From: a virus
Lineage: Duplodnaviria; Heunggongvirae; Uroviricota; Caudoviricetes
DNA: 64,000 nt
Reading direction: 5' to 3' (one strand)
IMG/VR virus record: IMGVR_UViG_3300009709_000001
Location: 253,336 to 317,335 of that record
This document shows, one piece after another, positions 1 to 64,000 of this stretch (position 1 is the first letter of the stretch; each line of letters opens with the position of its first letter). The notes under the pieces were generated by a model that saw nothing but the letters and a program-made list of their open reading frames with translations, ran no database searches and was not told where the DNA came from. Both the position numbers and the translations under genes were made by a program.

Positions 1-97
1 AAAATTTCGCCTATAGAAGAAAGGTGACCTCTATAGGATTTGGATAGAATTTTTAGTTGCGGCTTGCCTCCGAAAAAAATAATTCGGTGGTCTCTAC

Positions 98-147
98 AGT
101 ATACACGCTGACTGGGATTTTTGCAACCTATTTTACATTTTGTTACA
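98..147 (-). promoter_or_regulatory. sigma70-like promoter with upstream direct-repeat box, firing out of the window
   Basis: Minus strand TGTAACAAAATGTAAA, then TTGCAA-N17-TATACT. Confidence 0.65.
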
Positions 148-155
148 AAGTAACC

Positions 156-189
156 AAAAAAAGGTAGCCTCGTGTTGCCACGGGCTACC
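156..189 (-). terminator. intrinsic terminator
   Basis: GGTAGCC...GGCTACC stem with A7 on its left (U-tract on minus strand). Confidence 0.6.
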
Positions 190-249
190 GTAAGGCGCGC
201 TCAGGTGCAGCGCGCAGCAGGGAGAAACTGTTACATCTATGTTCTTGAC

Positions 250-540
250 TTACGCCGCTTGCGGGCGTAGCATGGCGGGGAGCTGACCCGGCTCGAGCCC
301 GGCTTCGATCATGTCCCAGCCCTTGGGTGCCTTGAGCAGCAGGCCGTCGGGGGTATAGCCGTACGCCACACGCAGGGCCTGCAGCCGCACGTACAAGGGT
401 GCGACAACATCTGCGGCTGCAGCCACGGCAAGGCCTTCGGGGGCGGACTCCAGGGTGTCGAACAGGACATCCGCTTGTTGGATAGCATTCGACAGGGCCA
501 GCAAGGCCTGTCGTGCTTCTTGGTGCGTGATCGTGTGCAT
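250..540 (-). CDS. hypothetical early protein
   Basis: AGGAG RBS, own promoter, GC3-rich codons. Confidence 0.8.
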   Translation of the reverse strand: MHTITHQEARQALLALSNAIQQADVLFDTLESAPEGLAVAAAADVVAPLYVRLQALRVAYGYTPDGLLLKAPKGWDMIEAGLEPGQLPAMLRPQAA

Positions 541-579
541 GTGTGTGGCTCCTGCGGGTGGTTGTTTTGCTATGTATGT

Positions 580-628
580 ACTATAAGATCAACCTCGCGA
601 TGCGTCAACGCCTGTTACATCTTGTTGC
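580..628 (-). promoter_or_regulatory. sigma70 promoter with GTAACA box
   Basis: GCAACAAGATGTAACAG-gcg-TTGACG-N17-TATAGT. Confidence 0.85.
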
Positions 629-995
629 ATCTGCCTTGCGAGGCCGTTGTGTTATACTCGCGTACGGTCATAAACAAAATCTATTTGACACACCGTGGCG
701 AAAACCTCACTAGTGAAAACGCTATCAGTGTTTGCCATAGTACACGGAGCGCGCAAGTGTGTTAGTATGTATTCAACACAGCGCATAACAGCTCACCCAT
801 AACCCAGTCAAGCTCATGGGTATTGCGGCGCGCTGCTGTAGTCAAATAACAACAGCCCTGCGAGACATGCACTAAGCGAGGGAAGGGCACCCTCATAAAT
901 GTTGCCAAAATCCCACAGCGCGAGGACAAGTGAAGATGTAACAGACACCCTAAACTGTAACAAGATATAACTAACATCCTGTTACATCTTGCACT

Positions 996-1169
996 CTACA
1001 GTTCGCTACCAGCCATGAACGCTGCTGTCGCGTCGTCGACTTCCTCTTCGTGTGCCTCTTCCAGTGTGGAGTAGCCATGACGCGAGCCCATGCTCCCCAT
1101 CATGTGCCAGAAGAAGTCCAGGTCCGTCTGTGCGACGGTGTGCTCGATGCTGTCGCAGTGGATGCTCAT
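996..1169 (-). CDS. hypothetical protein (57 aa, MSIHCDSIEH..., not in ORF track)
   Basis: Hand translation; follows 1179-1403. Confidence 0.65.
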   Translation of the reverse strand: MSIHCDSIEHTVAQTDLDFFWHMMGSMGSRHGYSTLEEAHEEEVDDATAAFMAGSEL

Positions 1170-1178
1170 GCTGTGCTC

Positions 1179-1403
1179 CTACCAGGGGATGATTTGGGTC
1201 TTGGCGCGCATGCCGTTTGCCAGTTGCCACACGCGGCACTCCTGCAAGCTGCCAATCATGTGTGCGCTGCACGCGCACACACCGGGGATCTTACCCGCGT
1301 CGCTGACAACGGTGTGGCTGAAGGGCACGTGGGCGCCGTCACTCTCTTCCCAGCGCCTGCGGGTGCGTACATCCTGCTCTGCCAGTGGCTTCTCTTGGTT
1401 CAT
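1179..1403 (-). CDS. hypothetical protein
   Basis: AAGGAG RBS, promoter TAGACT-N17-CATAAT upstream. Confidence 0.75.
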   Translation of the reverse strand: MNQEKPLAEQDVRTRRRWEESDGAHVPFSHTVVSDAGKIPGVCACSAHMIGSLQECRVWQLANGMRAKTQIIPW

Positions 1404-1654
1404 CGCTTCTCCTTGTTGCGATGTATGTATTATGTGTTCATGCGCGCGTGCAGTCTAGTCAATTTACAATCTGTTACATCTGTTTCGCCTCGCAAAGAAG
1501 CCCGCCAGAATGCCTCCTAAGGTGCGAGGCCAAATTGAAAAAGTGAATCCAGGCTCCAAATCCACACAGGAATTGGAACCCGAAAAGGAAAATTGTCAAC
1601 CGAAATTACGTGTGTAAATCCGGTTGACTTTTCTGTGCAGGCCGTTTAGGCTGG

Positions 1655-1888
1655 TTACAGGCCAGCGGCCAGACGGTGACCCTGTGCACGGCGCACGAGG
1701 GCAGCGGCCTTCTTCAGGTGGGGGTTGACCTTCTGGCCGATGTAGGTGCCGCCGAGGGGCGTGGGATTGATGATGGCGCCCAGGATGACGGGGAAGTTCA
1801 GCTTGGGGACACGGCCGCCGCTGCCACGCAGACCCCTGGAGTGGTACTTGGGCTTCGCCTGCTGGGGCTTCTTTTCCTTGTCGGACAT
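1655..1888 (-). CDS. small basic hypothetical protein (MSDKEKKPQQ...)
   Basis: AGGAG RBS; promoter 1923-1971. Confidence 0.8.
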   Translation of the reverse strand: MSDKEKKPQQAKPKYHSRGLRGSGGRVPKLNFPVILGAIINPTPLGGTYIGQKVNPHLKKAAALVRRAQGHRLAAGL

Positions 1889-1922
1889 GGTGTGCTCCTT
1901 TGCACTGTTGGTTGATGTTGTT

Positions 1923-1971
1923 ACTATAACGCCACTTGGTGGTAGCGTCAACCGCTGTTACATCTTGTTAC
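1923..1971 (-). promoter_or_regulatory. sigma70 promoter with GTAACA box
   Basis: GTAACAAGATGTAACAG-cgg-TTGACG-N17-TATAGT. Confidence 0.85.
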
Positions 1972-2165
1972 GCCTGCTCGATGTGCTGGGCGACAATGCG
2001 GGCCGCGCTGTCCACACCATCGTGCATGTTGATGACACCGCTCTCCATGAGGTTCCAGCAGAGGTCGCCGCTGTCGTTGAGGTCGTACTGGTCTTTCACA
2101 GCCTTGTCAACCTCTTTCGCAAAGATGTGGTGTTCAGTGGGATCGATGCTGACGGGCAGTTCCAC
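1968..2165 (-). CDS. hypothetical protein
   Basis: ORF downstream of boxed promoter; start uncertain. Confidence 0.65.
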   Translation of the reverse strand: MELPVSIDPTEHHIFAKEVDKAVKDQYDLNDSGDLCWNLMESGVINMHDGVDSAARIVAQHIEQA

Positions 2166-2230
2166 GTAACACCGATCGGTGTCTCCCAGGGGTTCTTGGG
2201 GCGTGATGCTCTCCTGCTGTTGATGTTGTT

Positions 2231-2279
2231 ACTATAGCTTCACCTCGCGACGTTGTCTACACCTGTTACATCTTGTTAC
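2231..2279 (-). promoter_or_regulatory. sigma70 promoter with GTAACA box
   Basis: GTAACAAGATGTAACAG-gtg-TAGACA-N17-TATAGT. Confidence 0.85.
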
Positions 2280-2331
2280 GAGGCCATTGCAGCCAAAACG
2301 AAAGGGGACTAGAATCCCCTTAGCGCTGTTT

Positions 2332-2535
2332 TCAGTGGTGACGGATGGTTAACCCCTCCACGTCATAGCCGTCGACGTATGCACGCCTATACGCCACGTA
2401 GGGCACCGGAATTTGAAACTTCTTGTACAGGTCGATGACTTCCTGCAGCTTGCCACGGTTGACAGTGTGGCCAGCCTTCACAGCCACTGCCACCGCCACA
2501 ATGGTTGTAGCGGAATTGTTGTCGATTTGCAACAT
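2332..2535 (-). CDS. hypothetical protein
   Basis: Operonic ORF, terminator-like hairpin at ~2295-2322. Confidence 0.7.
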   Translation of the reverse strand: MLQIDNNSATTIVAVAVAVKAGHTVNRGKLQEVIDLYKKFQIPVPYVAYRRAYVDGYDVEGLTIRHH

Positions 2536-2539
2536 GATG

Positions 2540-2854
2540 TTAGTCGTTCCAGATAGTCAGATACCAGCCCGCGAGCTTGGGGTGCGCGCGGAGCGTCTCG
2601 TGTGTGGGCTTGAATGTCCACTGCACCACGTCGTTGTCAGCATCCGTCTCCGGGCTCTGCAGGTACCAATGCGTGCGGTTGCCCGTCTCGGGGTTGTCCA
2701 ACGTGATGCCCACGTCGCACGCATCGTCGTACAGGGGACCAAACGGTTCCATCCCTGCCCTGAAACCCAGGCTGCTAGCCTCTGCGCTGAAATACTTCTC
2801 CTCCGCATTGCGGGTGAAGTCCAGCGTAAGGCGAATGTGGGGGTTGAGTTGCAT
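2540..2854 (-). CDS. hypothetical protein
   Basis: AAGGAG RBS, own promoter. Confidence 0.8.
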   Translation of the reverse strand: MQLNPHIRLTLDFTRNAEEKYFSAEASSLGFRAGMEPFGPLYDDACDVGITLDNPETGNRTHWYLQSPETDADNDVVQWTFKPTHETLRAHPKLAGWYLTIWND

Positions 2855-2879
2855 GGTTGCTCCTTGCTGCTATGTGTTC

Positions 2880-2927
2880 AGTATAGCATCAAGAAGCGCA
2901 GCGTCAACCCCTGTTACATCTGCTTAC
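2880..2927 (-). promoter_or_regulatory. sigma70 promoter with GTAACA box
   Basis: GTAAGCAGATGTAACAG-ggg-TTGACG-N16-TATACT. Confidence 0.8.
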
Positions 2928-3061
2928 AAGGCCAGAATGCCGTTGACAACGTCTCGCGTTTCGTTGTAGAGTTTCAGCAAGGCAGCATCGCCCAGCTGTG
3001 CGAGATGGCGCTCGCTGTGCTGCGAGTGCTCGAGGAGGTATTCGGTGATGAGCTTGCGCAT
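2924..3061 (-). CDS. hypothetical protein (MRKLITEY...)
   Basis: Internal ATG of track ORF 2924-3205. Confidence 0.6.
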   Translation of the reverse strand: MRKLITEYLLEHSQHSERHLAQLGDAALLKLYNETRDVVNGILAL

Positions 3062-3063
3062 GG

Positions 3064-3240
3064 CTAGGCCTGCTTGATGAGGTTGATGAGTGCGTCCTGC
3101 GTGAACTGCCCGTACTGCTGGGCGAACGCGGGGTCCGTGCAGGCGTGCTTCATTGCGAGGGCCACCGCAGTGGCTTCCATGTGCGTTGCCCCGCTCGCCG
3201 TACACTGGGCAACGATTTTGTTGAAAGTGGCTTCGTCCAC
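3064..3240 (-). CDS. hypothetical protein (GTG start, 58 aa)
   Basis: AGGAG RBS; hand translation VDEATFNKIV...LIKQA. Confidence 0.65.
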   Translation of the reverse strand: MDEATFNKIVAQCTASGATHMEATAVALAMKHACTDPAFAQQYGQFTQDALINLIKQA

Positions 3241-3266
3241 AATGTGGCTCCTGTTACGATGCTTCT

Positions 3267-3315
3267 ATAATAGCACCACTTAGTGGGTGTGTCTACCTCT
3301 GTTACATCTTGTTAC
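3267..3315 (-). promoter_or_regulatory. sigma70 promoter with GTAACA box
   Basis: GTAACAAGATGTAACAG-agg-TAGACA-N17-TATTAT. Confidence 0.8.
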
Positions 3316-3556
3316 GCCTGCGCTGCAACCCATCCTCGTGCCGCTTGTTCATGCTGCGCATGGTGGCCCACGCCAATGCGAGGGCGTGCGGCTTGGGGAC
3401 ACGCCAGGTGCCATCCTCGTGAAGGACTTCATCCGCGTGTCCACCTCGGCAGGGGATGATGTAGCAGTCGTCGTCGAAATCCCACACCACTTTCACCTCG
3501 TCCGCGGCTTCCTGCTGCAGGGTGAGGGGCAAGCAGTAAACGCCTTCAATAAGCAT
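3302..3556 (-). CDS. hypothetical protein
   Basis: AAGGAG RBS, own promoter 3579-3623. Confidence 0.75.
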   Translation of the reverse strand: MLIEGVYCLPLTLQQEAADEVKVVWDFDDDCYIIPCRGGHADEVLHEDGTWRVPKPHALALAWATMRSMNKRHEDGLQRRRNKM

Positions 3557-3578
3557 GGGAACTCCTTAACATGCCTAC

Positions 3579-3623
3579 AGTTTAGCACCGCTATATATAC
3601 TGTCAACCGCTGTTACATCTTAC
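3579..3623 (-). promoter_or_regulatory. sigma70 promoter with GTAACA box
   Basis: GTAAGATGTAACAG-cgg-TTGACA-N16-TAAACT. Confidence 0.75.
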
Positions 3624-3790
3624 CCGCCTTGGGCCTCGTGATGTGTACTTTTGTAAAGCATTGTAAAGGAACGTAAAGCAGCAAAAAACGGTAGACAGCC
3701 CCTCGCGATTCTGATATAGTACATACATGGACAGCAAACAAGCAAACAACAAAGGCAAGCGCGCTGTTCATAGCGCTTACGCAACAAATC

Positions 3791-3834
3791 TTTACAATGT
3801 AACGGTTGACAGCAGCAGCGCAAACGGTTACTAT
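3791..3834 (+). promoter_or_regulatory. divergent sigma70 promoter with box
   Basis: TTTACAATGTAAC-gg-TTGACA-N17-TACTAT. Confidence 0.8.
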
Positions 3835-3871
3835 ATAGACACTTCCAACCCACAGTGCAAAGGAGCACAAA

Positions 3872-4429
3872 ATGGCAGACAAAGGAATCCGTCCCGAAGC
3901 CCTCCGTAAGTTCCTGCAGGACCTCCCGTCCCGCGAGAACACTCGCCTGGGCAACCGCAACTTCCGTGCAGGCGTCATCACGCACCTGATGGAACAGTTC
4001 AAGATCCCGCTGCACAGCGCGGCGACAGCGTACAACAACGCTTTCATCGCTGCGCGCGAGATGGCGGCGGGCAACGTCGAGAAGAAGATCGAGCCCAACG
4101 CGGAACTGGCAGCGCAGCTGGTGGGCCTGGGCCGCCCCGAGGACAAGAAGGGGGGCCGCAAGAAGAAGGCGGTTGCTCCGGCAGCGACCCCGGGCACGCC
4201 CGAGGTGGGCGGTGCGGCAAGTGACGTGCTGTCCAGCAACATCCTGGGCAGCGGCGAAGACGAGGGCGACGGCGACGAAACGCCCCCGACAGCCAAGGTG
4301 AAGGTCATCCAGCGCAACGGCAAGGCGGGGCCCTGGGAATTCGACGACGAGGCGGCCGCCCAGGAGTTCCTGGGCGAGAACACCGGCAAGGTGGGCCAGC
4401 CCAAGATGTTCATCGAAGGCAAGGAGTAA
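3872..4429 (+). CDS. putative helical DNA-binding protein, SAATxYN paralog family
   Basis: AGGAG RBS; FRxxV...SAATAYN...LGRPEDKKGGRK shared with 41152, 47651, 35969. Confidence 0.75.
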   Translation: MADKGIRPEALRKFLQDLPSRENTRLGNRNFRAGVITHLMEQFKIPLHSAATAYNNAFIAAREMAAGNVEKKIEPNAELAAQLVGLGRPEDKKGGRKKKAVAPAATPGTPEVGGAASDVLSSNILGSGEDEGDGDETPPTAKVKVIQRNGKAGPWEFDDEAAAQEFLGENTGKVGQPKMFIEGKE

Positions 4430-4436
4430 TCCGGAA

Positions 4437-4455
4437 GGGGGCGAAAGCCCCTTTT
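4437..4455 (+). terminator. intrinsic terminator
   Basis: GGGGC-GAAA-GCCCC-TTTT. Confidence 0.8.
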
Positions 4456-4481
4456 CGTTTGGCCGAAAAAAGGAGATCGAG

Positions 4482-4700
4482 ATGGCAAGCGCCGTTTATG
4501 AAGTTGACCACGAAACCCGTCTGGTTATGCCAGACACGGATTGGTCTTGCCAAGTCCTCGGCAAGATCGTGCAGCAGGGCCACGCGGTAATCAAGGTCGG
4601 AGAATCCCCCGAGTTGGTTGCCCGTGTGGAACGGGAGCGCACGCAAGCTGAACTCGACCGCCGGGACATCCTTGTCGCTGGCACGGGCATCGCACCCTAG
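4482..4700 (+). CDS. hypothetical protein
   Basis: AGGAG RBS. Confidence 0.75.
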   Translation: MASAVYEVDHETRLVMPDTDWSCQVLGKIVQQGHAVIKVGESPELVARVERERTQAELDRRDILVAGTGIAP

Positions 4701-5165
4701 GTCGGTTTTCAACGCAAGAAGGGCACTCCAGGTGCCCTATTCTCACGAGTAGATTGTCGGCAGTGAATAAGACAGTTTGGTGTCTTAGGCCGAGTAATAT
4801 GTTATGCCGATCTACTTTGCGACGCTTGCAATGTTTCTATTCTTGAAAGATTGCAGTGGCACCAACCTGTGCACAGGTCTTACCCTCAGATCACAAATCA
4901 AACAGCTCCATTGTTTCGATTGTCCTCGTATGCGAGGCAGAGCCCATGATTAGACCTGGTTGTTCATCTAGGATAGCTACCTATGCGGCTACACTAGGCA
5001 TTGCGAGGCAGGATTAGCCGAAAAAGGTGGAATCTAAAGAGCTGTCTCGCGTTTGAAGGTGCAGGTGCAGGTGACAGGCTTGCGTCAGAACCTGTCGCAA
5101 ATTTCCAATTTTGATTTCCAAATCTGAATTGGAAACCTAAAAAGGAAAATTGGGCCTGTTAGTTG

Positions 5166-5390
5166 CTACGAGCCCTCTGAGTCATAGCGGCCAAGCAACT
5201 CGTTAGTATCCGGCGGTTTGCATGCGCTGCAGGGGCTGTCCTTGTACTGCCGATCCTGCTGTGCAAACACGCGGTTAGCGTAGCACATAAGCAACACCAT
5301 ACCGAAGCTGATGATGGCTCCACCCGTAGCACCAATACCGATGCCGAAGATACCCATCACACAGAAGAGATACATGAAGAACTTAATCAT
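5166..5390 (-). CDS. small membrane protein
   Basis: Two hydrophobic segments; start MIKFFMY. Confidence 0.7.
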   Translation of the reverse strand: MIKFFMYLFCVMGIFGIGIGATGGAIISFGMVLLMCYANRVFAQQDRQYKDSPCSACKPPDTNELLGRYDSEGS

Positions 5391-5613
5391 GGTTGCCCTT
5401 GACAACTTCGATGTCAGCGACGTTGGAATAGATCCAGCAGACAGCGCCGATGCATGCCAACGTGTTCGCAAGCGGAACCACACTCCAGAAAATGGTCCAG
5501 ATGATGTTTGCCACTGTGAGGCTGTCGCCTTTCTTAATTGCGAACATCCAAGCAATGGGAACCAGCACGGCGTACAGTGCAATGCACAGCAGGTATAATT
5601 CAATCGGGCCCAT
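5383..5613 (-). CDS. small membrane protein, PxxN family
   Basis: TM segments, VPLANT motif. Confidence 0.7.
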   Translation of the reverse strand: MGPIELYLLCIALYAVLVPIAWMFAIKKGDSLTVANIIWTIFWSVVPLANTLACIGAVCWIYSNVADIEVVKGNHD

Positions 5614-5658
5614 AGCAGTCCTTTCTTACTGCTATTGTACGCGCTGGGCCAAAGGCTG

Positions 5659-5952
5659 TCAATCCCTCAGCCGCAGTTTGTGAAGATCGATGCTGCGACA
5701 CACCATCTGGTTGTGCATCTCCCTTGCGGTGTGGCATGCCCTGTAGAAGTTTTCGTTGTTATCCGGACTCACATGGATGGTGTAGTGTCCAAAGGGATTC
5801 TGCCCCAGGTCACCCTTGTCTTCACAGATGAGGATGCCGTGGCACACATGGGAACTCTCGTTCCACTCCACTTCGACACCGTTCTTGAAGTCCGGGTCGT
5901 ACATGCGGCGGACTTCAAATTTGGAGACAGTCTCGACAATGGTTGCCATCAC
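5659..5952 (-). CDS. hypothetical protein
   Basis: ATGA-coupled operon. Confidence 0.75.
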   Translation of the reverse strand: MMATIVETVSKFEVRRMYDPDFKNGVEVEWNESSHVCHGILICEDKGDLGQNPFGHYTIHVSPDNNENFYRACHTAREMHNQMVCRSIDLHKLRLRD

Positions 5953-6311
5953 ACTTCCTTCCAGAACCAGGGTTGAATGATCTGTCCGGCACCGCTATAG
6001 CATTCATAGAGGTGCCGTGCTTGCTGCACTTTGATGCCGCGCAGTGCCTGCGTCACCGCATCACGGGCTTCCTTGCTGGTTGCCGACCAGGAGATCTCCC
6101 ACAGGGTATCCGAAAGCCAGTAGTCCCAGCGGCAGATGTCCCAGCCCGGGAAGTCCTGTAAGCAATCGACCGCATCCCACAGACGGATGCCATCAATGTT
6201 CTGGTCGTCGTGGTGTGCAACATTGAGCACGAGCTTGCCATGCCAATTGTGGTGCGACAGGTCCTTGAGTTCCACACAAGGCCAGTCTTCTTCGAGCTCA
6301 GCGGTTGTCAT
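5949..6311 (-). CDS. hypothetical protein
   Basis: ATGA-coupled operon. Confidence 0.75.
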   Translation of the reverse strand: MTTAELEEDWPCVELKDLSHHNWHGKLVLNVAHHDDQNIDGIRLWDAVDCLQDFPGWDICRWDYWLSDTLWEISWSATSKEARDAVTQALRGIKVQQARHLYECYSGAGQIIQPWFWKEV

Positions 6312-6595
6312 GGCTTGCGAAGCTCCTCTTCGAATTGTTCCCAGACGGCCTGTTCATTGCCGCACACTTCGGCGAACAGCATGTTCAGAACTTCGGTCAT
6401 GGCATCCGGGCTGTGCCCCAGCATGCGTTGAGTAGCTGCGATGAAGCCCTCGATGTCATCGGACATCAGGTAGCTGCGCATCGCCTCGCAATGCTGCACC
6501 ATGCTCAACGTGCCATCCTGGCCCCAAAGTGCTTTGGTATCCTGAATGTGCAAACGGACTTTGGTGAGCGCTTGGTTAACGCTATCGACTGACAT
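6308..6595 (-). CDS. hypothetical protein (MSVDSVNQ...)
   Basis: AAGGAG RBS; promoter TTGACA-N17-CATAAT. Confidence 0.75.
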   Translation of the reverse strand: MSVDSVNQALTKVRLHIQDTKALWGQDGTLSMVQHCEAMRSYLMSDDIEGFIAATQRMLGHSPDAMTEVLNMLFAEVCGNEQAVWEQFEEELRKP

Positions 6596-6654
6596 TAGGT
6601 GCTCCTTGCTGCTATGTAGAACATTATGCAGCAAAGGACCGGTCATGTCAACAG

Positions 6655-6963
6655 TTACTTGAAGGCCGATTCCCGCAGCACCACGCAGAAGGAGCGCTTG
6701 CAGCATGCCCAGTAGGGACCCTCGATGAAGTATCCCCCGAGGTAGGCAGCACCGTAATGCTTCTTCAATGCGGCGTCCAACTTCTTCTGCTTTTCTTGCG
6801 TGGCTTCCCACACATCGTCAGCCAGCCAGAGTTTCAGGCGCCGTTGACCATTCTTCCGCAGATGCGTGAAGGTCACGCGGGCATATTGACCCGATGTCTT
6901 GGGGTTGAAACCAGCTTCCTTCATGGCAGTCATGAGTGGCGCCTTGTAGTTCATCCTTGCCAT
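6655..6963 (-). CDS. hypothetical protein
   Basis: AAGGAG RBS. Confidence 0.75.
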   Translation of the reverse strand: MARMNYKAPLMTAMKEAGFNPKTSGQYARVTFTHLRKNGQRRLKLWLADDVWEATQEKQKKLDAALKKHYGAAYLGGYFIEGPYWACCKRSFCVVLRESAFK

Positions 6964-7021
6964 AACCTGCTCCTTGTTGCTATGTCTACATTATGCAGCT
7001 ATTGCAACGGACATACGACCG

Positions 7022-7168
7022 TTAAATGGAGACCAGCTCCGACCAATTGCGAGTGAAACCCTTCCTGTATTCTCGCCATTCTTGTGAATAGCAAGTGTAG
7101 GGATTAGCATATAATCCCAGCTTGGCATCTGCCTTGCCAAGGTTGTACGCATGATCATTTCGTGGCAT
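7022..7168 (-). CDS. hypothetical protein (MPRNDHAYNLG...)
   Basis: Internal start of track ORF. Confidence 0.55.
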   Translation of the reverse strand: MPRNDHAYNLGKADAKLGLYANPYTCYSQEWREYRKGFTRNWSELVSI

Positions 7169-7487
7169 CAGCGAACCAAACGTAGGCACCAGCCATGAAC
7201 AGCATCGAATCCCACGTCGGCTTGTCTTCGTCGTGGTCCATGTGCTGGTCGTAGTGGTCCTCCTGGATGAGGAGAAGATCGCGCAGGCCTTGACCTTCAC
7301 CCGGCTCGCACTCGTCGAAGCTCGTGGTGATGTCCGTACATCCGTTCCAGATGTATTCGTCGAACATGCGTGCGATCTCTTTTCGACCCGCACTATAGTC
7401 GACGCCCTTATCCATGTTCTGGAGGCATTCGATGATGTAGTCAGCCTCCTGTAGTGCATCCTGCGAGGGCGTATAGTCGTCAGACAT
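7155..7487 (-). CDS. acidic hypothetical protein
   Basis: AGGAG RBS, start MSDDYTP. Confidence 0.7.
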   Translation of the reverse strand: MSDDYTPSQDALQEADYIIECLQNMDKGVDYSAGRKEIARMFDEYIWNGCTDITTSFDECEPGEGQGLRDLLLIQEDHYDQHMDHDEDKPTWDSMLFMAGAYVWFADATK

Positions 7488-7494
7488 AGGGCTC

Positions 7495-7710
7495 CTAGTT
7501 ATGACGGCAAAGCTCTTGGGAGCCGAAGCCGTACTTCTGTTTGATGCGACAGAACAGATCCGAATCGATATGTACTGCACCCTTTTCGTCGGTCCACGCC
7601 ATAACGAAAACGGTTGCGTGCTTGTTCCGTTCCATGCTAGTGACAGACACAGCGGTCAACCGCAGCTTGCCTGCACCCGTCTCTTCGGGCTTGAGATTGA
7701 GGATGCTCAT
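7495..7710 (-). CDS. hypothetical protein (MSILNLKP...)
   Basis: Operonic. Confidence 0.65.
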   Translation of the reverse strand: MSILNLKPEETGAGKLRLTAVSVTSMERNKHATVFVMAWTDEKGAVHIDSDLFCRIKQKYGFGSQELCRHN

Positions 7711-7894
7711 TGCAACCTCAGCTGGCCGCCGTCGTAGAAAGCCGCCTTGGTGATCTCCACCGTCGGTGGCCCGCCTTGTCGGCACAGTAGTAGACGCGAA
7801 CCTGGTGGCCGCAGCGGCGAGCTTCGGCTACCGGCGCATCGGCCTCCTGCTGGGGGACCTTCAACGTCAGGACAGCGGTACCACTTGCAATCAT
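7707..7894 (-). pseudogene. small ORF with apparent 1-nt deletion (~7770)
   Basis: 188 nt from ATG to TGA; adding one base gives a 62-aa ORF; possible sequencing error. Confidence 0.45.
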
Positions 7895-7903
7895 TTTCGA
7901 CTC

Positions 7904-8215
7904 CTACAGAAACGGTCGGACAAACTTGTCAATGAGAAACTCTTTGGCAGCATGCTCCGACTTGAAGACCTGGCTGCCTTTTGCAACCATTGCTCGTATG
8001 CTAGTCTGCCATGACACTAGTATAAAGTTAGGGCTATACACCCGTATAGAGCCATCCAGAATAGCGGGCCGGGAATACGAAACTTCCCAGAAAGCTTTTC
8101 CATTCGCCTCAGCCTTTGTTACAGTGCCACCAAAGGGATTCGTCAACCCACCAAAGATCACCGTATCCGCTAGATTAATAGCAACCTGCTGTCGTGGTGA
8201 GATGGGCTCTTGCAT
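7904..8215 (-). CDS. hypothetical protein
   Basis: Promoter TTGACC-N17-CATAAT at ~8223-8251. Confidence 0.75.
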   Translation of the reverse strand: MQEPISPRQQVAINLADTVIFGGLTNPFGGTVTKAEANGKAFWEVSYSRPAILDGSIRVYSPNFILVSWQTSIRAMVAKGSQVFKSEHAAKEFLIDKFVRPFL

Positions 8216-8259
8216 TCTTGTATTATGCTACGAGCCTCGCATTTGGTCAACAGATTATT

Positions 8260-9200
8260 GAATACACATACGAGGCAAAACCCTACTTCAACCTCGCGAC
8301 ACACAACCATAAAGCTCAATATGCCCGCGAGGCCATGTGAAACCCTGTGTTAAGCTGTATAGATCAGCAGTAAGGAAAACACGTACAAGCCCGAGGTTGA
8401 AACTCTGGCCCGCCCTCGCGATAGAAAGCTTCCCCGTAACTGTTTCATGCGAGGCCCGAAATCCGCATTCGAAACTCTAGTTACATCTTGTTACAATTGT
8501 TACACATTGAATCACAGAACCTTTACTATAAGAAAAAGAACCTAAGCTGAACCTTTGTGTAGAAAAATTGTTAGGGCGTTTTCTGCCTCGTATGCATAGC
8601 GTATAGAAAAACTACGTAGTGTAGATTCAATGCGAGGCTCTATGTAGTGTAGAAAAACACTGTGATCCACACCAGTTGTTTTTCAATGTAGTGCAGAATC
8701 AACACAGTGCGAGGCCGAGGTATTCACTGTGGGGAGAGGGTTTCTACCTTCGAGTAACCGTAAAGGCATAGACCGGTTCGAAAGGTTCGGCCTAGGGTTT
8801 CTTTAGAGTAAAGGAAGGTGATAGCCTAGGGTTTCTCTCGAAACATAAGCCTATCTTTGCAGCAGGGTATCGAATCGATTGCCTACACGGTTATCGACAG
8901 AGTTTCACGACGACATCGAGACTTCGACACCAAGACTGAGACTTTGGCCGAAATCAACGCCAAGACGGGCATCGACCGAGACTTTGGCCTCTACGCACAG
9001 AAATCGAGACTTTTCGACACAGACGCGCTCCTAGACACGCATCAACGCACCATCACTGCGATCTACGTGGGAATTCTGTGTGAAATTCCTATCTTCACCT
9101 TGAAAATCCTCTACACAGCCTAAGGTGGGTTTCCAATTTGAAATCTCAATTCTTCGAGAGAGATTCATGCAAAAAACCCGATTCTAGTTTCGTCCTGGAT
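8260..9200. repeat. ~950-bp non-coding region with several short repeat families
   Basis: CGAGG..GAAAC(C/T)CT at ~60-bp period, GTAGTGTAGA x3, TAGGGTTTC x2, GAGACTT x4, triple GTTACA box at 8480-8504. Confidence 0.75.
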
Positions 9201-9208
9201 TTCGGTTG

Positions 9209-9466
9209 TTAAACGGACGAATTCAAAGCTTTACAGCATCTGGGTTTATCATGTTTCGACCATGTCAAGAGATTTGCATAGAACAGCGGAATCCCACCTT
9301 TTACTATAATAACAGTTTTTTCTTGTAAAGGTAAATCATACCCGTTATCAATGAAGAACTTATCTGGAATTATGTGATACAGTATCACATAATCATATTC
9401 TGTCATAGTGTATTCAACTATGTCGTATTTCAGCTTTAGGAAGAGCTTATCTTCTGTTGAGATCAT
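9209..9466 (-). CDS. LKY-array paralog 25
   Basis: MISTEDKLFLKLKY. Confidence 0.85.
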   Translation of the reverse strand: MISTEDKLFLKLKYDIVEYTMTEYDYVILYHIIPDKFFIDNGYDLPLQEKTVIIVKGGIPLFYANLLTWSKHDKPRCCKALNSSV

Positions 9467-9695
9467 ATTGGTGAAGATTGGTGAAGAAATCTGCGAGATT
9501 AGGTATGTAGTTATAATCTATCTGAATAAGAATATCAGACACACCGAATATACTCGTGTAATTATGCATAGTGAAAAACTCTTCGGGTATTGAATGACCG
9601 ATGTTGAGTAGCCACAAATTTAAGTAGTCGTCTACACTTGTTTCTACTATACTGTATTTCAGCTTTAGGTAAACTTTATCTTCAGTGCTGATCAT
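9447..9695 (-). CDS. LKY-array paralog 24
   Basis: MISTEDKVYLKLKY. Confidence 0.85.
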   Translation of the reverse strand: MISTEDKVYLKLKYSIVETSVDDYLNLWLLNIGHSIPEEFFTMHNYTSIFGVSDILIQIDYNYIPNLADFFTNLHQYDLNRR

Positions 9696-9907
9696 AGAGT
9701 CCTTTCATACATAACCAATATCCTGTACAGTTCGCATTCGAATTCTTCTACAGTGCGGAAGTTAGGAGAACACACTGCTTGCCATATTTCCATATAGACA
9801 TTTTCTGGAACTAGGTGACGAAATATGGCAAGATCTGTTCTAATAGAACATCCGGACCAGGCGGGATACTTCAGTTTGACGTGCAGGAGTTCTTCAGCGC
9901 TGATCAT
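9692..9907 (-). CDS. LKY-array paralog 23
   Basis: MISAEELLHVKLKY. Confidence 0.85.
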   Translation of the reverse strand: MISAEELLHVKLKYPAWSGCSIRTDLAIFRHLVPENVYMEIWQAVCSPNFRTVEEFECELYRILVMYERTL

Positions 9908-10035
9908 ATTCTTGTAGGGCTGCGTAGAGTTGGTTTAGATTCTATAGCTGCTGTGAAGATGACTTGGTAGTCATTCACTATAGGTTTACTGAGTTTATAC
10001 TTCAGTGTTATCAACAGTTTGTCTTCGCTGTTCAT
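9894..10035 (-). pseudogene. short, frameshifted LKY-array paralog 22
   Basis: MNSEDKLLITLKY...; C-terminal LYAALQEYD lies in another frame. Confidence 0.6.
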
Positions 10036-10279
10036 ATTCGAGAATGTCTGTTAGTAGTTCATTGTACTCGTGTTCGTGATACCATTCATTTCTTGATAGA
10101 CTTACACCTATATCGGGATTGGCCGGGTCTTGGTAGTCTACCACTGTTATGTTGGTATAACCTTTAGCCTTTAAGAAGAAGAATAATCCGGCATCGTACT
10201 TAATGAAGGCGGTCCGGGTCCTACTGAAGATTTCTGCATTGTACTTCAGTGTTATGAACAGCTTATCTTCTGGATTCAT
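9995..10279 (-). CDS. LKY-array paralog 21
   Basis: MNPEDKLFITLKY. Confidence 0.85.
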   Translation of the reverse strand: MNPEDKLFITLKYNAEIFSRTRTAFIKYDAGLFFFLKAKGYTNITVVDYQDPANPDIGVSLSRNEWYHEHEYNELLTDILEYEQRRQTVDNTEV

Positions 10280-10508
10280 AGTCGGCTAGGTCAGCCATCA
10301 ATATGCACATGAACTCGAGTGTATCGTAGTAGTCATAAAACCTATTCCTAGTTTTTAGTTGGCCGTGAAGTGTGTATGCATAATCGATTAGGAACTCATC
10401 GGGTAACGACATCATGGACTTTGGATAACGATCGAACATGCCGAGTTGGAATCTCTTTTCGGGTAGGTTGTATTTTAACCTAATGAATAGTTCATCTTCG
10501 TTGTTCAT
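10263..10508 (-). CDS. LKY-array paralog 20
   Basis: MNNEDELFIRLKY. Confidence 0.85.
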   Translation of the reverse strand: MNNEDELFIRLKYNLPEKRFQLGMFDRYPKSMMSLPDEFLIDYAYTLHGQLKTRNRFYDYYDTLEFMCILMADLADYESRR

Positions 10509-10761
10509 GATTTGGCTCCAGTTCCATTAGTATATTCGATAATGCTTCAAGTGCTTCTTCGGGTTTATCGCTGTAGATTTGAAGTAGTTGAATTCCGGGT
10601 TCGCCTGTGCTGAAGGTGTATACTCTGAAGTTCTCGTGTGTGTAGTGACCGATATATTCGGCTTGTTCTTCGGTTACATAACACACAACTTTTCGTAAGA
10701 GGTTAGTTTTTATACCGATGCGGTACTTCAGCGTTAAGTAGAGCTTGTCTTCTGCATCCAT
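10492..10761 (-). CDS. LKY-array paralog 19
   Basis: MDAEDKLYLTLKY. Confidence 0.85.
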   Translation of the reverse strand: MDAEDKLYLTLKYRIGIKTNLLRKVVCYVTEEQAEYIGHYTHENFRVYTFSTGEPGIQLLQIYSDKPEEALEALSNILMELEPNHEQRR

Positions 10762-10982
10762 TCTAGTAAGTCTTTCTTTAGGTGGTACATGAAGTCTAAT
10801 GAGTGGTAGGCATGCCCGGGTCGACTGTTTAATCTAACAAAGGTACTGGTATCGATATATCCGTATTCGAGTAGGAACTCGATAGGTATTTCTCTTGAGT
10901 ACTCAACCCACTGCACATAGTCGGCAAAGTGTACCGGAAGTCTATACTTCAGCTGTAGGTAGGTTTCGTCTTGACTGTTCAT
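10734..10982 (-). CDS. LKY-array paralog 18
   Basis: MNSQDETYLQLKY. Confidence 0.85.
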   Translation of the reverse strand: MNSQDETYLQLKYRLPVHFADYVQWVEYSREIPIEFLLEYGYIDTSTFVRLNSRPGHAYHSLDFMYHLKKDLLEWMQKTSST

Positions 10983-11199
10983 ATCGCATTAGTTGGCTGA
11001 TAAAGTATTCGGTACTAATCTCTTTGTACTTCAGGTTTAACAACACATCGTTGAACATGAAATTATACTCGGCTAGAAAGTCAGGTGGCAGAGATTCGGC
11101 ATAGAGTTTTCTTGCTCTAACTTCTTGTGGTGTAGTCGGGTATGGAGGTGGCATTCCATACTTCAACACTACCATCGATTTGAGTTCAGCATCATCCAT
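10942..11199 (-). CDS. LKY-array paralog 17
   Basis: MDDAELKSMVVLKYG. Confidence 0.85.
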   Translation of the reverse strand: MDDAELKSMVVLKYGMPPPYPTTPQEVRARKLYAESLPPDFLAEYNFMFNDVLLNLKYKEISTEYFISQLMRYEQSRRNLPTAEV

Positions 11200-11420
11200 G
11201 TTGCTAGGTGTTCGATTAGTTCTTCTGGTGTTAGATAATGATGTTCGTAGTCTTCATCCATCATTGAATATCCGAAGTGTGATGTGCTTAGTCTTAGATC
11301 GTGTCGGAATGCTATTGGCAGGTTGGTTAGATATTCGATACGTTGTCTACGTTCTGGATTGTATTGATCTGGTGGCCATCCGTATTTCAACACTGCAAGG
11401 GTTTTGAATTCTTCTATCAT
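11169..11420 (-). CDS. LKY-array paralog 16
   Basis: MIEEFKTLAVLKYG. Confidence 0.85.
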   Translation of the reverse strand: MIEEFKTLAVLKYGWPPDQYNPERRQRIEYLTNLPIAFRHDLRLSTSHFGYSMMDEDYEHHYLTPEELIEHLATWMMLNSNRW

Positions 11421-11662
11421 TGGTTGACACTGTATTGTGGATTGGCTAGAAGAAACTCTACAAGCTCGTTTTCGAGTTCCGGCCAGGAAGATCTAATTCG
11501 ATATAACTTCACCAATGGAGATTGAGTTTCGCTAGTGTACCTGTATTCTCTGTAGAAGTTAAAACGCCAAGGCTGACGTCCGATCATTTTTAGGAACTCC
11601 CATGAATCGCCGCCAGAGATAAGCTGTAGGCAAGTTCTTAGTTCGGATTCTCGTGTGTCCAT
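11417..11662 (-). CDS. LKY-array paralog 15 (divergent)
   Basis: MDTRESELRTCLQL. Confidence 0.75.
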   Translation of the reverse strand: MDTRESELRTCLQLISGGDSWEFLKMIGRQPWRFNFYREYRYTSETQSPLVKLYRIRSSWPELENELVEFLLANPQYSVNQ

Positions 11663-11898
11663 TTTGTTAACTCATCGATTAGGCGATTGATAAACTCGGG
11701 TGTATCAAACCAAATACCACGAACAATCAATGTTAAGTTACCGTTTGTACCGCAATATCCGTGATCGGTTAAGAACTCCCGCGGTATGCTTTGATACAGT
11801 TTCTGATGCATTGTGTATCCATAAATCCACTCCGGAAACTTTACTCCGTACTTCAGTTCAAGGAAGACTTTGTCAGCTTCAAGTTGTTCGCTGTTCAT
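11638..11898 (-). CDS. LKY-array paralog 14
   Basis: EADKVFLELKYG. Confidence 0.85.
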   Translation of the reverse strand: MNSEQLEADKVFLELKYGVKFPEWIYGYTMHQKLYQSIPREFLTDHGYCGTNGNLTLIVRGIWFDTPEFINRLIDELTKWTHENPN

Positions 11899-12145
11899 AT
11901 TCTAAGAGGTGATAGCACAATTTATCAAATCGGATGCTTCCGTCAACGTAGACACCAATATCAATTTCAGGTCCGATTCCGATAACGGATTGAACAAGCA
12001 TTACAAGCATTCCGTGATCAACTAACCATTCGTACAGTGAATCCCTGTCGGCAGTATTGAGGTAAACCCATTTGTGATTAGGGAACCTTTCTATCCTATA
12101 CTTGAGTGTAAGATATAGTCGGTTCATTTCGGATATATTGCTCAT
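11879..12145 (-). CDS. LKY-array paralog 13
   Basis: EMNRLYLTLKY. Confidence 0.85.
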   Translation of the reverse strand: MSNISEMNRLYLTLKYRIERFPNHKWVYLNTADRDSLYEWLVDHGMLVMLVQSVIGIGPEIDIGVYVDGSIRFDKLCYHLLEYEQRTT

Positions 12146-12383
12146 AGTATAGAAACTGTTTGAAGAATCTTAGCTTTGAATTATTGTCAGGACAAACCAT
12201 CAATTCGATCTTGTTGTATGTGCCGAATTTGAATGTGCGAAAGTCTTCGGGAAATATCTGAACATCAATAACACTCCCATCAAGTATCTCTTTACCGAAG
12301 CGTAGAGTAAGATAGGTGCATTCTTCGTCAGTAACGTCTTCGACGTTAATTTCTACTTTGATCGTATTCAAGGAGTTGGTCAT
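12096..12383 (-). CDS. LKY-array paralog 12
   Basis: DEECTYLTLRFG. Confidence 0.8.
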   Translation of the reverse strand: MTNSLNTIKVEINVEDVTDEECTYLTLRFGKEILDGSVIDVQIFPEDFRTFKFGTYNKIELMVCPDNNSKLRFFKQFLYYEQYIRNEPTISYTQV

Positions 12384-12582
12384 AGAAATGGTCTACTTCA
12401 TTGTCATGAATGATGTACATGGGATGGCACCAAGTATTCGGATAGTTATAGTGGTCAAAGAATTCGAATGGGATTAGGTGCTTGGACAGGAAATGACTGG
12501 TTTCGCGGGAATGCGTTTCTGTATCTTCGAAGTTGATTTTATACTTCAACCGCAAATACATTTTATCTTCACTCTTCATCAT
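12346..12582 (-). CDS. LKY-array paralog 11
   Basis: MMKSEDKMYLRLKY. Confidence 0.85.
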   Translation of the reverse strand: MMKSEDKMYLRLKYKINFEDTETHSRETSHFLSKHLIPFEFFDHYNYPNTWCHPMYIIHDNEVDHFYDQLLEYDQSRN

Positions 12583-12805
12583 ATGTCAGCAATCTGTGTA
12601 TCAAGTCTAATCTTGGACCTTCGGTGAAGAACCACATTACCTCTTCAAAGTCGTAATATCGATCAAAGAATTGTTTCGGAAGTTCTTTGCGCCAAATACC
12701 AGGGGCCTTTCGGAAGTCACGTATACCGTACTTCAACTTAATGAAGATCATATCTTCGTCAGTCGATAGTCGGTACTTGCCCGTTTGTGGATTGATCAAA
12801 CTCAT
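12569..12805 (-). CDS. LKY-array paralog 10
   Basis: DEDMIFIKLKYG. Confidence 0.85.
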   Translation of the reverse strand: MSLINPQTGKYRLSTDEDMIFIKLKYGIRDFRKAPGIWRKELPKQFFDRYYDFEEVMWFFTEGPRLDLIHRLLTYDEE

Positions 12806-12980
12806 AAAGTCTTTGATACAGGTATTCTAGGAACTCTTTGTAATCATCGAAGCGATCGGAAGCGAGTGCCCTGAACATTTCGTTATAGATTTTTGGAGGG
12901 CAGAGCCTTCGGAAATTATCGCCCTTGAGTGGGTTCCCGTATTTTATTTCTAAGTATAATCGGATTTCACTCGTTATCAT
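12759..12980 (-). CDS. LKY-array paralog 9
   Basis: MITSEIRLYLEIKYG. Confidence 0.85.
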   Translation of the reverse strand: MITSEIRLYLEIKYGNPLKGDNFRRLCPPKIYNEMFRALASDRFDDYKEFLEYLYQRLYEFDQSTNGQVPTID

Positions 12981-13284
12981 CGGTGTGTTCTATTGTTAGG
13001 CCTGGATATCCACGTTCTAGATAATAGATGCGAAGCAGACGATCGAGTACCATAAGGCCGGATTGATAATCGATTGCGTATTCTTGACAATACTTGAATG
13101 TCCGCATCATTATCTCTCGTCCACCTTCTGTAGTAGTGTTCGAAGATGCATCCCTGAATACAGTGAGTTCAATGAGTTCGTCCGGCAATGAATCCAGATA
13201 ACCCATAAGGTTTTTCTGCGGATCAGGATGGATCAGCTTGATCATCAACTCTAGTTCTTTGTCTTCTTCTAAGTCGTTGTTCAT
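12967..13284 (-). CDS. LKY-array paralog 8
   Basis: MNNDLEEDKELELMIKLIHPDP; resembles 14003. Confidence 0.75.
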   Translation of the reverse strand: MNNDLEEDKELELMIKLIHPDPQKNLMGYLDSLPDELIELTVFRDASSNTTTEGGREIMMRTFKYCQEYAIDYQSGLMVLDRLLRIYYLERGYPGLTIEHTDDNE

Positions 13285-13522
13285 AATCGAAAATTGCCTT
13301 ATATACGGACTTTGTGGTTCCCCAAGACGGCAGTAACCATCGATAAGGGCCCGGTGCCCACATCGAAGGAGTTTTAAGAAGTTCTCTGAAGCCACACGCC
13401 TCTGGATAGCCTTGTGGGAGATTGGCGAGGTAAACATACCTATCGTGTTCTCCTCTGTTGTAGGAGTAATGTGGTACGGGACCCAGTCTCAGTGCTATCT
13501 CTAATCTGTCTTCTTTTGTCAT
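13223..13522 (-). CDS. LKY-array paralog 7
   Basis: MTKEDRLEIALRLG. Confidence 0.8.
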   Translation of the reverse strand: MTKEDRLEIALRLGPVPHYSYNRGEHDRYVYLANLPQGYPEACGFRELLKTPSMWAPGPYRWLLPSWGTTKSVYKAIFDYEQRLRRRQRTRVDDQADPS

Positions 13523-13754
13523 ATTCGATTAACATCTCGTAGATATATTCTGAATCATAGAATGCACCTGTTGCCCATGTTCGAAATGCAGTTCCCTTGT
13601 CTTCGTTGAGTAAGCCAGATTCGAGCAGAAACTCGGTAGGTAGTCCATACAATGCCTTCAGGCGTTGTCCACTTTTTATTTCCGGCACATAATATTTCAA
13701 CTGGATCGCTGTTATCTCTTCAGCTGTCGGACTTATTTTCTTTTCTTCGGTCAT
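13440..13754 (-). CDS. LKY-array paralog 6
   Basis: AEEITAIQLKY. Confidence 0.8.
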   Translation of the reverse strand: MTEEKKISPTAEEITAIQLKYYVPEIKSGQRLKALYGLPTEFLLESGLLNEDKGTAFRTWATGAFYDSEYIYEMLIEYDKRRQIRDSTETGSRTTLLLQQRRTR

Positions 13755-13998
13755 ACGCAAGTAGGTTTTCCATGAATTCGGGAAAGAACTTTTCAATATT
13801 CTTTTGCACGTAATCGTCCACCTCTGGTACGATGTCATAGTATCCGGGTGTCACTGAAGGTCGTATGTATCCGTGATAGATGAGGAAACCTAATGGCAAG
13901 TGTTCACACTCTATACGGACGCGCGGAGACCGATTGTTGTCAACAGTCAGGAAGACATTGTACTTCAGCTTCAGGTATAGTGTATCTTCGGGGCTCAT
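13720..13998 (-). CDS. LKY-array paralog 5
   Basis: MSPEDTLYLKLKY. Confidence 0.85.
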   Translation of the reverse strand: MSPEDTLYLKLKYNVFLTVDNNRSPRVRIECEHLPLGFLIYHGYIRPSVTPGYYDIVPEVDDYVQKNIEKFFPEFMENLLAYDRRKENKSDS

Positions 13999-14002
13999 AA
14001 CC

Positions 14003-14263
14003 TTATTCGTACTTCATGAATTCTAGATTGATTATGTGGTTGAGTGTGATTTGGATGAATGGTTGTCGTACCTGTTCAAACATATCGTATTGGATCACAA
14101 TCGATCTTACGGTAGTTTCGTAATCATCCCTTAATATCGGACTATGTATCAAATCTAGTGCCGATTGTGGAAGACTACGGATATATCCTTCGAAGTCAAC
14201 AAATGGATCCGGATGACTTAACCGTATGAATAGTTCTATTTCTCTTCTTTGCTCTGGGGTCAC
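14003..14263 (-). CDS. LKY-array paralog 4
   Basis: EIELFIRLSHPDP. Confidence 0.8.
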   Translation of the reverse strand: MTPEQRREIELFIRLSHPDPFVDFEGYIRSLPQSALDLIHSPILRDDYETTVRSIVIQYDMFEQVRQPFIQITLNHIINLEFMKYE

Positions 14264-14514
14264 AATTCACAACCATTTTCGAAATTGATTAGTTGCAGGA
14301 GCATCCATTCGTAATCTTCCTGAAGAAGCGCCCAAGCTTTGCTAACCTTATGGTGTAGACGAAATTCCAGAGGTAGGCGATTAAAGAATTCAACTACTGG
14401 AACCCACATCATTTCATCGGGCAACGGACCGTATCGAAGTTCTAGATAGGTGCGATCTTCATCCCTCAATTCTTTGATCAAGAAGGTCTCGGTGCATCTC
14501 GACTTCGTATTCAT
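14260..14514 (-). CDS. LKY-array paralog 3
   Basis: DEDRTYLELRYG. Confidence 0.85.
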   Translation of the reverse strand: MNTKSRCTETFLIKELRDEDRTYLELRYGPLPDEMMWVPVVEFFNRLPLEFRLHHKVSKAWALLQEDYEWMLLQLINFENGCEL

Positions 14515-14764
14515 TCAAGTCCTTAATCAATCGTTCGATGAATTCTTCTTCGTCCACGTTCATACCGTGAATGTGATGCCCTTTGGTCAGCACTACCGGT
14601 TTCTCTAGATAGGTTCTTACTTCGGATGCATATCCGTACAACAAACGAAACTCTTCCGGTAACTTCTTAGCATACTCTAGCCAAGTTTCCGGAACGAAAG
14701 TCTTTGGCAGTTGCCCGTATCTTAGTTCAACATACAGGCGGTCTTTGGTATCAGCTCGGAACAT
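14459..14764 (-). CDS. LKY-array paralog 2
   Basis: DTKDRLYVELRYG. Confidence 0.85.
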   Translation of the reverse strand: MFRADTKDRLYVELRYGQLPKTFVPETWLEYAKKLPEEFRLLYGYASEVRTYLEKPVVLTKGHHIHGMNVDEEEFIERLIKDLNEYEVEMHRDLLDQRIEG

Positions 14765-15011
14765 ATACTGTCAACTCCTTGGCCATTCTTCTTGCGAAGT
14801 GAAGATTTGTGAATCGTAACCCACGATTGATATACTGGAGGTTAGTCTTACCGTCCGGTGCCTCCACCCAGTATCGAAATTTGATGTTAAAGTCACGCGG
14901 TAAGGACATCGTGAATTTATGATATTCAGTCGCATTGTCAAACCGCTCTGGCATCTCGACACCATATCGAAGTTTTATTATTACTTTTTCTTCGCCATTT
15001 ATCGGCTTCAT
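14751..15011 (-). CDS. LKY-array paralog 1
   Basis: EEKVIIKLRYG. Confidence 0.85.
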   Translation of the reverse strand: MKPINGEEKVIIKLRYGVEMPERFDNATEYHKFTMSLPRDFNIKFRYWVEAPDGKTNLQYINRGLRFTNLHFARRMAKELTVYVPS

Positions 15012-15107
15012 AATATCATTTTACGCTTATTTTAAGAAAGGTACAAATGGACACTTTCTAACGACCAATCAACGTCCAATTGCACGCATGCAGTGATTGG
15101 TGAAAAA

Positions 15108-15362
15108 TTATTCATCCTTCTTCACATAGCGTTCACGTTGCATGAAGTCCGTATCAGCTATCCATATGCCGATTAGATACGCAACAATAATCATATTCAT
15201 GATTGGTATCAACGAGGCAATCACGACTAGCATCATGGACGACATCACAGAACTCAACTTGTAGAAACCATAGTGTTTCGCAGTCAGATATTCTGTCCAT
15301 GCGCCGACACCAATAATGATTAGTGAACTGATGATATAAAGTAACGTACCGAGTGCTATCAT
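15108..15362 (-). CDS. small membrane protein, PxxN family
   Basis: 2 TM, LIPIMN. Confidence 0.8.
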   Translation of the reverse strand: MIALGTLLYIISSLIIIGVGAWTEYLTAKHYGFYKLSSVMSSMMLVVIASLIPIMNMIIVAYLIGIWIADTDFMQRERYVKKDE

Positions 15363-15363
15363 A

Positions 15364-15543
15364 TTATTCTTTTAAGAGTTGACGGACGACCCAAATGGCC
15401 GATACCGTATTAACGAGTGGTGTATAAATGAGAAAAGTGCTCTCGATATCGTCCAGAAAGATTTCGTCCCGCCGTAGGAGGATAACGAACCCTATGAACG
15501 AAACAATCGCACTGAGGATATAGATTGCAATGAGAATAGTCAT
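15364..15543 (-). CDS. small membrane protein, PxxN family (59 aa, not in track)
   Basis: MTILIAIYILSAI...YTPLVNT. Confidence 0.75.
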   Translation of the reverse strand: MTILIAIYILSAIVSFIGFVILLRRDEIFLDDIESTFLIYTPLVNTVSAIWVVRQLLKE

Positions 15544-15791
15544 TTTCTCATTGCAACCTTTCGCATAGATGGACTATTCAACCAATCCTCAACCATTGTC
15601 CAGATGCCGAGAGTTGCAGCAATAGCATTCACAAGAGGAATACTTGCCGAAAAGATACCACCGACCGCATAGAGTACGACTTCTTTTCTGGTTAGATAAC
15701 CAGACTTATTCAGTTCTTTCTTTGCGAAATAAGCCGCATTCACGGCAGTAATGGCAGCCGAAATCCAATAGATTAACCAAAACCAGAACAT
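15540..15791 (-). CDS. small membrane protein, PxxN family
   Basis: IYWISA...SIPLVN. Confidence 0.8.
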   Translation of the reverse strand: MFWFWLIYWISAAITAVNAAYFAKKELNKSGYLTRKEVVLYAVGGIFSASIPLVNAIAATLGIWTMVEDWLNSPSMRKVAMRK

Positions 15792-16057
15792 TATTCGTCC
15801 TCCTTAGGTTTCTTAACGAAGAACTTCTTATTCCACAGATTGGCATCTTCCATGATTGCATGACCGATACCGAAGATGAATACCAGAGTCGCAAGCGTAT
15901 TGATTATCGGCACAAATGCAATTATTGGAATACCGATTACGGAGACACAAATATCACTAAGTGTGAGACATCCTTGATCATCCCATTGTGCCCAAAGCAT
16001 CAATCCACAACAGGCAAGCGCAATGATTGCGCTCAAGATATAAATGGCCAGAAACAT
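15791..16057 (-). CDS. small membrane protein, PxxN family
   Basis: IYILSA...FVPIIN. Confidence 0.8.
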   Translation of the reverse strand: MFLAIYILSAIIALACCGLMLWAQWDDQGCLTLSDICVSVIGIPIIAFVPIINTLATLVFIFGIGHAIMEDANLWNKKFFVKKPKEDE

Positions 16058-16074
16058 TTCGTCCTTTCGTTCGT

Positions 16075-16335
16075 TTAACTTATTCCGTATCGTCCAAAAT
16101 ATTCGGACAGATCGTCCATCAATTCCCAGTCAGTTACTTGATCAATTTTTCTTGACCAGTCCCATTTATTATCTTTCTGGACGTATTCGCGATACTTGTA
16201 TCTAATTAGAAAGTCGTCCGGAAATTGGGTAAGGTAGGCCGTTCTCGCGTACCAGCCTTCCCATCCAGTCAACTTACCCATTGGTGGATGACCGTACTTT
16301 AGGACAATGATTGTTTCAATTTCCGGCACGGACAT
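16075..16335 (-). CDS. LKY-family protein
   Basis: MSVPEIETIIVLKYG. Confidence 0.8.
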   Translation of the reverse strand: MSVPEIETIIVLKYGHPPMGKLTGWEGWYARTAYLTQFPDDFLIRYKYREYVQKDNKWDWSRKIDQVTDWELMDDLSEYFGRYGIS

Positions 16336-16521
16336 ATTTGTATAATTCGTCTTCGACAAGCATCTTGGTAGTTGCCTTTATCCAGAATCCATCGGTGTAG
16401 TTGAACATCTCTTTGAATTTGTCCGGCAGGCCTAGAATAAATGCAGCACGCTCGACCCTGTCAGCGGGCACTGGCCCAAACGTAATTTTACCAGCGTCTG
16501 GATTTCTTTTATGGATGACAT
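16316..16521 (-). pseudogene. LKY-family ORF with apparent 1-nt homopolymer deletion (~16478)
   Basis: 206 nt; adding one T gives MSSIKEIQTLVKLRFGPVP... Confidence 0.55.
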
Positions 16522-16711
16522 ATAGGAAAAGGGCTTTTGATAGCCCTTAGTTTAACACAGCTGGATAGAAACTCTCAACTTGAGCGCACAGCCCAAGCAC
16601 GCAAACAACCTAGAAATCAAGCACTAAATTGCACGGAAAAACGCAAATGCAGCACTGGAAAAGTGCTGCACAGGGTCTGGGCTTGCGTGCTTTTGCACGC
16701 GCTGCAATGTT

Positions 16712-16879
16712 TCAGAGCTTAACCAGATGCAGGAGTTGTCCGGCAACGTTCCAGCAGGCCAAGCACATCAGATGAATGATGATAACACGGCCCGCATAGG
16801 TGACTTTGCCCCACCTGAAGAAAGCGCCGACAACCATTGCTGTGATGAACAATGTGAAGACTACATGGAGCGTGAACAT
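16712..16879 (-). CDS. small membrane protein
   Basis: Hydrophobic; promoter upstream. Confidence 0.6.
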   Translation of the reverse strand: MFTLHVVFTLFITAMVVGAFFRWGKVTYAGRVIIIHLMCLACWNVAGQLLHLVKL

Positions 16880-16954
16880 TTCAATCATCCTCAAAATTGC
16901 GATGGACAAATAGTAACAGGAGCCGAAGCCCCTGTCAACCACGTTGCGAAGCGT

Positions 16955-17548
16955 TTAGTGCTTCGTGCCGTCGCCACCAAAGGCGCGCAGATCGAAGTTG
17001 CCGTCGCCAGGCTTCACGTCGGCGGTGTTGTGTTCGACACCAGGCCCGGGAGGGAGGCCGTCGATCTCGGCCGGCAAGTTGTCGAGGTTGCCCAGGACCT
17101 TCACCTGCACGTGGTCGGGGATACCGAGGGCCTGCCGGAGTGCCGCTTCGATGCCGGCCGCGGGCTTCGGCGCGTAAGGGCCAGTCTTCATCATACGGTG
17201 CACGGCGTCGTCGTACTGTTCCTTGGTGCCGCCGGGGATGTTGCGTTCCAGGGACTTGCGGATGCTGGCCGCCACCATGGCTTCCATCTCCTCGCGCGGC
17301 GGCGGGTTGTCGCTTTCCATCAGGTCGTTGATGCGGACCATTTCGCGGGTGGATTCCTGCATGTGCGCGGGCAGCAGATGGCAGTAGGTCTTGCCGATGT
17401 AGTACATTGACGGCAGTTCACGGAACTGGGCCGCCATCATGTAGGCCTCCGCCAGTGCCGCCGGCCCGTGTTCGGCCAGGTCGTCGATGAGCATCTTGGA
17501 CACGGTGTCCATCATCTCGCTGAGTTTCGGTCGACGTTGCGTTTCCAT
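16955..17548 (-). CDS. hypothetical protein (GC-rich)
   Basis: GGAGG RBS; promoter TTGACA-N17-CATAAT. Confidence 0.85.
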   Translation of the reverse strand: METQRRPKLSEMMDTVSKMLIDDLAEHGPAALAEAYMMAAQFRELPSMYYIGKTYCHLLPAHMQESTREMVRINDLMESDNPPPREEMEAMVAASIRKSLERNIPGGTKEQYDDAVHRMMKTGPYAPKPAAGIEAALRQALGIPDHVQVKVLGNLDNLPAEIDGLPPGPGVEHNTADVKPGDGNFDLRAFGGDGTKH

Positions 17549-17627
17549 GGTTAAAGCCTCCTTGGCTTTGCGTTGATCGTGCTCTAATTATGTGGCAGGG
17601 CACGTGGTCTGTCAACAGATTATTGAA

Positions 17628-18188
17628 TTAGTATTGCGACAGAATATCGTCGATTCTTTTTTGTCTTTTCTGATAATGGACGATAATAGCACCGATTTGG
17701 ACTCTCTCAACATGCAAGGGATCTTTCTTTCGACCCCTCTGTGTCTCGGAAGATTTTCTTTTCTGTTCTTCGGTTCTGTGTAATCCAGTTCTCGATGCCG
17801 ACATCTTAGCGCGTGTCGAATCCTTTGTTGCCACCCTTCTCAATTGGGACTCGGAGTTCTTTTTCTTGCGGGCCTCGCTATGTGGAACTTTTCTTGCATC
17901 GGACATTCTTCTTTTAATCCATCCGAATAATTTATTGTTTGTTCTTGTGCCATCACCGGACTGTGTCATTAGCATGGCAGCATAAACCAATTTTGGATTA
18001 TCTGGGTGCATTCTGACAAGAAGCTGATGTGCAAGATAATGCTCTTCGGGCGTAAGACGAACAATGTTTATCTTATCATCATTGCCACCCATGCACTTAG
18101 GAATAATGTGGTGGCGTTCCGTATACTCGGATATTGTTCTATATTTTGCGCGATAGATAAGGCAGTAGTAGATGAATTCGTATTTCAT
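17628..18188 (-). CDS. free-standing HNH homing endonuclease with NUMOD3-like tail
   Basis: ERHHIIPKCMGG...LTPEEHYLAH; HSE..K..S repeats. Confidence 0.85.
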   Translation of the reverse strand: MKYEFIYYCLIYRAKYRTISEYTERHHIIPKCMGGNDDKINIVRLTPEEHYLAHQLLVRMHPDNPKLVYAAMLMTQSGDGTRTNNKLFGWIKRRMSDARKVPHSEARKKKNSESQLRRVATKDSTRAKMSASRTGLHRTEEQKRKSSETQRGRKKDPLHVERVQIGAIIVHYQKRQKRIDDILSQY

Positions 18189-18199
18189 CCACTATTTAC

Positions 18200-19072
18200 T
18201 CAGAAACTTGCAGGTATCCCGATTTTTCCGCAATTAGCCTTATACGTTCCACGGGCCAGCTGGCGATCGTAGCCGTTCACACGCATCATTTCGGCAATGA
18301 TCTGTTCGTATGTCTTACCGGAATGAAACCAGTGATAGATGATCTTTCGGCTAATGGAGGCCTTGCTTTCACCGGTATTGATAGAAACTGCAGGACCGGA
18401 GGCCGAGGGGGATGGTCGTACAGTAGCAGGGCGCACTACAGGCGCAATCTGTCCAACGCTTGCAGGGGCTGTAACCGTGCTTGCAGCGCGTTTTCCAACA
18501 AACGGCCCCTGCTTTTGTGCCAACGTATGACCGTCGACACCCACAATGTAATACGTGGAACCCGGCAACACCGAACCCCAGCTTGCCTTCGTGTAATCCA
18601 ACGGAATACCGACTGCAAGCTTTGCATGCCACTTTTCATTCAGTCGCACAGTCTTACCGGTTGTGGTAACATATTCGAACGTGCGGCCCTTTCCGTGCAC
18701 CGTTTCTTGAGTGTGAAGACGTGCCCCAGTTCCACCGAGTGCCCTGCAAACCGAATACCAGCCTGCATCATGGCCGTATCCCAGTTCCGGCCGCATATCA
18801 CAAACGATATGTGCAACTTCATGCGGCAGGGTTTCGTTGATCATTTCATCGGGATTCCGATGAAGCATATCTCGGTTGAACTTGACCTTTGCCCACAGGA
18901 CTTCTCCTGCGTCATTCTTCCTCGTAAGTGCCCATCCGGCCACCCGACCACGAAGATTGAAGCTCACCTCCATATTGGAGAGGTCGACCTGATATGCGCG
19001 CTTGACGGTTTCGACAAGCTCCTTGAAGCGTGCAAGGAGACGTTGTTCCGGAGTTTGGGTGGTCTGCATCAT
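18200..19072 (-). CDS. SprT-like Zn metalloprotease with C-terminal helical DNA-binding-like module
   Basis: LRGRVAG, TLPHEVAH (HExxH), GHDAGW. Confidence 0.85.
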   Translation of the reverse strand: MMQTTQTPEQRLLARFKELVETVKRAYQVDLSNMEVSFNLRGRVAGWALTRKNDAGEVLWAKVKFNRDMLHRNPDEMINETLPHEVAHIVCDMRPELGYGHDAGWYSVCRALGGTGARLHTQETVHGKGRTFEYVTTTGKTVRLNEKWHAKLAVGIPLDYTKASWGSVLPGSTYYIVGVDGHTLAQKQGPFVGKRAASTVTAPASVGQIAPVVRPATVRPSPSASGPAVSINTGESKASISRKIIYHWFHSGKTYEQIIAEMMRVNGYDRQLARGTYKANCGKIGIPASF

Positions 19073-19374
19073 GCTTCCTTCAGGCCTTCGACCTCGCAGG
19101 AGTTGTCATCTTCACCGTGCGAAATACGAGTGAATTCGGCTGCAATCCATTCTTGCATGGGCAGCACGGGCTTCGGACGCATGCCACGGAACTGGCTGTC
19201 GTACCAGTCGTTCTTCAGGACTTCCATCGGGCTGTCCATCCGTTCGATGATGATCACGCAGCTATGGAATCCATGCACACCGGAATGCTGCATCACAGTC
19301 ACTGCCATTTCACGGTCCCAGAACATATACTGCTGGTTTGCTGAAATGTGAATTTGGTTAGGCTTAACAATCAT
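19069..19374 (-). CDS. hypothetical protein
   Basis: AGGAG RBS, promoter upstream. Confidence 0.7.
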   Translation of the reverse strand: MIVKPNQIHISANQQYMFWDREMAVTVMQHSGVHGFHSCVIIIERMDSPMEVLKNDWYDSQFRGMRPKPVLPMQEWIAAEFTRISHGEDDNSCEVEGLKEA

Positions 19375-19511
19375 GTTCTCAACTCCTGCTTGCGATGTAT
19401 GTATTATGTGCAAATGGTCGGAAATGGTCAATACCTGATTTCACAAAAGGCGAAAAGGACCGCACGGATCCTTTTCGCGAATCGAACGCATCCCCGTGGA
19501 CTGCGTGTCGA

Positions 19512-19988
19512 TTACTCGGCCTTGGCGTCGGCGGCCGGGGCAGCAGCGCCGCCTTCGGTGGTCGAAGCAGCCGGGGCCTCGGCCTTCTTGGTCGGCTTCT
19601 TGCCTTCGATCGGGGCAGCGACACCCTTGTCGGCGACCTTGGGCTGGTTGGCCTTGTAGGTGCCGCGCGCCAGCTGGCGGTCGTAGCCGTTCACGGTGAT
19701 CATCTCGGCGATGATCTTCTCGTACAGGGCCGTGGCGTCCAGGCGCTCGCCTTCGGGCAGGGCGTTGTTGGCTTCGGTCAGCGACACCATGATGCCGCGG
19801 GACTTGTCGGCCTTCGACTGGGGCTTCGGCTCGGCCTTGGGCTTCTCGACGGCCGTCACGGTCAGACCGCCGGTGGCGCTGGCGTCGGTGGAAACGGTGG
19901 GCTCGACGACGGTGCTGTCATTGGCGAAGCGGGTCAGCGACGTGGCAGCCAGCGTGGCGAGGGCGAGGGAGGTGTGGAGCTTCTTCAT
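19512..19988 (-). CDS. Ala/Lys-rich protein sharing the C-terminal module of the SprT gene
   Basis: YEKIIAEMITVNGYDRQLARGTYKAN; very GC3-rich. Confidence 0.85.
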   Translation of the reverse strand: MKKLHTSLALATLAATSLTRFANDSTVVEPTVSTDASATGGLTVTAVEKPKAEPKPQSKADKSRGIMVSLTEANNALPEGERLDATALYEKIIAEMITVNGYDRQLARGTYKANQPKVADKGVAAPIEGKKPTKKAEAPAASTTEGGAAAPAADAKAE

Positions 19989-20153
19989 AGCGATTCCTTA
20001 GCGGAAGAGTTTGGCCAAAATCGGCCGGGGCATCACGACGCACCATGCGTCGAGAATCGGTTACAACTTACTTGGCGCTTTGTTTGTTGCGGCGCTTTGT
20101 TTGTTGCGATGTCTGTATTATGTCTGCTCTGCTGGACGACGTCAACTGTTTTT

Positions 20154-20684
20154 TTAGGCTTTAGAAAGCGCCGTTGCAGCAATTTTCTTGTTTGCGGAAT
20201 CGTAGGCACGCATGTGAAGCTTGATGATGCCACGAAGACGCGGAATTTCATTGCGATCGAAACGTTCGTTCCAGCCAGACTCCTTTCGCGCAAGGAATTC
20301 AGCTTCTTCGAGGCTCAGCCGTCCTGGATAAGGCCTGAAATCCCGAAGCTTCTTTCCGGACTTCGCAATGCCGTCGGAGTCCACGAAGTAATTCACGCCA
20401 TCGATGTCCACTTCAAGGGCAACGTGGGTGAAGTACACACCACATTCTTCCCATGCCTGGAGATTGGGCACAGAGGAGGGCATTCTCCAGCGCACCTTAT
20501 CGATGTTTGTGCTTCCGATGTTGGCGCTGTCGGAAACCACGACTACCGAACATGGAATTTCTCGTTTCTGGAGTTCTTTGCCTAGAAGCGAAGCGTATAC
20601 GCAACAACCACCGTGGTTGATATCCGTAATCGCATCACTTGCAGCCGCTCCAAGGCTAAGCAATCGAGTAAGGAGGATGTTCAT
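20154..20684 (-). CDS. putative Cys-His-Asp (transglutaminase/papain-like) protein
   Basis: GGCCVYA...FTHVAL...YFVDSDG. Confidence 0.5.
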   Translation of the reverse strand: MNILLTRLLSLGAAASDAITDINHGGCCVYASLLGKELQKREIPCSVVVVSDSANIGSTNIDKVRWRMPSSVPNLQAWEECGVYFTHVALEVDIDGVNYFVDSDGIAKSGKKLRDFRPYPGRLSLEEAEFLARKESGWNERFDRNEIPRLRGIIKLHMRAYDSANKKIAATALSKA

Positions 20685-20686
20685 GA

Positions 20687-20995
20687 TCAGAAGAACGAAT
20701 GAGTGAGCTTGGTGTTCAGAAATTCGTTGATGGATTCGAACGGGCCGACTTCGTCGTTTTGGATTTCCCAACCGTTGCGACGGGCACCACCGAGGATGTC
20801 GCTGTCGTCGCCACCGTAGAACTTGAAGTCTACGGCGAACAGGTTGTCATCATCCTGAAAGAGGATGGCATACCACGCTTCGGCGCTGCGAACTGCGACT
20901 ACTTTCGACAACAGTTTTTCGTCCGCGAAGCCATAGACCTCGATCAGCTTCTTGAAGTGTTCGGGGATCTGCGAAAGGGTAGAAATCTTGGGCAT
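20687..20995 (-). CDS. hypothetical protein
   Basis: AGGAG RBS, own promoter. Confidence 0.8.
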   Translation of the reverse strand: MPKISTLSQIPEHFKKLIEVYGFADEKLLSKVVAVRSAEAWYAILFQDDDNLFAVDFKFYGGDDSDILGGARRNGWEIQNDEVGPFESINEFLNTKLTHSFF

Positions 20996-21076
20996 TTGCT
21001 GCTCCTGCGCGTGATGTTGTTATTATGTGATCAGCGATGGAGACTGTCAATCGGCTTTTGAAGTTTGCGCCGATCC

Positions 21077-21265
21077 TCACGTGAAGATTTCCATCTGTGC
21101 GAAGCGCTCGTGATGTACCATGCGGGTTTCGCCGGGAACATCGGTTGTCACGATGAAACAGGAACCTGCCCAGCCCAATGCCGTGTATTCTTTGCCCACG
21201 GTCATCACGTCAGCAGACGTATCGTTGGGCGCTTCATTGAGCTTGACTTGGGAGGGGAACTTCAT
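21077..21265 (-). CDS. hypothetical protein (MKFPSQV...)
   Basis: Operonic. Confidence 0.65.
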   Translation of the reverse strand: MKFPSQVKLNEAPNDTSADVMTVGKEYTALGWAGSCFIVTTDVPGETRMVHHERFAQMEIFT

Positions 21266-21266
21266 T

Positions 21267-21542
21267 TCAGTCTTTCTTATCGGATATGGGTCTGGTTCCC
21301 ATGTGGTTTGCATGGATGGCTATTGCTAGGCCGAAAGTTAGGCCTACCCAGAACAGCGCCCAGATGGAGACTGCCAGGAAGAACACGGTGGCGAGTGTGA
21401 CGATACCCGCAAGGCTGGTGGCCGCGTACAGGGTTTGGGCATCGGTCATCTTGACGATGCCCTCCATACAGAAGACTGTCACCAACCAGAGGATCTCCAT
21501 CCCCAGAATGATGAGGAGTGCAGGAAAGAATTCCATGTTCAC
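21267..21542 (-). CDS. membrane protein
   Basis: Multiple hydrophobic segments. Confidence 0.7.
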   Translation of the reverse strand: MNMEFFPALLIILGMEILWLVTVFCMEGIVKMTDAQTLYAATSLAGIVTLATVFFLAVSIWALFWVGLTFGLAIAIHANHMGTRPISDKKD

Positions 21543-21784
21543 TCTCCCGGATACAGGGAGTAGTAGATCTTCACACCCACCAGGGTGGAAAGTGCGGCAC
21601 CGAGGAATCCAAGGGGCCCATACAGCACCATCGGCGGGACAGCATTCATCAGCCAGCCAAGCACGGTGAACGGGACGAAAAGCTTTTGTGTCCAGCCCGT
21701 GAATTGATTCATGGCGAGCAGAAAGACGTGGGCCTCGGCCGCCACGAAGAACATGGCGATGAAGAAGCGATAATCGATGTCCAT
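21539..21784 (-). CDS. membrane protein
   Basis: Hydrophobic, GGAG RBS. Confidence 0.7.
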   Translation of the reverse strand: MDIDYRFFIAMFFVAAEAHVFLLAMNQFTGWTQKLFVPFTVLGWLMNAVPPMVLYGPLGFLGAALSTLVGVKIYYSLYPGE

Positions 21785-21785
21785 C

Positions 21786-22124
21786 TCACCACCCCTTGCG
21801 GTAAAGGATAGCCCATGCAGTGCCGGCAATCAACACGACCACCGGCAGGTTGGGCAGGCGAGTGCCCCACGTGCGTTCCGAGACCTTGAAGCTGTTGGGA
21901 TCCTTGCCTTCGGATTCCAGGCGACGCTTCACCATGGCTTCGTAGGCGTTGTTCTTCTCGTGCGTGAAGGCCATCACCGTGGCACCCACCATGCGCTTGA
22001 AGACGCGGCCCTGTTGCGGATTCTTCTGGCCGCCAGTCAGCTTGACGGCAGTCAGGGTATCCAGGCCGATGAAACTGCCGCCCGAGATGTCCTGGACAGC
22101 GTTGAGGAGAGCTTTGGGTGTCAT
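21786..22124 (-). CDS. hypothetical protein
   Basis: AGGAG RBS. Confidence 0.75.
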   Translation of the reverse strand: MTPKALLNAVQDISGGSFIGLDTLTAVKLTGGQKNPQQGRVFKRMVGATVMAFTHEKNNAYEAMVKRRLESEGKDPNSFKVSERTWGTRLPNLPVVVLIAGTAWAILYRKGW

Positions 22125-22185
22125 CTTGACTCCTGTGTTGCAGTATCTAAATTGTGCTACCTGCTACGCGGATTGTCAACAAGTA

Positions 22186-22572
22186 TTAGAAACGACTCTG
22201 GTCGATGGAGATCTTGCCGAATGCTTCGAAGTAGATGCCGTCCGGGTACACCATCGCGAGCTTCGTACCCATTTTCATCTTGACGGTGTCGAACACGCCC
22301 TCCTTCTGGAGCATCACGGCAATCTTGCCAGTGGAACGGCTTTCCCAGAGCTTCACCACACGCATGCCATTCAGTTCCAGATTGGCAATGCGAGCAGCTT
22401 GAATGTCGGTGGCCTTTGCCAATGCAGCAGAGAAGCGTGCATTTTGATTGGCACGGCGCCGCCTGCTGCTCGCCAATTCAGCTTCGATGCGAGCATCTCG
22501 TTCCTCGTCCGTTTCATTCATCAGACGATCGATCAGCTTCAACAGCCTGGCGATTTCGGTGCTTTGGCTCAT
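22186..22572 (-). CDS. coiled-coil hypothetical protein
   Basis: AGGAG RBS. Confidence 0.8.
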   Translation of the reverse strand: MSQSTEIARLLKLIDRLMNETDEERDARIEAELASSRRRRANQNARFSAALAKATDIQAARIANLELNGMRVVKLWESRSTGKIAVMLQKEGVFDTVKMKMGTKLAMVYPDGIYFEAFGKISIDQSRF

Positions 22573-22635
22573 GTTTTCAACTCCTGCTTATGATGTTTGT
22601 ATTGTGCCGCACCAATCGAAATAAGTCAATACGAC

Positions 22636-23076
22636 TTAATCAATTGCATCAACAGTGATGGAAGTGTGGGTATATCTGGTGTTGGCTGTGGATTTGTCAT
22701 CCGGGAGAATGAAACAGGGATTCACATTCCACCATTTCTCCGGACGATGGTCATCGGATATGCATCCGTCGGTAGCCACGAAGATCGTCGGGTCCAGAAT
22801 CTTCTGCGCGTCAAGGAAGTTCCATAGAAAGGTCAGGGACATCGGTCCCCAGCAATCTTCGAATCGTGGAGATTCCACAATTTCTCGGTAGTTCACCTGA
22901 GAATAGCACTCATACCGCTGGATGGTGGCATTCATCACGATGATATGAGCCGTGAAAGGCTCTGTGGACATCTGTTCACAAATGACAACTATCTTTTCAC
23001 GCCACTTCTTCAAGTCCCACGACATGGTCGAACCGGAAACGTCAAGCACGAAAACGAGGTTGCGATGAGCACTCAT
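22636..23076 (-). CDS. vWA (MIDAS) domain protein
   Basis: VFVLDVSGST (DxSxS) and IFVATDG. Confidence 0.75.
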   Translation of the reverse strand: MSAHRNLVFVLDVSGSTMSWDLKKWREKIVVICEQMSTEPFTAHIIVMNATIQRYECYSQVNYREIVESPRFEDCWGPMSLTFLWNFLDAQKILDPTIFVATDGCISDDHRPEKWWNVNPCFILPDDKSTANTRYTHTSITVDAID

Positions 23077-23696
23077 GATTGGCCTTCAGATCGGTTATTT
23101 GGTGGCGATCGTTTTTCCGGGGATCTGCCCGGTGGACACGCCGTCATGTGCATGAATTACTTCATACATGAAGGTTGCACTTGCCAAACAGAGGAGGAGA
23201 AGGGAACAGACAACCGAAATTGCCAGCAAAATGTTGCGAACAACGTTCATTTCTTTTCCTTCCACAGACCGAAGAACGGCTCAATGGTGCGGGTGAAGTA
23301 TTTCGGATTTGGCCAATGGATTTCGCTGACGGAAAGGCAATTGCCGAAATCGTCAACGACTACCTTCCATTTGATCATCCCAGACTCCTTTTCCAAACAC
23401 CGGTGAGTATCGTCCTCACAAACACCCTACCAAATTCCAACCTCTCGGTCCGGGGCATGGGCACTGAATTACGAAGTGGGCTATCTACAGCTTCGGTGCT
23501 TGGAAAAAGAAACTAGAACAGATTATTGAACAATTTGCAAACCACGCCTGCAATGATTTCCAGGCAGACAAGGATCACAAATGCGAGTACCAAAGTTTCC
23601 GAAATCATCTCGTACTCCTTCAATAAAAAAGGGAGGATGTCTTGACGTGATAGCAGCACACGCCCTACCACGGAGTGTCATCCTCCCGAAACCACA

Positions 23697-23939
23697 TCAG
23701 GTTGGCGTCGGCGCCTTCTTGAAGAAGCGTTCACCGATCGATTCCATGAGCTTTCGCCACATGAATTCCATCAGCATGAACAGGATGCCAACGATTGCGC
23801 CCAGCGCCGCCCCGCTTCCCACCGTCATGTAGAGGTAGAACAGGCTGCACACGGATCCCACCAGGGCCATCACAGCCAGGAACAGGATCGTTTCGATCCA
23901 CCACGGTGGGCGGACTTTGGGGTTCTTCACGGCATCCAT
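23697..23939 (-). CDS. membrane protein
   Basis: 2 TM. Confidence 0.7.
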   Translation of the reverse strand: MDAVKNPKVRPPWWIETILFLAVMALVGSVCSLFYLYMTVGSGAALGAIVGILFMLMEFMWRKLMESIGERFFKKAPTPT

Positions 23940-23940
23940 G

Positions 23941-24345
23941 TCAGTTCCTCACTTCGGCGACAGTTGCAGCATCGGCACCCATTTCGGTCAGGTGCTCCTT
24001 CAGGGACATTTCGGTCCAGCGCTGCTCATCGGCAGCCTTCTTGGCCTTGGCATCCGCTTCGACCTTCGCCTTGGCATCCGCTTCAGCCTTCGCCTTCGCG
24101 GCGGCCTCCTTGGCCTGCGTCGCCAGCACATTGGCGATCTCCTTGGCGGCCAGCTTCAGGGGCTCGGAAGCCGGTTCCGTCTGCGGCCAGCCCAGGCGTT
24201 GCTTCAGCGCGCGGCGGATGAAGTCCTCGTGCTTGACGACGGCGATTTCCTTCGGCGTGCGGGCCTTCGCCAGCAGCATCACGGCACGGCGGTCATCCAC
24301 GGTCACCACGTTGCGGCGGGCAATCTTGCGGTTCGTCTTCAGCAT
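23941..24345 (-). CDS. Ala/Lys-rich hypothetical protein
   Basis: AGGAG RBS, GC3-rich. Confidence 0.8.
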   Translation of the reverse strand: MLKTNRKIARRNVVTVDDRRAVMLLAKARTPKEIAVVKHEDFIRRALKQRLGWPQTEPASEPLKLAAKEIANVLATQAKEAAAKAKAEADAKAKVEADAKAKKAADEQRWTEMSLKEHLTEMGADAATVAEVRN

Positions 24346-24406
24346 GTCAGCTCCTTTTGCTGTTTGTGTTGCGATGTTGTTACTTTAGCGCCTGTTTGTG
24401 GACGCG

Positions 24407-24697
24407 TCAAGCACTTTGTGAAAGCATGTCCGGCGGCGCCAGCTCGGAAAGCACCTTGTTTGCCCAGTCCAGCGCCTCGTTCCAATTCTGGCTGAGTAGC
24501 ATGTAGGTAACTTCTCCCCAACCCTTGTGGGTAGCCCAGGAAGCCTCGGCTTCCTCACATGCCTGCCTCAAGGATTTACTATAGAAATCCCTTGGCGGAA
24601 CTCCCTTGTAGCATTCCCTGGAAGCCACATGGTCATAGCTGGCTTCACGGATGTTGGCAGCCAGACGGATGCACTCGGCGAGATTGACGTGGGACAT
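24407..24697 (-). CDS. hypothetical protein, paralog of 24698
   Basis: SYD.VA...FY.KSLRQA..EA. Confidence 0.8.
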   Translation of the reverse strand: MSHVNLAECIRLAANIREASYDHVASRECYKGVPPRDFYSKSLRQACEEAEASWATHKGWGEVTYMLLSQNWNEALDWANKVLSELAPPDMLSQSA

Positions 24698-24961
24698 TTA
24701 CGGCTCCTGATGTTGAATTACGAAATCGGCCCACTCGTTGGTTTCATCCCAAGCTTTCACCAGCCTGTCGAAGATGGTATCAGCGAATGCACGACCGCCA
24801 TAGAAGCGTAGAGCCGCTTCGTTTACCGCCTGTCGAAGTGACTTGCGATAAAAGGAATTGATGTCAACCAGCCCAGTGCGAGAGGCAGCCACTTCATCGT
24901 AGCTATCCTCTCGCAGTTTCACTGCCAACTTCACAAGCTTGGCGAGATCGAGCATGGTCAT
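24698..24961 (-). CDS. hypothetical protein, paralog of 24407
   Basis: SYD.VA...FY.KSLRQA..EA. Confidence 0.8.
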   Translation of the reverse strand: MTMLDLAKLVKLAVKLREDSYDEVAASRTGLVDINSFYRKSLRQAVNEAALRFYGGRAFADTIFDRLVKAWDETNEWADFVIQHQEP

Positions 24962-25132
24962 AGGTCACCTTTTGATCGGGTAACCAATAGGGGCCATGGC
25001 CGAAGACAGCCGTCGAAACTCCTGCCGGGCTTCACGAACGCGTTCGATGCAATCCATGTAGTCGGCAATCGGCGCAGTGAACTGCGTGCGCAGATAGTGT
25101 TCGACGAACCGTTCTTCGTTCATGACATGGCC

Positions 25133-25390
25133 TTACTTGCGCTTGGCGCCGGACTTCTTCACGTTCGGGAAGCCGTTGCCATGGCCGCCGGAACGGTTGT
25201 TGTGGCTGTGGGTGCGCATGCCGATGCGCAACTTGCCTTCGCCGTAGTGGCGATGGTCGGGGCCCAGGTGGACCTCGTGTTCGAAATGGCTGGGCTTGCC
25301 GTCCTTGCCTTGGATGAACTGGCCGCGGGCCTTCTTGGCTTCGACCTTGCTCTCGAAATCGGTTCCGTTGACGACGAACAGACGCTTCAT
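25133..25390 (-). CDS. basic His/Gly-rich protein
   Basis: GGAG RBS, GC3-rich. Confidence 0.8.
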   Translation of the reverse strand: MKRLFVVNGTDFESKVEAKKARGQFIQGKDGKPSHFEHEVHLGPDHRHYGEGKLRIGMRTHSHNNRSGGHGNGFPNVKKSGAKRK

Positions 25391-25488
25391 AGTGTTTTAC
25401 ACTCCACGTTGAGGGTTGATGATCTGCGCGCCATTGCAGCGCGCAGTGTCTTAACTATACCTGCTAACTTGGAAATTGTCAACAGGTT

Positions 25489-25716
25489 TTAGAAGAACAA
25501 ATTTGGGTCCTTGGCCTTCCGCAGTTCGAAGGAAACGTTGTGGAGGTATTGTCCGAGTGCTCGCATGACATCCTCGGCGGAACAGTTCGGATGACGAATT
25601 TCCCCGTTGACCTTCACAAGGTAGGCAATGCCCGCTGGATTTTGCAGGCTGCCAACCGGCGATTGAACAACCTCGAGGGTTGAACTTTCGCCCAGATCAA
25701 CTTCGATGATGGTCAT
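25489..25716 (-). CDS. hypothetical protein
   Basis: Coupled operon. Confidence 0.7.
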   Translation of the reverse strand: MTIIEVDLGESSTLEVVQSPVGSLQNPAGIAYLVKVNGEIRHPNCSAEDVMRALGQYLHNVSFELRKAKDPNLFF

Positions 25717-25982
25717 TTCTGCTCCTGCATTGGATTCAAATCCACGCCCGGGTTCATCAGTTCGGCCTCCACGGCCTCCAACTGCGCCTGCATTGCGTCC
25801 AAGATGAACAGGGTGTCCACGAGCACCATGTTCACACAGCCACTCTTCTTGATGTCGGTGACCGACGTAACCGAAATGCAGGCGCGCTTAGCGTCATCCG
25901 AGCTGCCGACATCCAGCAGGCGTTTCAGGTTTTGACGCTGATAGACCAGCTTCTGGACGGTGTCGAGTTGATGAATATTCAT
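25713..25982 (-). CDS. hypothetical protein
   Basis: Coupled operon. Confidence 0.7.
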   Translation of the reverse strand: MNIHQLDTVQKLVYQRQNLKRLLDVGSSDDAKRACISVTSVTDIKKSGCVNMVLVDTLFILDAMQAQLEAVEAELMNPGVDLNPMQEQK

Positions 25983-26157
25983 GTTTGTAATTTCTTGGTT
26001 TTTGTCTTGGACGCCTGTTTCAGCAGCATAGTCATTGCCAGCCGCCGATTATCGGCTTGGTGCTTTTCCGGAAAGAACTTCTTTTCAAACCAGAACATGA
26101 ACAGACCTGTAGGAATGCCTACGCCGATTGAGAAGAGGAAAAGCACCAAGTAGAACA

Positions 26158-26643
26158 TCAGGCCATTTCCTCTTCTCTGAACAGTTCCAGCAGGCCGTTG
26201 GCCGAATTGCGGATTTGCAGCTTGGCCTTCTTCTGGCGCACATGCTTCTTCAGCAGTGCGAGAGCGTCTTCGCGGTTGTCGAAGGTGTCCACGACTTCGC
26301 CGTTGCTGACCTTCTCGGCAACGTATTCGAGCGTGCCGTCTTCGATGGCTTGCAGGGTTTCGTATTCGCCCGGTGCGAAACTGCGGCTTTCCAACCAGTT
26401 CATCACCTTACCCGGTTTCACCTCGTCAGTGTTGGGTTCCAGCAGCGCTTCCATGCTTGCGCGATGTTCGGCGACGGTGATGCTGGAGACGCCACCGGTT
26501 TGTTGCCGATGCTTCCGGATGCGCTCACCCAGTTCTTCCTGCTGGCGACGAAATTCGGCACGGCAGCGGGCCACCATCTTGTCGCACCACATGCGGCAAG
26601 CGTAGATGTATTGAACGCGCTTCTTCAGTGTGCGGAGCTTCAT
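26158..26643 (-). CDS. hypothetical protein
   Basis: GAGG RBS, promoter upstream. Confidence 0.8.
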   Translation of the reverse strand: MKLRTLKKRVQYIYACRMWCDKMVARCRAEFRRQQEELGERIRKHRQQTGGVSSITVAEHRASMEALLEPNTDEVKPGKVMNWLESRSFAPGEYETLQAIEDGTLEYVAEKVSNGEVVDTFDNREDALALLKKHVRQKKAKLQIRNSANGLLELFREEEMA

Positions 26644-26696
26644 TTCTGACCCCTCTGTTACGATACCTATACTTTAATGTAGGGTGAGCGGATTGT

Positions 26697-27005
26697 CTAC
26701 CGCTTACTCCAAATAGTTGATTCAATTTGTTTGATAAACGAGTTTCTTCCGAGAAGCAATGATTTCACGTTGTTGAGTTCCGTCTCGGAATTGCAATCTG
26801 CAATCATTTGCAGTGCATCTGTTTCCAAATCGGAAAGCAATTTTCGGAAGGCACCCGCCTTCGTATGTTCTTCGTTTGCACGCATGAAGATGTTTCTGTA
26901 TTCTTCGACCGAACCCAGAAACGACCTATGTTCGCCGAGCTTGCCAAGTGGCCGTTCAGCGTTGAGCTGCGCCATGAACTTGTCCCACAGATCTTCGGCA
27001 ATCAT
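26697..27005 (-). CDS. hypothetical protein
   Basis: Start MIAEDLW inferred. Confidence 0.65.
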   Translation of the reverse strand: MIAEDLWDKFMAQLNAERPLGKLGEHRSFLGSVEEYRNIFMRANEEHTKAGAFRKLLSDLETDALQMIADCNSETELNNVKSLLLGRNSFIKQIESTIWSKR

Positions 27006-27006
27006 T

Positions 27007-27465
27007 TCATCTGCTCCCGCGATTGATGCGTGCTTTACGTGCATGCTGATCAAGTGGCCATCGTCCTCGCTGTTGGGCACGGATCAGACTATCGACATTG
27101 GTAAAGATTTCGGTTGTGTTCCAGAACCAGTGTCGCTTCGGATCGACCTCGCGATAGTGAATGAGAACAATGGGTTCATCTTGAAAGATTGCAAATTGGC
27201 TTGCAGTGAGATCCAAGATGTGATCTTCGACAACTGGAAACACATGGGACTGACCAGTTTTCGGGCAAGTCCACATATGAATCTCGGATTTGATTCCCTT
27301 TTCGGCCCATCTTTCGAACTGTTCCGCTGTGGCCCGAGCACACCAGCCACGAAGACCCATGTCGTTTCGGACACTTTGAATTGGATTTCGATCGGATTCT
27401 GCTTCGATGTCGTATCGGCAGTCCTGTGCATCGGCAAGCAGGAAGTCACGGAATTCGGGTGTCAT
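27007..27465 (-). CDS. putative Cys-His-Asp papain-like fold protein
   Basis: GWCARAT...SHVFPVV...ILDLTASQF. Confidence 0.55.
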   Translation of the reverse strand: MTPEFRDFLLADAQDCRYDIEAESDRNPIQSVRNDMGLRGWCARATAEQFERWAEKGIKSEIHMWTCPKTGQSHVFPVVEDHILDLTASQFAIFQDEPIVLIHYREVDPKRHWFWNTTEIFTNVDSLIRAQQRGRWPLDQHARKARINRGSR

Positions 27466-27833
27466 GCCTTGGCGAGTTGTTTGGGATGGAGATGGGCCTT
27501 CTTGCGCCACTTCACTTCCAGGTTACGAATTTCTCGCTTCCCGTCGACGAAATAGCACATGGTGTCGTAACCGAATTCCTCCAGGGCGAAACCAATGCTT
27601 TCGGCAATGTCTCCACCCTCGATACGAATCATCACGCTGGTGAGATTCTTCTCGTGTGCGGCCAGAATACCGGCCACGACCAGCTTCCATTCGACGACTT
27701 TCGGTATGGAACCCGATCTGTCGTTGAGCAGATCTTTTGCCAGTGGCAGCTTTGGATCCTCATCCGGCGCCGAAGTGATAAGACCGGCAAGACCCGTCGC
27801 AAGCCGAAGCTTCCATGCATTCCATTTCTTCAT
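27462..27833 (-). CDS. hypothetical protein
   Basis: ATGA-coupled. Confidence 0.7.
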   Translation of the reverse strand: MKKWNAWKLRLATGLAGLITSAPDEDPKLPLAKDLLNDRSGSIPKVVEWKLVVAGILAAHEKNLTSVMIRIEGGDIAESIGFALEEFGYDTMCYFVDGKREIRNLEVKWRKKAHLHPKQLAKA

Positions 27834-28042
27834 ACCTTGCCTTTCAGATCGGGATCGAGAACGGTGCGATAGGCAACCACCGGTTGCCGTTGTTGCGCCA
27901 ACGCAACCTCTACCGGATAGCTCTGGCGCATAGGAATCGGATGCGGAGCCTGAAGTGGCGACACGCCTTCGCGAGCGAGAGCCTCTTGAAAGCACCTGTC
28001 GCAACGGAATTCGAACGGCACATCGTGGGAGCAACGCGGCAT
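27830..28042 (-). CDS. hypothetical protein
   Basis: AGGAG RBS. Confidence 0.6.
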   Translation of the reverse strand: MPRCSHDVPFEFRCDRCFQEALAREGVSPLQAPHPIPMRQSYPVEVALAQQRQPVVAYRTVLDPDLKGKV

Positions 28043-28052
28043 GATCAACTCC

Positions 28053-28247
28053 TTAGAAGTATTGATGCGTAATGAAACCGCCGAGGAGAGAACCTGCGGC
28101 CAGGCAACCCAAGATACCGGTGAACTTGTTCTGTTTGGAATTGGTCGCCCCACCGGAAAGTTCGATGAGATGACGGAGGATCACGGCAACGAGAGTTGCA
28201 ACAATCAGGGCGAACTGAAAAGCATTGATGATCATCTCAGGCCTCAA
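28053..28247 (-). CDS. small membrane protein
   Basis: 2 TM. Confidence 0.7.
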   Translation of the reverse strand: MRPEMIINAFQFALIVATLVAVILRHLIELSGGATNSKQNKFTGILGCLAAGSLLGGFITHQYF

Positions 28248-28392
28248 ATGGCTTTGGCAGATGTCATTAGTTTATTGCTTCTAGTGAATAAAAGCAAGAG
28301 ATTACTTTCTAAATCCTGAATGTAATGTAAGAACCAAAATTAGGATTTGGAGTTTGGTTTACAAATCTGATTTCAATTTTTGATCTGGATTT

Positions 28393-28614
28393 TTAGAATC
28401 CATTCTCGCGATGATATTTAATCAGCTTCTTCAACATCGCATCGTCAATTATCGAATTATATTCGGATTCTGTAAGGCTACCATCCCTTAACTGTCCATA
28501 TAGCATATAGACTAGGACTTTATATGCTGTCCGAAGAACAGGCGAAGGAAATTTCTTTTCATCGAGCGGGAGGTATTTCAACCTCACGACAACTTCTAAT
28601 TCTTCATCATTCAT
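28393..28614 (-). CDS. LKY-family protein
   Basis: MNDEELEVVVRLKYLPL. Confidence 0.8.
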   Translation of the reverse strand: MNDEELEVVVRLKYLPLDEKKFPSPVLRTAYKVLVYMLYGQLRDGSLTESEYNSIIDDAMLKKLIKYHRENGF

Positions 28615-28859
28615 GGTGGTATCGCAATGTTGAGATGATATTGCGCCATAGCATCGATAACAGCTCGGGATCTCATCGCATAAACTTCATCTCTTGTAAG
28701 CTTCACGCTTCCGCCGGAATCAAGACTTTCATTATAAAGGATTCTCATTCTTTTATTATAGATTTCTCTAGCACCGGCAGGAAGCCAGCTAACATCTCCA
28801 TCATTTAACGGAAGATATTTCAGAGTTAGGATTAGCCTAAGCTGACCCTCATCCATCAT
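28611..28859 (-). CDS. LKY-family protein
   Basis: DEGQLRLILTLKYLPL. Confidence 0.8.
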   Translation of the reverse strand: MMDEGQLRLILTLKYLPLNDGDVSWLPAGAREIYNKRMRILYNESLDSGGSVKLTRDEVYAMRSRAVIDAMAQYHLNIAIPP

Positions 28860-29071
28860 TGGCGACGTTTCTTCCAATCGTAACCTTCCGGGAGTACATC
28901 CGACACACCACGTTTCCCAACGGAGTCGCCGAATACAGTGCTAATCACGACATGGTTCATGCCGGCATTACGCAAATTGTTGGCCAGTGTCAGTGCTGGA
29001 CCTAATTCAGTTTCGCCCAGGAATTGCACCTGGGGCATTTCGTTTTCTATCCAAAATATTGCTATGTTCAT
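28856..29071 (-). CDS. hypothetical protein
   Basis: Clean ORF ending YDWKKRR. Confidence 0.75.
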   Translation of the reverse strand: MNIAIFWIENEMPQVQFLGETELGPALTLANNLRNAGMNHVVISTVFGDSVGKRGVSDVLPEGYDWKKRRQ

Positions 29072-29095
29072 CTGTGCATTTTAGCACAGTAGGAA

Positions 29096-29353
29096 CTATT
29101 CGTCAAGCAGATCAGCGTGGTAGCAATAGAAGGCGGCCTCCAATGTCCGATATGCATTATCTCGATTAGCCGGCTGCTTTAGCATGATAGCGATATACAA
29201 TCGCTTCGCACTCATGCTCTTCGTTGTAGGTGTGAGTATATGTGCGGTGACATTGATCACTTCATCGGGTAACAAGTTCACGAACTCCAGTTTACCTTCC
29301 ATGAAGAATGGATACTTCAGTCTATAGAATATTTCAGTTTCGTTGTCCATCAT
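29096..29353 (-). CDS. LKY-family protein
   Basis: MMDNETEIFYRLKYP. Confidence 0.8.
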   Translation of the reverse strand: MMDNETEIFYRLKYPFFMEGKLEFVNLLPDEVINVTAHILTPTTKSMSAKRLYIAIMLKQPANRDNAYRTLEAAFYCYHADLLDE

Positions 29354-29828
29354 AATGGTAGAATAGGAATCGCATCAGTTTTATTTCCAGATCTCTACCA
29401 TAACTAGCATAGATATGTTCCAAGAATGAAACGGTAAAGATGTTGCCATGCATGGCAAATGATGCGGGATAAACATTGCCTACTCGGAGCTTTACCATTT
29501 CGGGCAAAGAATCGACATAATCTTGATCGAAACGAATAGGCTGAAATTTGAGTATGAGAAGGCTTCGAAGCTGTTTGGCTTCATCATCTCTCATAAATTG
29601 CTTGTTCTGGTAGTATTGCCGGAGATTGGCACGAAGAACTTCTACCACACTGCCCGGCATTGGTCGAGGGTTAGCATGAAGGACAAACTCGCTAATGAAA
29701 TCTGTTCTATCCTCAAAGCCCGGATAATAGGTGTGTAGAAACTCATACGGATATGTTTTCCAGCATTCCTCACTCAGGTCAACCTTGCCGTGCTTCAATC
29801 GAATCATTGTATCGAATTCGTCGCTCAT
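29334..29828 (-). CDS. LKY-family protein with two fused units
   Basis: DTMIRLKHG and RSLLILKFQP. Confidence 0.75.
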   Translation of the reverse strand: MSDEFDTMIRLKHGKVDLSEECWKTYPYEFLHTYYPGFEDRTDFISEFVLHANPRPMPGSVVEVLRANLRQYYQNKQFMRDDEAKQLRSLLILKFQPIRFDQDYVDSLPEMVKLRVGNVYPASFAMHGNIFTVSFLEHIYASYGRDLEIKLMRFLFYHYDGQRN

Positions 29829-30121
29829 GGCCGGATAATGTTTTCCATATCGTTTAGGATTTCTCGCAGTTCCTGTACCATACCACGAATACTGTTGTTT
29901 TCTTTTTCGGAGATATCCCAACGATTTTTAATCACGTCGGCCATCAGTGCTGGATCATTTCGAACGGCCTGATATCCGATTTCTGCACCTTCTTTGGTAC
30001 AAAAGATGCGGCTTACCACACTGTACGCCCAGATATTGAGCACACCGTCTGGTAAGCCTTCCAATTCCTCCCTGGTGGGAGGAACTGAAATGGGATGTCG
30101 TATTACATCGAATAACGACAT
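29825..30121 (-). CDS. hypothetical protein, FDx(I/L)RxPxS type
   Basis: MSLFDVIRHPIS; resembles 30493. Confidence 0.7.
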   Translation of the reverse strand: MSLFDVIRHPISVPPTREELEGLPDGVLNIWAYSVVSRIFCTKEGAEIGYQAVRNDPALMADVIKNRWDISEKENNSIRGMVQELREILNDMENIIRP

Positions 30122-30128
30122 CCTGGCC

Positions 30129-30428
30129 TTACATGAACTGGTGAACGACCAGTGCGAATAGGAAGAACACGGTCGGGCTGATGAACTGGGCAGAGAATTC
30201 ATGCGCCAGTACTTCCGAATAGGACCTGTCACCCAATCCTATGGGAGTCTGGTGTGTCAGGAAGCCGACCACCAACATCAGCCCGATGGCCGGAACGATG
30301 GCAATGGGCGCGAGCGCGAACACGGGCACGATAAACCACAGCCACAGCTTCGACAGGATGAAACCCTGCCAGATGGCGCCAGGGATAGCCATGATGACCG
30401 AGAAGGCAAGAGCAATGAGAGCTTCCAT
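30129..30428 (-). CDS. membrane protein
   Basis: 3 hydrophobic segments. Confidence 0.75.
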   Translation of the reverse strand: MEALIALAFSVIMAIPGAIWQGFILSKLWLWFIVPVFALAPIAIVPAIGLMLVVGFLTHQTPIGLGDRSYSEVLAHEFSAQFISPTVFFLFALVVHQFM

Positions 30429-30492
30429 GATGATTTGGGAAGTAGTTGATGGAGCTTTAATTGTTGCAGGTTGAATGAAAGCAGTCAAGCTC

Positions 30493-30753
30493 TTATTCAT
30501 TGTATTTGGCAATTGCTTCGCGCAATTTATACATCATCGTCTCAAGACGGTGATCGTTCACACTCTGAAGCCACCATCTCATATAATCGGGTGTTTCATT
30601 TCCGTAGACGTAGGGTGTGTCTTCAACGCGTATCCGCTCTTGAATATCACACCACCACCTATTACGAAGATAGACTGGTAATCGATCTAGTAGGTCACCG
30701 TTAATAAGCTCGTGCCTGCTAACGGGCCAACGTAACGTGTCAAATACTGTCAC
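30493..30753 (-). CDS. hypothetical protein, FDx(I/L)RxPxS type
   Basis: MTVFDTLRWPVS. Confidence 0.75.
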   Translation of the reverse strand: MTVFDTLRWPVSRHELINGDLLDRLPVYLRNRWWCDIQERIRVEDTPYVYGNETPDYMRWWLQSVNDHRLETMMYKLREAIAKYNE

Positions 30754-30856
30754 TGTAAATCCGCCTGTTTTATGCGTGAAATAACGTGCTACAAAGCACG
30801 CAAAGGGTCAGCGCAATGTTTGCAGCATGACCCTCTGTTTTTCCACGTTTAATTTT

Positions 30857-31081
30857 TCACTCGTCAATCCATCGACCTATTTTCTCAACGCTGTGCGCCA
30901 ATAAGATGACAAATGGAAAGATTGCTGCGAATACGAACCCGAGGAGCAGTGACTTCGCCACTAATAACCCCATTGAGAAGAAGGTTAGGGCAAAGACAAG
31001 GGATGCCAGAATATAGGCAACTACCGAGACCAGAATGATCTTCTTGGTCTTTCTTGACATTGTAGGTGTATCTTTAAACAT
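30857..31081 (-). CDS. membrane protein
   Basis: 2 TM; promoter TTGACA-N17-CATAAT. Confidence 0.75.
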   Translation of the reverse strand: MFKDTPTMSRKTKKIILVSVVAYILASLVFALTFFSMGLLVAKSLLLGFVFAAIFPFVILLAHSVEKIGRWIDE

Positions 31082-31126
31082 GCCTTATTATGCAGCATGT
31101 TTAAGAAACTGTCAAGATTGGAGCAG

Positions 31127-31336
31127 TTATTCGGGTGCGCTGCCGTTTTCATTGAGGAGGCTGACGAGCTCCTCGACCGTGTAGGGCTTGCTGATGATAC
31201 CTTCGTTGATCAGCACGAATTGTCGGTCGTCTGTGGCATCTTCCAATTGGCCGATGGAGACCTTGCTCACATCCAGCTTCTTCAGGAACAGGCGACGACC
31301 TGCGCGAATGTCGGGGTTTTCCCAGATGAATTTCAT
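31127..31336 (-). CDS. hypothetical protein
   Basis: ATGA-coupled. Confidence 0.7.
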   Translation of the reverse strand: MKFIWENPDIRAGRRLFLKKLDVSKVSIGQLEDATDDRQFVLINEGIISKPYTVEELVSLLNENGSAPE

Positions 31337-31839
31337 GAATTGATTGGTCCGTAGAGTTTCACCTGCTCACGATACCGACCACGGCCGATAAACTGAGCGT
31401 TCAGGCAGCTGTCCTTTTCGAAACCAGTCCAGCAATACACACCAAGGCATTTGGGGCCTTTGGCATGCCCCATTTCAGAGCGAGCGAACCGTTCGATGCG
31501 TGTCTTGATGCTGCGCACGGTTTCGCCTGTGCGAACAAAGTCATCGACAATCATGTAATCGGCAATTGGCCGGCGAGTATTCACTTCGACCTTTCGTCCA
31601 TGGGATTTCTCGCCCTTTTTGCGGACATAGATGATCGGAAGTCCATAGCGTTCGGCAAGCAGAAATGCAATGGCCGAACCCGAACTGCCGGTGTAGGCGA
31701 TCGCATCAGGCATGTGCGGAACGTGCATACGGAATTCATGCACTGCACGACGCAGAGTTTCAGCCAATTGTTCCGGTTCCAAGACCATCCAGCCATAATA
31801 GCTGGTACGACCCAATTGAACTCCTTTGCTCTTGCTCAT
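31333..31839 (-). CDS. type I phosphoribosyltransferase-like protein
   Basis: PRPP-binding motif YMIVDDFVRTGETV; IYVRK. Confidence 0.85.
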   Translation of the reverse strand: MSKSKGVQLGRTSYYGWMVLEPEQLAETLRRAVHEFRMHVPHMPDAIAYTGSSGSAIAFLLAERYGLPIIYVRKKGEKSHGRKVEVNTRRPIADYMIVDDFVRTGETVRSIKTRIERFARSEMGHAKGPKCLGVYCWTGFEKDSCLNAQFIGRGRYREQVKLYGPINS

Positions 31840-31872
31840 ATCTTTGTGACCTTGCTGTACTATTCTGCTATT

Positions 31873-32343
31873 TTAAGGCAGTGCCTGAATAGAGTCAACA
31901 ACATTTATCACTTGATAGAAATCCCCGGCAACGATAACCATTTCGACCAAATTGCCAGTATTCGTTTTCGTGTAGTCGCGACCACCATCGATAAAGACAC
32001 TCTGGTCAGTGGAATGGCGCATATCCCATCGGCCACTACTGTAGACAATCTCACCGTCTTTCGCAACTGCACCGACAATATTGCCTTCGACGGCACTGGA
32101 GCCATCGCAAATATAGGTTTTGTCTTCACGGCCATGCAGCCCGAAATAATGAGAATGTCCGGGCATGGGTTCCGGTTGATAGAAGATGCTTATGCTGGAA
32201 GTGCCCCAATTACCGGCGCGATCTCTGATTGGAAGCATGCCGACAAATTTCGCGCCATAGTGCGCCTCAATTTGGTCAATTTTGAATGGGCATTCCGAAC
32301 GCTGGTTGTTAACTCGTGTCAGCTTTTCAAGAACTTGCGCCAT
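31873..32343 (-). CDS. conserved-looking phage hypothetical protein
   Basis: FIDGGRDY motif. Confidence 0.75.
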   Translation of the reverse strand: MAQVLEKLTRVNNQRSECPFKIDQIEAHYGAKFVGMLPIRDRAGNWGTSSISIFYQPEPMPGHSHYFGLHGREDKTYICDGSSAVEGNIVGAVAKDGEIVYSSGRWDMRHSTDQSVFIDGGRDYTKTNTGNLVEMVIVAGDFYQVINVVDSIQALP

Positions 32344-32521
32344 TTTCCAGCTCCTTGTTGTGCAATTTCACAATGTGCTCGGCTACATCTTGACCGATAT
32401 TGAATGCCACGGTAGGCCGCATCTCGTACTTGACCTTGAATTCGGGATTGTATTTCTCGATAATCAGATCAACATAGATGCTACCATCGACAGCAATCCA
32501 TTTCTGTTTCTTCGTGCTCAT
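32327..32521 (-). CDS. hypothetical protein
   Basis: GGAG RBS. Confidence 0.65.
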   Translation of the reverse strand: MSTKKQKWIAVDGSIYVDLIIEKYNPEFKVKYEMRPTVAFNIGQDVAEHIVKLHNKELENGASS

Positions 32522-32681
32522 TTCAACGGCACTCCTTCGTGAAATTTATCCGCAAGCTTTCGTAGCTTCTTCAGAGTTCTTCCGAAGCCCGTATATCTTG
32601 GAAGACCGAATACCTTACGCAGATGCCGACTATGTTTCAGCATGTGGTAAGTTCTATATGCGGTCGGATTTTTTCTTTTCA

Positions 32682-33050
32682 TTAGATCCCGCGTTTCAGT
32701 TTCTCGGCAAGCACCATCTGCATGATTTCTTGGGCAAATTCGTCCTCGCCTTGTTCCAGGGCGCGTGCCGCCAGATTCCGAAGGTCTTGAATGAGGACAG
32801 AGATGATTCCGCCGAGCGTATGTCCTTCGTTGCGGAGGGTACGAGCCTGCGTTTCGAACTCACTCGCATACAGCACCGCATCGGGCCCATAGAAACGGGG
32901 ATCAAGAAGCAGGTTGTATTCCCCGGCGACATCGGCAATGTCCTTGGCCTCTTTCAATCCCAGGCCAGTCAACGTACGAATTGCCTTGATGCAGGCAACC
33001 TTATTGGACATATGCGGTGCAATGACCAGGCGCAGAGTGCTGTTATACAT
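32682..33050 (-). CDS. ribosomal protein bL12 C-terminal-domain-like protein
   Basis: NKVACIKAIRTLTGLGLKEAKDIAD matches bL12 KxxxIKxVRxxTGLGLKEAKDLV. Confidence 0.75.
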   Translation of the reverse strand: MYNSTLRLVIAPHMSNKVACIKAIRTLTGLGLKEAKDIADVAGEYNLLLDPRFYGPDAVLYASEFETQARTLRNEGHTLGGIISVLIQDLRNLAARALEQGEDEFAQEIMQMVLAEKLKRGI

Positions 33051-33120
33051 TCGTATTCTCCAAAGGAAAAGGTAGTGTTAAATTATAGCATTACCCTTTG
33101 GCGGATGTCAAGCTTGGTGC

Positions 33121-33344
33121 TTAACTCTTCCGCGCCCGGAAGATGCCCAGGATGGTGCCGATGAGGATGGCGGCGGCCATCCTCATCCAGAAGCCGAAGG
33201 TGATCTGCGGGACGAAGGCACCGGCCGCGGCACCATTCATCGCGTCAGCGATCAGGGTGTTGACGGACCAGATGATCAGCCAGGGCCGATGAGGATGGCG
33301 AAGATGACGAAGGCGATGAAGCCGATGACGGCGAGTCCGTTCAT
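33121..33344 (-). pseudogene. small membrane protein ORF with apparent 1-nt deletion (33283-33285)
   Basis: 224 nt; adding one C gives a 74-aa ORF (...IGPWLIIWSVN...). Confidence 0.6.
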
Positions 33345-33395
33345 GTTGTTTCCTTGAATCAGGTTGAGGATCAGGGTTAGTTGCCAGTCGAGAAA

Positions 33396-33743
33396 TTAAC
33401 TACTGGAGGCAACGTTTCCAGCAGCCAATGCTTTTCGCAATGCCTTCGCTTGCGCTTCTTCGAGAAGCTGCTCAGCGTACATGGCAATGCGGGGAGTTCC
33501 GCGAACAGATTCCCTCCACCAGGCCTTTTGCCGTGGGGTAAGGAAGCCTGTACGCTTGAAGAAATTAGCCATGGAAGTCCCGCGCGGTGCATGCGCAGCA
33601 CTGAATCCACGACCATTCAGATATCTGGTCGACTCGCTGACTTGTTCGTCGGGAGTCTGTCGGTTGTTCAGCACAACCAATGCTCGGCACAGAGCACGGT
33701 CGTTATTCAAGAGCAGGGAGACAATCTCCGCTTTGGTAGTCAT
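33396..33743 (-). CDS. hypothetical protein
   Basis: RQTPDEQ...NGRGF. Confidence 0.8.
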   Translation of the reverse strand: MTTKAEIVSLLLNNDRALCRALVVLNNRQTPDEQVSESTRYLNGRGFSAAHAPRGTSMANFFKRTGFLTPRQKAWWRESVRGTPRIAMYAEQLLEEAQAKALRKALAAGNVASSS

Positions 33744-34036
33744 TTCTTACCCTTGTGCCACCAGTCTCTGGCATCGGATATTGCACCGAACATCAACAGC
33801 ATACTGATGATCGTGAAAACGAGGCACACGCAGAATAGGAGTATCCAGCAGGGGAAGGCAAGGATTCGAACAATCCAATTCTCCTTGCTGTCACACATCA
33901 CCATCAGCGCACAGTCACGAAGATAGAACAGGAAGCCAATCAGGAAAATGGCGCCGAACAATACTCCGATCACGGAGGCTACAATCAAAAGACCGTAACC
34001 TGTATCCGAGAGGCCGAAGATATGTTCGGGCGCCAT
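33740..34036 (-). CDS. membrane protein
   Basis: 2 TM. Confidence 0.75.
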   Translation of the reverse strand: MAPEHIFGLSDTGYGLLIVASVIGVLFGAIFLIGFLFYLRDCALMVMCDSKENWIVRILAFPCWILLFCVCLVFTIISMLLMFGAISDARDWWHKGKK

Positions 34037-34048
34037 GACAGCCTGCTC

Positions 34049-34303
34049 TTACAGGTTGTCGAATTGGCCGATGCGGTACAGCACACGGTTGTCCACCGTG
34101 AAGCCGTGCTGCAGGGCCGCGTCACGCAGCTGATAGGCCGACGGCAGCGTGGGGTTCTGCAGACCAGCGAACAGCTGGTTGACTTCCTTCTGCAGACGCG
34201 TGCGGTCGTCTTGACCCGCACCCACCGTGCTGGCGAGCAGCGCGTTGTCGTCGATGGCCTTGATCAGGGCTTGTGCGTGCTTGATGAAGGTACGCGATTC
34301 CAT
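34049..34303 (-). CDS. hypothetical protein
   Basis: GC3-rich. Confidence 0.75.
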   Translation of the reverse strand: MESRTFIKHAQALIKAIDDNALLASTVGAGQDDRTRLQKEVNQLFAGLQNPTLPSAYQLRDAALQHGFTVDNRVLYRIGQFDNL

Positions 34304-34397
34304 CTGTCTCTTTCTTCACATGGGGCATAGGCTCTGGCATGCCCCTAACCAGTAAACTAATTATGCCTGATTACGTAAGGTTTGTCAAGCAGTTATT

Positions 34398-34880
34398 TCA
34401 ATCTTTGAATACGGAGACCCATTCGCCATCGATTTTCGTTTTAAAGGATTTCAGTAGAGAACCTGGCTGTTCCTCTTCCTTTACGACCACCGGTTTCTTT
34501 TCCTTCTTCACGATAGCCTTCTTCACCGCCAAGAATTGCTCGCATTGGCTTTCAGTTAAGGAACGCATATGACAGGTTATCGGTTCGACGGTCGTGTGGC
34601 CAGCTTGAAAGAACATCTTGCTCGTTCCGGTAGCCTTATTCCACAACTTCGTATTCACACCAAGCGGCACCAGTTCGACCAAAAAGTCATAACTGGGTGC
34701 CCAGGGCATGTTGAGAGGTGGGCCATCACGCGGAGTAAGAGGCCATCCGGTTACTCCCGAATATTTCGCATGCAGGAACTGCGCTTCGGATTCTTCTTCG
34801 TCGTTGCGAGCCCTGTATGCTGATAGGAATGCATGACGAGATTTCTCGTCATGAATTGCTGGATCGGGATGATATTTCAT
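34398..34880 (-). CDS. hypothetical protein
   Basis: Start MKYHPDP, ATGA-coupled. Confidence 0.7.
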   Translation of the reverse strand: MKYHPDPAIHDEKSRHAFLSAYRARNDEEESEAQFLHAKYSGVTGWPLTPRDGPPLNMPWAPSYDFLVELVPLGVNTKLWNKATGTSKMFFQAGHTTVEPITCHMRSLTESQCEQFLAVKKAIVKKEKKPVVVKEEEQPGSLLKSFKTKIDGEWVSVFKD

Positions 34881-35230
34881 TCCAGTTCTTTGATCAATGC
34901 ATCGAGCCAACGGAAACGATAGTCCTGCACCAATTTCTTGCGAGTGAATTCGCCCATCTCGTCGAACTGCTTCCCGAGCCTGTTGGACAGGAAGGTCTCG
35001 ACAAAGGCAAATTTGCCCAGGAGATTGCTGATGTATTCAACTGCAAGATCTTCTTCTTCGCGAGTGATCTTTTCGCATCGTTCGGCGTTGGAAATTGCGT
35101 AGCAGATGTACTTCGCCTTACCTTGGCCGAAGTTGGGTATCTCACCGGCTTCGATTTCATCAGAAGTCAACAGATGTTTTTTCGCGGCGCCCAGCGCCTT
35201 GCGAATTGATTGCTTATCGTATTCGTTCAT
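34877..35230 (-). CDS. ICxAI...RWLDAL paralog 3
   Basis: ICYAI; DYRFRWLDALIKEL. Confidence 0.8.
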   Translation of the reverse strand: MNEYDKQSIRKALGAAKKHLLTSDEIEAGEIPNFGQGKAKYICYAISNAERCEKITREEEDLAVEYISNLLGKFAFVETFLSNRLGKQFDEMGEFTRKKLVQDYRFRWLDALIKELE

Positions 35231-35238
35231 GTTTTACC

Positions 35239-35625
35239 TTACGGATTCCATTTCTTTTCATTACTGAATTCGACGATCATGGCATCGACCCAGCGATGAC
35301 GATAGTCCTGAAGCAATTCAGCACGCTGCGGATTGCCACAGAGGCCATCGATTTGATCGTTCAGCCAGGTTCCCACCGAGTAATGTCCGCCGAGCATGCG
35401 CATGATGTGATTGATTGCGTAATCGGCTTGACGACGTGTGATCAATCCGGCGGCCGCTGCGCTATTGATAGCGAAGCAGATATTGAATTCCTTTATCACA
35501 TTGGGAATCGGATCTGCTATCACCATTAGGCCCAATTCCTTGCCGTTACGGAGGAACTGCTTGCAGGCCTTCAATGCGGCCACGATGCCGACACATCGTT
35601 CATGTTCGTAGCGATCGAAGCTCAT
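35239..35625 (-). CDS. ICxAI...RWLDAL paralog 2
   Basis: ICFAI; DYRHRWVDAMIVEF. Confidence 0.8.
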   Translation of the reverse strand: MSFDRYEHERCVGIVAALKACKQFLRNGKELGLMVIADPIPNVIKEFNICFAINSAAAAGLITRRQADYAINHIMRMLGGHYSVGTWLNDQIDGLCGNPQRAELLQDYRHRWVDAMIVEFSNEKKWNP

Positions 35626-35972
35626 TTCGAAAACTCCTCAATCAATGCATCAAGCCAGCGATGACGAAAGGCTTGCATTTCGTGCTGAAATGCAGGGTAA
35701 TCGGTTTTGCTGAATTCTCTTGCGCCGGGGATATTTGCAATCACCCAACTGTCCAAGAAGGCACATCCAATGATACGACGGCCGATCACACTTTCAGCCA
35801 TATCGTTACCCAATCTCATTTCCCTTGTGTGATGCAAGGGCAATGAAAGATCGAGTGCACAGCAGATGTATCTACTCTGACCCGGGTTCGGAAAACCTGC
35901 GGCAGCCAGCAGGAAATCCTTTGCCCTTCGAAAAGCATCGGCTACTGCCAGCCGATCCCTCTTATTCATCAT
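35622..35972 (-). CDS. ICxAI...RWLDAL paralog 1
   Basis: ICCAL; FRHRWLDALIEEF. Confidence 0.8.
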   Translation of the reverse strand: MMNKRDRLAVADAFRRAKDFLLAAAGFPNPGQSRYICCALDLSLPLHHTREMRLGNDMAESVIGRRIIGCAFLDSWVIANIPGAREFSKTDYPAFQHEMQAFRHRWLDALIEEFSK

Positions 35973-36481
35973 GCTGCCACCTTCTTGGGCAACGGATAGC
36001 GCTTGATTTCCTTTTCGCCGCTATCCAGGCGATAGGTTTCGCCGCTGTTGGGACCCAGTCCTTGGATGAGCACCCAGGTCTTACCAGGCCACACTTGAAC
36101 CTTCCGGTCGAACGTCTCGCTGGCATCGCCCTGCTGCAGGAACGACTGGCATCGACCGATTTCGTAATCGTTGCCGGATTGGACGAGCTCCAGCACACTG
36201 AAGCATTCGTTGTCATCCTGCATGACGGGACCAGTGGACTTGGCCTTGGTAGAACCCGGCTTCTTCACACCAGCGGCCTGCGCCGCGCGGCCCAACCCTT
36301 CAATCGGGGGACTTGCCTTCTTGGCGGTGTTGTAATGGGTGGCAGCAGCCGAGAGGCTGCATTCCAGCTCATCCATGAGCTGGACCATCACTGTTTTTCG
36401 GAACAACCGTCCATCGGTACTTGCCAGCGCGATGTGCTGGTGGTAAATCTCGAATGCGCGTTCCTTAGCAGTTTTGGACAT
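35969..36481 (-). CDS. SAATxYN-family putative DNA-binding protein with extra C-terminal domain
   Basis: FRKTV...SLSAAATHYNTAKK...GLGR. Confidence 0.75.
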   Translation of the reverse strand: MSKTAKERAFEIYHQHIALASTDGRLFRKTVMVQLMDELECSLSAAATHYNTAKKASPPIEGLGRAAQAAGVKKPGSTKAKSTGPVMQDDNECFSVLELVQSGNDYEIGRCQSFLQQGDASETFDRKVQVWPGKTWVLIQGLGPNSGETYRLDSGEKEIKRYPLPKKVAA

Positions 36482-36490
36482 AGGTTTCCT

Positions 36491-36646
36491 TTAACGTTTG
36501 AAAATCAAGCTAACCGCACCGGCCAGAACAGGCACGGGCCAGAAGAGCATCACACCCAGTGTCCAGAGTGTGAATTCGGCATTGAGTACCAGATCGAGAA
36601 TGATCCCGATCAGCAGATAGATAACAACGCACAGAAAGATGGCCAT
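36491..36646 (-). CDS. small membrane protein, WP family
   Basis: MLFWPV. Confidence 0.7.
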   Translation of the reverse strand: MAIFLCVVIYLLIGIILDLVLNAEFTLWTLGVMLFWPVPVLAGAVSLIFKR

Positions 36647-36648
36647 GA

Positions 36649-36825
36649 CTAGTCCTTTTTGTCCCACAGGTCGATAATCAGACCCAGCACCACAAACGGC
36701 CAGAGCAGGACAAAGAAGAAGCACGCCCGCCGGTGTCCGTAACTCATCGTCACATCGCTTGCGCTACCCTTGATATCTGCCCACAACAGGACAGCACCAA
36801 CGAACAGATAGATGATTTCGAGCAT
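36649..36825 (-). CDS. small membrane protein, WP family
   Basis: VLLWPF. Confidence 0.7.
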   Translation of the reverse strand: MLEIIYLFVGAVLLWADIKGSASDVTMSYGHRRACFFFVLLWPFVVLGLIIDLWDKKD

Positions 36826-36838
36826 GTTGTTAACCTCT

Positions 36839-37039
36839 TCAGCGTTTCTTGGCGAGTGCGTTGCTCCACCTATCGGCGAGCCCAACGAACCACATGGCCG
36901 CGAACATGAAGACAAACATAGGCCATTGCCACATCAGCGCCCATGAAAGTTCTTCGCCATCGCCCCAGGACAGCCACAATGAGCACAGAGCACCAATGGC
37001 GAAGTAGGCAGCCAGGCACCAAAGTACGATTTCGATCAT
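36839..37039 (-). CDS. small membrane protein, WP family
   Basis: MWQWPM. Confidence 0.7.
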   Translation of the reverse strand: MIEIVLWCLAAYFAIGALCSLWLSWGDGEELSWALMWQWPMFVFMFAAMWFVGLADRWSNALAKKR

Positions 37040-37215
37040 TTCAGACCTTTCTGTCCGCCGAGTGTCCAGATGATGAGCCACCCCACGATTAGCACCAATG
37101 CAATCGGCCAAAACACTGCCGAAAGCAGGCGAACGAACCAGCCCTGGTTGAATTCGAAAGCGTAGACAACGCCGCCAATCAACAACCAGAAGAAGATGAG
37201 AATGCCGAGTAACAT
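37036..37215 (-). CDS. small membrane protein, WP family (not in track)
   Basis: Hand translation, AVFWPI. Confidence 0.65.
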   Translation of the reverse strand: MLLGILIFFWLLIGGVVYAFEFNQGWFVRLLSAVFWPIALVLIVGWLIIWTLGGQKGLK

Positions 37216-37216
37216 A

Positions 37217-37399
37217 TCAACCTTTCAATTCAAGAAGAACTGTCGGACCCGGTTGTGCCTCGACTTGCCTTTTGATTTCGTCGAGACCAGCAACGTAGAT
37301 GCTGTCGCTCGTGTAACCGTGTTCAGCTTCTACTTTACGGCGCGCCTCGATGGCGACACCAAGTGCTGACAGGAAGTTCACTTTCAACATCGTGACCAT
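37217..37399 (-). CDS. hypothetical protein
   Basis: GGAG RBS. Confidence 0.7.
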   Translation of the reverse strand: MVTMLKVNFLSALGVAIEARRKVEAEHGYTSDSIYVAGLDEIKRQVEAQPGPTVLLELKG

Positions 37400-37402
37400 G
37401 AA

Positions 37403-37606
37403 TTACTCCGGCAAATCGCCCTTGTTGTCATGGTAAACGACTTCCCACACGTCGAGTCCTTCTTCGAAGAACAGATCGCAGGAACCAAACGGTTCTGACC
37501 AGCGACCGCCGACGTTGGCCGTACCATCGGGCTTGCGGCGGCGAACAGCGGCATAGCCCATGCCACTGGGGCAGTCGTTGGGTTCGTTGGGATAGTGGAA
37601 AGCCAT
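37403..37606 (-). CDS. hypothetical protein
   Basis: AGGAG RBS, promoter upstream. Confidence 0.7.
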   Translation of the reverse strand: MAFHYPNEPNDCPSGMGYAAVRRRKPDGTANVGGRWSEPFGSCDLFFEEGLDVWEVVYHDNKGDLPE

Positions 37607-37676
37607 TTGCGTATTGCTCCTAGTTGCCTACATAATAGCAAATTGGCACTGGATTGTCTACAACTATTTGAAAGAC

Positions 37677-38345
37677 TCAATCGAGTCCATACATTTCGTC
37701 CAATAGATCAAGGTCATCTTCGTCGACCCCGTTCAATTGACGCCACATCACAGCCCGCTCGCTTCTTTCCTTAGGAATAAATCCTTCGGGAGGAACGGGT
37801 TTATGCTTTTTTCTTGTTGGATGATTGTGTTTTTCTCGCTTGAAGATGCCGCCAGGTTCACCTTCGAAGTCGTCGGAATATCGGAAATCCTGTCCATTCT
37901 TGGACATATGGGAGAAGTTCACCAGCTGAACGTTTTCGCCCCATTTCGACTTGTAGTCTTTCGGCAACTGTTTGTAGGGTACGAAGAGTTGCACATGGAA
38001 CGTAGATCGTCCCTTGTTGTTGATGATTTCTTTTGTGGGATCGACTGTGAAGCGCCACTTGCCTTTTCCGGCATGCACATTAAGCCAATCGATGAATTCC
38101 AGATAGCACTCAAGAGTGAGTACCTTGATCTTCAAATCCGTTGTAGGAATCAGCTCAGACGGATCATCCTCGAGCAATAACCGATTTTCAAACAGCCGTG
38201 CTTCGATTGTACGAGCAGTCGCGCCACTCTGCCAAGTTGCATCGCATCTTTCGCAGAGTTCGTATTCCGAATCGGAACTGAAGGTTTTCGTATCTGCTGA
38301 ACAGAGCCAGCAGATATATCCAATCTTCGCGCGTTCGAGAAACAT
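37677..38345 (-). CDS. hypothetical protein with N-terminal CxxC..CxxC
   Basis: CWLC...CERC. Confidence 0.7.
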   Translation of the reverse strand: MFLERAKIGYICWLCSADTKTFSSDSEYELCERCDATWQSGATARTIEARLFENRLLLEDDPSELIPTTDLKIKVLTLECYLEFIDWLNVHAGKGKWRFTVDPTKEIINNKGRSTFHVQLFVPYKQLPKDYKSKWGENVQLVNFSHMSKNGQDFRYSDDFEGEPGGIFKREKHNHPTRKKHKPVPPEGFIPKERSERAVMWRQLNGVDEDDLDLLDEMYGLD

Positions 38346-38346
38346 T

Positions 38347-38661
38347 TTAGGACTTCCGGCCGGTCTTCCATTCACGCAGGACCTTCAGCGTCGGAAGCTG
38401 ACCCTCGTCGTTCAGCCACGTCAAGAAGCGCTGGAGTTGATCGGAATGCATCGACTCGATTTCTCGTTGCCAGTCGGTCTTAACCGGAACACTCACCACT
38501 TCGATGCTGTCGCGATCATCGAGTATGATTTTGACAGCCGATCGTGCGCCTTCGACATCGTCAATCTCCAGGGTCAGATCACCATGGCCGACATCGGCAC
38601 GCACAATGGTCTTGCCAACGAGGCTGGCAACGATTTTGTCCAGTTCACTTCTTTGTTGCAT
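38347..38661 (-). CDS. hypothetical protein
   Basis: Start MQQRSEL inferred. Confidence 0.65.
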   Translation of the reverse strand: MQQRSELDKIVASLVGKTIVRADVGHGDLTLEIDDVEGARSAVKIILDDRDSIEVVSVPVKTDWQREIESMHSDQLQRFLTWLNDEGQLPTLKVLREWKTGRKS

Positions 38662-38887
38662 GATGCTTTCCTTCAAGTTCCGTCTGGCAGGTAATGCAAG
38701 TGCGGCAACCTTGAACAACAAGTCGCCGTCCTTCGGGAATTTCGTTACCGCATTCTTCGCATTGCGAAAGTGAGGGACCGGTGTTCATCCTTGCCCTCAC
38801 TGCTTCGATTGCGTTTAGATGGATGTGAATGGCACCATGGATTTGTCCGAGTTCTTCTTCTGCAATATTTGAGTGCTGTATGTTCAT
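38645..38887 (-). CDS. TraR/DksA-family C4 zinc-finger protein
   Basis: CEECGNEIPEGRRLVVQGCRTCITCQ; N-terminal acidic helix. Confidence 0.85.
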   Translation of the reverse strand: MNIQHSNIAEEELGQIHGAIHIHLNAIEAVRARMNTGPSLSQCEECGNEIPEGRRLVVQGCRTCITCQTELEGKHHATKK

Positions 38888-38954
38888 GATAAATAATGAT
38901 GCCCATCGCGATACTGTAATATCCATGGGCTCTAATACTACACGAAGCATTAGT

Positions 38955-39617
38955 ATGGATATTTATCCCTCGAAAAAGGGCTTACCTTACGTTTATTACG
39001 GCCTAAACAAAGAAACCGGACAATTTTACTACGGGTATAGAGAAAGGAATGTTTATTACAATCTATCTTCCTCTGATGACTTAGGCAAATTATATTTTAC
39101 ATCTTCTAGGAAAGTCAAGCAAAATTTCAGTCAATTTGAGTGGACAATTCTTGCTGAGTTCTTTGACAAAGAATCAGCATACTGGTTCGAGCAAGAACTT
39201 ATTTCCGAAAACTGGAGTAATCCCTTACTAATCAACAAGCATTTTAGTCGACCCGGTTCTCATGCCTTTAAGAACAACGGACATTCGGAAAAGACCAAGA
39301 AAAAACTATCCATAATACTCTCGGGTGAAGGAAACGGCCACTACGGAAAAAAGCATTCACCAGAAACACTACAAAAGATGTCCGATAAAAAGAAAGGTAC
39401 TAACAATCCTTCCTATCAGAGGCCAGTAAGTCAAGAGACTAAAGAAAAACTTCGGCAGGCATCTACGGGTGCAAAATTCTCCGAAGAACGAAAATCAAAG
39501 CTATCCGAAAAGGCAAAGCAACGAAAACTGCTGGATTGTACCATTTGTGGTAAATCTTGCCCTCCTGGGCAATTAGCAAGATGGCATAATCTCAATTGCA
39601 AACATCGGATTACTTGA
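38955..39617 (+). CDS. free-standing GIY-YIG-like homing endonuclease with NUMOD3-like repeats
   Basis: YVYYG...FYYGYR...YFTSS; HSEKTKKK, HSPETLQK; antisense to neighbours, AT-rich. Confidence 0.8.
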   Translation: MDIYPSKKGLPYVYYGLNKETGQFYYGYRERNVYYNLSSSDDLGKLYFTSSRKVKQNFSQFEWTILAEFFDKESAYWFEQELISENWSNPLLINKHFSRPGSHAFKNNGHSEKTKKKLSIILSGEGNGHYGKKHSPETLQKMSDKKKGTNNPSYQRPVSQETKEKLRQASTGAKFSEERKSKLSEKAKQRKLLDCTICGKSCPPGQLARWHNLNCKHRIT

Positions 39618-39945
39618 TAACGTAGATCCAGCCGGTGGGAGTGGTCTTCTTCTCCACACCGTTCAGAGTGCAGTAGGCTTCAAATTCGTCCCATTTTGCA
39701 TGAAGCTTGTCGCGCGGGCGAGCACCTTCAGCCTTCACAGTGATTTCTGTCTTGCGGAAGTTCGGAGCGAACACACGACCGCTGTCAGCATGAATTTCGG
39801 AAGCCCAGGTGCGTACCTTGTTGGCAATCCGTTTCAATTTCTGCGTGTGCAGGCCTTCGTTTGCTTCGTTCTGCTCACGAATATGAGTGAGAACCTTGAC
39901 CGGATTTTGTCCGGTGGTGTCCCGATCATCAGTGATTTCCTTCAT
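39610..39945 (-). CDS. hypothetical protein
   Basis: AAGGA RBS. Confidence 0.75.
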   Translation of the reverse strand: MKEITDDRDTTGQNPVKVLTHIREQNEANEGLHTQKLKRIANKVRTWASEIHADSGRVFAPNFRKTEITVKAEGARPRDKLHAKWDEFEAYCTLNGVEKKTTPTGWIYVIK

Positions 39946-40007
39946 CTAAGGTACTCCAAAATGCTATGATAGAAATGGAACCATAACAAGTCTACAGGAA
40001 AACGAAA

Positions 40008-40223
40008 CTACTCCCTTGTGAACTGATATCCAAGAGGCACACTCGGCCGGAACAGAATTCCCGCACCAGTCTTTTCGTGCTGCACAGATAGGACAAGGTG
40101 CGCTGCTGTGATGTTCAGGATGTGCGGCACTCCCTTAGCGTCGACATAGCCGACAGAAAGGTAATCGCCATCATTCAACCGGACCGTTGCAACTTTGCCA
40201 TCGGCAGTGGGGCTGATTTCCAT
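40008..40223 (-). CDS. hypothetical protein
   Basis: Coupled operon. Confidence 0.65.
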   Translation of the reverse strand: MEISPTADGKVATVRLNDGDYLSVGYVDAKGVPHILNITAAHLVLSVQHEKTGAGILFRPSVPLGYQFTRE

Positions 40224-40594
40224 CAGCTGAGCACCGGCAAGATCCTGGGTTCCGGGGCGAACAAGTAGGCCCGTTCATCATTCACCTCAATGACCGTGCA
40301 TTGGATCAGTGACCTCGAGATCACCTCGGGACCAACGTGAATCACCTCACCCTGTGCACCGTAGATTATCAGATGATGGCAATCCATAAAGGTGTTCAGA
40401 ACGTGGCGTGCCATGGGTTCACGAACCGGGTATTCGTTCGCATAGCCGACAACAGCCGGCAGCTTGTCAACCACATTGGTGATGGTCACGCGGACGTTGG
40501 AGTTCGCATCCATCACCAACGGGTTAATCTTGAGTGGACCAGTAGTCATAAATTGCTCCAGTTTGACTATCCAATGAAGATTGTGTTGCAACAT
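40223..40594 (-). CDS. hypothetical protein
   Basis: Coupled operon. Confidence 0.65.
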   Translation of the reverse strand: MLQHNLHWIVKLEQFMTTGPLKINPLVMDANSNVRVTITNVVDKLPAVVGYANEYPVREPMARHVLNTFMDCHHLIIYGAQGEVIHVGPEVISRSLIQCTVIEVNDERAYLFAPEPRILPVLS

Positions 40595-40741
40595 TGGGGT
40601 CGAACGACCCCAATGTTCTCAGGCTGCCGCGGCCGAAGACGGTGCTGCAATTGCCGACGTTGCCATCACCATGCCAAAGGCAAGAATGGTCTTAGTGAAC
40701 TTGGAAAGAAACATGATTTCTCCAGTGGTTGATGTTGATAA

Positions 40742-41065
40742 TCACCAGGATTTGATCTCTACCGGGAACTCGTTGATGTGTTCGTCCCACGCCTGTCGGG
40801 GCCACGTGGTGCTGGATGTGTTGAGCTTCAGCTCGTACCGCATCCACTTATGAGCCAAATCGATAAGAAGGCAGGAATGTTCATCCGGCAGCTCCAACAT
40901 CATGTAATAGACATTCTTGCCTGCCAGGTCCTTCTTATCGAAGTAGCACACCTGGAAACCTCTCGACTTCAATAACTCTGCCGCTACTGCACGATCATCC
41001 TTCTTTGAAAAAGAGACAATCGTAATCGGATCGGTAGGTTGTGTAGAGCCAAAGTCGATGAACAT
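40742..41065 (-). CDS. hypothetical protein
   Basis: GAGG RBS. Confidence 0.7.
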   Translation of the reverse strand: MFIDFGSTQPTDPITIVSFSKKDDRAVAAELLKSRGFQVCYFDKKDLAGKNVYYMMLELPDEHSCLLIDLAHKWMRYELKLNTSSTTWPRQAWDEHINEFPVEIKSW

Positions 41066-41151
41066 GCTTATTACCTCTATTAGTCACCCGAAAAGGAGCA
41101 CATGGCTCCTCTCGGGTACGGGGAAGACGCTCCTCCCCGGTTTGCGCCGTC

Positions 41152-41562
41152 TTAGGCCGTGACCGCCTCGGGCGTGACTTCCGGCTCCTGCAGCTTCAGC
41201 TTGGCCTTGCCTTTGGTGTTGTTCGCCACGGTGATCATCAGATTGGCCTTCTCCTTAGAGATGCCGGTAGCCACGACGCTGCCGTCCTTGACCTTGATGA
41301 CGGTCACGACGTGGATGGGCTTGCGGCCACCCTTCTTGTCTTCGCTGCGGCCCAGGCCGGCAACGGACTCGGGGTCATTCTCACGCTGCGACTTCAGAGC
41401 GAAGTTGTATTGCGTTGAAGCAGACGCCACGCTGATTTGGAACTGGTTGACGGCCGCGTCCATGACCTTGCGACGGAACTGGGTGCCCGTCAGTTCACCG
41501 GCTTGAAACGCCGGCAGGTTGGTCAAGAACATATCGGAAACGAAATCACGGATACCCTTCAT
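41152..41562 (-). CDS. SAATxYN-family putative DNA-binding protein
   Basis: FRRKV...SVASASTQYN...GLGRSEDKKGGRK; own promoter TAGACA-N17-CATAAT. Confidence 0.8.
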   Translation of the reverse strand: MKGIRDFVSDMFLTNLPAFQAGELTGTQFRRKVMDAAVNQFQISVASASTQYNFALKSQRENDPESVAGLGRSEDKKGGRKPIHVVTVIKVKDGSVVATGISKEKANLMITVANNTKGKAKLKLQEPEVTPEAVTA

Positions 41563-41687
41563 TTGAAACTCCTGAAGTTGGTGAGTAAACTAACTATGGA
41601 TCACTTAACCTATGCCTTTATTATGTGTTATCTAGAGAAATTTGTCTACAGATAATTTGTAACAAAATGTAAAACGGGTCGGTCATG

Positions 41688-41717
41688 AAAAAGCCCGCTC
41701 ATTGCGGGCTTGCTTTT
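41688..41717. terminator. bidirectional-type intrinsic terminator
   Basis: AAAAAGCCCGC-TCATT-GCGGGCTTGCTTTT. Confidence 0.75.
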
Positions 41718-41732
41718 AAAGCTGAACGCCGA

Positions 41733-41978
41733 TTAGGCGAACATCTTAAATTGACCACCAAATTCATCTCTGCGCGAGACAGAATAAGAAGTTTTTCCAC
41801 TAGAATTTTTTCGAGTGCGGACACGAAGACCTGCATTGCGCATATCTGTCATCCTTGCCCTAAGGTTCTGAATTTGGTAAGTGGCACGAGCTTGTGCAGC
41901 CGACATTTCTCGATTGGTACCGCGAAGGTAGCTTTCGAGAAAGCTGTTTTGAGTGGTTGTGAGTTGAGTAAATGCCAT
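41733..41978 (-). CDS. winged helix-turn-helix protein
   Basis: MSAAQARATYQIQNLRARMTDMRNAGLRV. Confidence 0.75.
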   Translation of the reverse strand: MAFTQLTTTQNSFLESYLRGTNREMSAAQARATYQIQNLRARMTDMRNAGLRVRTRKNSSGKTSYSVSRRDEFGGQFKMFA

Positions 41979-42051
41979 CTGTGGCCTCCTGTTAAGTTAT
42001 GTTACATTCTAACATAATGAAAACAAGATGTCAACTATTTCAACTAAATAT

Positions 42052-42261
42052 TCAACAGTTTTTAAGCAGCCATTGCAAATATTCGATGTCGATTGAGGGA
42101 TCGTTAGATCGAATGAGAACAAATTCATCGATGCCAAGTAGAAGATGAACGTTACCATCTTCGTATGTCTTTATACTGGCGACGGTTCCTTCGAATCTGG
42201 CAACTTTATCGCTGACGTGAACAACCTGCCCGGTTGCCAATGTGTAGATGTACTCAGGCAT
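42052..42261 (-). CDS. hypothetical protein (MPEYIY...)
   Basis: Internal start of track ORF. Confidence 0.55.
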   Translation of the reverse strand: MPEYIYTLATGQVVHVSDKVARFEGTVASIKTYEDGNVHLLLGIDEFVLIRSNDPSIDIEYLQWLLKNC

Positions 42262-42644
42262 TCTTGAACCAATTCCACTTGATTTTGAGGAAGACCAATT
42301 GTTCTTTGTTCGACCCCAGGATCTTGCGGAACTTGTTAGGATCGGTGATCTGTTGTCCATACAGGTACCAACCTTGCCAGCCGTCATTGAAAATTGCTGC
42401 AGGACCATCGGTGCGATGCAGCTTGCCGTTTCTATACCAGCATTTGCTTTCAGGTGTGATCTGTGCAGGTCCATCTTCTCGATGAATCTTGCACGTGACT
42501 GCAACGAGTCATCCAGCGGTTATTACGTCATGCCCTCCAGGGCCCACTGCACCAACAATTATACACATGATCAAATAATTGTCAAGAGAGTATGAATTGC
42601 GTTCCAAATCCATAAATACTGTTATAACTACTCGAAATCGTCAA

Positions 42645-43700
42645 ATGCCAAAATCCAAAATCCTATTCATCTGCAAAAACCGTAGCTACGGAAACCAACC
42701 TGATTACGAACACGAATACAGCAACTCATATTGTGATAAGAAGTCCTCTGGGCTTATGAATTCGGTTAAATTCGTAGTCGATATGCTTAACAGAAACAAT
42801 GTCGAAAGCAAGTATGTCGAAGTTATCGATAACAATTGCATCGATAGAGAAGTAACAAGATATCGACCAACTCATGTTGTAATTGAAGCGTTATGGGTTG
42901 TACCGGAGAAGTTTGAGATTTTGATCAAGCTACACCCAACAGTGAAATGGATTGTTCGTCTTCATAGCGAAACACCTTTCATCGCAGGCGAAGGTATTGC
43001 TATGGATTGGATCTATGGTTATGCCAAGTATGATAACGTTACATTGGCCTGTAACAGCTTGAGAATTTTGGATGATATGGAGTATGTAACCAAGAAACAG
43101 GTTATGTACCTTCCGAACTACTATGATGTATCCCTTTCCACGCCTCGCATTGTGAATCCTATTCCGAAGGATCCAGATTTCATAGACATCGGTTGTTTTG
43201 GAGCAATCCGTCCACTCAAAAACCAATTCCAGCAGGCTATCGCAGCAATGGAGTTCGGCACTAAGGTCGGCAAGAAGATTAGATTCCATATTAATACCAG
43301 TCGCGTTGAAGGCAAAGGGGAACCAAACCTAAGAAATATCCGTTCCTTGTTCAAGAATAACTTGCACGGACACGAACTTGTCGAACACGGATGGATGAAC
43401 CACGACGTGTTTGTTGGACTTATCGGTCAAATGGATTTGATGCTCCAGGTCAGTTTTACTGAAACTTACAATATCGTTGCCGCAGACACTATCTCACAGA
43501 ATGTGCCCATTGTTGCCTCTAAGGAAATCCAGTTTGTAAGCCGCCTTTTCCAAGCGGATTGCACTAGTACACCAGACATAGTTTGCAAGCTACGCAGGGC
43601 TAGGATTTTAAGCAGGCTCGGCCTTCAATGGTTGAATAAGTTTAAGCTAGGAATCAATGCCCGACTATCACAGCACCAATGGCTTTCGATATTTAGATAA
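42645..43700 (+). CDS. GT-B fold (GT4-like) glycosyltransferase
   Basis: IGCFGAIRPLKNQ and QVSFTETYNIVAAD (ExF...E/D-type motif); start MPKSKILF inferred. Confidence 0.75.
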   Translation: MPKSKILFICKNRSYGNQPDYEHEYSNSYCDKKSSGLMNSVKFVVDMLNRNNVESKYVEVIDNNCIDREVTRYRPTHVVIEALWVVPEKFEILIKLHPTVKWIVRLHSETPFIAGEGIAMDWIYGYAKYDNVTLACNSLRILDDMEYVTKKQVMYLPNYYDVSLSTPRIVNPIPKDPDFIDIGCFGAIRPLKNQFQQAIAAMEFGTKVGKKIRFHINTSRVEGKGEPNLRNIRSLFKNNLHGHELVEHGWMNHDVFVGLIGQMDLMLQVSFTETYNIVAADTISQNVPIVASKEIQFVSRLFQADCTSTPDIVCKLRRARILSRLGLQWLNKFKLGINARLSQHQWLSIFR

Positions 43701-43724
43701 AAAAAGACAGCCCGAAGGCTGTCT
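43699..43724. terminator. intrinsic terminator
   Basis: AAAAAA-GACAGCC-CGAA-GGCTGTC. Confidence 0.75.
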
Positions 43725-43889
43725 GAGAATGGTTGCAGTTTAACGTGTGCCTACGACGGCTATCTATCGCATCTGTTGCGTGTGAATTACGTTCAAGCTT
43801 TTGCTTCGCGCCACAAACCATATATGATGCCGTCATCTAAAGATCGGGCACCGTTAAAAGGGAGTTTCTAATGATTCCCCATGTTTCAT

Positions 43890-44090
43890 AAAAAAGGCCC
43901 CATTAAATGGGGCCTAAGAGTTGACCCGCAGGCTTTCGCCGTTGGAAACTCGGGCTTTACGGTCTACCGAAACGATGTACGGTGTCTTGCACATCTACAA
44001 TCGGGTTTACCGTTAGGGGTCCTGTTCATTATACACCGGGAGTCGAACCCGGCCCCAGCCGCTTTGTCGGAAAGGGATTTCCCTTTCTCT
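43890..44090 (-). ncRNA. candidate structured ncRNA with T-arm-like hairpin, ending in a terminator
   Basis: CCGGG-TTCGACT-CCCGG; nested helices GACCC/GGGTC, ACGGT/ACCGT, GATGT/ACATC; GGC-GAAA-GCC; GGCCCCA..TGGGGCC-U6. Confidence 0.45.
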
Positions 44091-44279
44091 TTAGAAAGCA
44101 GGTATCTTGGTCAGGTCAAATTCTCGACCCAACTTGTCCATTGCCAGTGTCTCGAAGATGAATCGCCGACTTGCATCATGGGCCCTCCTTTGAGGACACG
44201 GAGACGCAGGGTGCGATAAACAAATTCATCTTCGGCTTTTCCAGATCGACCTGTGCCGCATAGATGGTATCTTCCAGGT

Positions 44280-45473
44280 TCATGATTGCTCCTCGGTTGC
44301 GGGTGATTCAGTTTCGGTTGCAGCAGCATTGTCTGCTTCTCGCTTGGCCAGCAAGCGCTTGAACTTTGCCTCTTTGGTCAGACAGGTGTCTTCGGCCAGT
44401 TCATGCCAGTCATCGGGATCGCTCTTGACGAGCTGTGCCACCTTGATCACCATACGCAAGGAGACTTCGCGCAAGAACTCCTTGTTGTTGATGACGAAGT
44501 CTTGCACCTCCAGCGCCTGCTGCGGATGAAAGTCGAACTGAGTCAACATACCATCACGGATAACTTGACGAATGCGCAAGATCTGATCGCGCAGGCTGCC
44601 GATTGCCAAGTCCATGTAGTGGCAGCGACTGATGATGGCTGCCAAATGAGAAGCAATGCGGCTGCCGCGCGCAATGGTACGCTCGAAGTCGACGTTGGAG
44701 ATAAAGATGACGCTGCCTTCGAAATCAAAGAAGTCCGGAATTTCGTCCTGCCGGAGAATACGGGACTCCTTATTCCAGCAAATGCGTCGTCGATTGCCGC
44801 TGTTCAGCGCCGCCTTCAACAACGACAACGATTCTTCATCGAACAGAATACCATCGCAGTCGTCGAACACCAGAACACGGCCCGCATCCTTGTTGTAGAA
44901 CAACTTCTGATACAACCCGATGGAGCTGACACCGCCTGACACGATTTCGAAATCGGGTTCTTTGCCGGCCATGATCTTGAACATATTGTGCTTCTTCAGC
45001 GTCTCTTCGACGCCATGACTCTTGCCGACACCTGGGGGACCAGTAACCACCAATCCACGAATGGTGCCTTGCGCACACTTGTCAGTGATGCGATCGAGTC
45101 GTGTGAACGTCTTTGCGATGCGTTCCATCGCTTCTTCATCCGTTTCGCCTTCGATGAATTCCTGCTCGTAGCACTGAACAACATCGAAGCTTGTGTTACC
45201 CGAAATGGATGCGGCGCCTGCCTCCTTCTTGGAAGCAGCGGCGTCGACAACAGACTGTTCGGAAACTTCGTTGCCTGCATCATCGATCAGCTTGAATCCA
45301 TCCCGGGCACAAGTGACACGCTGCGAATTGGGATGACCTTGCTTGGCGTCGGGGTTGTAGATGGTGATAAAACCACCATTTGCACCGTCCTTCCAAGGCT
45401 GTACCAGATTGAATACACCCGTCACGTCCACACCACGATAACGACCCTTCAAAATCTGGACACGAATTGGCAT
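44280..45473 (-). CDS. P-loop AAA-type ATPase
   Basis: Walker A GPPGVGKS; Walker B VLVFDDCD; SRC arginine finger. Confidence 0.9.
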   Translation of the reverse strand: MPIRVQILKGRYRGVDVTGVFNLVQPWKDGANGGFITIYNPDAKQGHPNSQRVTCARDGFKLIDDAGNEVSEQSVVDAAASKKEAGAASISGNTSFDVVQCYEQEFIEGETDEEAMERIAKTFTRLDRITDKCAQGTIRGLVVTGPPGVGKSHGVEETLKKHNMFKIMAGKEPDFEIVSGGVSSIGLYQKLFYNKDAGRVLVFDDCDGILFDEESLSLLKAALNSGNRRRICWNKESRILRQDEIPDFFDFEGSVIFISNVDFERTIARGSRIASHLAAIISRCHYMDLAIGSLRDQILRIRQVIRDGMLTQFDFHPQQALEVQDFVINNKEFLREVSLRMVIKVAQLVKSDPDDWHELAEDTCLTKEAKFKRLLAKREADNAAATETESPATEEQS

Positions 45474-45570
45474 ATGCAGGTTCCTTATGTGTGGTTAAGT
45501 AAGCCTTTATTATGCACTATTTTGTGCATTTGGTCAATAAGATCTAACTATTATTTTGGTTCTACGAAAG

Positions 45571-45714
45571 GTAATCGCATAGTCCTGCAGCCACGTGGAA
45601 ATGGTCGCCTTCGAGATACTAGGTCAGGTTAACCTATTTCTCCCGATGGTCTGGACTTCTGTCCGCACCTTACGGGCTTCTCCCTGCAGGACTATGCGAT
45701 CACTTTTACAACAC
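45571..45714 (-). ncRNA. candidate ~140-nt sRNA closed by a 20-bp stem
   Basis: Arms 45571-45590 and 45684-45703; own promoter TTGACA-N17-TAAAAT (45721-45749). Confidence 0.6.
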
Positions 45715-45789
45715 TCCGCTATTTTATTTGTTGGTTAGAAAATTGTCAACTGGAAGTTGAATCAGATCTTCTCCAAAACCAAAAATGAG

Positions 45790-46089
45790 TCAGGATTTGT
45801 TGTACTTGGGGTCTTTGCGAATTTGCTCAAGAACTTCGGAATTTGTTCTTCTTAGAGATTCGATTATCATCTCTTGTAGTTCATGTTCACTGTGAAGACT
45901 TACTTGAGGAAACTTGAGCTTGAGTACCATTGCTTCTTCCGAAGATAATGGTGCAGAAAGAATTCCTTGCTCATCCATGAAATCTCTTTCCTGGGAGTAA
46001 GGTCTCTTATTTTCAGATTGAAGATACGCAATCACTTCTTCAATGTATTTCTTATCCTTGTGCAAGACAAAGATATGGTAATGTGTCAT
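45790..46089 (-). CDS. small protein with C-terminal LK(F/Y) motif
   Basis: EEAMVLKLKFP. Confidence 0.75.
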   Translation of the reverse strand: MTHYHIFVLHKDKKYIEEVIAYLQSENKRPYSQERDFMDEQGILSAPLSSEEAMVLKLKFPQVSLHSEHELQEMIIESLRRTNSEVLEQIRKDPKYNKS

Positions 46090-46376
46090 GCTGACCTGCT
46101 CTTATAATCATCTATCAGGTTTAATGGAACATCACCAAATTTTTGAAACCTAGCCACATTCCCGAATTTTAATTTCACTTTGACGTATTCTTCCGATGTA
46201 ATAAGAATATCGACAACAACTCTATTGCCACTTGTCCAGAAGATTGATCGAATGCGATTGTTACCGAAGGTTGCTAGTTCAGCGAAGAAATCTTCCTTAG
46301 CATCACGATCAAGAATTACTCTGCAGACTGTCAATCCAGGATCGGAATCTGAATTTCGGTTTTCAATCCTCGTCAT
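46086..46376 (-). CDS. small protein with C-terminal LK(F/Y) motif
   Basis: EEYVKVKLKFG. Confidence 0.75.
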   Translation of the reverse strand: MTRIENRNSDSDPGLTVCRVILDRDAKEDFFAELATFGNNRIRSIFWTSGNRVVVDILITSEEYVKVKLKFGNVARFQKFGDVPLNLIDDYKSRSA

Positions 46377-46602
46377 GGACTTGGCAATCGTATTTCAGTG
46401 TCCAGCATGTCAGATCATCGGGCATCAGATACGAATAGACAGTGTCATATTTATAACACGGTGCAGGTGTGCCGAAGAAGTCATTCGAAACTAGTTCACA
46501 CATATAGACAAGGACAAGGACTTGTTCAGCCGATGTTCTTGCCTGATTAGCATTCACATAATCACGAACTTCGGGATCAACCGTTATGATTGCTACTTTC
46601 AT
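46363..46602 (-). CDS. small protein with C-terminal LK(F/Y) motif
   Basis: DDLTCWTLKYD. Confidence 0.75.
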   Translation of the reverse strand: MKVAIITVDPEVRDYVNANQARTSAEQVLVLVYMCELVSNDFFGTPAPCYKYDTVYSYLMPDDLTCWTLKYDCQVHDED

Positions 46603-46849
46603 CTTTGCCTATTAGTCGATGGAAGATACCAGGTTCCCTTTCGATCACTGTTACCTCCCAGCCCGAGAGCTTCAAAATCGTGCCAAACTCTTCCGGTGCT
46701 TCCACATAGTAATCGGTAAGATTTAATCCATCACGCCGGGTATCGATGAATCTCCGCCTGGAATTAGGGAAACTATCGATAAATTGCAGCAGCTCCCACT
46801 CAAGCAAGCTGTCTGACCCGTTGTGATGAAATACTACGCAAAAAAACAC
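46577..46849 (-). CDS. small protein with C-terminal LK motif
   Basis: EEFGTILKLSG. Confidence 0.7.
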   Translation of the reverse strand: MFFCVVFHHNGSDSLLEWELLQFIDSFPNSRRRFIDTRRDGLNLTDYYVEAPEEFGTILKLSGWEVTVIEREPGIFHRLIGKDESSNHNG

Positions 46850-46852
46850 GAT

Positions 46853-47050
46853 TTACCAGCGTGCAACCGTTTGTTTTTCGTTGCAGTTAGGGCACACGAT
46901 GTAGTAATACGGATCCGAATCACCGAGATAATCGCGCAGCTGACCTTCGTTGACATCGGGCTTCAGATACTCTAAACCCACACCACAGCTTCTGCAGATG
47001 CATCGACGTACTACAGAGGGATCGGGTACAGGATTGACGACCTTGACCAT
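46853..47050 (-). CDS. C4 zinc-ribbon protein
   Basis: CRSC...CPNC. Confidence 0.7.
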   Translation of the reverse strand: MVKVVNPVPDPSVVRRCICRSCGVGLEYLKPDVNEGQLRDYLGDSDPYYYIVCPNCNEKQTVARW

Positions 47051-47595
47051 TATGGTGCCACGATGAGGTTCTTGTTCGACATCCATTGGCACGGAGCATC
47101 GATCTCGCCGCCCTTCAGAATACCAGCATTGCCGATAATCTCTTCCATGCAACCGGTGCTGATTTCCAGTTCCAGTCCGCGAGGATCGAGAATGCGCCAC
47201 AGCTTGTTCGAAGTGGAGTAACGAGACACCGACTTCAGGATCTTGAAGCCACTGATCGGAACATTGTCCCAGACTTGAGGCTGAAACCTCAACGGTTCAT
47301 CGACCGGATAGGTCTTGTAGGTACGAAGCGTGTAGTCGTATTCTCCGGTGCTACGCTGGCCAACAGCGTAGAAGACACCATTACGTTCCACGACGTTTAC
47401 ACCCCATTCTTGATATGCCCAGGTCATTTGTGTCTGGCGCTTGTTCTGCCAGGTCTTCTTGTTCGGCTCGTAAGCATTCAAGAAGCCGAATGCCCACGGC
47501 ATGGGTACATTCTTTCCGGTGTTCGAGTCGTACTCATATTGCATCTTGCCGACGACAAAGAGTTGCTTAGGAAGGGTGGGTGCAGACTTGGCCAT
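47050..47595 (-). CDS. hypothetical protein
   Basis: Long clean ORF. Confidence 0.8.
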   Translation of the reverse strand: MAKSAPTLPKQLFVVGKMQYEYDSNTGKNVPMPWAFGFLNAYEPNKKTWQNKRQTQMTWAYQEWGVNVVERNGVFYAVGQRSTGEYDYTLRTYKTYPVDEPLRFQPQVWDNVPISGFKILKSVSRYSTSNKLWRILDPRGLELEISTGCMEEIIGNAGILKGGEIDAPCQWMSNKNLIVAP

Positions 47596-47650
47596 ATAAA
47601 CTTTCTAAACAGAGGAAAGGCCCCGAAGGACCTTGCGAGCTTGATTGCTC

Positions 47651-47980
47651 TTAAACGGTCTCGGCTACTACCTCAGCAGCCGGAACAGTGATAACTTTCT
47701 TACCGGAACCGAGAGGGCGACCACGTTTGCCGGCGCCCTCTGGCTTTTCCTTTTTCGGATCGCGCCCAAGCTTCAACGCAGGGTCAGCCGTTTCAGCCGC
47801 CTTCTTCGCTGCGTTGTACATCGTCGCCGCGGAGGCAACGGAAACTTGCAGGTCGGCGATGATCTGGGCAATAACAGCAGCCCGGAAGCTCTTGTTGCTG
47901 TTGAACACGCCCTTCTTGAAATCTTCAACACGCGAGGCGAAAATGGCATCGGCCTTGCTTTTCTTACTAGCTGTGGTCAT
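47651..47980 (-). CDS. SAATxYN-family putative DNA-binding protein with AT-hook-like KRGRP
   Basis: FRAAV...SVASAATMYNAAKK...LGR...KRGRP. Confidence 0.8.
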   Translation of the reverse strand: MTTASKKSKADAIFASRVEDFKKGVFNSNKSFRAAVIAQIIADLQVSVASAATMYNAAKKAAETADPALKLGRDPKKEKPEGAGKRGRPLGSGKKVITVPAAEVVAETV

Positions 47981-48058
47981 AGGGTTCTCCAGATTATACG
48001 AATGACCGACTAAAACACAGCCACCTTAACTCAATATTATGCTTCTTATTGAATTAAG

Positions 48059-48301
48059 TCAAATGTCCAGCAGCTTGATTGAAAAGTCAGCATCGAACTC
48101 GCCATGCACCCAGCGAGAAGATTTGTCGTGCATTCCTTTGCCTATTGGTGCAACAAACAACCAGGGACCTGCCTTGGTTGGGCTAAAGAGGATGTGGTTG
48201 GTTTCGGCAAGCACGTGCCAAATCGGTCCGTGTTCACGCACACGATTTTTACCTTTTTGAGACTTGCCCTGTAGTTCGATACGTTTACCGAGAAAGCTCA
48301 T
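48059..48301 (-). CDS. hypothetical protein
   Basis: KSQKGKNRVREHG. Confidence 0.75.
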   Translation of the reverse strand: MSFLGKRIELQGKSQKGKNRVREHGPIWHVLAETNHILFSPTKAGPWLFVAPIGKGMHDKSSRWVHGEFDADFSIKLLDI

Positions 48302-48608
48302 ATCTTCTTGTTTCTGCCAAATCCGTGAGCGCCACGTGCAGTTGGACTTCGAAAATGATCAGGTTTTCGTGGATGTCGACATTCTTGCCAGTATCCTTGT
48401 GAACCCAGATTTCTTCCAGACGACCCTTCCAATCGAACCCTTTTCCGATCATGACGAACACGTCAGTGGTGGTGTTCTTGATCTTGAAGCTGCGTTCCTT
48501 GAACACGGCTTTGATCCATTCGACCAAGCGCAAGGTGCGCTCAATCCGAATTTCCACGCGGCCGTGTTCGTTGGAACTGATGTGGGTCGTTGAAATGATG
48601 GTCATCAA
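48285..48608 (-). CDS. hypothetical protein
   Basis: GGAG RBS. Confidence 0.7.
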   Translation of the reverse strand: MMTIISTTHISSNEHGRVEIRIERTLRLVEWIKAVFKERSFKIKNTTTDVFVMIGKGFDWKGRLEEIWVHKDTGKNVDIHENLIIFEVQLHVALTDLAETRRYELSR

Positions 48609-48859
48609 TATCTCCGTTGGATTCCGGTGTAGGGGCGTTTCTTTTGGCCAGGCCGTGTCACACGGACCGCACCCTTCGGGCCCGACCGTGCTGCATTGAG
48701 TTGCGCAGTCACTTCTTCCACATCGCCCTTCACCGTGGCGTCGACGATATGCGAGAAGTAAATTGTGGTGTTACCGGTATTGCTCCGGTCACATAAGAGG
48801 ACATTGTCGGTTTCGACTGCAACGGGGTTGCCAGATGTCGATTTGAAGAGAATGATCAT
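48605..48859 (-). CDS. hypothetical protein
   Basis: ATGA-coupled. Confidence 0.7.
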   Translation of the reverse strand: MIILFKSTSGNPVAVETDNVLLCDRSNTGNTTIYFSHIVDATVKGDVEEVTAQLNAARSGPKGAVRVTRPGQKKRPYTGIQRRY

Positions 48860-49098
48860 GCTTCAGCCTCTTCATCATCGGGAAGCTGTGCCAGCAGCGC
48901 GGCCCTGTCAGTACTCGTATCGACAATGATGCCTGCTCGCCGCTTGTTCACCGTGTCGACAGTGACGGGACGTACCTCCCACAGCGCACACGAACGCACG
49001 TTGCAGGCTTCCACCTGTTCGCGCCACGTGCCAGGTGCTGCGGAGTCATAAGTGCAATCCTTGCACTTCTCTTCGATTGCCTTCTTCAGCGATGCCAT
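48856..49098 (-). CDS. C4 zinc-binding protein
   Basis: KAIEEKCKDC...C....CALWEVRP; AAGGAG RBS. Confidence 0.75.
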   Translation of the reverse strand: MASLKKAIEEKCKDCTYDSAAPGTWREQVEACNVRSCALWEVRPVTVDTVNKRRAGIIVDTSTDRAALLAQLPDDEEAEA

Positions 49099-49167
49099 GT
49101 TGGCTCCTTGTTGCGCGATACCTACATTATATGAGATATCGCGCGAGTTGTCAAGCGGTAGTTGGGA

Positions 49168-49452
49168 TTACTTACCGACCTGGCCCTTGACTGTATTCGG
49201 ATCCTTGACGCCGACAGGCTCGTACAGATCGAAGCCGATCAGATAGACGGGGATGACCAGCGTCTCGCTAAAGATGATGGCGCAGATGATAGCGCCGGTG
49301 CTCATCTCATATTGGATATTCGGATTCATCTTCTCGTCCTTGTTCAGGAGGCCGTAGGTGTCGTAGGTGACACCGTTGATCTCCTTGGGTTTGGCACAGC
49401 CGGTCAGCAGGAGAGTGGCAGCCAGCAGGGTGGCCGTGAGCAGCTTCTTCAT
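49168..49452 (-). CDS. lipoprotein
   Basis: Signal peptide with lipobox LTGC. Confidence 0.85.
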   Translation of the reverse strand: MKKLLTATLLAATLLLTGCAKPKEINGVTYDTYGLLNKDEKMNPNIQYEMSTGAIICAIIFSETLVIPVYLIGFDLYEPVGVKDPNTVKGQVGK

Positions 49453-49949
49453 GATCGTTCCTTTCGAGTTAACAACACATATTCGTCGAGAAAGGGTTTC
49501 CCGACATCCTTTGACACATACGTTTCACCTTGCATTCCTTGCTCGGAATAATCGATGTTACGTATCGCGTCCCAACTAAAACCATATTTTCTGAGACCCC
49601 ATCGAAAGGTTCTCAACCAACCGTGGTCGGTATAAATCAACCCATGTTCGTCAATATCCCAATCATCCTTGGAGAACCATGCTGTCAGCTCGCCAAAGTC
49701 ATGACCAGAGGTCGGGACACGAAGTTCGTGAATTCGAATTCTTTTCAGTGGGCGGCCGGACCAATATCCCTGCCCATTACAACTTGTCTTAATGTCCACT
49801 AGCATTCGCTTATTGTAAGCGAATTCTTTGGCAAAGTCAAATGATATTTTTGCATAGAGAAAAGCCTGGAGAACATGCCCCCAGGCCCCACCGTTTAAAC
49901 TTACCGTTGCTGCAACCGACGAATCAGAAGCAGTCCCCCGATCATCCAA
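49449..49949 (-). CDS. hypothetical protein
   Basis: Long ORF, start uncertain. Confidence 0.6.
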   Translation of the reverse strand: MDDRGTASDSSVAATVSLNGGAWGHVLQAFLYAKISFDFAKEFAYNKRMLVDIKTSCNGQGYWSGRPLKRIRIHELRVPTSGHDFGELTAWFSKDDWDIDEHGLIYTDHGWLRTFRWGLRKYGFSWDAIRNIDYSEQGMQGETYVSKDVGKPFLDEYVLLTRKERS

Positions 49950-50365
49950 ACTACCCTTAGGTATTCTGTAGATCGATCTTCCGTTTTAAATAATCAAAAA
50001 TATATTGCATTACATCGGGCTCATCCCCGGAGTAAGTGGCCGAAGAAATCTTCTTCTTAGATTGGAGTAAGATGGATCACTTGGATAAAATCTCCATTTG
50101 GTTAGAGAAGGTATCGGGCGCCGCCCATCGGACAACCCAATCAAAACAAGTTAAAAAGTGTAAACTAAATCCATGATTGTTTAGCCTTGCCAGCCAGACG
50201 TGCCATATTCGGTCACGCCACAAACAGTGGGCAATGTCGTTCAAATTCGACACAGTACGGCTCAATGAAGCGAGGAACCTTCTTTCGAAGCATACTCGCA
50301 TTCCTACAAGCTTCATCAGGGGAGTTCTGCCACTAACAGATCTCGACTCCTGGCCGTTTCGTTCC

Positions 50366-50644
50366 TTATGAACTCGTCAGCTGTGTTACGGTGGTAACAA
50401 ATGTCACATCACCATCGGTAAAAATTTTCGGACTTTTACCGATAAACTCCAAAAGAAAATCATCCCATGTCCATCCAAGCTCGTTGAGCTGTTTATCAAC
50501 CTCTTCTGTAGTAACCGGATTAAATCCGAATTGATTATAGAAGACTTCGCATGCCTCCGAATAAGGCGCCCTCTTCAAGATCTTGAAGGTTTCGTCTTCG
50601 GGTGTTACGACATCGACAACAACGCGGTTTGGATTGAGTTTCAT
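50366..50644 (-). CDS. EEDTF..L(K/R)R family protein
   Basis: PEDETFKILKRAP...GWTWDDF. Confidence 0.75.
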   Translation of the reverse strand: MKLNPNRVVVDVVTPEDETFKILKRAPYSEACEVFYNQFGFNPVTTEEVDKQLNELGWTWDDFLLEFIGKSPKIFTDGDVTFVTTVTQLTSS

Positions 50645-50811
50645 TTCAAGACGTACTCTTTTTCAAAGGAGGTCCAGTCCCATCCATACATAGCAATGAT
50701 CTCTACAAAACATTCGAAACTAATCAATTCGTTGATCAAGAATTGGTAGACATAGACACATTTCTCCAATGGTTCTCTTCTCAACTTGTTGAATGTGTCT
50801 TCTTCAGTCAT
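50641..50811 (-). CDS. EEDTF..L(K/R)R family protein (not in track)
   Basis: MTEEDTFNKLRREP...YGWDWTSF. Confidence 0.7.
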   Translation of the reverse strand: MTEEDTFNKLRREPLEKCVYVYQFLINELISFECFVEIIAMYGWDWTSFEKEYVLK

Positions 50812-51179
50812 CACCAGCTCACCTTAATGCGTTCCGGCCTGCCATCTTGAATATAGAAATCTTTTACTTCTTGAACCGCACTTTCCGGAATTACAGCCGT
50901 AGCATACAGCCATGTACCATCTTCCGTACCGTCGAGCATTTCGGCTGTGGCGTGCCAGTTATATTCCGGTACCAAGTGTCCAGCCATCTTGCCCTTAGTG
51001 CCGTAGTTCTCAAGCTTGGTAACTCGACCAATGTTACCGGCACTAACCGACCGGCCTCCCATATAGACAAAATCACCAACCTTGACTCCGGGATTTACAT
51101 CACCATCCTCATAATAGACACGCTGGTCCATTTTAGGCATCTTCAATCGACCAGTCTTTGTTTTTGTGAAATATGGCAT
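50811..51179 (-). CDS. hypothetical protein
   Basis: GGAG RBS. Confidence 0.75.
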   Translation of the reverse strand: MPYFTKTKTGRLKMPKMDQRVYYEDGDVNPGVKVGDFVYMGGRSVSAGNIGRVTKLENYGTKGKMAGHLVPEYNWHATAEMLDGTEDGTWLYATAVIPESAVQEVKDFYIQDGRPERIKVSW

Positions 51180-51189
51180 CTCTACTCCG

Positions 51190-51683
51190 AATAGCTACGG
51201 GGGTGCCCCTCTCCAGAAGAACAAGTCTTCAGAATTTCAACCCGTCTTCAGCTTTACCTATATCCATTACGCTTACGCGAAGTAACTTAGGATATAGATG
51301 GAACATGGTTTTAGAGGCCATGTTGCTGTATTAGAATTTATCGTCCCTTCAGACTATCCACTCATCGCCGTTTCGAACGGGCGAACACTGAAGCAGTGGC
51401 TCTACACGGGCTTATGTGCTATTAACCCACTGGGCACGTTTTATGGGTAGGTGGAACAAGGAATTGATTGTCGAGATTACTCTCGGTCACCCAGAACACA
51501 CTGGGGCCTTGCCCTAAGATACCCGCACGGGATTTCTCCCCGGCCATAATGTTTATCGACATTTCTGTCTATCCGGAATTTAACCGGCCAAAGAACAAGT
51601 GTTAGCCTTCCACTAACATGCCCGCATAAGTATCATTAGATACCCTACGTTGTGCTTCTTGGGTGGGACACAACGATACCTTT
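51190..51683 (-). ncRNA. large (~500 nt) structured ncRNA, GOLLD/ROOL-like candidate
   Basis: ORF-free; minus-strand GNRA hairpins GACA-GAAA-TGTC, GGGA-GAAA-TCCC, CGAGA-GTAA-TCTCG, GTTAGT-GGAA-GGCTAAC and long stems. Confidence 0.7.
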
Positions 51684-52324
51684 TCAGGTAGTCTGATTCA
51701 ATGATGATAATCTCTTAAGTTCGGCATTGAGTTTTCTAGTTTCGGTTCTTTTTGCGATCGATTCGGGCGTTAAAGATTTACCTTGCCTGGATTTCTTATA
51801 TTTTTCTCTATATTCCTCGGATTGCCAGTTTTTCTTCGCTCGCTCACTTTGTTGATTTCTTCTCTCTTCACATTGTATTAAATGAATTGCAGAAGATCGG
51901 TAATTATCATCTTTCCATCTTTCCATCTTTCCAGTGCTCTGACACTAGCATCATTTTTCAGCTTTTCAGACTTCCAGGCTTCTGTTACAGATCGAGATTT
52001 CTTTATTTTTGTTTCGATTGTATCTTTTCTTCCCGATGTTCCGTCTCCTCCATCGGTTTTATTCATTAAAATTCCTGTTCCGAGATCTTTTCGCCCATAC
52101 CACCGAATATAGAATCTCTCCAGGGCCAGCGAGCCAATTTCGGTTAGTCCTGATTCGAGGATGACAATATTTCTTCTATCTGCGGGCAATTTTACTACAC
52201 GAGAACTTTTTTGATATGCTCGATTTCCAGAACCTTTGCCAATATAATAGGGTGTTCCTGATTTTGCAGTTATAGAATCCTTTTCGCGAAGATAAGCATA
52301 AACATAATAGTTGATTTTATTCAT
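51684..52324 (-). pseudogene. GIY-YIG-like homing endonuclease frameshifted by an 8-nt triplication
   Basis: YYVYAY...[11 protein letters not shown]; (TGGAAAGA)x3 at ~51908-51931; two copies restore the frame. Confidence 0.8.
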
Positions 52325-52621
52325 CTATTATTTATTTTCGCAAATTTTCACCAAAGCCTGGTTACGGTTGCTATGCATCATCCAAAGCGGGATCATGCAG
52401 GTGATGCCAAAGACGACACCGAGAACCACTGCACCAATGTACATCAGTCCTACCACCATGATTGTTCCTTTTCTTGTTCCTGCCGAACCTTCAGTTCTTT
52501 AGCATCCTTGAGCTCCTTGATACGTGCTTCATCACGCCGCTGCGCATCCCGAATAGAGATAGCAGCTTCGACACAGACGACGCCGATAAGGATAACAAAG
52601 ATGGTAAAGACGTAGATCATT

Positions 52622-52834
52622 TCACTCCTTGTCTCTTGCAGACCGTAGTTCGGCCAACTTCTTCTGCATACCTCGGAGGCTCGTGCCAGGCTGGTTGACT
52701 TCACACCACGATTCTTCGGGTGCGGACAGCTGGTCATTGTCCGAAGATGGGTTAGCTGTCCGCACGTGATGAATATACATTGCCACAGCGGCAACAACCA
52801 ACACAACGAACAGAACGAACAGAACTGCAATCAT
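52622..52834 (-). CDS. small membrane-anchored protein
   Basis: N-terminal TM, AGGAG RBS. Confidence 0.75.
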   Translation of the reverse strand: MIAVLFVLFVVLVVAAVAMYIHHVRTANPSSDNDQLSAPEESWCEVNQPGTSLRGMQKKLAELRSARDKE

Positions 52835-52893
52835 CGTTAACTCCTATCAACTGTGTTTATTATGCTTGCATCTTAAACGGCTGTCAACTGGCT

Positions 52894-53076
52894 TTAACGC
52901 ATATCGTCAGCCGTGACATATTTGGTACCATCGGGCATATCCCAGTCAGCCGGGAGATCTTTTGCCACATCGACAATCAGGTCGTGCAATGCATAACCTT
53001 CCACACTCAGTACATCCAGGTCACCCTCTTCTTCGAGGAGTGCCTGTGCCCTGGCGACAAGCTTAGACAGTTTCAC
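52894..53076 (-). CDS. hypothetical protein
   Basis: Operonic. Confidence 0.65.
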   Translation of the reverse strand: MKLSKLVARAQALLEEEGDLDVLSVEGYALHDLIVDVAKDLPADWDMPDGTKYVTADDMR

Positions 53077-53223
53077 CGGTGTCCACTGTAACGACGCAGA
53101 TTTCCTCGACTACGTCATAGACGTAGCCAGAAGCAAGAGCTTCGCGTGCTTCACGAGCAACGTATTCCGGAGTCTTGCTTTCGTCGTCGAGTTCAAGCTC
53201 AACGATAAGGCGAATTTTGTTCT

Positions 53224-53460
53224 TCATAAAATATCCTTTCCTGTGTGTCTTTTTAACCCATTAACACGATGATTGAATTCATCGTAATCCCATCCAGCTG
53301 CGGCAACCATTGCCTTTCTCTGAGCAACAATCTCCATATAATGATCGAAGCCATAGACCGTAGAACTGGACTTAATAACTCGATCAAGAAGAGAACTAAA
53401 CGGTTCTCGTTTCAGCGCAGTGAAGGTATCATCTTCGGTATACATATTAGTGGCACTCAC
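53224..53460 (-). CDS. EEDTF..L(K/R)R family protein
   Basis: TEDDTFTALKREP...GWDYDEF. Confidence 0.75.
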   Translation of the reverse strand: MSATNMYTEDDTFTALKREPFSSLLDRVIKSSSTVYGFDHYMEIVAQRKAMVAAAGWDYDEFNHRVNGLKRHTGKDIL

Positions 53461-53540
53461 GAATGAAAGAGGGGCTTTTCTTTACGGTCATATCATTCCA
53501 GTGCCTGTGCTTTGGTACTTATGGGCCACGCGCCCTGCCG

Positions 53541-54170
53541 TCACACCGGAGGGAACTCGAATTCAATCTTGTTCGCGTCGTTCATTTTCACCCAGAAGCG
53601 CACAGCCTTGGCTGGGACTTTATCCATTCTCGTTGCCCTATACGGGCACTGGCGCATGGTCGCCTGGGAACGCATGCCTTCCCAGTAGAAGGTGATGGAA
53701 TCAAAATCTTCCTGACCCTTACGGATATAGATGCGATCAACTTTCAGAATCGCGCCTGCCGGAATTGTTGCCGATACTGAGGTAGCACCGGTTTGCCATT
53801 TGCTCCTCACATCTCGCATATCCCCAGTGACCAGCATCAGCGAATGATTGCGTTCATCGTTGTAGAGATCGAATGTCCAATCAGCCGTAAGTTGCAGGCG
53901 ATCGCCGAGTTGGGGAATGTAGAGCTTCATGTCATACCTTTCTTCGCAAGGATTCCTATAATAGTTGTCGAGTTCCTCTATTGTCCAACTGTACGATTCT
54001 AAAAATTCTTTTTTCTTCGCATCATCCCCGAGAAGCTCTAAGAATTTTCCTCGATCCATCACGTTGACAACTTCTTCAAGCTCCGCAATTGAAATTCTTT
54101 TTAAGCAAAGGAATGTTTGAGTTTCGTCGCCTAACTTTTTATCAATCATATGGATGAGCCTTACACTCAA
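53541..54170 (-). CDS. EEDTF-family N-terminal unit fused to an MKLYIP domain (possibly two genes)
   Basis: DETQTFLCLKR...SWTIEEL, then MKLYIPQLGD. Confidence 0.6.
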   Translation of the reverse strand: MSVRLIHMIDKKLGDETQTFLCLKRISIAELEEVVNVMDRGKFLELLGDDAKKKEFLESYSWTIEELDNYYRNPCEERYDMKLYIPQLGDRLQLTADWTFDLYNDERNHSLMLVTGDMRDVRSKWQTGATSVSATIPAGAILKVDRIYIRKGQEDFDSITFYWEGMRSQATMRQCPYRATRMDKVPAKAVRFWVKMNDANKIEFEFPPV

Positions 54171-54234
54171 TCGTGACTCTTACTCGATCCGAGAGTCCAC
54201 CGGATATTAGCCGTTGTCATACCGGCAAGGTTCT

Positions 54235-54471
54235 TCAATGCCGTGACATCTTGCCAATTTCGGCGCGAATATGATCAAAAAATGCAATCTTGTTATGTTT
54301 GATTTCTTTCATCATGAGACCTTTGTCAATTCCATAATCACGGAGATAATCGTGTGTTATTCTTCGTAATGTGAGTTCGATATGATTATCATCGAGAATG
54401 GTATCGACAAAGGACCCGGCGCCCATGTCGTAGATAATACCCACGACACCTTCGTAATTTAATTTTTTCAT
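54235..54471 (-). CDS. hypothetical protein
   Basis: ATGA-coupled. Confidence 0.65.
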   Translation of the reverse strand: MKKLNYEGVVGIIYDMGAGSFVDTILDDNHIELTLRRITHDYLRDYGIDKGLMMKEIKHNKIAFFDHIRAEIGKMSRH

Positions 54472-54674
54472 GGCATTGTCCCGATTGCTCTGCAATATTC
54501 TTTGTAACCCCATCCGTGCTTGCGAAGAAATTCGCTCGATGCTACTGATGCAGGAACATCGCCACCACGACCTTCTAGGTATTCTATCGAATTATGATAT
54601 ACTGCCATAATCTTCATCATTTCAACTAGAGGAGGTCGCTTCAGTATTAGGTATAGTTTTTCTTCGTTATCCAT
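54468..54674 (-). CDS. EEDTF/LKY intermediate family protein
   Basis: MDNEEKLYLILKRPP...HGWGYKEY. Confidence 0.75.
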   Translation of the reverse strand: MDNEEKLYLILKRPPLVEMMKIMAVYHNSIEYLEGRGGDVPASVASSEFLRKHGWGYKEYCRAIGTMP

Positions 54675-54677
54675 TTC

Positions 54678-54869
54678 TCAGCGCTGCTCGAACACCTTGG
54701 TATCGACAAAAAGGATTTTCTTATCGGGCACAGCCATCACATGATAACCACGCTCGTGAATCTCCTTTGCACAAGTCCAGTAATCGTTGACATTACGGTA
54801 TGATTTGTGTGGATACATGGGTTCAAGTTCTTTGATTTGAATCCAATGCCAAATCTGAAATTCAACCAT
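54678..54869 (-). CDS. hypothetical protein
   Basis: AAGGA RBS. Confidence 0.7.
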   Translation of the reverse strand: MVEFQIWHWIQIKELEPMYPHKSYRNVNDYWTCAKEIHERGYHVMAVPDKKILFVDTKVFEQR

Positions 54870-54940
54870 GATTAATCCTTAAATATTGGGCGCACACTCA
54901 TTCGGCAATGTATGCGATGCAGATAAGCTGTTCCCTAAAA

Positions 54941-55237
54941 TGGTGCCCCGGGCCGGATTCGAACCGGCACGCTACTTTATTCGCTGCGGATTTTCTTACC
55001 ACTATAGCTTTCGCTACCATCTCTGTTTGTGGTCTGGGCTATACCTTAACCATTGCTTTCGCTTTAGGTTCCTGCCGTCTAGTCTCTACACGTTCAAGAA
55101 TATTTCTATTCAAGCTTCGCTCGGTATTAGCAGTTTAAAGCCTTCACCGAATTTGACAGGTTCTACTCCGAATGTTTCCACTCGGGCACTCAAATTTGTT
55201 CTAAGTCCGCTGAGTCTACCGGTTTCTCCACCGGGGC
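54941..55237 (-). tRNA. trnL: tRNA-Leu(UAA) interrupted by a group I intron; exons 55203-55237 and 54941-54994
   Basis: Spliced 89-nt cloverleaf GCCCCGG..GCGGA-CUU|AAAA-UCCGC, long variable arm, GUUCGAAUC, encoded CCA. Confidence 0.93.
54995..55202 (-). mobile_element. 208-nt group I (IC3-type) self-splicing intron, no ORF
   Basis: 5' exon ends in U, terminal G; P UCAAAUUCGGUGAA, Q AAUACCGAGC, R GUGUAGAGACUAGACGG, S AAGGUAUAGCCC. Confidence 0.92.
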
Positions 55238-55326
55238 ATTATTTAATGATTATTGATCCGCGCTTCCTCGGGGCATTCACCTTAACGTTCAATCTCCCCA
55301 ATTCGCTTATTACTTACCGTTAATCG

Positions 55327-55569
55327 TTACAAGATGATTTCCCTAAGCGAGAGATCAGTCTCATAAGGTATTTTCTTGTCATCGAAGGTTACAAGGCATG
55401 CCACATTTTCTGAAAATGCCTTTTTCTCTTTTTCCAGCATCCGGGCACCTTCGGCAAGACTATAGAATCGATAAGACTTATTTTGATCTCTAGAGAAAAG
55501 GCGAGAATCATGGAACATCATCCAGGATTCTGTTATACCATCAAAGATTCCATATGTCTTCGTTGTCAT
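55327..55569 (-). CDS. hypothetical protein
   Basis: Clean ORF. Confidence 0.7.
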   Translation of the reverse strand: MTTKTYGIFDGITESWMMFHDSRLFSRDQNKSYRFYSLAEGARMLEKEKKAFSENVACLVTFDDKKIPYETDLSLREIIL

Positions 55570-55571
55570 AT

Positions 55572-55913
55572 TTAATCGCCGCTATCGATATCGTAATTGT
55601 ATCCGCATTTGGTGCAGGTGTAGATTGTGTAGCACCGGCCAGCATTACGACCGGTGAAACTATGAGTACAACCTTTACCGTTTGCTGGATCAATCCTGGT
55701 ATAGCCCATGGCCTTCCCGCTCATGTCTTGACCACCACAATTGCAGCATGCTCGATGAGTCTTACCTGTATTCCATTTGTATGCCAGTTCTTGTTCGGTC
55801 AGTTCAATCTTGCCTGTCCCTTGACAAACAGGACAGGTGTCATAACCTTTCGGCACAGGATACCAGGAAATATCGGGAGAAGTAGCCATTTGTTTTGAAT
55901 TAGTCGATGTCAC
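55572..55913 (-). CDS. Cys-rich DnaJ-type zinc-finger-like protein
   Basis: CPVCQGTG, CCNCGG, CTKCG. Confidence 0.7.
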   Translation of the reverse strand: MTSTNSKQMATSPDISWYPVPKGYDTCPVCQGTGKIELTEQELAYKWNTGKTHRACCNCGGQDMSGKAMGYTRIDPANGKGCTHSFTGRNAGRCYTIYTCTKCGYNYDIDSGD

Positions 55914-56031
55914 AGCTCAGTGGTCGCAGTGTAAACATGAACTCACATCGGGTAGATAGCACTAAGATTATACCTTAACACCCTGAAAATGCCATCTACG
56001 GTAAATCGGAATGCTATTCCACAGTTGAACT

Positions 56032-56334
56032 TTACTTCTTGGTGCGGCCACCAGCGAGCAGCTTATGCACCTTTTTGCGCACGAACTCTTGGTTGTGGAC
56101 GTAGGACTTGAGCTTGGTTTCTTCCGGCAGCACGAGCTTGATGGCGTTCGCCGATTTCAGACGGCCTTCGGCCTTGATACGGCCTTGCTTGCGAAAGAAG
56201 TTGTCCTTGCGGCTGCATTCAGCAACAGCGACGGTGACATCCTGGCCTTCGCGCAGGATAGCCAGCGTCATGCCGCCCTTGGTTTCGATTTGGCCCATAC
56301 GGTCATAGGCGCGATAATGCATGAAAGTGAGCAT
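56032..56334 (-). CDS. hypothetical protein (GC3-rich)
   Basis: Own promoter TTGACA-N17-AATAAT. Confidence 0.8.
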   Translation of the reverse strand: MLTFMHYRAYDRMGQIETKGGMTLAILREGQDVTVAVAECSRKDNFFRKQGRIKAEGRLKSANAIKLVLPEETKLKSYVHNQEFVRKKVHKLLAGGRTKK

Positions 56335-56393
56335 GTTGGTCTTTCTGTCTAAGATGTGTAATTATTACGCGATTCTTGGAAATTGTCAACTGG

Positions 56394-56624
56394 CTAAATG
56401 TGCTTGTCGGCAATATGCTGATACCTTACCTGGAAATTCCAGGCATCCTTAGTGGCTTCTTGTCCGTCTCTATATCGATAGGTAACGTCATAAGACCACT
56501 TTCCATCGCCCCACTTGCGAATGGAAACAATTTCACATTTGATTTTGCCGGAGACACTTTCCCATTGTTCACCGGCATAGAATGCTGGACCAGTGGCTGG
56601 GTGCCACTTCTTTGCGCCGTTCAC
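56394..56624 (-). CDS. hypothetical protein
   Basis: ATGA-coupled. Confidence 0.7.
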   Translation of the reverse strand: MNGAKKWHPATGPAFYAGEQWESVSGKIKCEIVSIRKWGDGKWSYDVTYRYRDGQEATKDAWNFQVRYQHIADKHI

Positions 56625-56851
56625 GACTGTTCAGTATTCGGGCACAGATCGGCAAAGAGCTTGGCCCAAAGTTCTTCGGAGCGTTCGCGCAGCTCGTTGA
56701 ATTCGCGGTGGATATCCAACTTCACTTCCATTGTGCGAACAGAAATAAGCATATTCACGTTCGCTTGTGCATCGCGAACAGCTTGATCGAGATTAAACAT
56801 CGAATTCTCCATAAAATTAGTGATAACGCCCCTAGTGGTGCCGGCCAACAT
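56621..56851 (-). CDS. hypothetical protein
   Basis: Real start probably MFNLDQ. Confidence 0.65.
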   Translation of the reverse strand: MLAGTTRGVITNFMENSMFNLDQAVRDAQANVNMLISVRTMEVKLDIHREFNELRERSEELWAKLFADLCPNTEQS

Positions 56852-57094
56852 AAGTCGTCATCTGTATACTGTTCAAGTCCTGCCCTGGTGCCGGTCCGGG
56901 GTGATTAGGATACGAAAACAATATACCGAAAATAGTGATAGCCGCGAGAACAGTGATAATGACAAACATATGTTCTCCGCTATCGGTAACTAGGGCCGTC
57001 GCGCCTTGTATCGAGCTGTCAATGCACCCGCTCCAATTTGCCGCCTTTCGGTGTCACCTGGCGCTTAACTCAGCGCACTGCCTTCACACGTGGA

Positions 57095-57667
57095 TCAATT
57101 ATAAGAGGCATTTTTGGATTTGTCAAATAATCTTTTTGTTGCCTCAGTCGATCGATGAAATACATATTCCCAATCTTCTCTGCTTCCCGATTGTGAATCA
57201 TATTGTGATTTTGGAATTCGTTTCTTATTACCTAGCTTATCGATACAGATTATCATTACTTCACCATTTTCAAAATTCGGATTTGAATTTACAAAATTAT
57301 GAGTTCCTGATTCTTTTCTTCGTGCCTGATGTTCTTTCTGTAGTTGACCGCCAAGAAAATTATGTGTGCCTTCGGCAACTCGTTTAAGAGCCGCTGTTTT
57401 GGCCTGTTCAGATAAAATTTTCTTCTGAACATCATTTATGTCAGGCCGCCAATTCATTCGACGAGATATGGCATATGCTGCCATAATATCGCCCTGACTC
57501 CAATGGATATCAAAGTGATCATCTATCGAAATACAAGATAAATTTTCTAATCTATTGTCATCATGATCACCATTTATATGGTGTATCTCATAAGACTTTC
57601 CAGATTCGTCCACCGGTATAGGACCGTATGTATCTTCCCAGATTTTTCTATAAATAGGTATACTCAT
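57095..57667 (-). CDS. free-standing HNH homing endonuclease
   Basis: YRKIWE...YEIHHINGDHDDNRLENL...DHFDIH. Confidence 0.85.
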   Translation of the reverse strand: MSIPIYRKIWEDTYGPIPVDESGKSYEIHHINGDHDDNRLENLSCISIDDHFDIHWSQGDIMAAYAISRRMNWRPDINDVQKKILSEQAKTAALKRVAEGTHNFLGGQLQKEHQARRKESGTHNFVNSNPNFENGEVMIICIDKLGNKKRIPKSQYDSQSGSREDWEYVFHRSTEATKRLFDKSKNASYN

Positions 57668-57694
57668 ATACCTATTTATCTTCACACGGTACTT

Positions 57695-59671
57695 TTATGA
57701 AATTGTCAAACTAGGCGTAGAGGTCACTAGTGTGATAGTGGTGCTATTCCTAAATTCGTCCCATTTCGTAAAAGTGTCCTTCACCTCTTCGAATTCAAAC
57801 TCGGGGAGTAGTTCACGGAACTCTTCGCCTGAGAGTGTATTCTTCTCCAGCAGTTTCTCCACTACTCGAATGAGTTGTGGTTTGAATGCGATAAGAAGTC
57901 GTGTTGCTTCTTCATAGCTTTTCTGCAACAGTCCTTCAATTGCAGCATCGGTTCTTAATGTCGGTTCTACACTGGTCGGTGTATATCCTGGAGAAGGTTT
58001 CAACTCTCTTGCTAGTTTTCCACCAAAACCATAAAGTCTATTGTAATTGGACGCAACCTGTGTTGCCTTGAATAGATCTTCTACAGCACCAGTTGAAGTC
58101 TTGTCTTCACCGAACACAAGCTCTTCTGCAGCCCGGCCAGCAAGTAATACGGTAATGGTGTTGAGTAGAGAAACTTTAGTCTCTCCCTCATCCTCCAATT
58201 CCGGAACCATATAACCACCCTTATACGAAGCAGTGTTGATCTTCACTTCCAAAGGTGATCTATTGAACAGAACAGCGTACACAATCGAATGTGCAGCTTC
58301 GTGAACAGCAACCGCAAGTGTGAATTCCTTGCTTGTAGCCTTCTTCTCAAAATCAACATCCAGGTTAACTGGAATCTCGAGTTTGTGATCACCGGCATCA
58401 CCAATCATTACCGATCTTTCAGAATCGATATCGAGTGAGATGCTAGTTAGTTCGGTTTTAATTGCCCAAGCCGCAATCTGTGCCAACGAATCACCAAAGA
58501 TTGATTGGACAGAAGAAAGAACTGGTCTTGTACCTTGTGTTGGATATACCGAGTTATTGTAGATTACCGCTTCAGCATTAGAATCCAATTTGAATTCAAT
58601 GCCAGTAAGTCTATTCATTCCGGTTACATATTCATTGCACGCACGGCGAATGATCTGTTCATAAGCACGACGATTAATCGACGGATAGATAATATGTGTA
58701 TTACCGAAACGGGAAATCTGTTCAGGCTTGAATCTCTTCTTCAGAGAAGCCTTGATATCCATTACGTTCACGCGCTTGGTCTGCTGGAAGAATACATCAG
58801 CATCAGTATCGCAGTCGTCGACTAATTGTGCAGAAGTGTATGCTTCATCTAGATTACCCGAAATAAAGATCAGACACTTGGTATAGTCGAGTTGGCTACC
58901 CACGGAACTCTTCATTGCTTCAGCAACAACTCGATAGAGTTTCTGGGAATCCCACAACATAATTTCAGAAATGGGTTCTGTAAGCTTGAGCTTATCCTTA
59001 ATTCGTTTTGCCTCGTAAGGATAAATCTTGAACTTCGATTTCTCAACCGGCTCGTCATCGTCATCGTTGTCGACAACCTTGCCATCGTCACCAATTGTAA
59101 CTTTGGTGACTTTCTTATTCTTACCCTTGACTGCATCTTCCTCTTCGGAAAACAATGCACTGGCTAGAATCATTTCGAGTTCACGGAACATCGAAATATC
59201 AGCAGCAAACTTGCCGTCGCTTAGAAGCATCCAAACGTCTTGGAAACGTTCGAGCTTAACTTCGAGTCCTTGGGAATCGATTGTGCGATAACGTTGGAAT
59301 TCATCCAACAGGACAATACCGGGTTCGCCCTGTGCGATTGTCGATTCGCCGAGTAGAGATGCAAGTGTCTTTGAAAAATACGAACTGGAGGTAGCAATAC
59401 CGTCCATCTGTACTTCCATGAACTTATCTTTAAATCCGAGCAGCTCACTAAGTCTGCGGATTAGATGTGTCTTCCCAACACCGGTAAGTCCCCACACGTT
59501 TACGATAACAGGACGTGTTAGAAGTTCTGGAAAGGTGTACCATGTAGTGACAGAATTGATAATCCTGTCGATTGTATCGTCAAGGCCAAAGAACTCGGTC
59601 TTGAGGATCGCTGCAACTTCTTTTAAATACCTACTCTTTCGTTCGATTTCTTCTTTATTGAATTCAGTCAT
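57695..59671 (-). CDS. AAA+ ATPase fused to an FtsH-type M41 Zn-protease domain, no TM helices
   Basis: GLTGVGKT, LLDE, FKPEQISRFG; VHEAAH, LLAGRAAEELVFG, STGAVEDL. Confidence 0.9.
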   Translation of the reverse strand: MTEFNKEEIERKSRYLKEVAAILKTEFFGLDDTIDRIINSVTTWYTFPELLTRPVIVNVWGLTGVGKTHLIRRLSELLGFKDKFMEVQMDGIATSSSYFSKTLASLLGESTIAQGEPGIVLLDEFQRYRTIDSQGLEVKLERFQDVWMLLSDGKFAADISMFRELEMILASALFSEEEDAVKGKNKKVTKVTIGDDGKVVDNDDDDEPVEKSKFKIYPYEAKRIKDKLKLTEPISEIMLWDSQKLYRVVAEAMKSSVGSQLDYTKCLIFISGNLDEAYTSAQLVDDCDTDADVFFQQTKRVNVMDIKASLKKRFKPEQISRFGNTHIIYPSINRRAYEQIIRRACNEYVTGMNRLTGIEFKLDSNAEAVIYNNSVYPTQGTRPVLSSVQSIFGDSLAQIAAWAIKTELTSISLDIDSERSVMIGDAGDHKLEIPVNLDVDFEKKATSKEFTLAVAVHEAAHSIVYAVLFNRSPLEVKINTASYKGGYMVPELEDEGETKVSLLNTITVLLAGRAAEELVFGEDKTSTGAVEDLFKATQVASNYNRLYGFGGKLARELKPSPGYTPTSVEPTLRTDAAIEGLLQKSYEEATRLLIAFKPQLIRVVEKLLEKNTLSGEEFRELLPEFEFEEVKDTFTKWDEFRNSTTITLVTSTPSLTIS

Positions 59672-59679
59672 TCATGCCT

Positions 59680-60375
59680 TTATTCTTTTATTAAAATTCC
59701 ATTCTTGTAGACATAACCGTGCTCGATATGAGTCTCGCCGAATGCCCTGGTTTTGCTAATCCGGTAGATGTCGCAGTTACCCGGATTGCGTTGTGTATCC
59801 ATCCATTCGTAAGGAAGATGCAACCATTGCATAATGAACGCACGTAGAACAACACCGTGGCAGACCACAATGATATTGTCGATTTGATGCCTGTCACTGT
59901 CGCGGTGAAATGTCCCGAAGGATTCATACACCCGACGTGCAACGTCGAAACGACTTTCTCCCAGCGGCATACGCGGCCAGAAACGACCTTGATACTTTTC
60001 AGCCAGGTCGTAATGTGCATGTTCGAGCGGAAACACCTTCGGGAGTTCTTCATCGGGGACATTATCGAACAAACCAAACTGCTGTTCGCAGAGGTTGATA
60101 TGTTCTCGTTTGTCGATGTTGAATTCATCCTTCAGCGAAGCGAAGATGCGTTCGGCTGTATCGCGTGTTCGGATATACGGACTCACCCACATACGGATGG
60201 GACCATATACTCGATCTTCTTTTAGAAGAGTAGCCAGAGCAGGTCCAGCCGCATCAGCTTGTTGCTGACCAAGTTCAGTTAATGGAATTGCATGGTCGGG
60301 CATGCTGCCCTTGGCAGCAAATCGATTGACGTTTGCCATTGACTGTCCATGGCGTACAAGGTAAATGTTCTTCAT
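59680..60375 (-). CDS. histidine phosphatase (phosphoglycerate mutase-like)
   Basis: LVRHGQS, SPYIRT, EQQFG, VCHG. Confidence 0.92.
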   Translation of the reverse strand: MKNIYLVRHGQSMANVNRFAAKGSMPDHAIPLTELGQQQADAAGPALATLLKEDRVYGPIRMWVSPYIRTRDTAERIFASLKDEFNIDKREHINLCEQQFGLFDNVPDEELPKVFPLEHAHYDLAEKYQGRFWPRMPLGESRFDVARRVYESFGTFHRDSDRHQIDNIIVVCHGVVLRAFIMQWLHLPYEWMDTQRNPGNCDIYRISKTRAFGETHIEHGYVYKNGILIKE

Positions 60376-60415
60376 ATAGGCAATTATACGCTAAGGCGTG
60401 TTGGAGATCAAATAC

Positions 60416-60637
60416 TCAATTCCAAAGAGACCGGTAATTGAGTACGAAATTAGCATCTCGAAGAAAATGTAGCGAGAGTGTGACCATATCTTCATCAGTG
60501 ATATCGCATTCGATTGTAATCCAACGAGTTCCATCATCGATGACTACAAGATCACCAAACCCAGATTCGGCAAGCCATTTCATGCCTGCAGTTGCCTCGG
60601 GACGATCGAGTGTGATATTAAAAAGATGAGGTTTCAC
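60416..60637 (-). CDS. small protein with C-terminal LxL motif
   Basis: DEDMVTLSLHF. Confidence 0.7.
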   Translation of the reverse strand: MKPHLFNITLDRPEATAGMKWLAESGFGDLVVIDDGTRWITIECDITDEDMVTLSLHFLRDANFVLNYRSLWN

Positions 60638-60864
60638 AAAGTCTCCGGGAATCCATGGATTTCGTCGGCTTCGGTTATGTTAATTTGGTCGCCATGTTTG
60701 AGCCTCATCAGAACAGCCTGTTCGTTGGAAACTAACAGTTCAACCCAAACTGTTCTATCCGTATAGGTACGTGATCTTCCCATAGGAATTCCAGTCTCTC
60801 TTCGCCACCGGACATCGGCCATGTAGCCTTCAAGAGAATGCATCCAGTATGAGATCTTCTTCAT
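60634..60864 (-). CDS. small protein with C-terminal LK motif
   Basis: NEQAVLMRLKHG; paralog of 60861. Confidence 0.75.
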   Translation of the reverse strand: MKKISYWMHSLEGYMADVRWRRETGIPMGRSRTYTDRTVWVELLVSNEQAVLMRLKHGDQINITEADEIHGFPETL

Positions 60865-61076
60865 AACTCTTCGTAGTAGTCGGATTCTGTTATTGTTGCA
60901 TCAGGATGACGTAACCTTAACAAAACCGCATGTTCTTCTTCGACATGAAATTCGAGGACATAATTGTCACGTCCATCCTCAAGATACATTGGCGTCGGAA
61001 TGTTATTCTCAGACCGCCATTTGATATCGATATTCCAATCGTCGGTACTATGGACCCAATATACAACCTTTTTCAT
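60861..61076 (-). CDS. small protein with C-terminal LR motif
   Basis: EEHAVLLRLRHP. Confidence 0.75.
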   Translation of the reverse strand: MKKVVYWVHSTDDWNIDIKWRSENNIPTPMYLEDGRDNYVLEFHVEEEHAVLLRLRHPDATITESDYYEEL

Positions 61077-61633
61077 AACTTGTCCGACTTATAGAACTTG
61101 TGTCCGTCAATCATCACAACCATCTTGTATTGCTTCGACCATTTCGGATATTTAAATTTCTTCAGGACCATTAGCTTCGGTGCAAGATAGTGTGTCGCAC
61201 CAAAGGTGGGATCATCGGCTTGATTACGCATTACCTTCTGCGCAACGATGAGTGCCTGCTTCCAGCTCTCCTGATCGATAATATTCTTTTGTGTCGGTTC
61301 TAGATGTGGACTAAGTGCGGCAGCCTGTAGCGCAGGATTGTTGTTAAAGATGCTGTATTGCTTAGGGGCTAAAACCACATTGCAAACCGTCTTATTTTGT
61401 GCTTTCCCAGCGCGGTTAAGAGCCGTAAACGCTACAGCTACCTGACCCTGCAAGCTTTCCCCTCGGGCTTCACCATACACCATTGTGGCCAGGCACTTCT
61501 CCTGCTCGGTGTTATATTCTTTTTCGAAATCTTTAACGACAGGGCAATATCTAAGTTCACTGTGGCCCAGAACACTAGGCACAATTACAACGAATAGGAG
61601 TAATGCTTTAAGCATACCCCTATTATAAAGCAT
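61073..61633 (-). CDS. SleB/CwlJ-like cell wall hydrolase
   Basis: CLATMVYGEARGE...AVAFTALNR...QYS...GATHY...GHKFY. Confidence 0.9.
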   Translation of the reverse strand: MLYNRGMLKALLLFVVIVPSVLGHSELRYCPVVKDFEKEYNTEQEKCLATMVYGEARGESLQGQVAVAFTALNRAGKAQNKTVCNVVLAPKQYSIFNNNPALQAAALSPHLEPTQKNIIDQESWKQALIVAQKVMRNQADDPTFGATHYLAPKLMVLKKFKYPKWSKQYKMVVMIDGHKFYKSDKL

Positions 61634-61667
61634 TCCAGGCGCAGGGCCTAGAGGTCTAGTTCAAAAT

Positions 61668-61886
61668 TTAGGACCACCCGTCTTCAAATATTTGCTTGCC
61701 GCCGAATGTCAGAATAAATATCTCGGCAATTTCTTTTTTTGAAATTATGACCAAAAGTTGTTCTCCACCAGATGCGAATCTCGGATATGCTTGCCAATCA
61801 TGGGTGCCATAACCGGCATTCTTATTTAACCATCGGGCCATTTTTTCATTGCGCTCGAGGTCAGAGTGAACTAGAATTCGATACAT
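61668..61886 (-). CDS. small protein with C-terminal FxLxFGG motif
   Basis: AEIFILTFGG. Confidence 0.7.
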   Translation of the reverse strand: MYRILVHSDLERNEKMARWLNKNAGYGTHDWQAYPRFASGGEQLLVIISKKEIAEIFILTFGGKQIFEDGWS

Positions 61887-62079
61887 TTTCTTTTATTAAT
61901 TCTCCACCGTATTTAAGTAGATATGCCAACACTGTAGTGTGGTCTTCAATCGAAATTACGAGCATTCTGCTACTCTTTACTAACTGGCACGTCCAATTTG
62001 GCTGATTTTCTGTTAACCAGGCAGACATTTCGTCTGTCTGGTATATCGTCTCGGGCACTGGTATTTGAACCCTGAACAT
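61861..62079 (-). CDS. small protein with C-terminal LLKYGG motif
   Basis: VLAYLLKYGG. Confidence 0.7.
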   Translation of the reverse strand: MFRVQIPVPETIYQTDEMSAWLTENQPNWTCQLVKSSRMLVISIEDHTTVLAYLLKYGGELIKENVSNSSSL

Positions 62080-62484
62080 AAATTAGTGGCAATCGCGAAT
62101 TAGTGATAGATCAAGTAGTGATGGCACATTGTTTCCATTTTATTGGAACGATCCCAGTTACATCTTATAAATCCATTGCCGGTACCGCTGTTGCACTTCG
62201 GCACCAATACATCATTCACATTGTGAATGGGTAAATCCAATAGTAGGTAAAAACCATTTCACAGCACGCCTCAGAAACTGTTGATTTTTACATATTCACT
62301 TACCTGATACGACAAATTCTGAGTGATTTGCCGTACCTTTATTCTTCTTCGGGAACTGCTCGAACAAATTCCTAATAGTTATCGTCGGATAGTTGTTTGC
62401 GAATGTGTTCTTCGTCTTCGGCATACATGGACAGTGTTGTTGTGGTCCCGGAGACTCTGTTGTAAACTTTAACTTTCCACCAAA

Positions 62485-62733
62485 TCATGCATGCATTCCG
62501 ATAAGCTTCTCGATAAGATATTGCTCGCTATTGATGCACGCCGGAGCCTTCGTATCACGGAACATCGCAATATGCTCTCGATTGATAGCCTGAGCGCAGT
62601 TAGCACAAACCCAACTGTTCTTATATCGGTGATAATGTGTAGCCTTCGGTTTGAATCTTGCCATACCGCAGTGCAAGTTGGCGCAAGTTTGGTTAAGGTT
62701 ATTCTCGCCGTAGTGAACAGAAGTAGTCAACAT
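62485..62733 (-). CDS. zinc-finger hypothetical protein
   Basis: CANLHC...CANC. Confidence 0.65.
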   Translation of the reverse strand: MLTTSVHYGENNLNQTCANLHCGMARFKPKATHYHRYKNSWVCANCAQAINREHIAMFRDTKAPACINSEQYLIEKLIGMHA

Positions 62734-62898
62734 TATCTCACAACCTTTTCATTGTTAAGGGATTTAAACTACTTTTTTCTTCTCTTGACTTTTTCATTTT
62801 TCTTTGGCCCCAACACCGATGTCAACATGAACAGCCCAATCAACGCAAGGAAGAAAAGCAGAATAAGAGTGACAACGACGAATAAACTATACATGATA

Positions 62899-62950
62899 TG
62901 GTAGGCCAGGATGGATTCGAACCCTTTTGTGCGCCGTACAGAGCTCGAAA
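62899..62950 (-). pseudogene. tRNA 3'-half remnant
   Basis: GGGTTCGAATCCATCCTGGCCTACCA with no matching 5' acceptor strand. Confidence 0.6.
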
Positions 62951-62953
62951 TAT

Positions 62954-63028
62954 TGGTGGGCGGCCCGGGACTCGAACCCGGATTGAACGATTATGAGTCG
63001 CATATTCTAACCTTTAAATTAACCGCCC
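62954..63028 (-). tRNA. tRNA with CAU anticodon (Ile2 or Met; C4-G69 favours Ile2)
   Basis: GGGCGGT...GCGA-CTCATAA-TCGT...CCGGG-TTCGAGT-CCCGG-GCCGCCC-ACCA. Confidence 0.9.
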
Positions 63029-63121
63029 GGATTTCTTTTAATTCGATAATGGAAAGTTTGTTAGGAAAATAATTTCATTTTGAGATATCTCTCGGTCCTA
63101 TATCCCTTTACCTCGAATTTA

Positions 63122-63346
63122 TTATTTATAGATGATGTTATTCGTATTCTTTCCCGCTTCCTTGTTCATATACCATGCGAGCAACTTGGTTTGTACCTGG
63201 GTAGCAATGCTGCCGTAGGCGGGATCGTAGGCGAAACGAATGGGAGAATCCACCCATGCTTGACGCCGCATGAATGCACGTACAGCATCTCGATGGGCCT
63301 TTTTGGAGGGGTCGAACTCGACAGTAGCCGGTAGCGTGAGAAGCAT
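63122..63346 (-). CDS. hypothetical protein
   Basis: GAAGGA RBS, promoter upstream. Confidence 0.7.
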   Translation of the reverse strand: MLLTLPATVEFDPSKKAHRDAVRAFMRRQAWVDSPIRFAYDPAYGSIATQVQTKLLAWYMNKEAGKNTNNIIYK

Positions 63347-63387
63347 AATTTTCCTTCTGTGTCAATAACTGCCGTTATTATAGCAGA

Positions 63388-63663
63388 TTATGCAGTCCTG
63401 TCAACAAGATTTTGGATACGCTCACAGGCATCGGAATCGGGATCAATGACATTCATCTCCACCAAAAGCCAATACATTATATCAGATTTAGTCCCGTGGT
63501 GTTCGCCTGCATATTCCTGGACATAGGATTTTATATCATCTTTGAGATGACCTTCGCATCCACGGGTATCTCTCCAGTGTTCGACCAATCCCATATCGGA
63601 TTCGATAAATTGAGCAAACTGATCGAGCGTCAATTTGAGTTTTTTGAAATCTGAGAGTTTCAT
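63388..63663 (-). CDS. hypothetical protein (MKLSDF...)
   Basis: Internal start. Confidence 0.65.
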   Translation of the reverse strand: MKLSDFKKLKLTLDQFAQFIESDMGLVEHWRDTRGCEGHLKDDIKSYVQEYAGEHHGTKSDIMYWLLVEMNVIDPDSDACERIQNLVDRTA

Positions 63664-63742
63664 TGGGCCCAACCTTTGCGAGGTCCCCACTGCTTATAGA
63701 TTGCAGATTTGCATTTCCGGCGATCACAGATTTTTCGTACCT

Positions 63743-63982
63743 TCATGCTACGTCCGATGCTTGTATAAAAGGATTATTCCCCCAAGGGTCAATCAACCAC
63801 ACGTGTTCGTCACAGCGATACAACCTGTAACCACTTTTGTCATCGCCGAAATAAGTGCCCTGCTCATCTTTAGGCAACAGATAGCGATCTCCGTGCCTTA
63901 CGCGAAAGATACGACCGACAATTCCACCGGAACTCATTCGACAAAGATTTTTGTACCAAAGATCTACACCGCGGACTGCCAT
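63743..63982 (-). CDS. hypothetical protein
   Basis: Clean ORF. Confidence 0.65.
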   Translation of the reverse strand: MAVRGVDLWYKNLCRMSSGGIVGRIFRVRHGDRYLLPKDEQGTYFGDDKSGYRLYRCDEHVWLIDPWGNNPFIQASDVA

Positions 63983-64000
63983 TTCTTCTTCGAGTTCGAG

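Follow-up and report, generated by a model that had tools for sequence, protein, structure and literature searches.

Ahead of a run of phage promoters lies a short direct repeat, and the question raised by this locus is which protein, encoded by the phage or by its host, would read it and to what effect. We analysed a stretch of 64,000 nucleotides (hereafter the window), which corresponds to positions 253,336–317,335 of the 385,394-bp record of a giant, uncultured phage from a moss metagenome. An earlier note on this DNA had proposed that the repeat holds a fixed position before the −35 hexamer and connects the first genes with either a host two-component regulator or a phage activator. What we establish is a motif of defined geometry that is conserved and linked to one gene family; the best explanation is that the box would mark a separately regulated subclass, here called class A, of the phage's sigma70 promoter cassettes, which resemble promoter-early stem-loop (PeSL) cassettes. 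Lying in the middle of the record, the window is ruled out as a genome start; the ends of the record overlap by just 110 bp, and window positions 1–9200 are single-copy.

The tandem box and its register with the −35 hexamer

The box consists of two GTAAC repeats, separated by one turn of the DNA, directly upstream of the −35 (Table 1). A consensus promoter scan found 12 promoters against 1.9 expected, with −10 ends at 98, 580, 1429, 1923, 2231, 2880, 3267 and 3579 on the minus strand and plus-strand promoters at 3692–3720 and 3806–3834; it places promoters exactly where the earlier note had them. At each of these minus-strand promoters the proximal GTAAN begins 10 nt before the −35, at seven of them as GATGTAACAG or a GTAAA variant; the distal half of the box, absent from the eighth (3579), is a weaker GTAA unit 10 bp further upstream. 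The distance from box to −35 stays constant with a spacer to the −10 of either 16 or 17 nt, and an alternative box position, 19–20 nt from the −35, lies one helical turn further. The register held for the listed promoters on the minus strand and failed for the plus-strand promoter at 3806, where GTAAC stands at 7 nt. All box copies listed earlier are present at the coordinates given, the variant ahead of the promoter at 98 among them, and the promoters at 6.6, 8.2, 17.6, 19.4, 21.0 and 31.1 kb lack the box, as had been said; the copy at 1471, counted as an extra one, belongs to a normal box promoter, in which it forms the distal unit and GTAAAT the proximal one.

Table 1 Promoters, box copies and associated genes, in window coordinates.
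Position	Strand	Feature	Details
98–146	−	Variant box promoter	−10 TATACT 98–103, −35 TTGCAA 121–126, box GTAACAAAATGTAAAA 131–146
228–237	−	Exact 10-mer, no promoter downstream	Between stop codon of gene 250–540 and terminator-like hairpin 164–181
580–628	−	Class A promoter	−10 580–585, −35 603–608, box 612–628, distal GCAACA; drives gene 250–540
935–988	both	Box array without promoter	GATGTAACAG plus 935, minus 979–988; GTAACAAGAT at 957; units face each other
1429–1486	−	Class A promoter	Three in-register units GAAACA, GTAACA, GTAAAT; −35 TAGACT, −10 CATAAT; drives genes 1179–1403 and 996–1169
1923–1971	−	Class A promoter	Box 1955–1971; drives gene 1655–1888
2231–2279	−	Class A promoter	Box 2263–2279; distal unit non-coding, after terminator-like hairpin 2302–2321
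2880–2927	−	Class A promoter	16-nt spacer, box 2911–2927; drives genes 2540–2854 and 2332–2535
3267–3315	−	Class A promoter	Box 3299–3315
3579–3619	−	Class A promoter	Proximal unit alone (3610–3619); drives gene 3302–3556
3651–3720	+	Distal promoter P1 of conserved gene	−35 TAGACA 3692–3697, −10 3715–3720; three GTAAAG units, 10-bp period (3653, 3663, 3673), the last beginning 19 nt upstream of −35
3799–3834	+	Proximal promoter P2 of conserved gene	TTGACA 3806–3811, −10 3829–3834; single GTAAC 3799–3803
3872–4429	+	Conserved 185-aa protein, P0001 family	Candidate box-binding regulator
8480–8504	+	Three GTTACA units, no promoter	Spacing 10 and 9; within repeat-dense non-coding block
41155–41562	−	Full-architecture paralogue, 136 aa	Sole full paralogue of the 3872–4429 protein in the genome
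41620–41674	−	Paralogue promoter	−10 41620–41625, −35 TAGACA 41643–41648, tandem box 41659–41674

The tandem GTAAC box is non-random, local and a stronger signal than had been described. The exact 10-mer GATGTAACAG is found 10 times in the complete record of 385,394 bp, where 0.74 copies are expected, and every copy falls within window positions 228–3619 (3.4 kb); GTAACA-N4-GTAACA with at most two mismatches has 18 matches against 3.6 expected, a number that none of 100 shuffles reaches. This genome holds five strict tandem boxes, four in the cluster and one roughly 95 nt upstream of the full paralogue. The distance between GTAAN units on one strand has a sharp maximum at 10 bp in the clusters of six related phages, and the remaining 376 kb of this genome gives a flat profile.

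Among 99 strict promoters from seven loci, about 36 have a GTAAN that starts at −10 nt relative to the −35, and in just one the unit is displaced by a nucleotide, to 11 nt. A set of 47 promoters, drawn from five phages, shows no variation in the proximal TGTAA within the pattern by which the set was collected; the bases flanking it are A, G, A and G at 83–94%, and the distal G, T, A and A reach 66, 62, 81 and 79%; unlike the proximal unit, the 3-nt linker and the spacers are variable. The box thus appears to be under purifying selection, and in places it overlaps coding sequence: the distal TAA of box 1955–1971 doubles as the stop codon of the upstream gene, and the end of gene 3302–3556, its final residues and stop codon, is encoded within box 3299–3315. 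This anatomy supports an activator-type site at which protein would bind head to tail, in helical phase with the −35.

Promoter classes and their relatives in other phages

Box-less cassettes carry an AT-rich element (TTCAAATAG-like) where class A has the GTAAC box, and in the window class A and box-less core promoters approach the consensus equally closely. Promoter spacer regions out-fold their shuffles, with a mean z of −1.09 in class A compared to −0.27 in controls (p = 0.0025). A family search with the genes downstream of these promoters gave no family. DNA similarity between the phages is limited to the cassettes, with different genes lying between conserved ones, and the spacer AAATCCCAGTCAGC of the promoter at 98 is kept in three relatives (G001, L160 and L170).

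Cassettes conserved in ORFan regions while their flanking genes differ, as in T4-type PeSLs, and a box that takes the place of an AT-rich element would both suit an explanation without a dedicated factor, in which the box is kept by descent or recombination within one mobile cassette lineage or offers an UP-like contact to the alpha subunit of RNA polymerase. We consider this very improbable, given that the 10-mer stays constant next to a linker and a spacer that vary, that phased arrays of units occur away from promoters, that box variants hold the same register in distant relatives, and that the box sequence is unlike the UP element consensus, which is an A-tract.

The box and its register (10, or 19–20 nt) are kept in at least ten related uncultured jumbo phages. 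In relatives L168, L169 and L170 the −35 is degenerate, whereas the promoters of the window are near consensus: the box is retained in L168 with a −35 decayed to CACACT or GAACTT, and in L169 with TTGCAT or TTGTGT accompanied by an extended −10, TGn-TATAAT. A box that is kept while the −35 decays suggests the signature of an activator in these relatives.

Units also form arrays without a promoter, in which up to nine units face each other (L160), and palindromic double arrays (L160, L165 and L167); the array at 935–988 has larger equivalents in L160 (nine units), L167 and L165. The palindromic arrays, the promoter-less ones at 935–988 and 8480–8504, the near-consensus core promoters of the window, which need no help, and the boxes in both orientations at the regulator-like gene's own promoters would all be consistent with a phage protein that serves mainly for something other than activation, the boxes being operators for early shut-off or an autorepressor, or iteron-like replication or partition sites that would affect neighbouring promoters as well, comparable to those of KorB, ParR and omega. 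We hold this to be improbable, as the boxes end upstream of the −35 without overlapping the core, a poor place for simple repression, and as relatives that lose the −35 yet keep the box fit activation rather than repression.

Host regulators and a conserved phage gene as candidate binders

The likeness to OmpR-family boxes, pointed out in the earlier note, is genuine. The box at 131–146 is identical to the Escherichia coli ompC C1 site (PMC2586830) at 14 of 16 positions; the half-site on the opposite strand of the box reads exactly GTTACA, which ChIP-seq gave as the motif of RisA, an OmpR orthologue (PMC11019879); and GTAAA-N5-GTAAA at 3653–3677 equals the CpxR consensus, GTAAA-N(4-8)-GTAAA (PMC5063474). 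As at OmpR and CpxR sites, the repeats are direct with an exact period of 10 bp and half-sites GTTACA/GAAACA or GTAAA, and they adjoin the −35 in helical phase; the −35 itself is weak in some promoters of relatives and strong in those of the window. These features would suit a host OmpR/PhoB-family regulator, an OmpR or CpxR orthologue, that binds as a head-to-tail dimer and couples the promoters to envelope or osmotic state, which could include envelope stress from infection itself; being present beforehand, it would account for activator-type early promoters without a phage protein. The boxes lie at roughly −36 to −55, and the paralogue promoter has a 20-bp site in the C1 orientation that ends 5 nt before the −35, the place taken by the promoter-proximal OmpR sites at ompF and ompC. 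Such a host regulator is nonetheless somewhat unlikely. The majority of class A boxes run opposite to C1, and 10–11 bp of the proximal unit do not vary, beyond the usual need of an OmpR-type half-site. Promoter-less facing arrays of up to nine units are more like the sites of phage or plasmid proteins, box variants differ between related phages as well as within one phage, and the constant tie to one phage gene family would be left unexplained.

This family, that of gene 3872–4429, is the sole one conserved in all seven clusters compared, and box units lie upstream of every homologue examined, among them those of L163, L171, L173 and L175, phages in which other class A promoters are scarce or absent. 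Its 185-aa protein comprises an N-terminal three-helix domain, the invariant GLGRPEDKKGGRKKK, a disordered linker and, at the C terminus, a small domain; none of 33 homologues departs from GLGRP..KKGGRKKK, and invariant Arg, Asn, Thr and Tyr residues lie on confidently folded helices (pLDDT above 90). Compared to an AT-hook, the family has G-R-P followed by KKGGRKKK, with the first Arg of the R-G-R-P core missing, and a partial paralogue bears the canonical RGRP. The invariant motif, the helix residues and the RGRP of the partial paralogue are hints that the protein may bind DNA. An AT-hook-like motif by itself reads the minor groove with little specificity. A Pfam search with the family gave no match, and the protein has no recognizable sequence-specific DNA-binding fold, its helices of about 19 residues not being a helix-turn-helix. 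Ahead of the full paralogue, box 41659–41674 is turned the other way, reading TTTACA..GTTACA in the direction of the promoter, with its end 10 nt from the −35.

We favour a phage-encoded regulator over a host response regulator because the phage is without an OmpR-type winged helix (PF00486 was not found in G000, G001 and G002), because one conserved phage gene family accompanies the box in every relative, and because near-consensus window promoters would need no activator. A phage protein may well bind the boxes and activate or tune class A, a reading to which we lean tentatively and for which the 3872–4429 family is the prime candidate; we infer the binding, the activating effect and the identity of the binder. 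The box would then be a protein-binding site in which at least two GTAA(C/A) units are arranged head to tail along the same helix face, and which in class A stands in for the AT-rich upstream element of other cassettes. Made from promoters that should need no help, the 3872–4429 protein would bind boxes beside the contact zone of RNA polymerase (about −36 to −55), and would activate or adjust class A genes as well as P1, the distal promoter of its own gene, acting like T4 MotA or lambda CII with a different protein and geometry. With rather more doubt, the family could be a new transcription factor that reads phased GTAAC units with a three-helix domain and an AT-hook-like motif, and drives a delayed-early or middle class within a clade made up of giant T4-related phages that have neither MotA nor AsiA. 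Against the candidate, the 3872–4429 genes could be conserved targets and not the binder, and the sequence, period and position of the box are well suited to host OmpR-/CpxR-type regulators; against activation, the class A cores in the window are near consensus and therefore need no activator there.

The locus bears on how giant T4-related phages without MotA and AsiA order their early genes, and its sharp promoter subclass, a short box that does not vary and a single conserved candidate protein together make up a directly testable circuit. If a host OmpR-/CpxR-type regulator binds, the phage would be reading the host's envelope state as infection begins. In either case a portable, compact promoter-plus-operator module would be gained.

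Comparison with known promoter systems

In its proposed logic the circuit would resemble T4 MotA/AsiA, in that an early phage protein would recognize a short, asymmetric box close to the −35 and switch on a second promoter set. The T4 MotA box, however, is centred at −30, replaces the −35 and needs AsiA, whereas the promoters here keep a −35, with the box upstream; the MotA C-terminal domain and AsiA (PF09158, PF09010) had no match at E ≤ 1 in G000 and G001. Lambda CII is a phage activator whose sites, TTGC-N6-TTGC, are direct repeats with a 10-bp period at promoters with a poor −35. The period, the direct repeats and the phage activator proposed here are alike, but the CII repeats flank the −35, whereas both units of the box are upstream of it, and the proteins are without similarity.

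The plasmid regulators KorB, ParR and omega are each one small protein with many sites at fixed promoter positions, promoter-less arrays and autoregulation. Phased sites at several promoters and promoter-less arrays are found here as well; KorB, ParR and omega act as repressors, however, at palindromes or at contiguous heptads or 11-mers, whereas here the position of the box and the decay of the −35 suggest activation.

PeSL cassettes have been described in T4-type phages (PMC2839356, PMC4122927). Like these, the cassettes combine strong sigma70-type promoters, repeated upstream of ORFans in a hyperplastic or variable region, with a stem-loop in or around the spacer, and they are conserved while flanking genes appear to be swapped. 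Upstream of the −35, published PeSLs carry an AT-rich stretch, a pattern that the box-less cassettes fit; class A has a sequence-specific tandem box instead.

A tandem box in register with the -35 hexamer

A subclass of the promoters in the window, here class A, carries upstream of the -35 hexamer a box of tandem GTAAC-type units spaced one DNA turn (10 bp) apart, which we consider very probably to be a phased protein-binding site. The box and the sigma70-type promoters had been described in an earlier note made from sequence alone, and both hold: a consensus scan places 12 promoters (1.9 expected) at exactly the positions proposed, a loose box pattern has 18 matches (3.6 expected), and the exact 10-mer GATGTAACAG occurs ten times in the whole virus record (0.74 expected), always at window positions 228-3619. 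The observation now extends to a clade of uncultured jumbo phages.

Six minus-strand copies share one layout, in which the box is followed after 3 nt by TTGAC or TAGAC, after a further 16-17 nt by a TATAGT-like -10, and then by a conserved leader, a Shine-Dalgarno sequence and a start codon. What had been listed as an extra copy at 1471 is instead part of a seventh promoter, with GTAAAT as its proximal unit (that nearer the -35), and a variant box is part of an eighth; the plus-strand promoter at 3806 had been credited with the same box position, but its GTAAC lies 3 nt out of register. The -35 and -10 hexamers of class A are no weaker in the window than those of box-less promoters.

In six phages, the box clusters show a peak at exactly 10 bp in the distances between GTAA(A/C/G) words on the same strand; across the other 376 kb of the window's genome these distances are flat. 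Across 47 box promoters of five closely related phages, there is almost no change over 11 positions of the proximal unit and free variation in both the 3-nt linker and the promoter spacer; the distal unit has G, T, A and A at 66, 62, 81 and 79%, respectively. The distal TAA is the stop codon of the upstream gene in some copies, and the distal unit is also retained in non-coding DNA and where it is read through as codons.

When viral contigs were scanned for the pattern, two records had clusters of these promoters: G001 (369 kb, with 11 exact 10-mers inside roughly 12.5 kb) and G002. Across the whole collection, only these two and the window's genome have the exact box-promoter type in several copies. 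Further contigs were reached through homologues of the one conserved protein (L160, L162/L169/L174, L163, L165, L168, L170, L171, L173 and L175-L178). Box arrays also occur without a promoter: there are two in the window, up to nine units face each other in L160, and L165 and L167 have palindromic double pairs. Thus, the putative binder has sites beyond promoters, and a repressor or iteron-type role for it is a less likely alternative.

Across the relatives, the proximal unit lies 10 nt from the -35 or one turn further (19-20 nt), with one exception at 11 nt, and the distance from box to -35 is held with either length of spacer to the -10, 16 or 17 nt. The box of L168 is TGTAAAGATATGTAAAG, and two promoters of this contig have CACACT or GAACTT in the place of the -35; in L169, GTAAC-N5-GTAAA precedes TTGCAT- or TTGTGT-type hexamers at ten promoters, of which most also have an extended -10, TGn-TATAAT. 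A box that is kept beside a decayed -35 is the look of activator-dependent promoters, and the putative binder likely acts positively.

Other readings of the box were rejected. Were it a -35 read by an ECF-type or phage sigma factor, it would be followed by a conserved -10 at 16-17 nt, which is absent; a role in RNA, as a signal at the 3' end of the gene upstream, is disfavoured by the constant -35 register and by the promoter-less arrays, which favour the DNA level instead; and IHF, CRP or FNR sites are spaced differently, as judged by eye against their consensus sequences.

Features of the window and of the phage records (window coordinates unless prefixed; G000 is the window's own record)
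Feature	Position	Strand	Remark
Promoter directed into non-coding stretch	98-126	-	Promoter and stretch together at 60-126
Variant box	131-146		Part of eighth promoter
Stretch without convincing gene	640-935		About 300 bp
Promoter-less box arrays	935-988; 8480-8504		
Spacers in inverted repeats	580-3619		
Gene start behind the 2231 promoter	2165-2192	-	
Distal unit in non-coding DNA	2263-2279		
Distal unit read as codons	3299-3315		
Promoter with three GTAAAG units	3692	+	Nearest unit 19 nt upstream
Candidate regulator gene	3872-4429	+	
Paralogue of candidate	41155-41562	-	
Promoter with site in ompC C1 orientation	41620-41674		20 bp, ends 5 nt before -35
Proteins sharing helix pair	47654-47980; 35972-36481	-	
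SprT-like protein	18200-19072		
Box-less promoters with AT-rich element	6617-6651; 8250; 17615; 19431; 21050; 37660		Also in relatives
G+C-rich blocks	1-8000; 16000-28000		51-56% G+C
tRNA, anticodon CUA	G000:144387-144463		Outside window
tmRNA	G000:149048-149415		Outside window
Sigma-70 region 4-like match	G000:119301-119429		255-aa frame, outside window
Sigma-70 region 4-like match	G001:230564-230692		230-aa frame

The phage and the setting of the box cluster

The virus record is 385,394 bp long with ends that overlap by 110 bp, has 43% G+C, and encodes 53 tRNA genes and one tmRNA together with a T4-type DNA polymerase, RIIA, tail sheath and baseplate proteins. As the gene set is T4-type and the polymerase shares only about 40% identity with its counterparts in Atu_ph07, Phosso and RaK2-like phages, we take it to be an uncultured giant T4-related myophage. 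No near-identical DNA was found among cultured phages. A moss metagenome is the sole public run with the full stretch and may be where this DNA came from; no RNA data set was among the public runs listed for it. One of its tRNAs is of the amber suppressor type; the standard code seems to hold because open-frame coverage is 80% under code 11. An open frame with a sigma-70 region 4-like match, found here and in G001, may code for a phage sigma factor that serves a different class of promoters.

The first of two G+C-rich blocks in the window (55% G+C) is single-copy and holds very small genes with no family assigned; the contrast with the rest of the genome is not an assembly chimera, since relatives show it too at the box cluster. 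A long terminal repeat or genome-end module was rejected, as window 1-9200 has no second copy and only those 110 bp are common to the two record ends. Pfam and PHROGs had no match for the ten small genes behind box promoters, nor Rfam for window 1-9500.

The promoter directed into a hairpin-bearing non-coding stretch, whose spacer AAATCCCAGTCAGC is kept in G001, L160 and L170, may drive a conserved small RNA. The stretch without a convincing gene separates a class A promoter from the facing box array and has no Rfam match. Behind the 2231 promoter, a good Shine-Dalgarno sequence is followed by an in-frame ATC, with the first standard start, a GTG, 27 nt further on at 2165; a non-standard start is possible.

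Candidate binders of the box

Our best guess for the binder, a tentative one preferred to a host regulator of OmpR or CpxR type, is a conserved phage family. No gene other than its window member (3872-4429) is conserved across the seven clusters compared, this gene is always an opposite-strand island amid small genes, and box units lie upstream of every homologue examined, also in phages where other box promoters are few or absent. The genome has one full paralogue, and the sole strict tandem box in the 376 kb outside the cluster lies about 95 nt upstream of its start codon (chance of such proximity of the order of 150/376,000).

With 81 metagenomic members and no Pfam domain, the family has a predicted three-helix N-terminal domain (confident AlphaFold model) with invariant Arg, Asn, Thr and Tyr; a GLGRPEDKKGGRKKK motif is also invariant, and RGRP is present in a partial paralogue. 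Neither Pfam nor PHROGs matched the protein or its conserved neighbours, a PDB profile search was empty, and the ESM Atlas had no match; for the modelled fold, Foldseek had none at E <= 0.001 and the best VIA-align Z (6.7) is within noise for helical bundles. No homologue was found in cultured phages or in bacterial and archaeal species genomes, so that the protein gives no clue to the host. The SprT-like protein does not match the N-terminal domain profile at E <= 1. Two further window proteins share the candidate's FR..V..SAAT.YN helix pair, one with a canonical RGRP AT-hook core; the box is upstream of neither.

The earlier note had proposed either a phage activator or a host two-component regulator of the OmpR/PhoB type. 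We regard binding by a host OmpR- or CpxR-type protein as less likely. In its favour, the box read on its opposite strand gives GTTACA, which is the motif from ChIP-seq of RisA, an OmpR orthologue (PMC11019879), GTAAA-N5-GTAAA falls inside the CpxR consensus (PMC5063474), the variant box matches the Escherichia coli ompC C1 site (PMC2586830) at 14 of 16 positions, and a further window site lies in the C1 orientation. No OmpR-type winged helix is found among the phage's own proteins.

With the conserved phage family as binder, the strong promoters of the candidate gene itself, together with the absence from the phage of a MotA C-terminal domain and AsiA, allow a simple cascade, in which the protein would be made early and would then activate the class A promoters and the distal promoter of its own gene.

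Promoter cassettes and their likeness to PeSLs

The core promoter and leader also occur in box-less cassettes, where a TTCAAATAG-like AT-rich element replaces the box; this element ends 3-4 nt before the -35 and may be UP-like or represent a second type of operator. DNA similarity between phages in the box region is restricted to the cassettes. Promoter spacers are unusually self-complementary, with sequences specific to each copy, and their folding z-scores are significantly below those of controls. In the window and in loci L140, L142, L160 and L165, copy-specific inverted repeats enclose the spacers and in some cases the -35 as well, an example from G001 being ACAGGGG..CCCCTGT around TTGACA; such repeats fit a PeSL stem-loop.

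In T4-type phages, a PeSL combines a strong sigma70 promoter, preceded by an AT-rich region, with a stem-loop that may overlap the hexamers or sit between them; PeSLs occur mostly upstream of ORFans and serve as recombination points (PMC2839356, PMC4122927). We file the class A elements as early promoter cassettes of PeSL type that carry an activator-type operator, together with a candidate new regulator family. The window cassettes resemble T4-type PeSLs in their sigma70 promoters, self-complementary spacers and cassette-confined similarity; unlike those described, the class A subclass carries a specific tandem box in place of the AT-rich element, and this substitution is the new feature.

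Follow-up and report, generated by a model that had tools for sequence, protein, structure and literature searches.

The GC-rich early-gene islands of a group of uncultured giant phages are filled with a real, conserved family of short bipartite elements, in which two inverted arms face one another across a ruler-like distance. Most likely, these elements are docking sites of a two-fold symmetric protein rather than ordinary promoter operators. An earlier sequence-only reading had proposed such a bipartite cis-element outside any standard annotation class, and the element proves to be real. The window (the whole 64,000-nucleotide stretch analysed here) comes from the 385-kb genome of an uncultured jumbo phage in a moss metagenome, and the capsid protein of this phage shares 80% identity with its counterpart in Pseudomonas phage PA5oct. 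Composition, sequence and a genome-wide pair list delimit an early-gene island at 170..9150, which is the only element-bearing part of this genome. The island has about 55% GC and consists of small genes, mostly on the minus strand, with sigma70-type (host-type) promoters of the TTGAC/TAGAC-N17-TATAGT type ahead of nearly every gene. None of the island genes gave a Pfam or PHROG match.

The island has seven convergent CCTCG to CGAGG pairs, all where the sequence-only reading had placed them, five at 36–37 bp and two at 46–47 bp. Measured between 5-mer starts (593/639, 1488/1525, 2243/2279, 8235/8271, 8292/8328, 8414/8450 and 8586/8633), the spacings are 46, 37, 36, 36, 36, 36 and 47 bp; the values of 45, 36, 35 and so on given earlier are the same distances taken on 6-mers. 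In 2000 dinucleotide shuffles of the island, the means were 0.013 pairs at 36/37 and 0.016 at 46/47, that is, about 0.03 expected against 7 observed. Over spacings of 20 to 70, the best 2-bp bin of a shuffle never held more than two pairs, compared with five in the island; the spacing peak, on which the sequence-only reading had staked its claim, stands, and shuffles never approach it. When all 5-mers were scanned without bias for inverted pairs, CCTCG ranked top in this genome and in one relative. The sole further pair of these classes in the 385-kb genome, 3334/3379 (45 bp), lies in coding DNA and is probably due to chance, and the genome-wide scan found no pairs above background outside the island, other GC-rich regions of this genome included. 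The bare hexamer CCTCGY, with 60 matches in the window against 53 expected, is not limited to the first 9 kb as had been claimed: 27 of the 60 lie beyond. Nor are all copies intergenic, since about ten more lie in island coding DNA and the same spacing peak appears within coding ORFs. Confinement holds only for the pairs and for the extended arm GCGAGGC, 8 of whose 12 forward genome copies fall within the island.

The element is also conserved in relatives, being borne by eleven related phage contigs in homologous islands. In generalised form it reads YCTCG(S)...(S)CGAGR (n = 156 distinct copies) and is about 42 bp long, with arms of consensus (a)G-Y-CTCG-S-(a). Pooled spacings peak sharply at 36–38 bp (34 bp, 7 copies; 35, 10; 36, 28; 37, 35; 38, 35; 39, 4) over a background of about 0.5 per bin, and a minor class lies at 44–48 bp (25 copies). 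A reversed control pattern is flat, with pairs outnumbering it 13 to 1 in G001, 26 to 1 in G006, 15 to 1 in G007 and 8 to 0 in G008. The two spacing classes had been said to differ by one helical turn; this is so in the window (10–11 bp), whereas the difference is about 8–9 bp in the pooled family, and the relation is hence approximate. PA5oct and Phosso have pairs at background level only.

Few island genes are common to several relatives, and there is almost no nucleotide similarity between their islands. The interiors of the elements are mostly unrelated as well: this applies to 118 of 128 short-class elements, while about 8% have a near-identical sibling. In L179 and L187, for example, two elements lie upstream of the same 185-aa gene, and the interiors differ. 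That arms and spacing are kept while islands and interiors are unrelated points to selection on the arms plus their distance. Within ORFs that have a Shine-Dalgarno-type site upstream of an ATG, 25 pairs were found in 74 kb. These copies are not insertions and have arisen in place, because the element length is not divisible by 3 and the reading frames stay open. One coding pair that orthologues have in common specifies an Ala-Ser ... Ile-Glu peptide, which is itself conserved.

The arms have a core of 5 bp, with a consensus extending to about 8 bp, and enclose an interior of 26–33 bp that shows no folding beyond that of interior shuffles (mean z ~0). Position 5, which adjoins the core, is S on either arm; positions 5 and 6 do not covary, C-C and G-G being as common as C-G. 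With position 5 free of covariation and the interiors unfolded, sequence identity appears to matter rather than pairing. At arm positions 7 and -2 a weak complementarity is left that permutation within genomes does not remove (p 0.002 and 0.02), and some copies have stems as long as 7–10 bp. One third of the interiors show an enrichment of GATC, placed at a preferred offset. No U-tract or T-run follows the elements, and the loops of about 30 nt are not intrinsic-terminator architecture; canonical terminators near the elements are separate features. A search with the covariance models of Rfam 15 (window 1–9400; L128) gave no relevant matches at E<=1.

Most sites lie at cassette borders, with a gene end or terminator on one side and a sigma70-type promoter next. 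In the window, three pairs overlap a promoter and others lie 0–30 bp upstream of the promoter box. The long-class pair at 593..643 (46 bp) overlaps the promoter of gene 250-540(-), its arms bracketing the GTAACA box and the -35 (603-608) and its inner arm lying inside the 17-bp spacer. The short-class pair at 2243..2283 (36 bp) likewise brackets a GTAACA box and -35 (2254-2259), with its inner arm in the spacer and the terminator of the upstream gene right beside it; the two promoters are homologous, the one at 2243 lacking about 10 bp adjoining the outer arm. The third, a short-class pair at 8235..8275 (36 bp), has its arms on either side of the -35 (8245-8250) in the leaderless promoter that serves gene 7904-8215(-). 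This pair is also unit 1 of a border array, in which unit 2 (8292..8332, short class, 36 bp; no promoter evident) follows 57 bp further on, and unit 3 (8414..8454, short class, 36 bp) has three GTTACA boxes and AT-rich DNA after it. Arrays of this kind, found at island borders, have a fixed alternation of 37 and 20 bp and thus a period of 57–58 bp, which fits cooperative nucleoprotein assemblies. The short-class pair at 1488..1529 (37 bp) lies between the end of one gene and the next promoter, entirely upstream of the GTAACA box in the promoter of gene 1179-1403(-), and the long-class pair at 8586..8637 (47 bp) belongs to a repeat-dense border block.

The sequence-only reading was thus correct that the pairs 593/639, 2243/2279 and 8235/8271 bracket a -35. 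As a general rule, its repressor operator tied to the -35 and GTAACA box is not supported, because only 3 of the 7 window pairs do so. Inverted half-sites at a fixed spacing, as expected of an operator, are present, but no fixed placement relative to -35 and -10 was found: upstream distances vary, many elements are intragenic, and an arm lies in the spacer of only about 9 of some 250 predicted promoters in the relatives' islands. A promoter-specific operator was therefore rejected as the general role.

The best explanation, and the part of the sequence-only reading that survives, is a protein spanning about 3.5 helical turns. We regard it as close to an even chance that the element is the bipartite recognition site of a clade-specific dimeric DNA-binding protein. 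The site would be double-stranded DNA, its arms held 36–38 bp apart start to start (44–48 bp in the minor class) and its interior left free. A dimeric or higher two-fold symmetric reader, encoded by the PA5oct-related jumbo phage clade, would measure the inter-arm distance. With sites scattered across the island, binding could coat or mark the whole early region; our committed guess is that it would insulate or shut off early transcription units, and the protein-bound arms may double as preferred exchange points between cassettes. The candidate cognate factor, suggested by co-occurrence, is a 185-aa protein (3872..4429, plus strand) in which an N-terminal domain of three helices precedes GLGRPEDKKGGRKKK. 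This protein is the sole island protein common to all element-bearing relatives, and elements flank its gene in nearly all of them. Elements, island and 185-aa family occur together, and PA5oct has neither the elements nor the protein.

Several observations count against a protein site. The 185-aa protein has no Pfam, PHROG or fold match and no recognisable DNA-binding fold; no cognate protein was found, and the one universal candidate is of this kind. Among known regulators, 5-bp arms set 3.5 turns apart are unusual, and a fixed position relative to promoters is lacking. The complementarity at positions 7 and -2 is not predicted by a pure protein-site model, which does not account for the GATC enrichment either, and simple binding supplies no copying mechanism for the identical 43-bp units described below.

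Wide-spaced bipartite sites, which symmetric oligomers contact on both sides of DNA that is unread or bent, are known from NikR (GTATGA-N16-TCATAC), lambda cosB (R3/R2 with IHF between), P1 parS (box A/B on either side of a bend made by IHF) and NrdR (paired boxes at helically phased spacings). Like these, the elements combine short paired blocks, an unconstrained middle, discrete spacings and cooperative arrays; they differ in an arm distance of about 37 bp, which exceeds that of simple tetrameric repressors, and in their 7–26 sites per genome, spread over the coding and non-coding DNA of one island. Chromosomal parS, a contiguous 16-bp palindrome read by ParB, offers another likeness, in which short palindromic sites within one replicon region, genic and intergenic alike, nucleate protein over a domain. 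The palindrome is contiguous there, however, and a need for partition is not evident in a phage.

Another close precedent may lie in the promoter-early stem-loop (PeSL) cassettes of the T4-type phages RB49/phi1, PST/T4 and nt-1/KVP40, whose arms vary by clade (GGGG...CCCC, A3-4G3...C3T3-4 and AGNA...TCNT) and whose compact, stable stem-loops have been demonstrated to terminate transcription (PMC2839356; PMC4122927). Both systems are found in hyperplastic regions where tiny orphan early genes each have a strong sigma70-type promoter to themselves. They also share a short, conserved inverted repeat whose arms are specific to the clade, here YCTCG...CGAGR. The repeat lies upstream of, overlapping or within the promoter in several sub-arrangements, and for either system it has been suggested that a DNA-binding or recombination protein may target it. 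The elements differ in their unstructured interior without a U-tract, their ruler-like spacing with a second class, their copies in genes and in 57-bp arrays, and a near relative whose breakpoints, in contig-level data, appear to miss the elements. Judged from sequence, they would not form the stable terminator stem-loop of a PeSL (z ~0, no U-tract). Under the protein-site reading, the element would correspond in function to the conserved stem-loop of a PeSL.

It is possible, with perhaps one chance in four, that the elements are instead a recombination or micro-mobile module, akin to a very small TIR element or a PeSL/attC-like linker, in which the arms would be cut or exchange points and the enclosed segment or whole cassettes would be copied, inverted or swapped. 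A few identical 43-bp units recur with exact limits and unrelated flanks (L185 at 7031 and 9856; L179 at 8521 and 8729), which favours the recombination signals suggested in the sequence-only reading. A third L185 copy at 12192 is half-diverged, and the L179 unit at 8832 recurs inverted, as the reverse complement of 8996. That the elements sit where cassettes meet, in a hyperplastic island made up of orphan genes, is also consistent with exchange, and the authors of the PeSL work saw the conserved stems as possible recombination-protein targets (PMC2839356).

Yet near-identical siblings are rare and the remaining interiors unrelated, and insertion of 41–43 bp would break the frame of the many ORFs that hold copies. 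Five tested boundaries show no excess of 2–4 bp direct repeats, that is, no target-site duplication. No recombinase was found: the complete 385-kb record has no Resolvase (PF00239) or Phage_integrase (PF00589) match, in searches where control genomes gave matches, and none to DDE_3 (IS630-type) or the TnpB zinc ribbon. In a relative with 90–95% identity, contig-level data place neither the synteny breakpoints (1651, 2633, 3032, 4364, 5662 and 8374) nor a gene deletion at 4479->4696 on the arms; the breakpoints lie at gene or promoter borders. On the side of recombination, the length classes about 9 bp apart recall the difference in length between the attB and attP sites of large serine integrases. 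MITEs and attC sites likewise share terminal inverted repeats, a variable middle, length classes, a cassette-border position and a small number of identical copies that occur at unrelated loci in either orientation; the elements differ in having neither target duplications nor a conserved fold, in their mostly unrelated interiors, in their copies inside ORFs and in a total size of only about 42 bp. The missing duplications, the unrelated interiors and the lack of matches to the two families searched speak against MITE membership. An attC site has a bottom strand with a conserved fold, and in tyrosine or serine recombinase sites a central crossover spacer of 2–8 bp parts the half-sites. Interiors of 26–33 bp, no conserved interior pairing and no PF00589 or PF00239 match speak against such sites as well. 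Recombination would be compatible with the protein-site reading if the arm-binding protein were a recombination factor. A role in DNA entry or packaging, also suggested earlier, is without support.

An RNA or single-strand DNA stem is unlikely, though less so than the enzyme considered below. The arms, complementary by definition, would pair in transcripts of either strand around a loop of about 30 nt and act as an attenuator, processing site or stabiliser, as a PeSL stem-loop does. The 7–10 bp stems of some copies and the excess complementarity at position 7 are consistent with this, as are the occurrence of the element in both orientations and inside genes and its frequent site just upstream of promoters, which is that of the PeSL stem-loop (PMC4122927, PMC2839356). 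There are somewhat more C/A combinations (U-G when transcribed), with counts of 22 v 7 in minus-strand and 11 v 10 in plus-strand contexts. Against this, the interiors hold no excess structure, positions 5 and 6, directly beside the core, do not covary, a U-tract and Rfam matches are lacking while canonical terminators stand separately nearby, and a strict loop of 31–33 nt is foreign to stability hairpins. In three window pairs, moreover, the downstream arm precedes the transcription start.

More doubtful still is a hitherto undescribed DNA enzyme of the ruler type, with no relation to known integrases or transposases, that would bind a pair of inverted YCTCG arms some 37 bp from each other and cut or exchange DNA at them. 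If it existed, giant phages would possess integron-like copying, inverting and swapping of short segments and early-gene cassettes. Chance, or a side effect of GC-rich composition, of codon usage or of sequence shared among promoters, is refuted by the shuffles, the flat reversed control, the 5-mer scan and the background levels in PA5oct, Phosso and other GC-rich DNA of this genome, even though half of the matches to the bare hexamer are unremarkable and the orthologue-conserved coding pair encodes a conserved peptide.

Unpaired copies listed in the sequence-only reading are present, with 1-bp offsets, and have no partner at the expected distances with up to one mismatch. Among the single arms, the extended form GCGAGGC occurs unpartnered at 5003..5009 and 8709..8715, both on the plus strand. 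CCTCGCG at 3701..3707 (plus strand) lies in the 17-bp spacer of the promoter of the 185-aa gene (TAGACA 3692-3697, TATAGT 3715-3720), and a second single arm lies nearby at 3634-3638. A compact form, in which the arms are 4 bp apart and make up a 14-bp palindrome, occurs at 4924..4937 in non-coding DNA that a metatranscriptome contig spans.

The inverted pairs picked out by the sequence-only reading, in which an arm CCTCG is followed by a convergent arm CGAGG, are all present in the GC-rich island (window 170–9150): each of the seven was found in the sequence, at 593/639, 1488/1525, 2243/2279, 8235/8271, 8292/8328, 8414/8450 and 8586/8633. Measured start to start on the 5-mers, the spacings are 36 (n=4), 37, 46 and 47 bp. 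Shuffling the island 2000 times with dinucleotides preserved gave mean counts of 0.013 at spacing 36/37 and 0.016 at 46/47, and the largest 2-bp spacing bin (20–70 bp) never held more than two pairs, against five observed. The spacing peak is thus significant, and chance is excluded as the origin of the pairs. When all 5-mers were scanned without bias for inverted pairs 25–60 bp apart, CCTCG ranked first, and the sole further pair in these spacing classes in the whole genome lies in coding DNA, at 3334/3379. The motif alone is less distinctive: the bare hexamer is unremarkable, with 60 window matches against 53 expected, but the extended arm GCGAGGC is concentrated in the island (8 of 12 forward genome copies). 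For the copies that had been listed as unpaired, not even a degenerate partner is present where the spacing would place one.

The window takes in bases 253,336–317,335 of a single virus record of 385,394 bp with 43% GC, in which direct terminal repeats are present and which CheckV rates as complete. The gp23-type capsid protein of this genome shares 80% identity with its counterpart in Pseudomonas phage PA5oct (family Arenbergviridae). A full-length copy of the stretch was found in a moss metagenome, probably its source. The island has 55% GC in an AT-richer genome and contains approximately 22 small genes, predominantly on the minus strand. Nearly every gene has its own promoter of the TTGAC/TAGAC-N17-TATAGT type, with a GTAACA direct-repeat box ahead of it; gene 7904–8215 starts 6 nt past its -10 (CATAAT), a leaderless layout (window 8213–8227). 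None of the ten island proteins tested matched PHROG, neither of the two tested (3872–4429 and 4482–4700) matched Pfam, and megablast and tblastn searches of cultured phages with the island and with the 185-aa product of gene 3872–4429(+) gave no match. A relative from a rhizosphere metagenome, 90–95% identical, lacks exactly gene 4482–4700 (window 4479–4696) and carries other sequence beyond 1651, 2633, 3032, 4364, 5662 and 8374; it shows what reads as replacement by cassettes at gene borders.

Relatives were collected in two ways, via the promoter box and via one conserved island protein. Homologous GC-rich islands with the same promoter architecture are found in 11 further phage contigs of 59–369 kb, with almost no nucleotide similarity to the island of the window. 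The pairs nonetheless recur, as in G001 (13 pairs against 1 match to the reversed control pattern), G006 (26 against 1), G007 (15 against 1) and G008 (8 against 0). Sinorhizobium phage Phosso, with 12 pairs against 7, is at background. PA5oct, the nearest cultured relative, has 0 pairs against 2 and lacks both the elements and the 185-aa island protein; its promoters are of the host type TTGAC/TATAATA (PMC7318152). In general form the arm is YCTCG followed by G or C, and it is in this form that the element is present in contig G005, where exact CCTCG/CGAGG pairs are absent. Pooled convergent spacings in the relatives are 34 bp (7 pairs), 35 (10), 36 (28), 37 (35), 38 (35) and 39 (4), with a minor class of 25 pairs at 44–48 bp, over a background of approximately 0.5 per bin and a flat control pattern. 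The minor class exceeds the main class by approximately 8–9 bp in the pool and by 10–11 bp in the window. Altogether 156 distinct elements were gathered, with the symmetrised arm consensus (c)(a)G-Y-CTCG-S-A. An exact-pattern scan of viral contigs with full arms returned only single chance matches among the matches listed, and a 30-mer of the 2243 pair had no match in metagenomes. The element is real and is conserved in no fewer than 12 uncultured genomes, although apart from it their islands have nearly no sequence in common.

Two things are conserved in coding and non-coding DNA alike: the short sequence of each arm and how far apart the arms lie. The interiors are mutually unrelated, fold no better than their own shuffles with the ends kept (z scattered around 0) and have no visible AT/GC phasing. 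At arm position 5, which adjoins the core, 83% of arms have G or C, but the two arms do not covary there, C-C and G-G occurring as often as C-G. A seeming covariation at position 0 is gone after within-genome permutation of partners. The motif had been described as intergenic only, which does not hold as a general rule: the spacing peak is also found within ORFs (25 pairs in 74 kb; ORFs defined by an ATG with a Shine-Dalgarno-type ribosome-binding site ahead of it). Such intragenic copies must have arisen where they stand, because their reading frames are open and the length of the element is not divisible by three. In two orthologues of 48% identity, one of these pairs falls on matching codons and encodes Ala-Ser ... 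Ile-Glu; five other orthologues do not have it. One interior in three contains GATC, with a preferred position 8 bp in from one arm, and a sub-family, mostly of 38-bp spacing, has GATCAAGG 8 bp from one arm; no D12-class Dam gene was found in the genome. Because arms and distance are conserved, the interior is free and unstructured, and the base next to the core is fixed in identity rather than in pairing, we tentatively favor a double-stranded DNA site for a symmetric protein spanning approximately 3.5 helical turns, a reading to which we give somewhat less than an even chance.

It is also conceivable, if rather unlikely, that the element is a recombination or micro-mobile module. In a few cases units are identical between loci, whereas the flanking sequence has nothing in common up to the very edge of the arms, and one identical unit is present in both orientations; precisely arm-delimited units are therefore sometimes copied, for which reason this reading is kept. 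No target-site duplications were found at the elements, and the resolvase, tyrosine-integrase, IS630-type DDE and TnpB families had no match in the genome. The two readings would be compatible if the arm-binding protein mediates the exchange.

That the element acts as an RNA stem seems improbable. Such a stem would fit the orientation independence, the location upstream of promoters and the residual complementarity, the excess of which is kept under within-genome permutation only at positions 7 (p 0.002) and -2 (p 0.02). However, covariation is absent next to the core, the 30-nt loops are unstructured and their length is strict. A strand test of G-U-compatible arm variants was suggestive in minus-strand contexts only and was not significant, the elements had no Rfam matches, and metatranscriptome contigs cover none of the seven window pairs at a depth of 2–4, too shallow to judge their expression. 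CRISPR-like repeats, tRNA-like minihelices, IHF sites, restriction sites, hybrid promoters carried by the element and T5-type injection-stop signals were dropped, as the anatomy does not fit.

For a protein-read site, the placement of the elements indicates what kind of factor might be expected. At island borders they form tandem arrays, in which the gap from CGAGR to the next YCTCG is 20–23 bp, giving a period of 57–58 bp; the border array of the window has units at 8235, 8292 and 8414. Among the intergenic copies, many have a gene end or terminator on one side and the next promoter box on the other, at distances that vary. An arm falls within the promoter spacer in only about 9 of some 250 predicted promoters, 3 or 4 of these in the window; a promoter-bound operator is not supported as the general arrangement. 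As the sites are scattered over one island, clustered at its border and found at cassette boundaries, a factor by which the early island is marked or coated seems more likely than a classical operator at each promoter. By binding the arms, such a factor could insulate or shut off the host-polymerase-dependent units. At the opposite island border (window 85–130, minus strand), a promoter TTGCAA-N17-TATACT faces out of the island, and its spacer, AAATCCCAGTCAGC, is conserved across relatives. This promoter lies inside a YCTCG...CGAGR pair in four related contigs (L186 2012, L185 3843, L184 12 and L179 6336; spacings 34, 35, 47 and 48 bp); in the window the flanking arms are degenerate.

A lead to the reader of the elements is the 185-aa protein, the sole island protein common to all relatives, with two or three paralogues per genome. 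In nearly all genomes elements flank its gene, approximately 150–290 bp upstream and a few hundred bp downstream, and in the window its promoter spacer contains an arm. The N-terminal 66 residues are modelled as a three-helix bundle (pLDDT 74), after which come an invariant GLGR and a KKGGRK stretch. Foldseek found nothing in the PDB for this domain at E<=0.001, the best hit being the Sap1 DNA-binding domain (E 1.3), and the best VIA-align score, Z 7, is at noise level for helical bundles, so that the fold speaks neither for DNA binding nor against it. The protein could equally serve the GTAACA boxes. Of the paralogues in relatives (L191–L199), those 34–41% identical to the protein of the window are found in regions with few or no elements. 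The reader, if found, would be either a novel regulator or insulator acting globally on early transcription in phages, or a novel recombination activity that underlies the shuffling of modules.

Among described systems the PeSL cassette of T4-type phages comes closest, a strong sigma70-type promoter with a short inverted repeat of clade-specific arms that lies upstream of, overlapping or inside the promoter; these cassettes cluster among orphan genes in hyperplastic regions, and a DNA-binding or recombination protein was suggested as a possible reader of the repeat (PMC2839356; PMC4122927). The present elements share this setting but fail the defining stem-loop-terminator feature. In addition, they show ruler-like spacing in two classes, copies within genes and arrays with a regular period. 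For PeSL stems, a recombination activity in modular shuffling was put forward in 2010 and is not known to have been settled since. As far as could be found, the element is undescribed, and it is best grouped with bipartite inverted repeats that are read by a protein and joined to T4-type early cassettes, the reader being putative. Early regions of giant phages are rich in orphan genes, and the element, two 5–6 bp arms at a measured distance, offers a simple and readily mutated handle on their control and exchange. It marks exactly the host-RNA-polymerase-dependent island and can serve as a practical signature of that island in metagenomic contigs.

Many island promoters contain a small palindrome between -35 and -10, CCAC-N3-GTGG in the window (1935–1950, 3277–3292) and GCAGG-N6-CCTGC in the related contig L128 (7845–7862, 8300–8315, 8775–8792), which corresponds to the described PeSL sub-class 'stem-loop between -35 and -10'. 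The non-coding window 4701–5165, between convergent genes, contains a compact 14-bp palindrome of arms and is spanned at 4760–5143 by a metatranscriptome contig of 384 nt; a non-coding RNA may be encoded there. A AAATCTGAAAT-like repeat at 5100–5160 is also found at 1556–1600 and in relatives. The border block at window 8917–9012 has four directly oriented GAGACTT copies (three as CGAGACT) as well as (T/A)GGGTTTC units. In L179, related arms GTCTCG...CGAGAC form pairs with a spacing likewise of approximately 37 bp. Two consensus promoters lie directly downstream of elements in this contig (8589–8625, 9061–9100), and the transcripts predicted from them share a leader GGAGGG-N-AGCTCTGAC and contain no ORF; these border-array transcripts are possible small RNAs.

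Follow-up and report, generated by a model that had tools for sequence, protein, structure and literature searches.

An undescribed small globular domain, expanded in a lineage-specific manner, is encoded by a long tandem gene array of an uncultured phage with a 385-kb genome from a moss metagenome, which is a jumbo phage related to the PA5oct/RaK2/Phosso group. In the window, by which the whole analysed stretch of 64,000 nucleotides is meant, positions 9209–15011 contain, as was claimed in the preliminary description, 25 consecutive genes; they are arranged head-to-tail on the minus strand and encode 43–105 aa. The whole genome holds about 27 copies of the family (27-28 profile hits), 25 of them in the array; this is fewer than the earlier estimate of about 31, and one solid copy (genome positions 171967–172203) lies beyond the window. 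The absence of a match to any characterised family was confirmed in Pfam-A, PHROGs v4, PADLOC 2.0 (defence and anti-defence families included), and PDB sequences; no matching fold was found in PDB or BFVD either, and no Pfam family recurs among 54 members.

The membership was tested with leave-one-out or foreign-only profiles in order to avoid circularity. Homology was shown by non-circular tests for 23 of the 25 array genes, the 43-aa remnant (the one truncated gene noted before) included. With the two kinds of profile 18 array genes reached E<1e-3 and 3 were marginal, while the genes at 12967 and 14003 form a subfamily linked to the main family by profile-profile alignment (hhalign, E 2.8e-6, 74 columns). 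The genes at 11417 and 12096 were not significant in the non-circular profiles and fit by motif, position, or family-guided model only. Many pairs of array proteins align across 70–90 residues with 25–35% identity, and 32 pairs have pairwise E<1e-3, which contradicts the first impression that the N-terminal motif is the sole common part; by sequence comparison the array proteins are full-length paralogs with end-to-end homology. The core motif L-[KR]-[YF] is found within the first 30 residues in 20/25 array genes versus 30/1499 other ORFs of the genome, and the remaining five carry the variants LIH, LSH, LRL, IKY, and LQL; the longer N-terminal pattern ending in G/P, as originally written, literally fits just 2 of the 25. 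Among the further members proposed outside the array, the gene at 16075 is solid, that at 16316 is a frameshifted member, and that at 29096 is marginal, whereas 28393 and 28611 have only the first helix motif in common with the family and 29334 was not significant in the profile tests. The coordinates are collected in Table 1.

Table 1. Family genes, neighbouring genes, and promoter candidate of the window; array genes are numbered against the direction of transcription (gene 25 is transcribed first, gene 1 last).
Feature	Position	Strand	Evidence
Promoter candidate, sigma-70-like (TTGAGA, 18 nt, TAAACT, TG before -10)	16549..16578	-	consensus match only
First family gene, frameshifted	16316..16521	-	sequence read directly; hhalign of body to L-P-x-x-F region P 7.8e-4
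Family member, 86 aa from ATG at 16335, upstream of membrane-protein genes	16075..16335	-	leave-one-out E 7e-9, foreign-only E 3e-10
Four small paralogous membrane-protein genes (84, 59, 83, 88 aa)	15108..16057	-	between leading copies and array
Array gene 25, 86 aa	14751..15011	-	foreign-only profile E 5e-12
Array gene 24, 101 aa	14459..14764	-	profile E 7e-12 / 5e-13
Array gene 23, 84 aa	14260..14514	-	profile E 3.5e-7 / 2.6e-5
Array gene 22, 86 aa, GTG start, 'H-P-D-P' subfamily	14003..14263	-	pairwise E 1.4e-8 to 12967; hhalign subfamily vs main family E 2.8e-6
Array gene 21, 92 aa	13720..13998	-	profile E 4e-9 / 2e-12
Array gene 20, 104 aa from internal ATG	13440..13754	-	profile E 5e-6 / 7.5e-8
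Array gene 19, 99 aa, marginal	13223..13522	-	foreign-only E 0.004; every anchor present
Array gene 18, 105 aa from internal ATG, 'H-P-D-P' subfamily	12967..13284	-	pairwise and hhalign
Array gene 17, 73 aa	12759..12980	-	profile E 3e-4 / 1e-6
Array gene 16, 78 aa	12569..12805	-	profile E 5e-4 / 2.5e-7
Array gene 15, 78 aa	12346..12582	-	profile E 4e-11 / 6e-10
Array gene 14, 95 aa, probable member	12096..12383	-	every anchor motif; not significant in non-circular profiles
Array gene 13, 88 aa, marginal	11879..12145	-	profile E 0.014 / 0.004
Array gene 12, 86 aa, modelled member	11638..11898	-	profile E 6e-9 / 8.5e-14; AlphaFold2 pLDDT 94.6, pTM 0.83
Array gene 11, 81 aa, very divergent or unrelated	11417..11662	-	not significant by sequence; AlphaFold2 with family alignment pLDDT 83, compatible
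Array gene 10, 83 aa	11169..11420	-	profile E 2e-4 / 8.5e-8
Array gene 9, 85 aa	10942..11199	-	profile E 5e-11 / 4.5e-12; closest foreign relative P0018, 41% identity
Array gene 8, 82 aa	10734..10982	-	profile E 6e-13 / 2e-15
Array gene 7, 89 aa	10492..10761	-	profile E 1.7e-4 / 1.6e-3
Array gene 6, 81 aa	10263..10508	-	profile E 1e-12 / 7e-19
Array gene 5, 94 aa	9995..10279	-	profile E 2e-9 / 5e-13
Array gene 4, 43-aa remnant, first helix alone kept	9904..10035	-	foreign-only E 2.6e-5 over N-terminal positions
Array gene 3, 71 aa, marginal by profile	9692..9907	-	pairwise E 3e-8 to 12759-12980; profile E 0.009
Array gene 2, 82 aa	9447..9695	-	profile E 1.6e-8 / 1.3e-10; closest foreign relative P0024, 56% identity
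Array gene 1, 85 aa	9209..9466	-	profile E 1e-11 / 1.4e-9
Possible distant member	29096..29353	-	full profile E 9e-4; leave-one-out 0.006

The alignment of 68 members defines a domain of ~80 aa with three conserved anchors and two hypervariable segments that contain insertion hot spots, which upholds the idea that the family is undescribed and expanded and combines constant with variable parts. The anchors are an N-terminal helix ending in L-K-Y-G (E7, D8, L10, Y11, I12, L14, K15, Y16, G17), an L-P-x-E/D-F turn (L35, P36, E/D38, F39, followed by Y43, G44, Y45), and a C-terminal helix ending in L-x-E-Y-E/D (L69, L73, E75, Y76, E/D77). The central LP.EF and C-terminal motifs of the preliminary description thus reappear as consensus columns (L-P-x-E/D-F and L-x-x-x-L-x-E-Y-E/D). 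Columns 18–34 and 46–68 carry less than 1 bit each and accept insertions of up to 8 and 18 residues. The AlphaFold2 model of array gene 12 is characterized by helices 3–17, 27–37, 40–45, and 67–83 and a small beta element, and it suggests that the first and last helices, together with the L-P-x-E/D-F turn, would form the frame of one compact domain. Most of the conserved positions carry hydrophobic or aromatic residues, which is what a fold core would be expected to show. The notion of a constant handle on a variable body did not survive, since the N-terminal motif forms this domain's first helix and the homology extends over the whole length; the motif as a detachable tag was ruled out on the same grounds.

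These features bear directly on the proposal that the N-terminal motif has a role like that of the capsid targeting sequence in T4, loading diverse proteins into the capsid for injection with the DNA; in T4 the targeting peptide ends at the site (L/I)-x-E of the prohead protease gp21. The phage does encode a T4-type major capsid protein, and there is a precedent in the T-even internal proteins IPI, IPII, and IPIII and the polymorphic ip locus, which are likewise diverse small proteins with a common N-terminal motif, act against host defences, and are described as highly diverse defence proteins whose only common part is the capsid targeting sequence (PMC3012670). That common part is a short cleavable peptide, whereas in the array the whole domain is homologous and the motif is structural, being a helix that is part of a domain modelled with high confidence. 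Within the first 30 residues no [LIV]-x-E site recurs at a fixed position, and the majority of the members have none in this region. The T4-type late box TATAAATA is absent near the array, the capsid gene is located about 78 kb away, and 25 coupled genes in one early-looking operon with a sigma-70-like promoter candidate are unlike the ip genes. The virion sorting signal suggested earlier is therefore not supported, and this explanation is considered to have only a small chance of being correct.

All array genes belong to one co-oriented operon behind the promoter candidate, which sits directly upstream of the first family gene; further down the operon the intergenic space is too small for another promoter. 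The first family gene is interrupted: a frame of 29 aa that carries the N-terminal helix motif starts with the ATG at 16521 and stops at 16432, the remaining domain is in the -1 frame (16471-16316), and the shift site is T_TTG_GGC at 16480-16474, while the relative L005 has an intact counterpart at 7827-8084. The start codon lies inside the preceding gene at 23/24 array junctions and one junction has no overlap; 13/24 junctions are of the type TATGAN, nested in the upstream C-terminal Tyr-Glu/Asp codons, and 4/24 are ATGA. An SD-like motif precedes 5/25 array genes versus 47% of long ORFs, the latter being crudely called, and the chain would be translated by coupling or re-initiation. The earlier statement that DNA-level repeats are absent is not entirely correct, for the first 42–55 nt of the genes are a family of direct repeats with 60–81% identity; these are coding sequence and do not represent cassette sites. 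Short pieces of the array with 100% identity were also met in an RNA library of another study, which is weak evidence because such a library can contain DNA.

The array proteins have a median pI of 5.2, are hydrophilic overall (GRAVY negative in nearly all), and contain 0–3 Cys each without paired Cys motifs. These properties are relevant to the comparison with Bacillus phage G, where a lineage-specific expansion of ~35 zinc-ribbon proteins was termed "unprecedented" by its authors (Iyer et al. 2021, PMC7824862), and the 27 copies here are therefore of comparable scale. In both cases one jumbo phage genome carries a small domain dozens of times, and its function is only inferred; the many copies of phage G were interpreted as transcription factors or DNA-binding proteins (PMC7824862). 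A corresponding regulatory or nucleoid-associated role of the array proteins is very improbable, given their acidity (only 3/25 are basic) and the absence of Cys motifs and of any helix-turn-helix or zinc-ribbon match in sequence or fold. The family differs from that of phage G also in that nearly every copy belongs to a single run of overlapping genes, which are probably coupled.

Only 30 cluster representatives of foreign relatives were found among 1.84 billion proteins, all of them small and metagenomic, and the family is absent from the five cultured relatives tested. Array proteins share about 30% identity with their closest relatives, compared with about 50% for the neighbouring SprT, and related phages differ in copy number (16–17 in one relative versus 27 here). 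Copies next to each other show no greater similarity than copies far apart (permutation p 0.30), and for this reason the copies are regarded as old. The gene-wide dN/dS between two strains is 0.21 for the array and 0.17 for the flanks, which points to purifying selection on the array copies. Taken together with at least 22 copies having intact full-length frames at 25–35% identity, and with the persistence of the family and its layout in divergent relatives, this already disfavours the view that the array is a functionless by-product, an old decaying run of unequal-crossover duplicates; despite the truncated 9904-10035, the frameshifted 16316-16521, and the barely recognisable 11417-11662, the probability of this view is almost negligible. 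Among eukaryotic viruses, the African swine fever virus MGF110/360/505 families and poxvirus gene "accordions" are tandem paralogs of strain-variable copy number that act on host responses. The array resembles them as a set of tandem paralogs in a large viral genome, but there is no homology, and its copies do not stem from a recent amplification; they are ancient, and each is conserved on its own.

Where the context of the relatives is readable, the layout consists of SprT, RadC, a few copies, four small membrane paralogs, and then the array; the order of membrane paralogs and array is kept in three divergent lineages, with SprT and RadC read upstream in two, and L005 retains the nested Tyr-Asp/Glu starts. 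SprT-like and RadC genes also lie upstream of the family genes here, as the nearest enzymes (2–4 kb), and such genes often accompany conflict genes of mobile elements. The four membrane paralogs have no Pfam or PHROG match. Arrays of tagged substrates beside a modifying enzyme (RiPP-like or radical-SAM arrays) would be marked by a near-invariant short tag and a conserved enzyme next to it; here the motif is a structural helix, and the scanned genes included none of the radical-SAM type. This synteny, the conserved polar positions of the anchors, and the apparent coupling of translation, which is typical of proteins working together, speak for a model in which the conserved frame lets each paralog dock on the same phage component, for example, the four co-transcribed membrane proteins or the SprT-like or RadC peptidases, the paralogs being its adaptors, substrates, or regulators. 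Against this, the conserved residues mostly fit the fold core, and common synteny may be merely inherited because all three lineages are relatives; the model is judged unlikely.

Another explanation is that each paralog neutralises a different toxin or abortive-infection effector, as in the polyimmunity loci of bacteria. Such loci are known for their tandem runs of diverged immunity proteins (SUKH and other immunity families), which are small, soluble paralogs presumed to bind many different partners (PMC3113570, PMC3482391), and the array is likewise made up of small, soluble, mildly acidic, diverged paralogs. A low-quality ESM Atlas model gave TM 0.49 to an SMI1/KNR4 (SUKH) cluster; however, the high-confidence AlphaFold2 model shows no such fold, and no member matches SUKH or another immunity Pfam family. 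No toxin domain was recognised among the scanned neighbours, most of which are unknowns, and the array, unlike those loci, is phage-borne and has nested-start overlaps. This explanation is rated as quite unlikely.

The best explanation, held tentatively as a whole and at somewhat less than an even chance, combines an expanded new domain, a coupled gene chain, and a binder repertoire for host takeover or counter-defence. The gene-wide dN/dS indicates no pervasive diversifying selection, which an arms race might show, and the conserved polar E7, D8, K15, and Y16 would equally fit one shared partner; still, an anti-defence or host-targeting repertoire, as the preliminary description supposed, is compatible with everything seen. 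The proteins would be soluble, mildly acidic cytoplasmic factors made early, which probably, as a guess, bind many different host targets. The variable segments of each paralog would bind a different host protein or defence/toxin component, and the array would represent a host-takeover or counter-defence repertoire built upon one scaffold.

The array of 25 consecutive genes represents the expansion of a new protein family. According to the preliminary description these genes share only an N-terminal motif, a claim refuted by all-against-all BLASTP comparison, in which 32 pairs were found at E<1e-3 and many aligned at full length over 70-90 residues with 25-35% identity. Among the 25 array genes, 20 have the short motif L-[KR]-[YF] in their first 30 residues, versus 30 of the 1499 other ORFs of the genome; the literal form ending in G or P, as first proposed, fits only two of the 25. 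Because profiles containing the query are circular, membership was retested by leave-one-out profiles and by a profile of foreign proteins only. With these non-circular profiles 18 array genes were significant at E<1e-3 and three were marginal, including gene 9692 (genes are named by their window starts), which aligned pairwise with gene 12759 at E 3e-8. Genes 12967 and 14003 constitute an "H-P-D-P" subfamily, also found in a relative, that joins the main family in profile-profile comparison (88% probability, E 2.8e-6, 74 columns). Genes 11417 and 12096 reached no significance in the non-circular tests; 12096 carries all anchor motifs, and the family-guided AlphaFold2 model of 11417 is compatible with the family (pLDDT 83).

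When every six-frame ORF in the genome was searched iteratively, the profile converged at 27 members, namely 24 array genes, copy 16075, the marginal 29096, and a solo copy elsewhere in the genome. Among the further members proposed earlier outside the array, 16075 was thus recovered and 29096 marginally so, while 28393 and 28611 have no more than the first-helix motif in common with the family and 29334 was not significant. The ORF at the last position resembles two family-like units fused in frame, in each of which a helix motif at the N-terminus is combined with a P-x-E-F/M-like turn, neither unit being significant by profile. Clusters of small genes in the distal part of the window were not drawn in by the iterated profile search.

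Features of the array, its operon, and its surroundings (window coordinates unless another sequence is named)
Feature	Position	Strand	Description
GC-rich flanking island	1-8000		51-58% GC
Array	9209-15011	-	25 consecutive genes, 43-105 aa
Remnant	9904-10035		43 aa
Modelled gene	11638-11898		86-aa product
Array gene	13223-13522		compared with slippage product
Membrane paralogs	15108-16057	-	four proteins, 59-88 aa
Copy 16075	16075		family member
First family gene	16316-16521	-	split frame
Possible slippery site	16480-16474		T_TTG_GGC
Promoter-like box	16578-16549		sigma-70-like
GC-rich flanking island	about 16700-28000		51-58% GC
SprT-end module	18209-18367; 19638-19724		about 90-150 bp
SprT-end module in contig L001	2796-2947		related phage
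First-helix motif only	28393; 28611
Copy 29096	29096		marginal family member
Fused units	29334-29921	-	195-aa ORF
Dispersed-family copy	38829-39617	+	NUMOD3 motifs
Small-gene clusters	45790-62079		outside the family profile
FtsH-like gene	57695-59671	-	658 aa
Solo copy	171967-172203 (genome)		family member
First family gene in locus L005	7827-8084		single intact frame

The AlphaFold2 model of the product of gene 11638 (54-sequence alignment, pLDDT 94.6, pTM 0.83) contains predicted helices at residues 3-17, 27-37, 40-45, and 67-83, the last two being separated by a small beta element. Across 68 distinct members, information is concentrated in three anchor blocks: E7 D8 L10 Y11 I12 L14 K15 Y16 G17; L35 P36 E/D38 F39 followed by Y43 G44 Y45; and L69 L73 E75 Y76 E/D77. 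Columns 18-34 and 46-68 hold less than 1 bit each, and insertions there reach 8 and 18 residues, respectively; therefore the domain is designed as a constant scaffold with variable segments. The earlier division into a constant handle and a variable body was right in that both parts exist, the constant one being the scaffold of a single domain and not a handle. The proteins of the array are mildly acidic (median pI 5.2) and overall hydrophilic. The N-terminal motif can also be read as the capsid-targeting signal of an internal virion protein, and this reading fails on two of its defining features, which the family does not possess.

The family profile suggested in the preliminary description was built and searched, and its members gave no match in Pfam, PHROGs, or PADLOC, nor did the profile find anything among PDB sequences. 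Foldseek comparison with PDB and BFVD returned no match below E 0.9, and VIA-align against 48,161 chains gave noise-level scores both for the main model (best Z 4.3, Hec1 CH domain) and for the 11417 model (best Z 5.7, CENP-N pyrin-like domain, with several death-fold rows). In ESM Atlas the best match of the main model was a KilAC/ANT antirepressor cluster (TM 0.50), which is a weak lead, and the second model, of 11417, gave nothing consistent; a language-model look-alike search yielded no usable match. The homodimer prediction score was 0.00, which is neutral on dimerisation. Judged by profiles and predicted models, known families and folds appear to leave the domain unexplained, a weak or absent match being no proof of a new fold.

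The genes form a chained operon, in which 23 of the 24 junctions overlap. In 13 junctions of the TATGAN type the ATG lies within the upstream Tyr-Glu/Asp(/Val) codons, and the others are xAT-GAA (2), xxA-TGG (3), GAT-GAT (1), and the ATGA stop/start overlap (4). Owing to these nested starts the tail Y-E-Q-R-R of one protein and the beginning M-N-S-E-D of the next are the same DNA, and the frequent ending T-E-V before the stop is the L-K-Y of the next gene read in the other frame. The "conserved C-terminus" is therefore in part a by-product, and annotators should be aware that conservation of Q-R-R type tails partly reflects the conserved N-terminus of the following gene. A Shine-Dalgarno-like motif precedes 5 of the 25 array genes versus 47% of long ORFs (crude calls), and the chain is presumably translated by coupling or re-initiation. 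The 42-55 nt at the gene starts make up a DNA repeat family with 60-81% identity, which likely served as substrate when unequal crossing-over built the array.

The operon begins with a frameshifted first copy, followed by copy 16075, four small membrane paralogs, and the array; the only upstream intergenic space holds a sigma-70-like box, and no T4-type TATAAATA was found near the array. The frame of the first copy is split exactly at a sequence matching the -1 slippery pattern X_XXY_YYZ, where a -1 slip would give L-R-L-G-P-V-P, comparable to an array gene, and the counterpart in the related locus L005 is intact; either programmed frameshifting or a one-base deletion may account for the split. 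The membrane paralogs, without a Pfam or PHROG match, stand between the leading copies and the array, and are arranged alike in L001 and L005. Being co-transcribed with the array, they are the obvious candidates in the main rival to the binder repertoire favoured below, according to which all copies dock on one shared partner.

The phage (an IMG/VR record of 385,394 bp with direct terminal repeats, the window covering its bases 253336-317335) encodes a major capsid protein of the T4 type (Pfam Gp23, E 6e-78), the gene of which is nearest to Sinorhizobium phage Phosso (75% nucleotide identity), the Pseudomonas PA5oct group (71%), and also RaK2-like jumbo phages; its DNA was present in a moss-metagenome run, from which the assembly may have come. 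The family is confined to one lineage. In five cultured relatives (PA5oct, Phosso, XbC2, RaK2, and Kaldavass) the profile had no match at E <= 0.01, and the array had none in a phage collection by nucleotide or protein search. Scanned in full with HMMER, 1.84 billion cluster representatives gave 47 matching proteins; 30 of these are small foreign proteins, 73-125 aa long, in which the anchors recur. One 2933-aa match (P0033) was rejected as spurious, being a repeat protein with unrelated domains; a dedicated search recovered no longer or fused forms, and word-based protein search recovered almost no members. Scanning IMG/VR and JGI metagenome contigs for an N-terminal pattern gave no confirmed locus, a weak result, as confirmation used one divergent member.

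Wherever DNA or gene context was readable the relatives likewise carry arrays, and in a 4.2-kb contig overlapping small genes run around the family match. The order in L001 is SprT, RadC, two copies, membrane proteins, and an array running to the contig end, and that in L005/L008 is SprT, RadC, three copies, four membrane paralogs, and 13-14 copies, with Tyr-Asp/Glu-nested starts and the H-P-D-P subfamily as in this phage. With 27 members here versus 16-17 in the L005/L008 relative, copy number differs between phages. Clear one-to-one foreign relatives were found for only two array proteins (56% and 41% identity), the remainder being about 30% identical, versus about 50% for the neighbouring SprT. 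An apparent difference in gene content among L001, L002, and L003 was a gene-calling artefact, their DNA being identical.

The array genes are under purifying selection. In nine array genes of two strains of a related phage (L008 and L009) 66 synonymous and 60 non-synonymous changes gave a dN/dS of 0.21, close to the 0.17 of the flanks. Synonymous divergence was about three times higher in the array (0.14 versus 0.05), which suggests older alleles or recombination. The two strains are mosaic, with long 100% identical stretches alternating with 87-96% blocks, and an 18-nt indel also lies in the array region. Recent tandem duplication ("accordion") was rejected for this genome, adjacent copies being no more alike than distant ones (p 0.30). 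Together with the dN/dS value this indicates that the copies are old and individually maintained, neither a recent amplification nor decaying junk. Short array pieces with 100% identity in a metatranscriptome library of another study hint at expression, though such libraries can contain DNA.

The array is not a low-GC "island", since its 41-42% GC corresponds to the genome mean of 43.3%; what stands out is the high GC of the flanks. About 24 copies of a dispersed family lie across the genome and are probably homing endonucleases, because the window copy has NUMOD3 motifs. An FtsH-like protein with AAA and peptidase M41 domains has a PA5oct-group counterpart with about 36% identity across the protease part. 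A module at the end of the SprT-like gene recurs in a neighbouring gene, here and in a relative, with 75-83% nucleotide identity across phages.

The favoured reading is that the array would serve as an early cytoplasmic binder repertoire for host takeover or counter-defence. It is suggested by the scaffold with variable segments, by divergence that is fast relative to neighbours, by variable copy number, by the sigma-70-like promoter, by the presence of SprT-like and RadC genes among small unknown genes nearby, and by the resemblance to T-even internal proteins (PMC3012670) and polyimmunity loci (PMC3113570). A more specific version, which we consider rather unlikely in its entirety, is a hard-wired library in which a stable scaffold of a fold not seen before presents two hypervariable segments and each of about 25 co-translated paralogs binds a different host target. 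Such targets might be defence effectors, toxins, or housekeeping hubs, and the nested-start chain would guarantee joint synthesis of the whole set from one early transcript. If true, the library would be to phages what polyimmunity loci are to bacteria and multigene families are to large eukaryotic viruses.

Large one-domain expansions are rare in phages. The approximately 35-copy zinc-ribbon expansion of phage G, called unprecedented (PMC7824862), is likewise a lineage-specific expansion of a small domain in a jumbo phage. Such expansions being already known, what is new here is the family itself, its predicted fold, which is without a match, and the conserved chaining by nested starts. The present case adds a family so far undescribed, whose confidently predicted domain has no match in structure libraries; its conserved frame is clearly set apart from the hypervariable segments, there is evidence that purifying selection acts on it, and its genes are chained in an unusual, conserved way, the next gene taking its start codon from Tyr-Glu/Asp codons of the gene upstream. 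Should the paralogs bind different host proteins, the family would offer, in compact form, new inhibitors directed at core machinery or bacterial defences, and also a natural small scaffold for binding.
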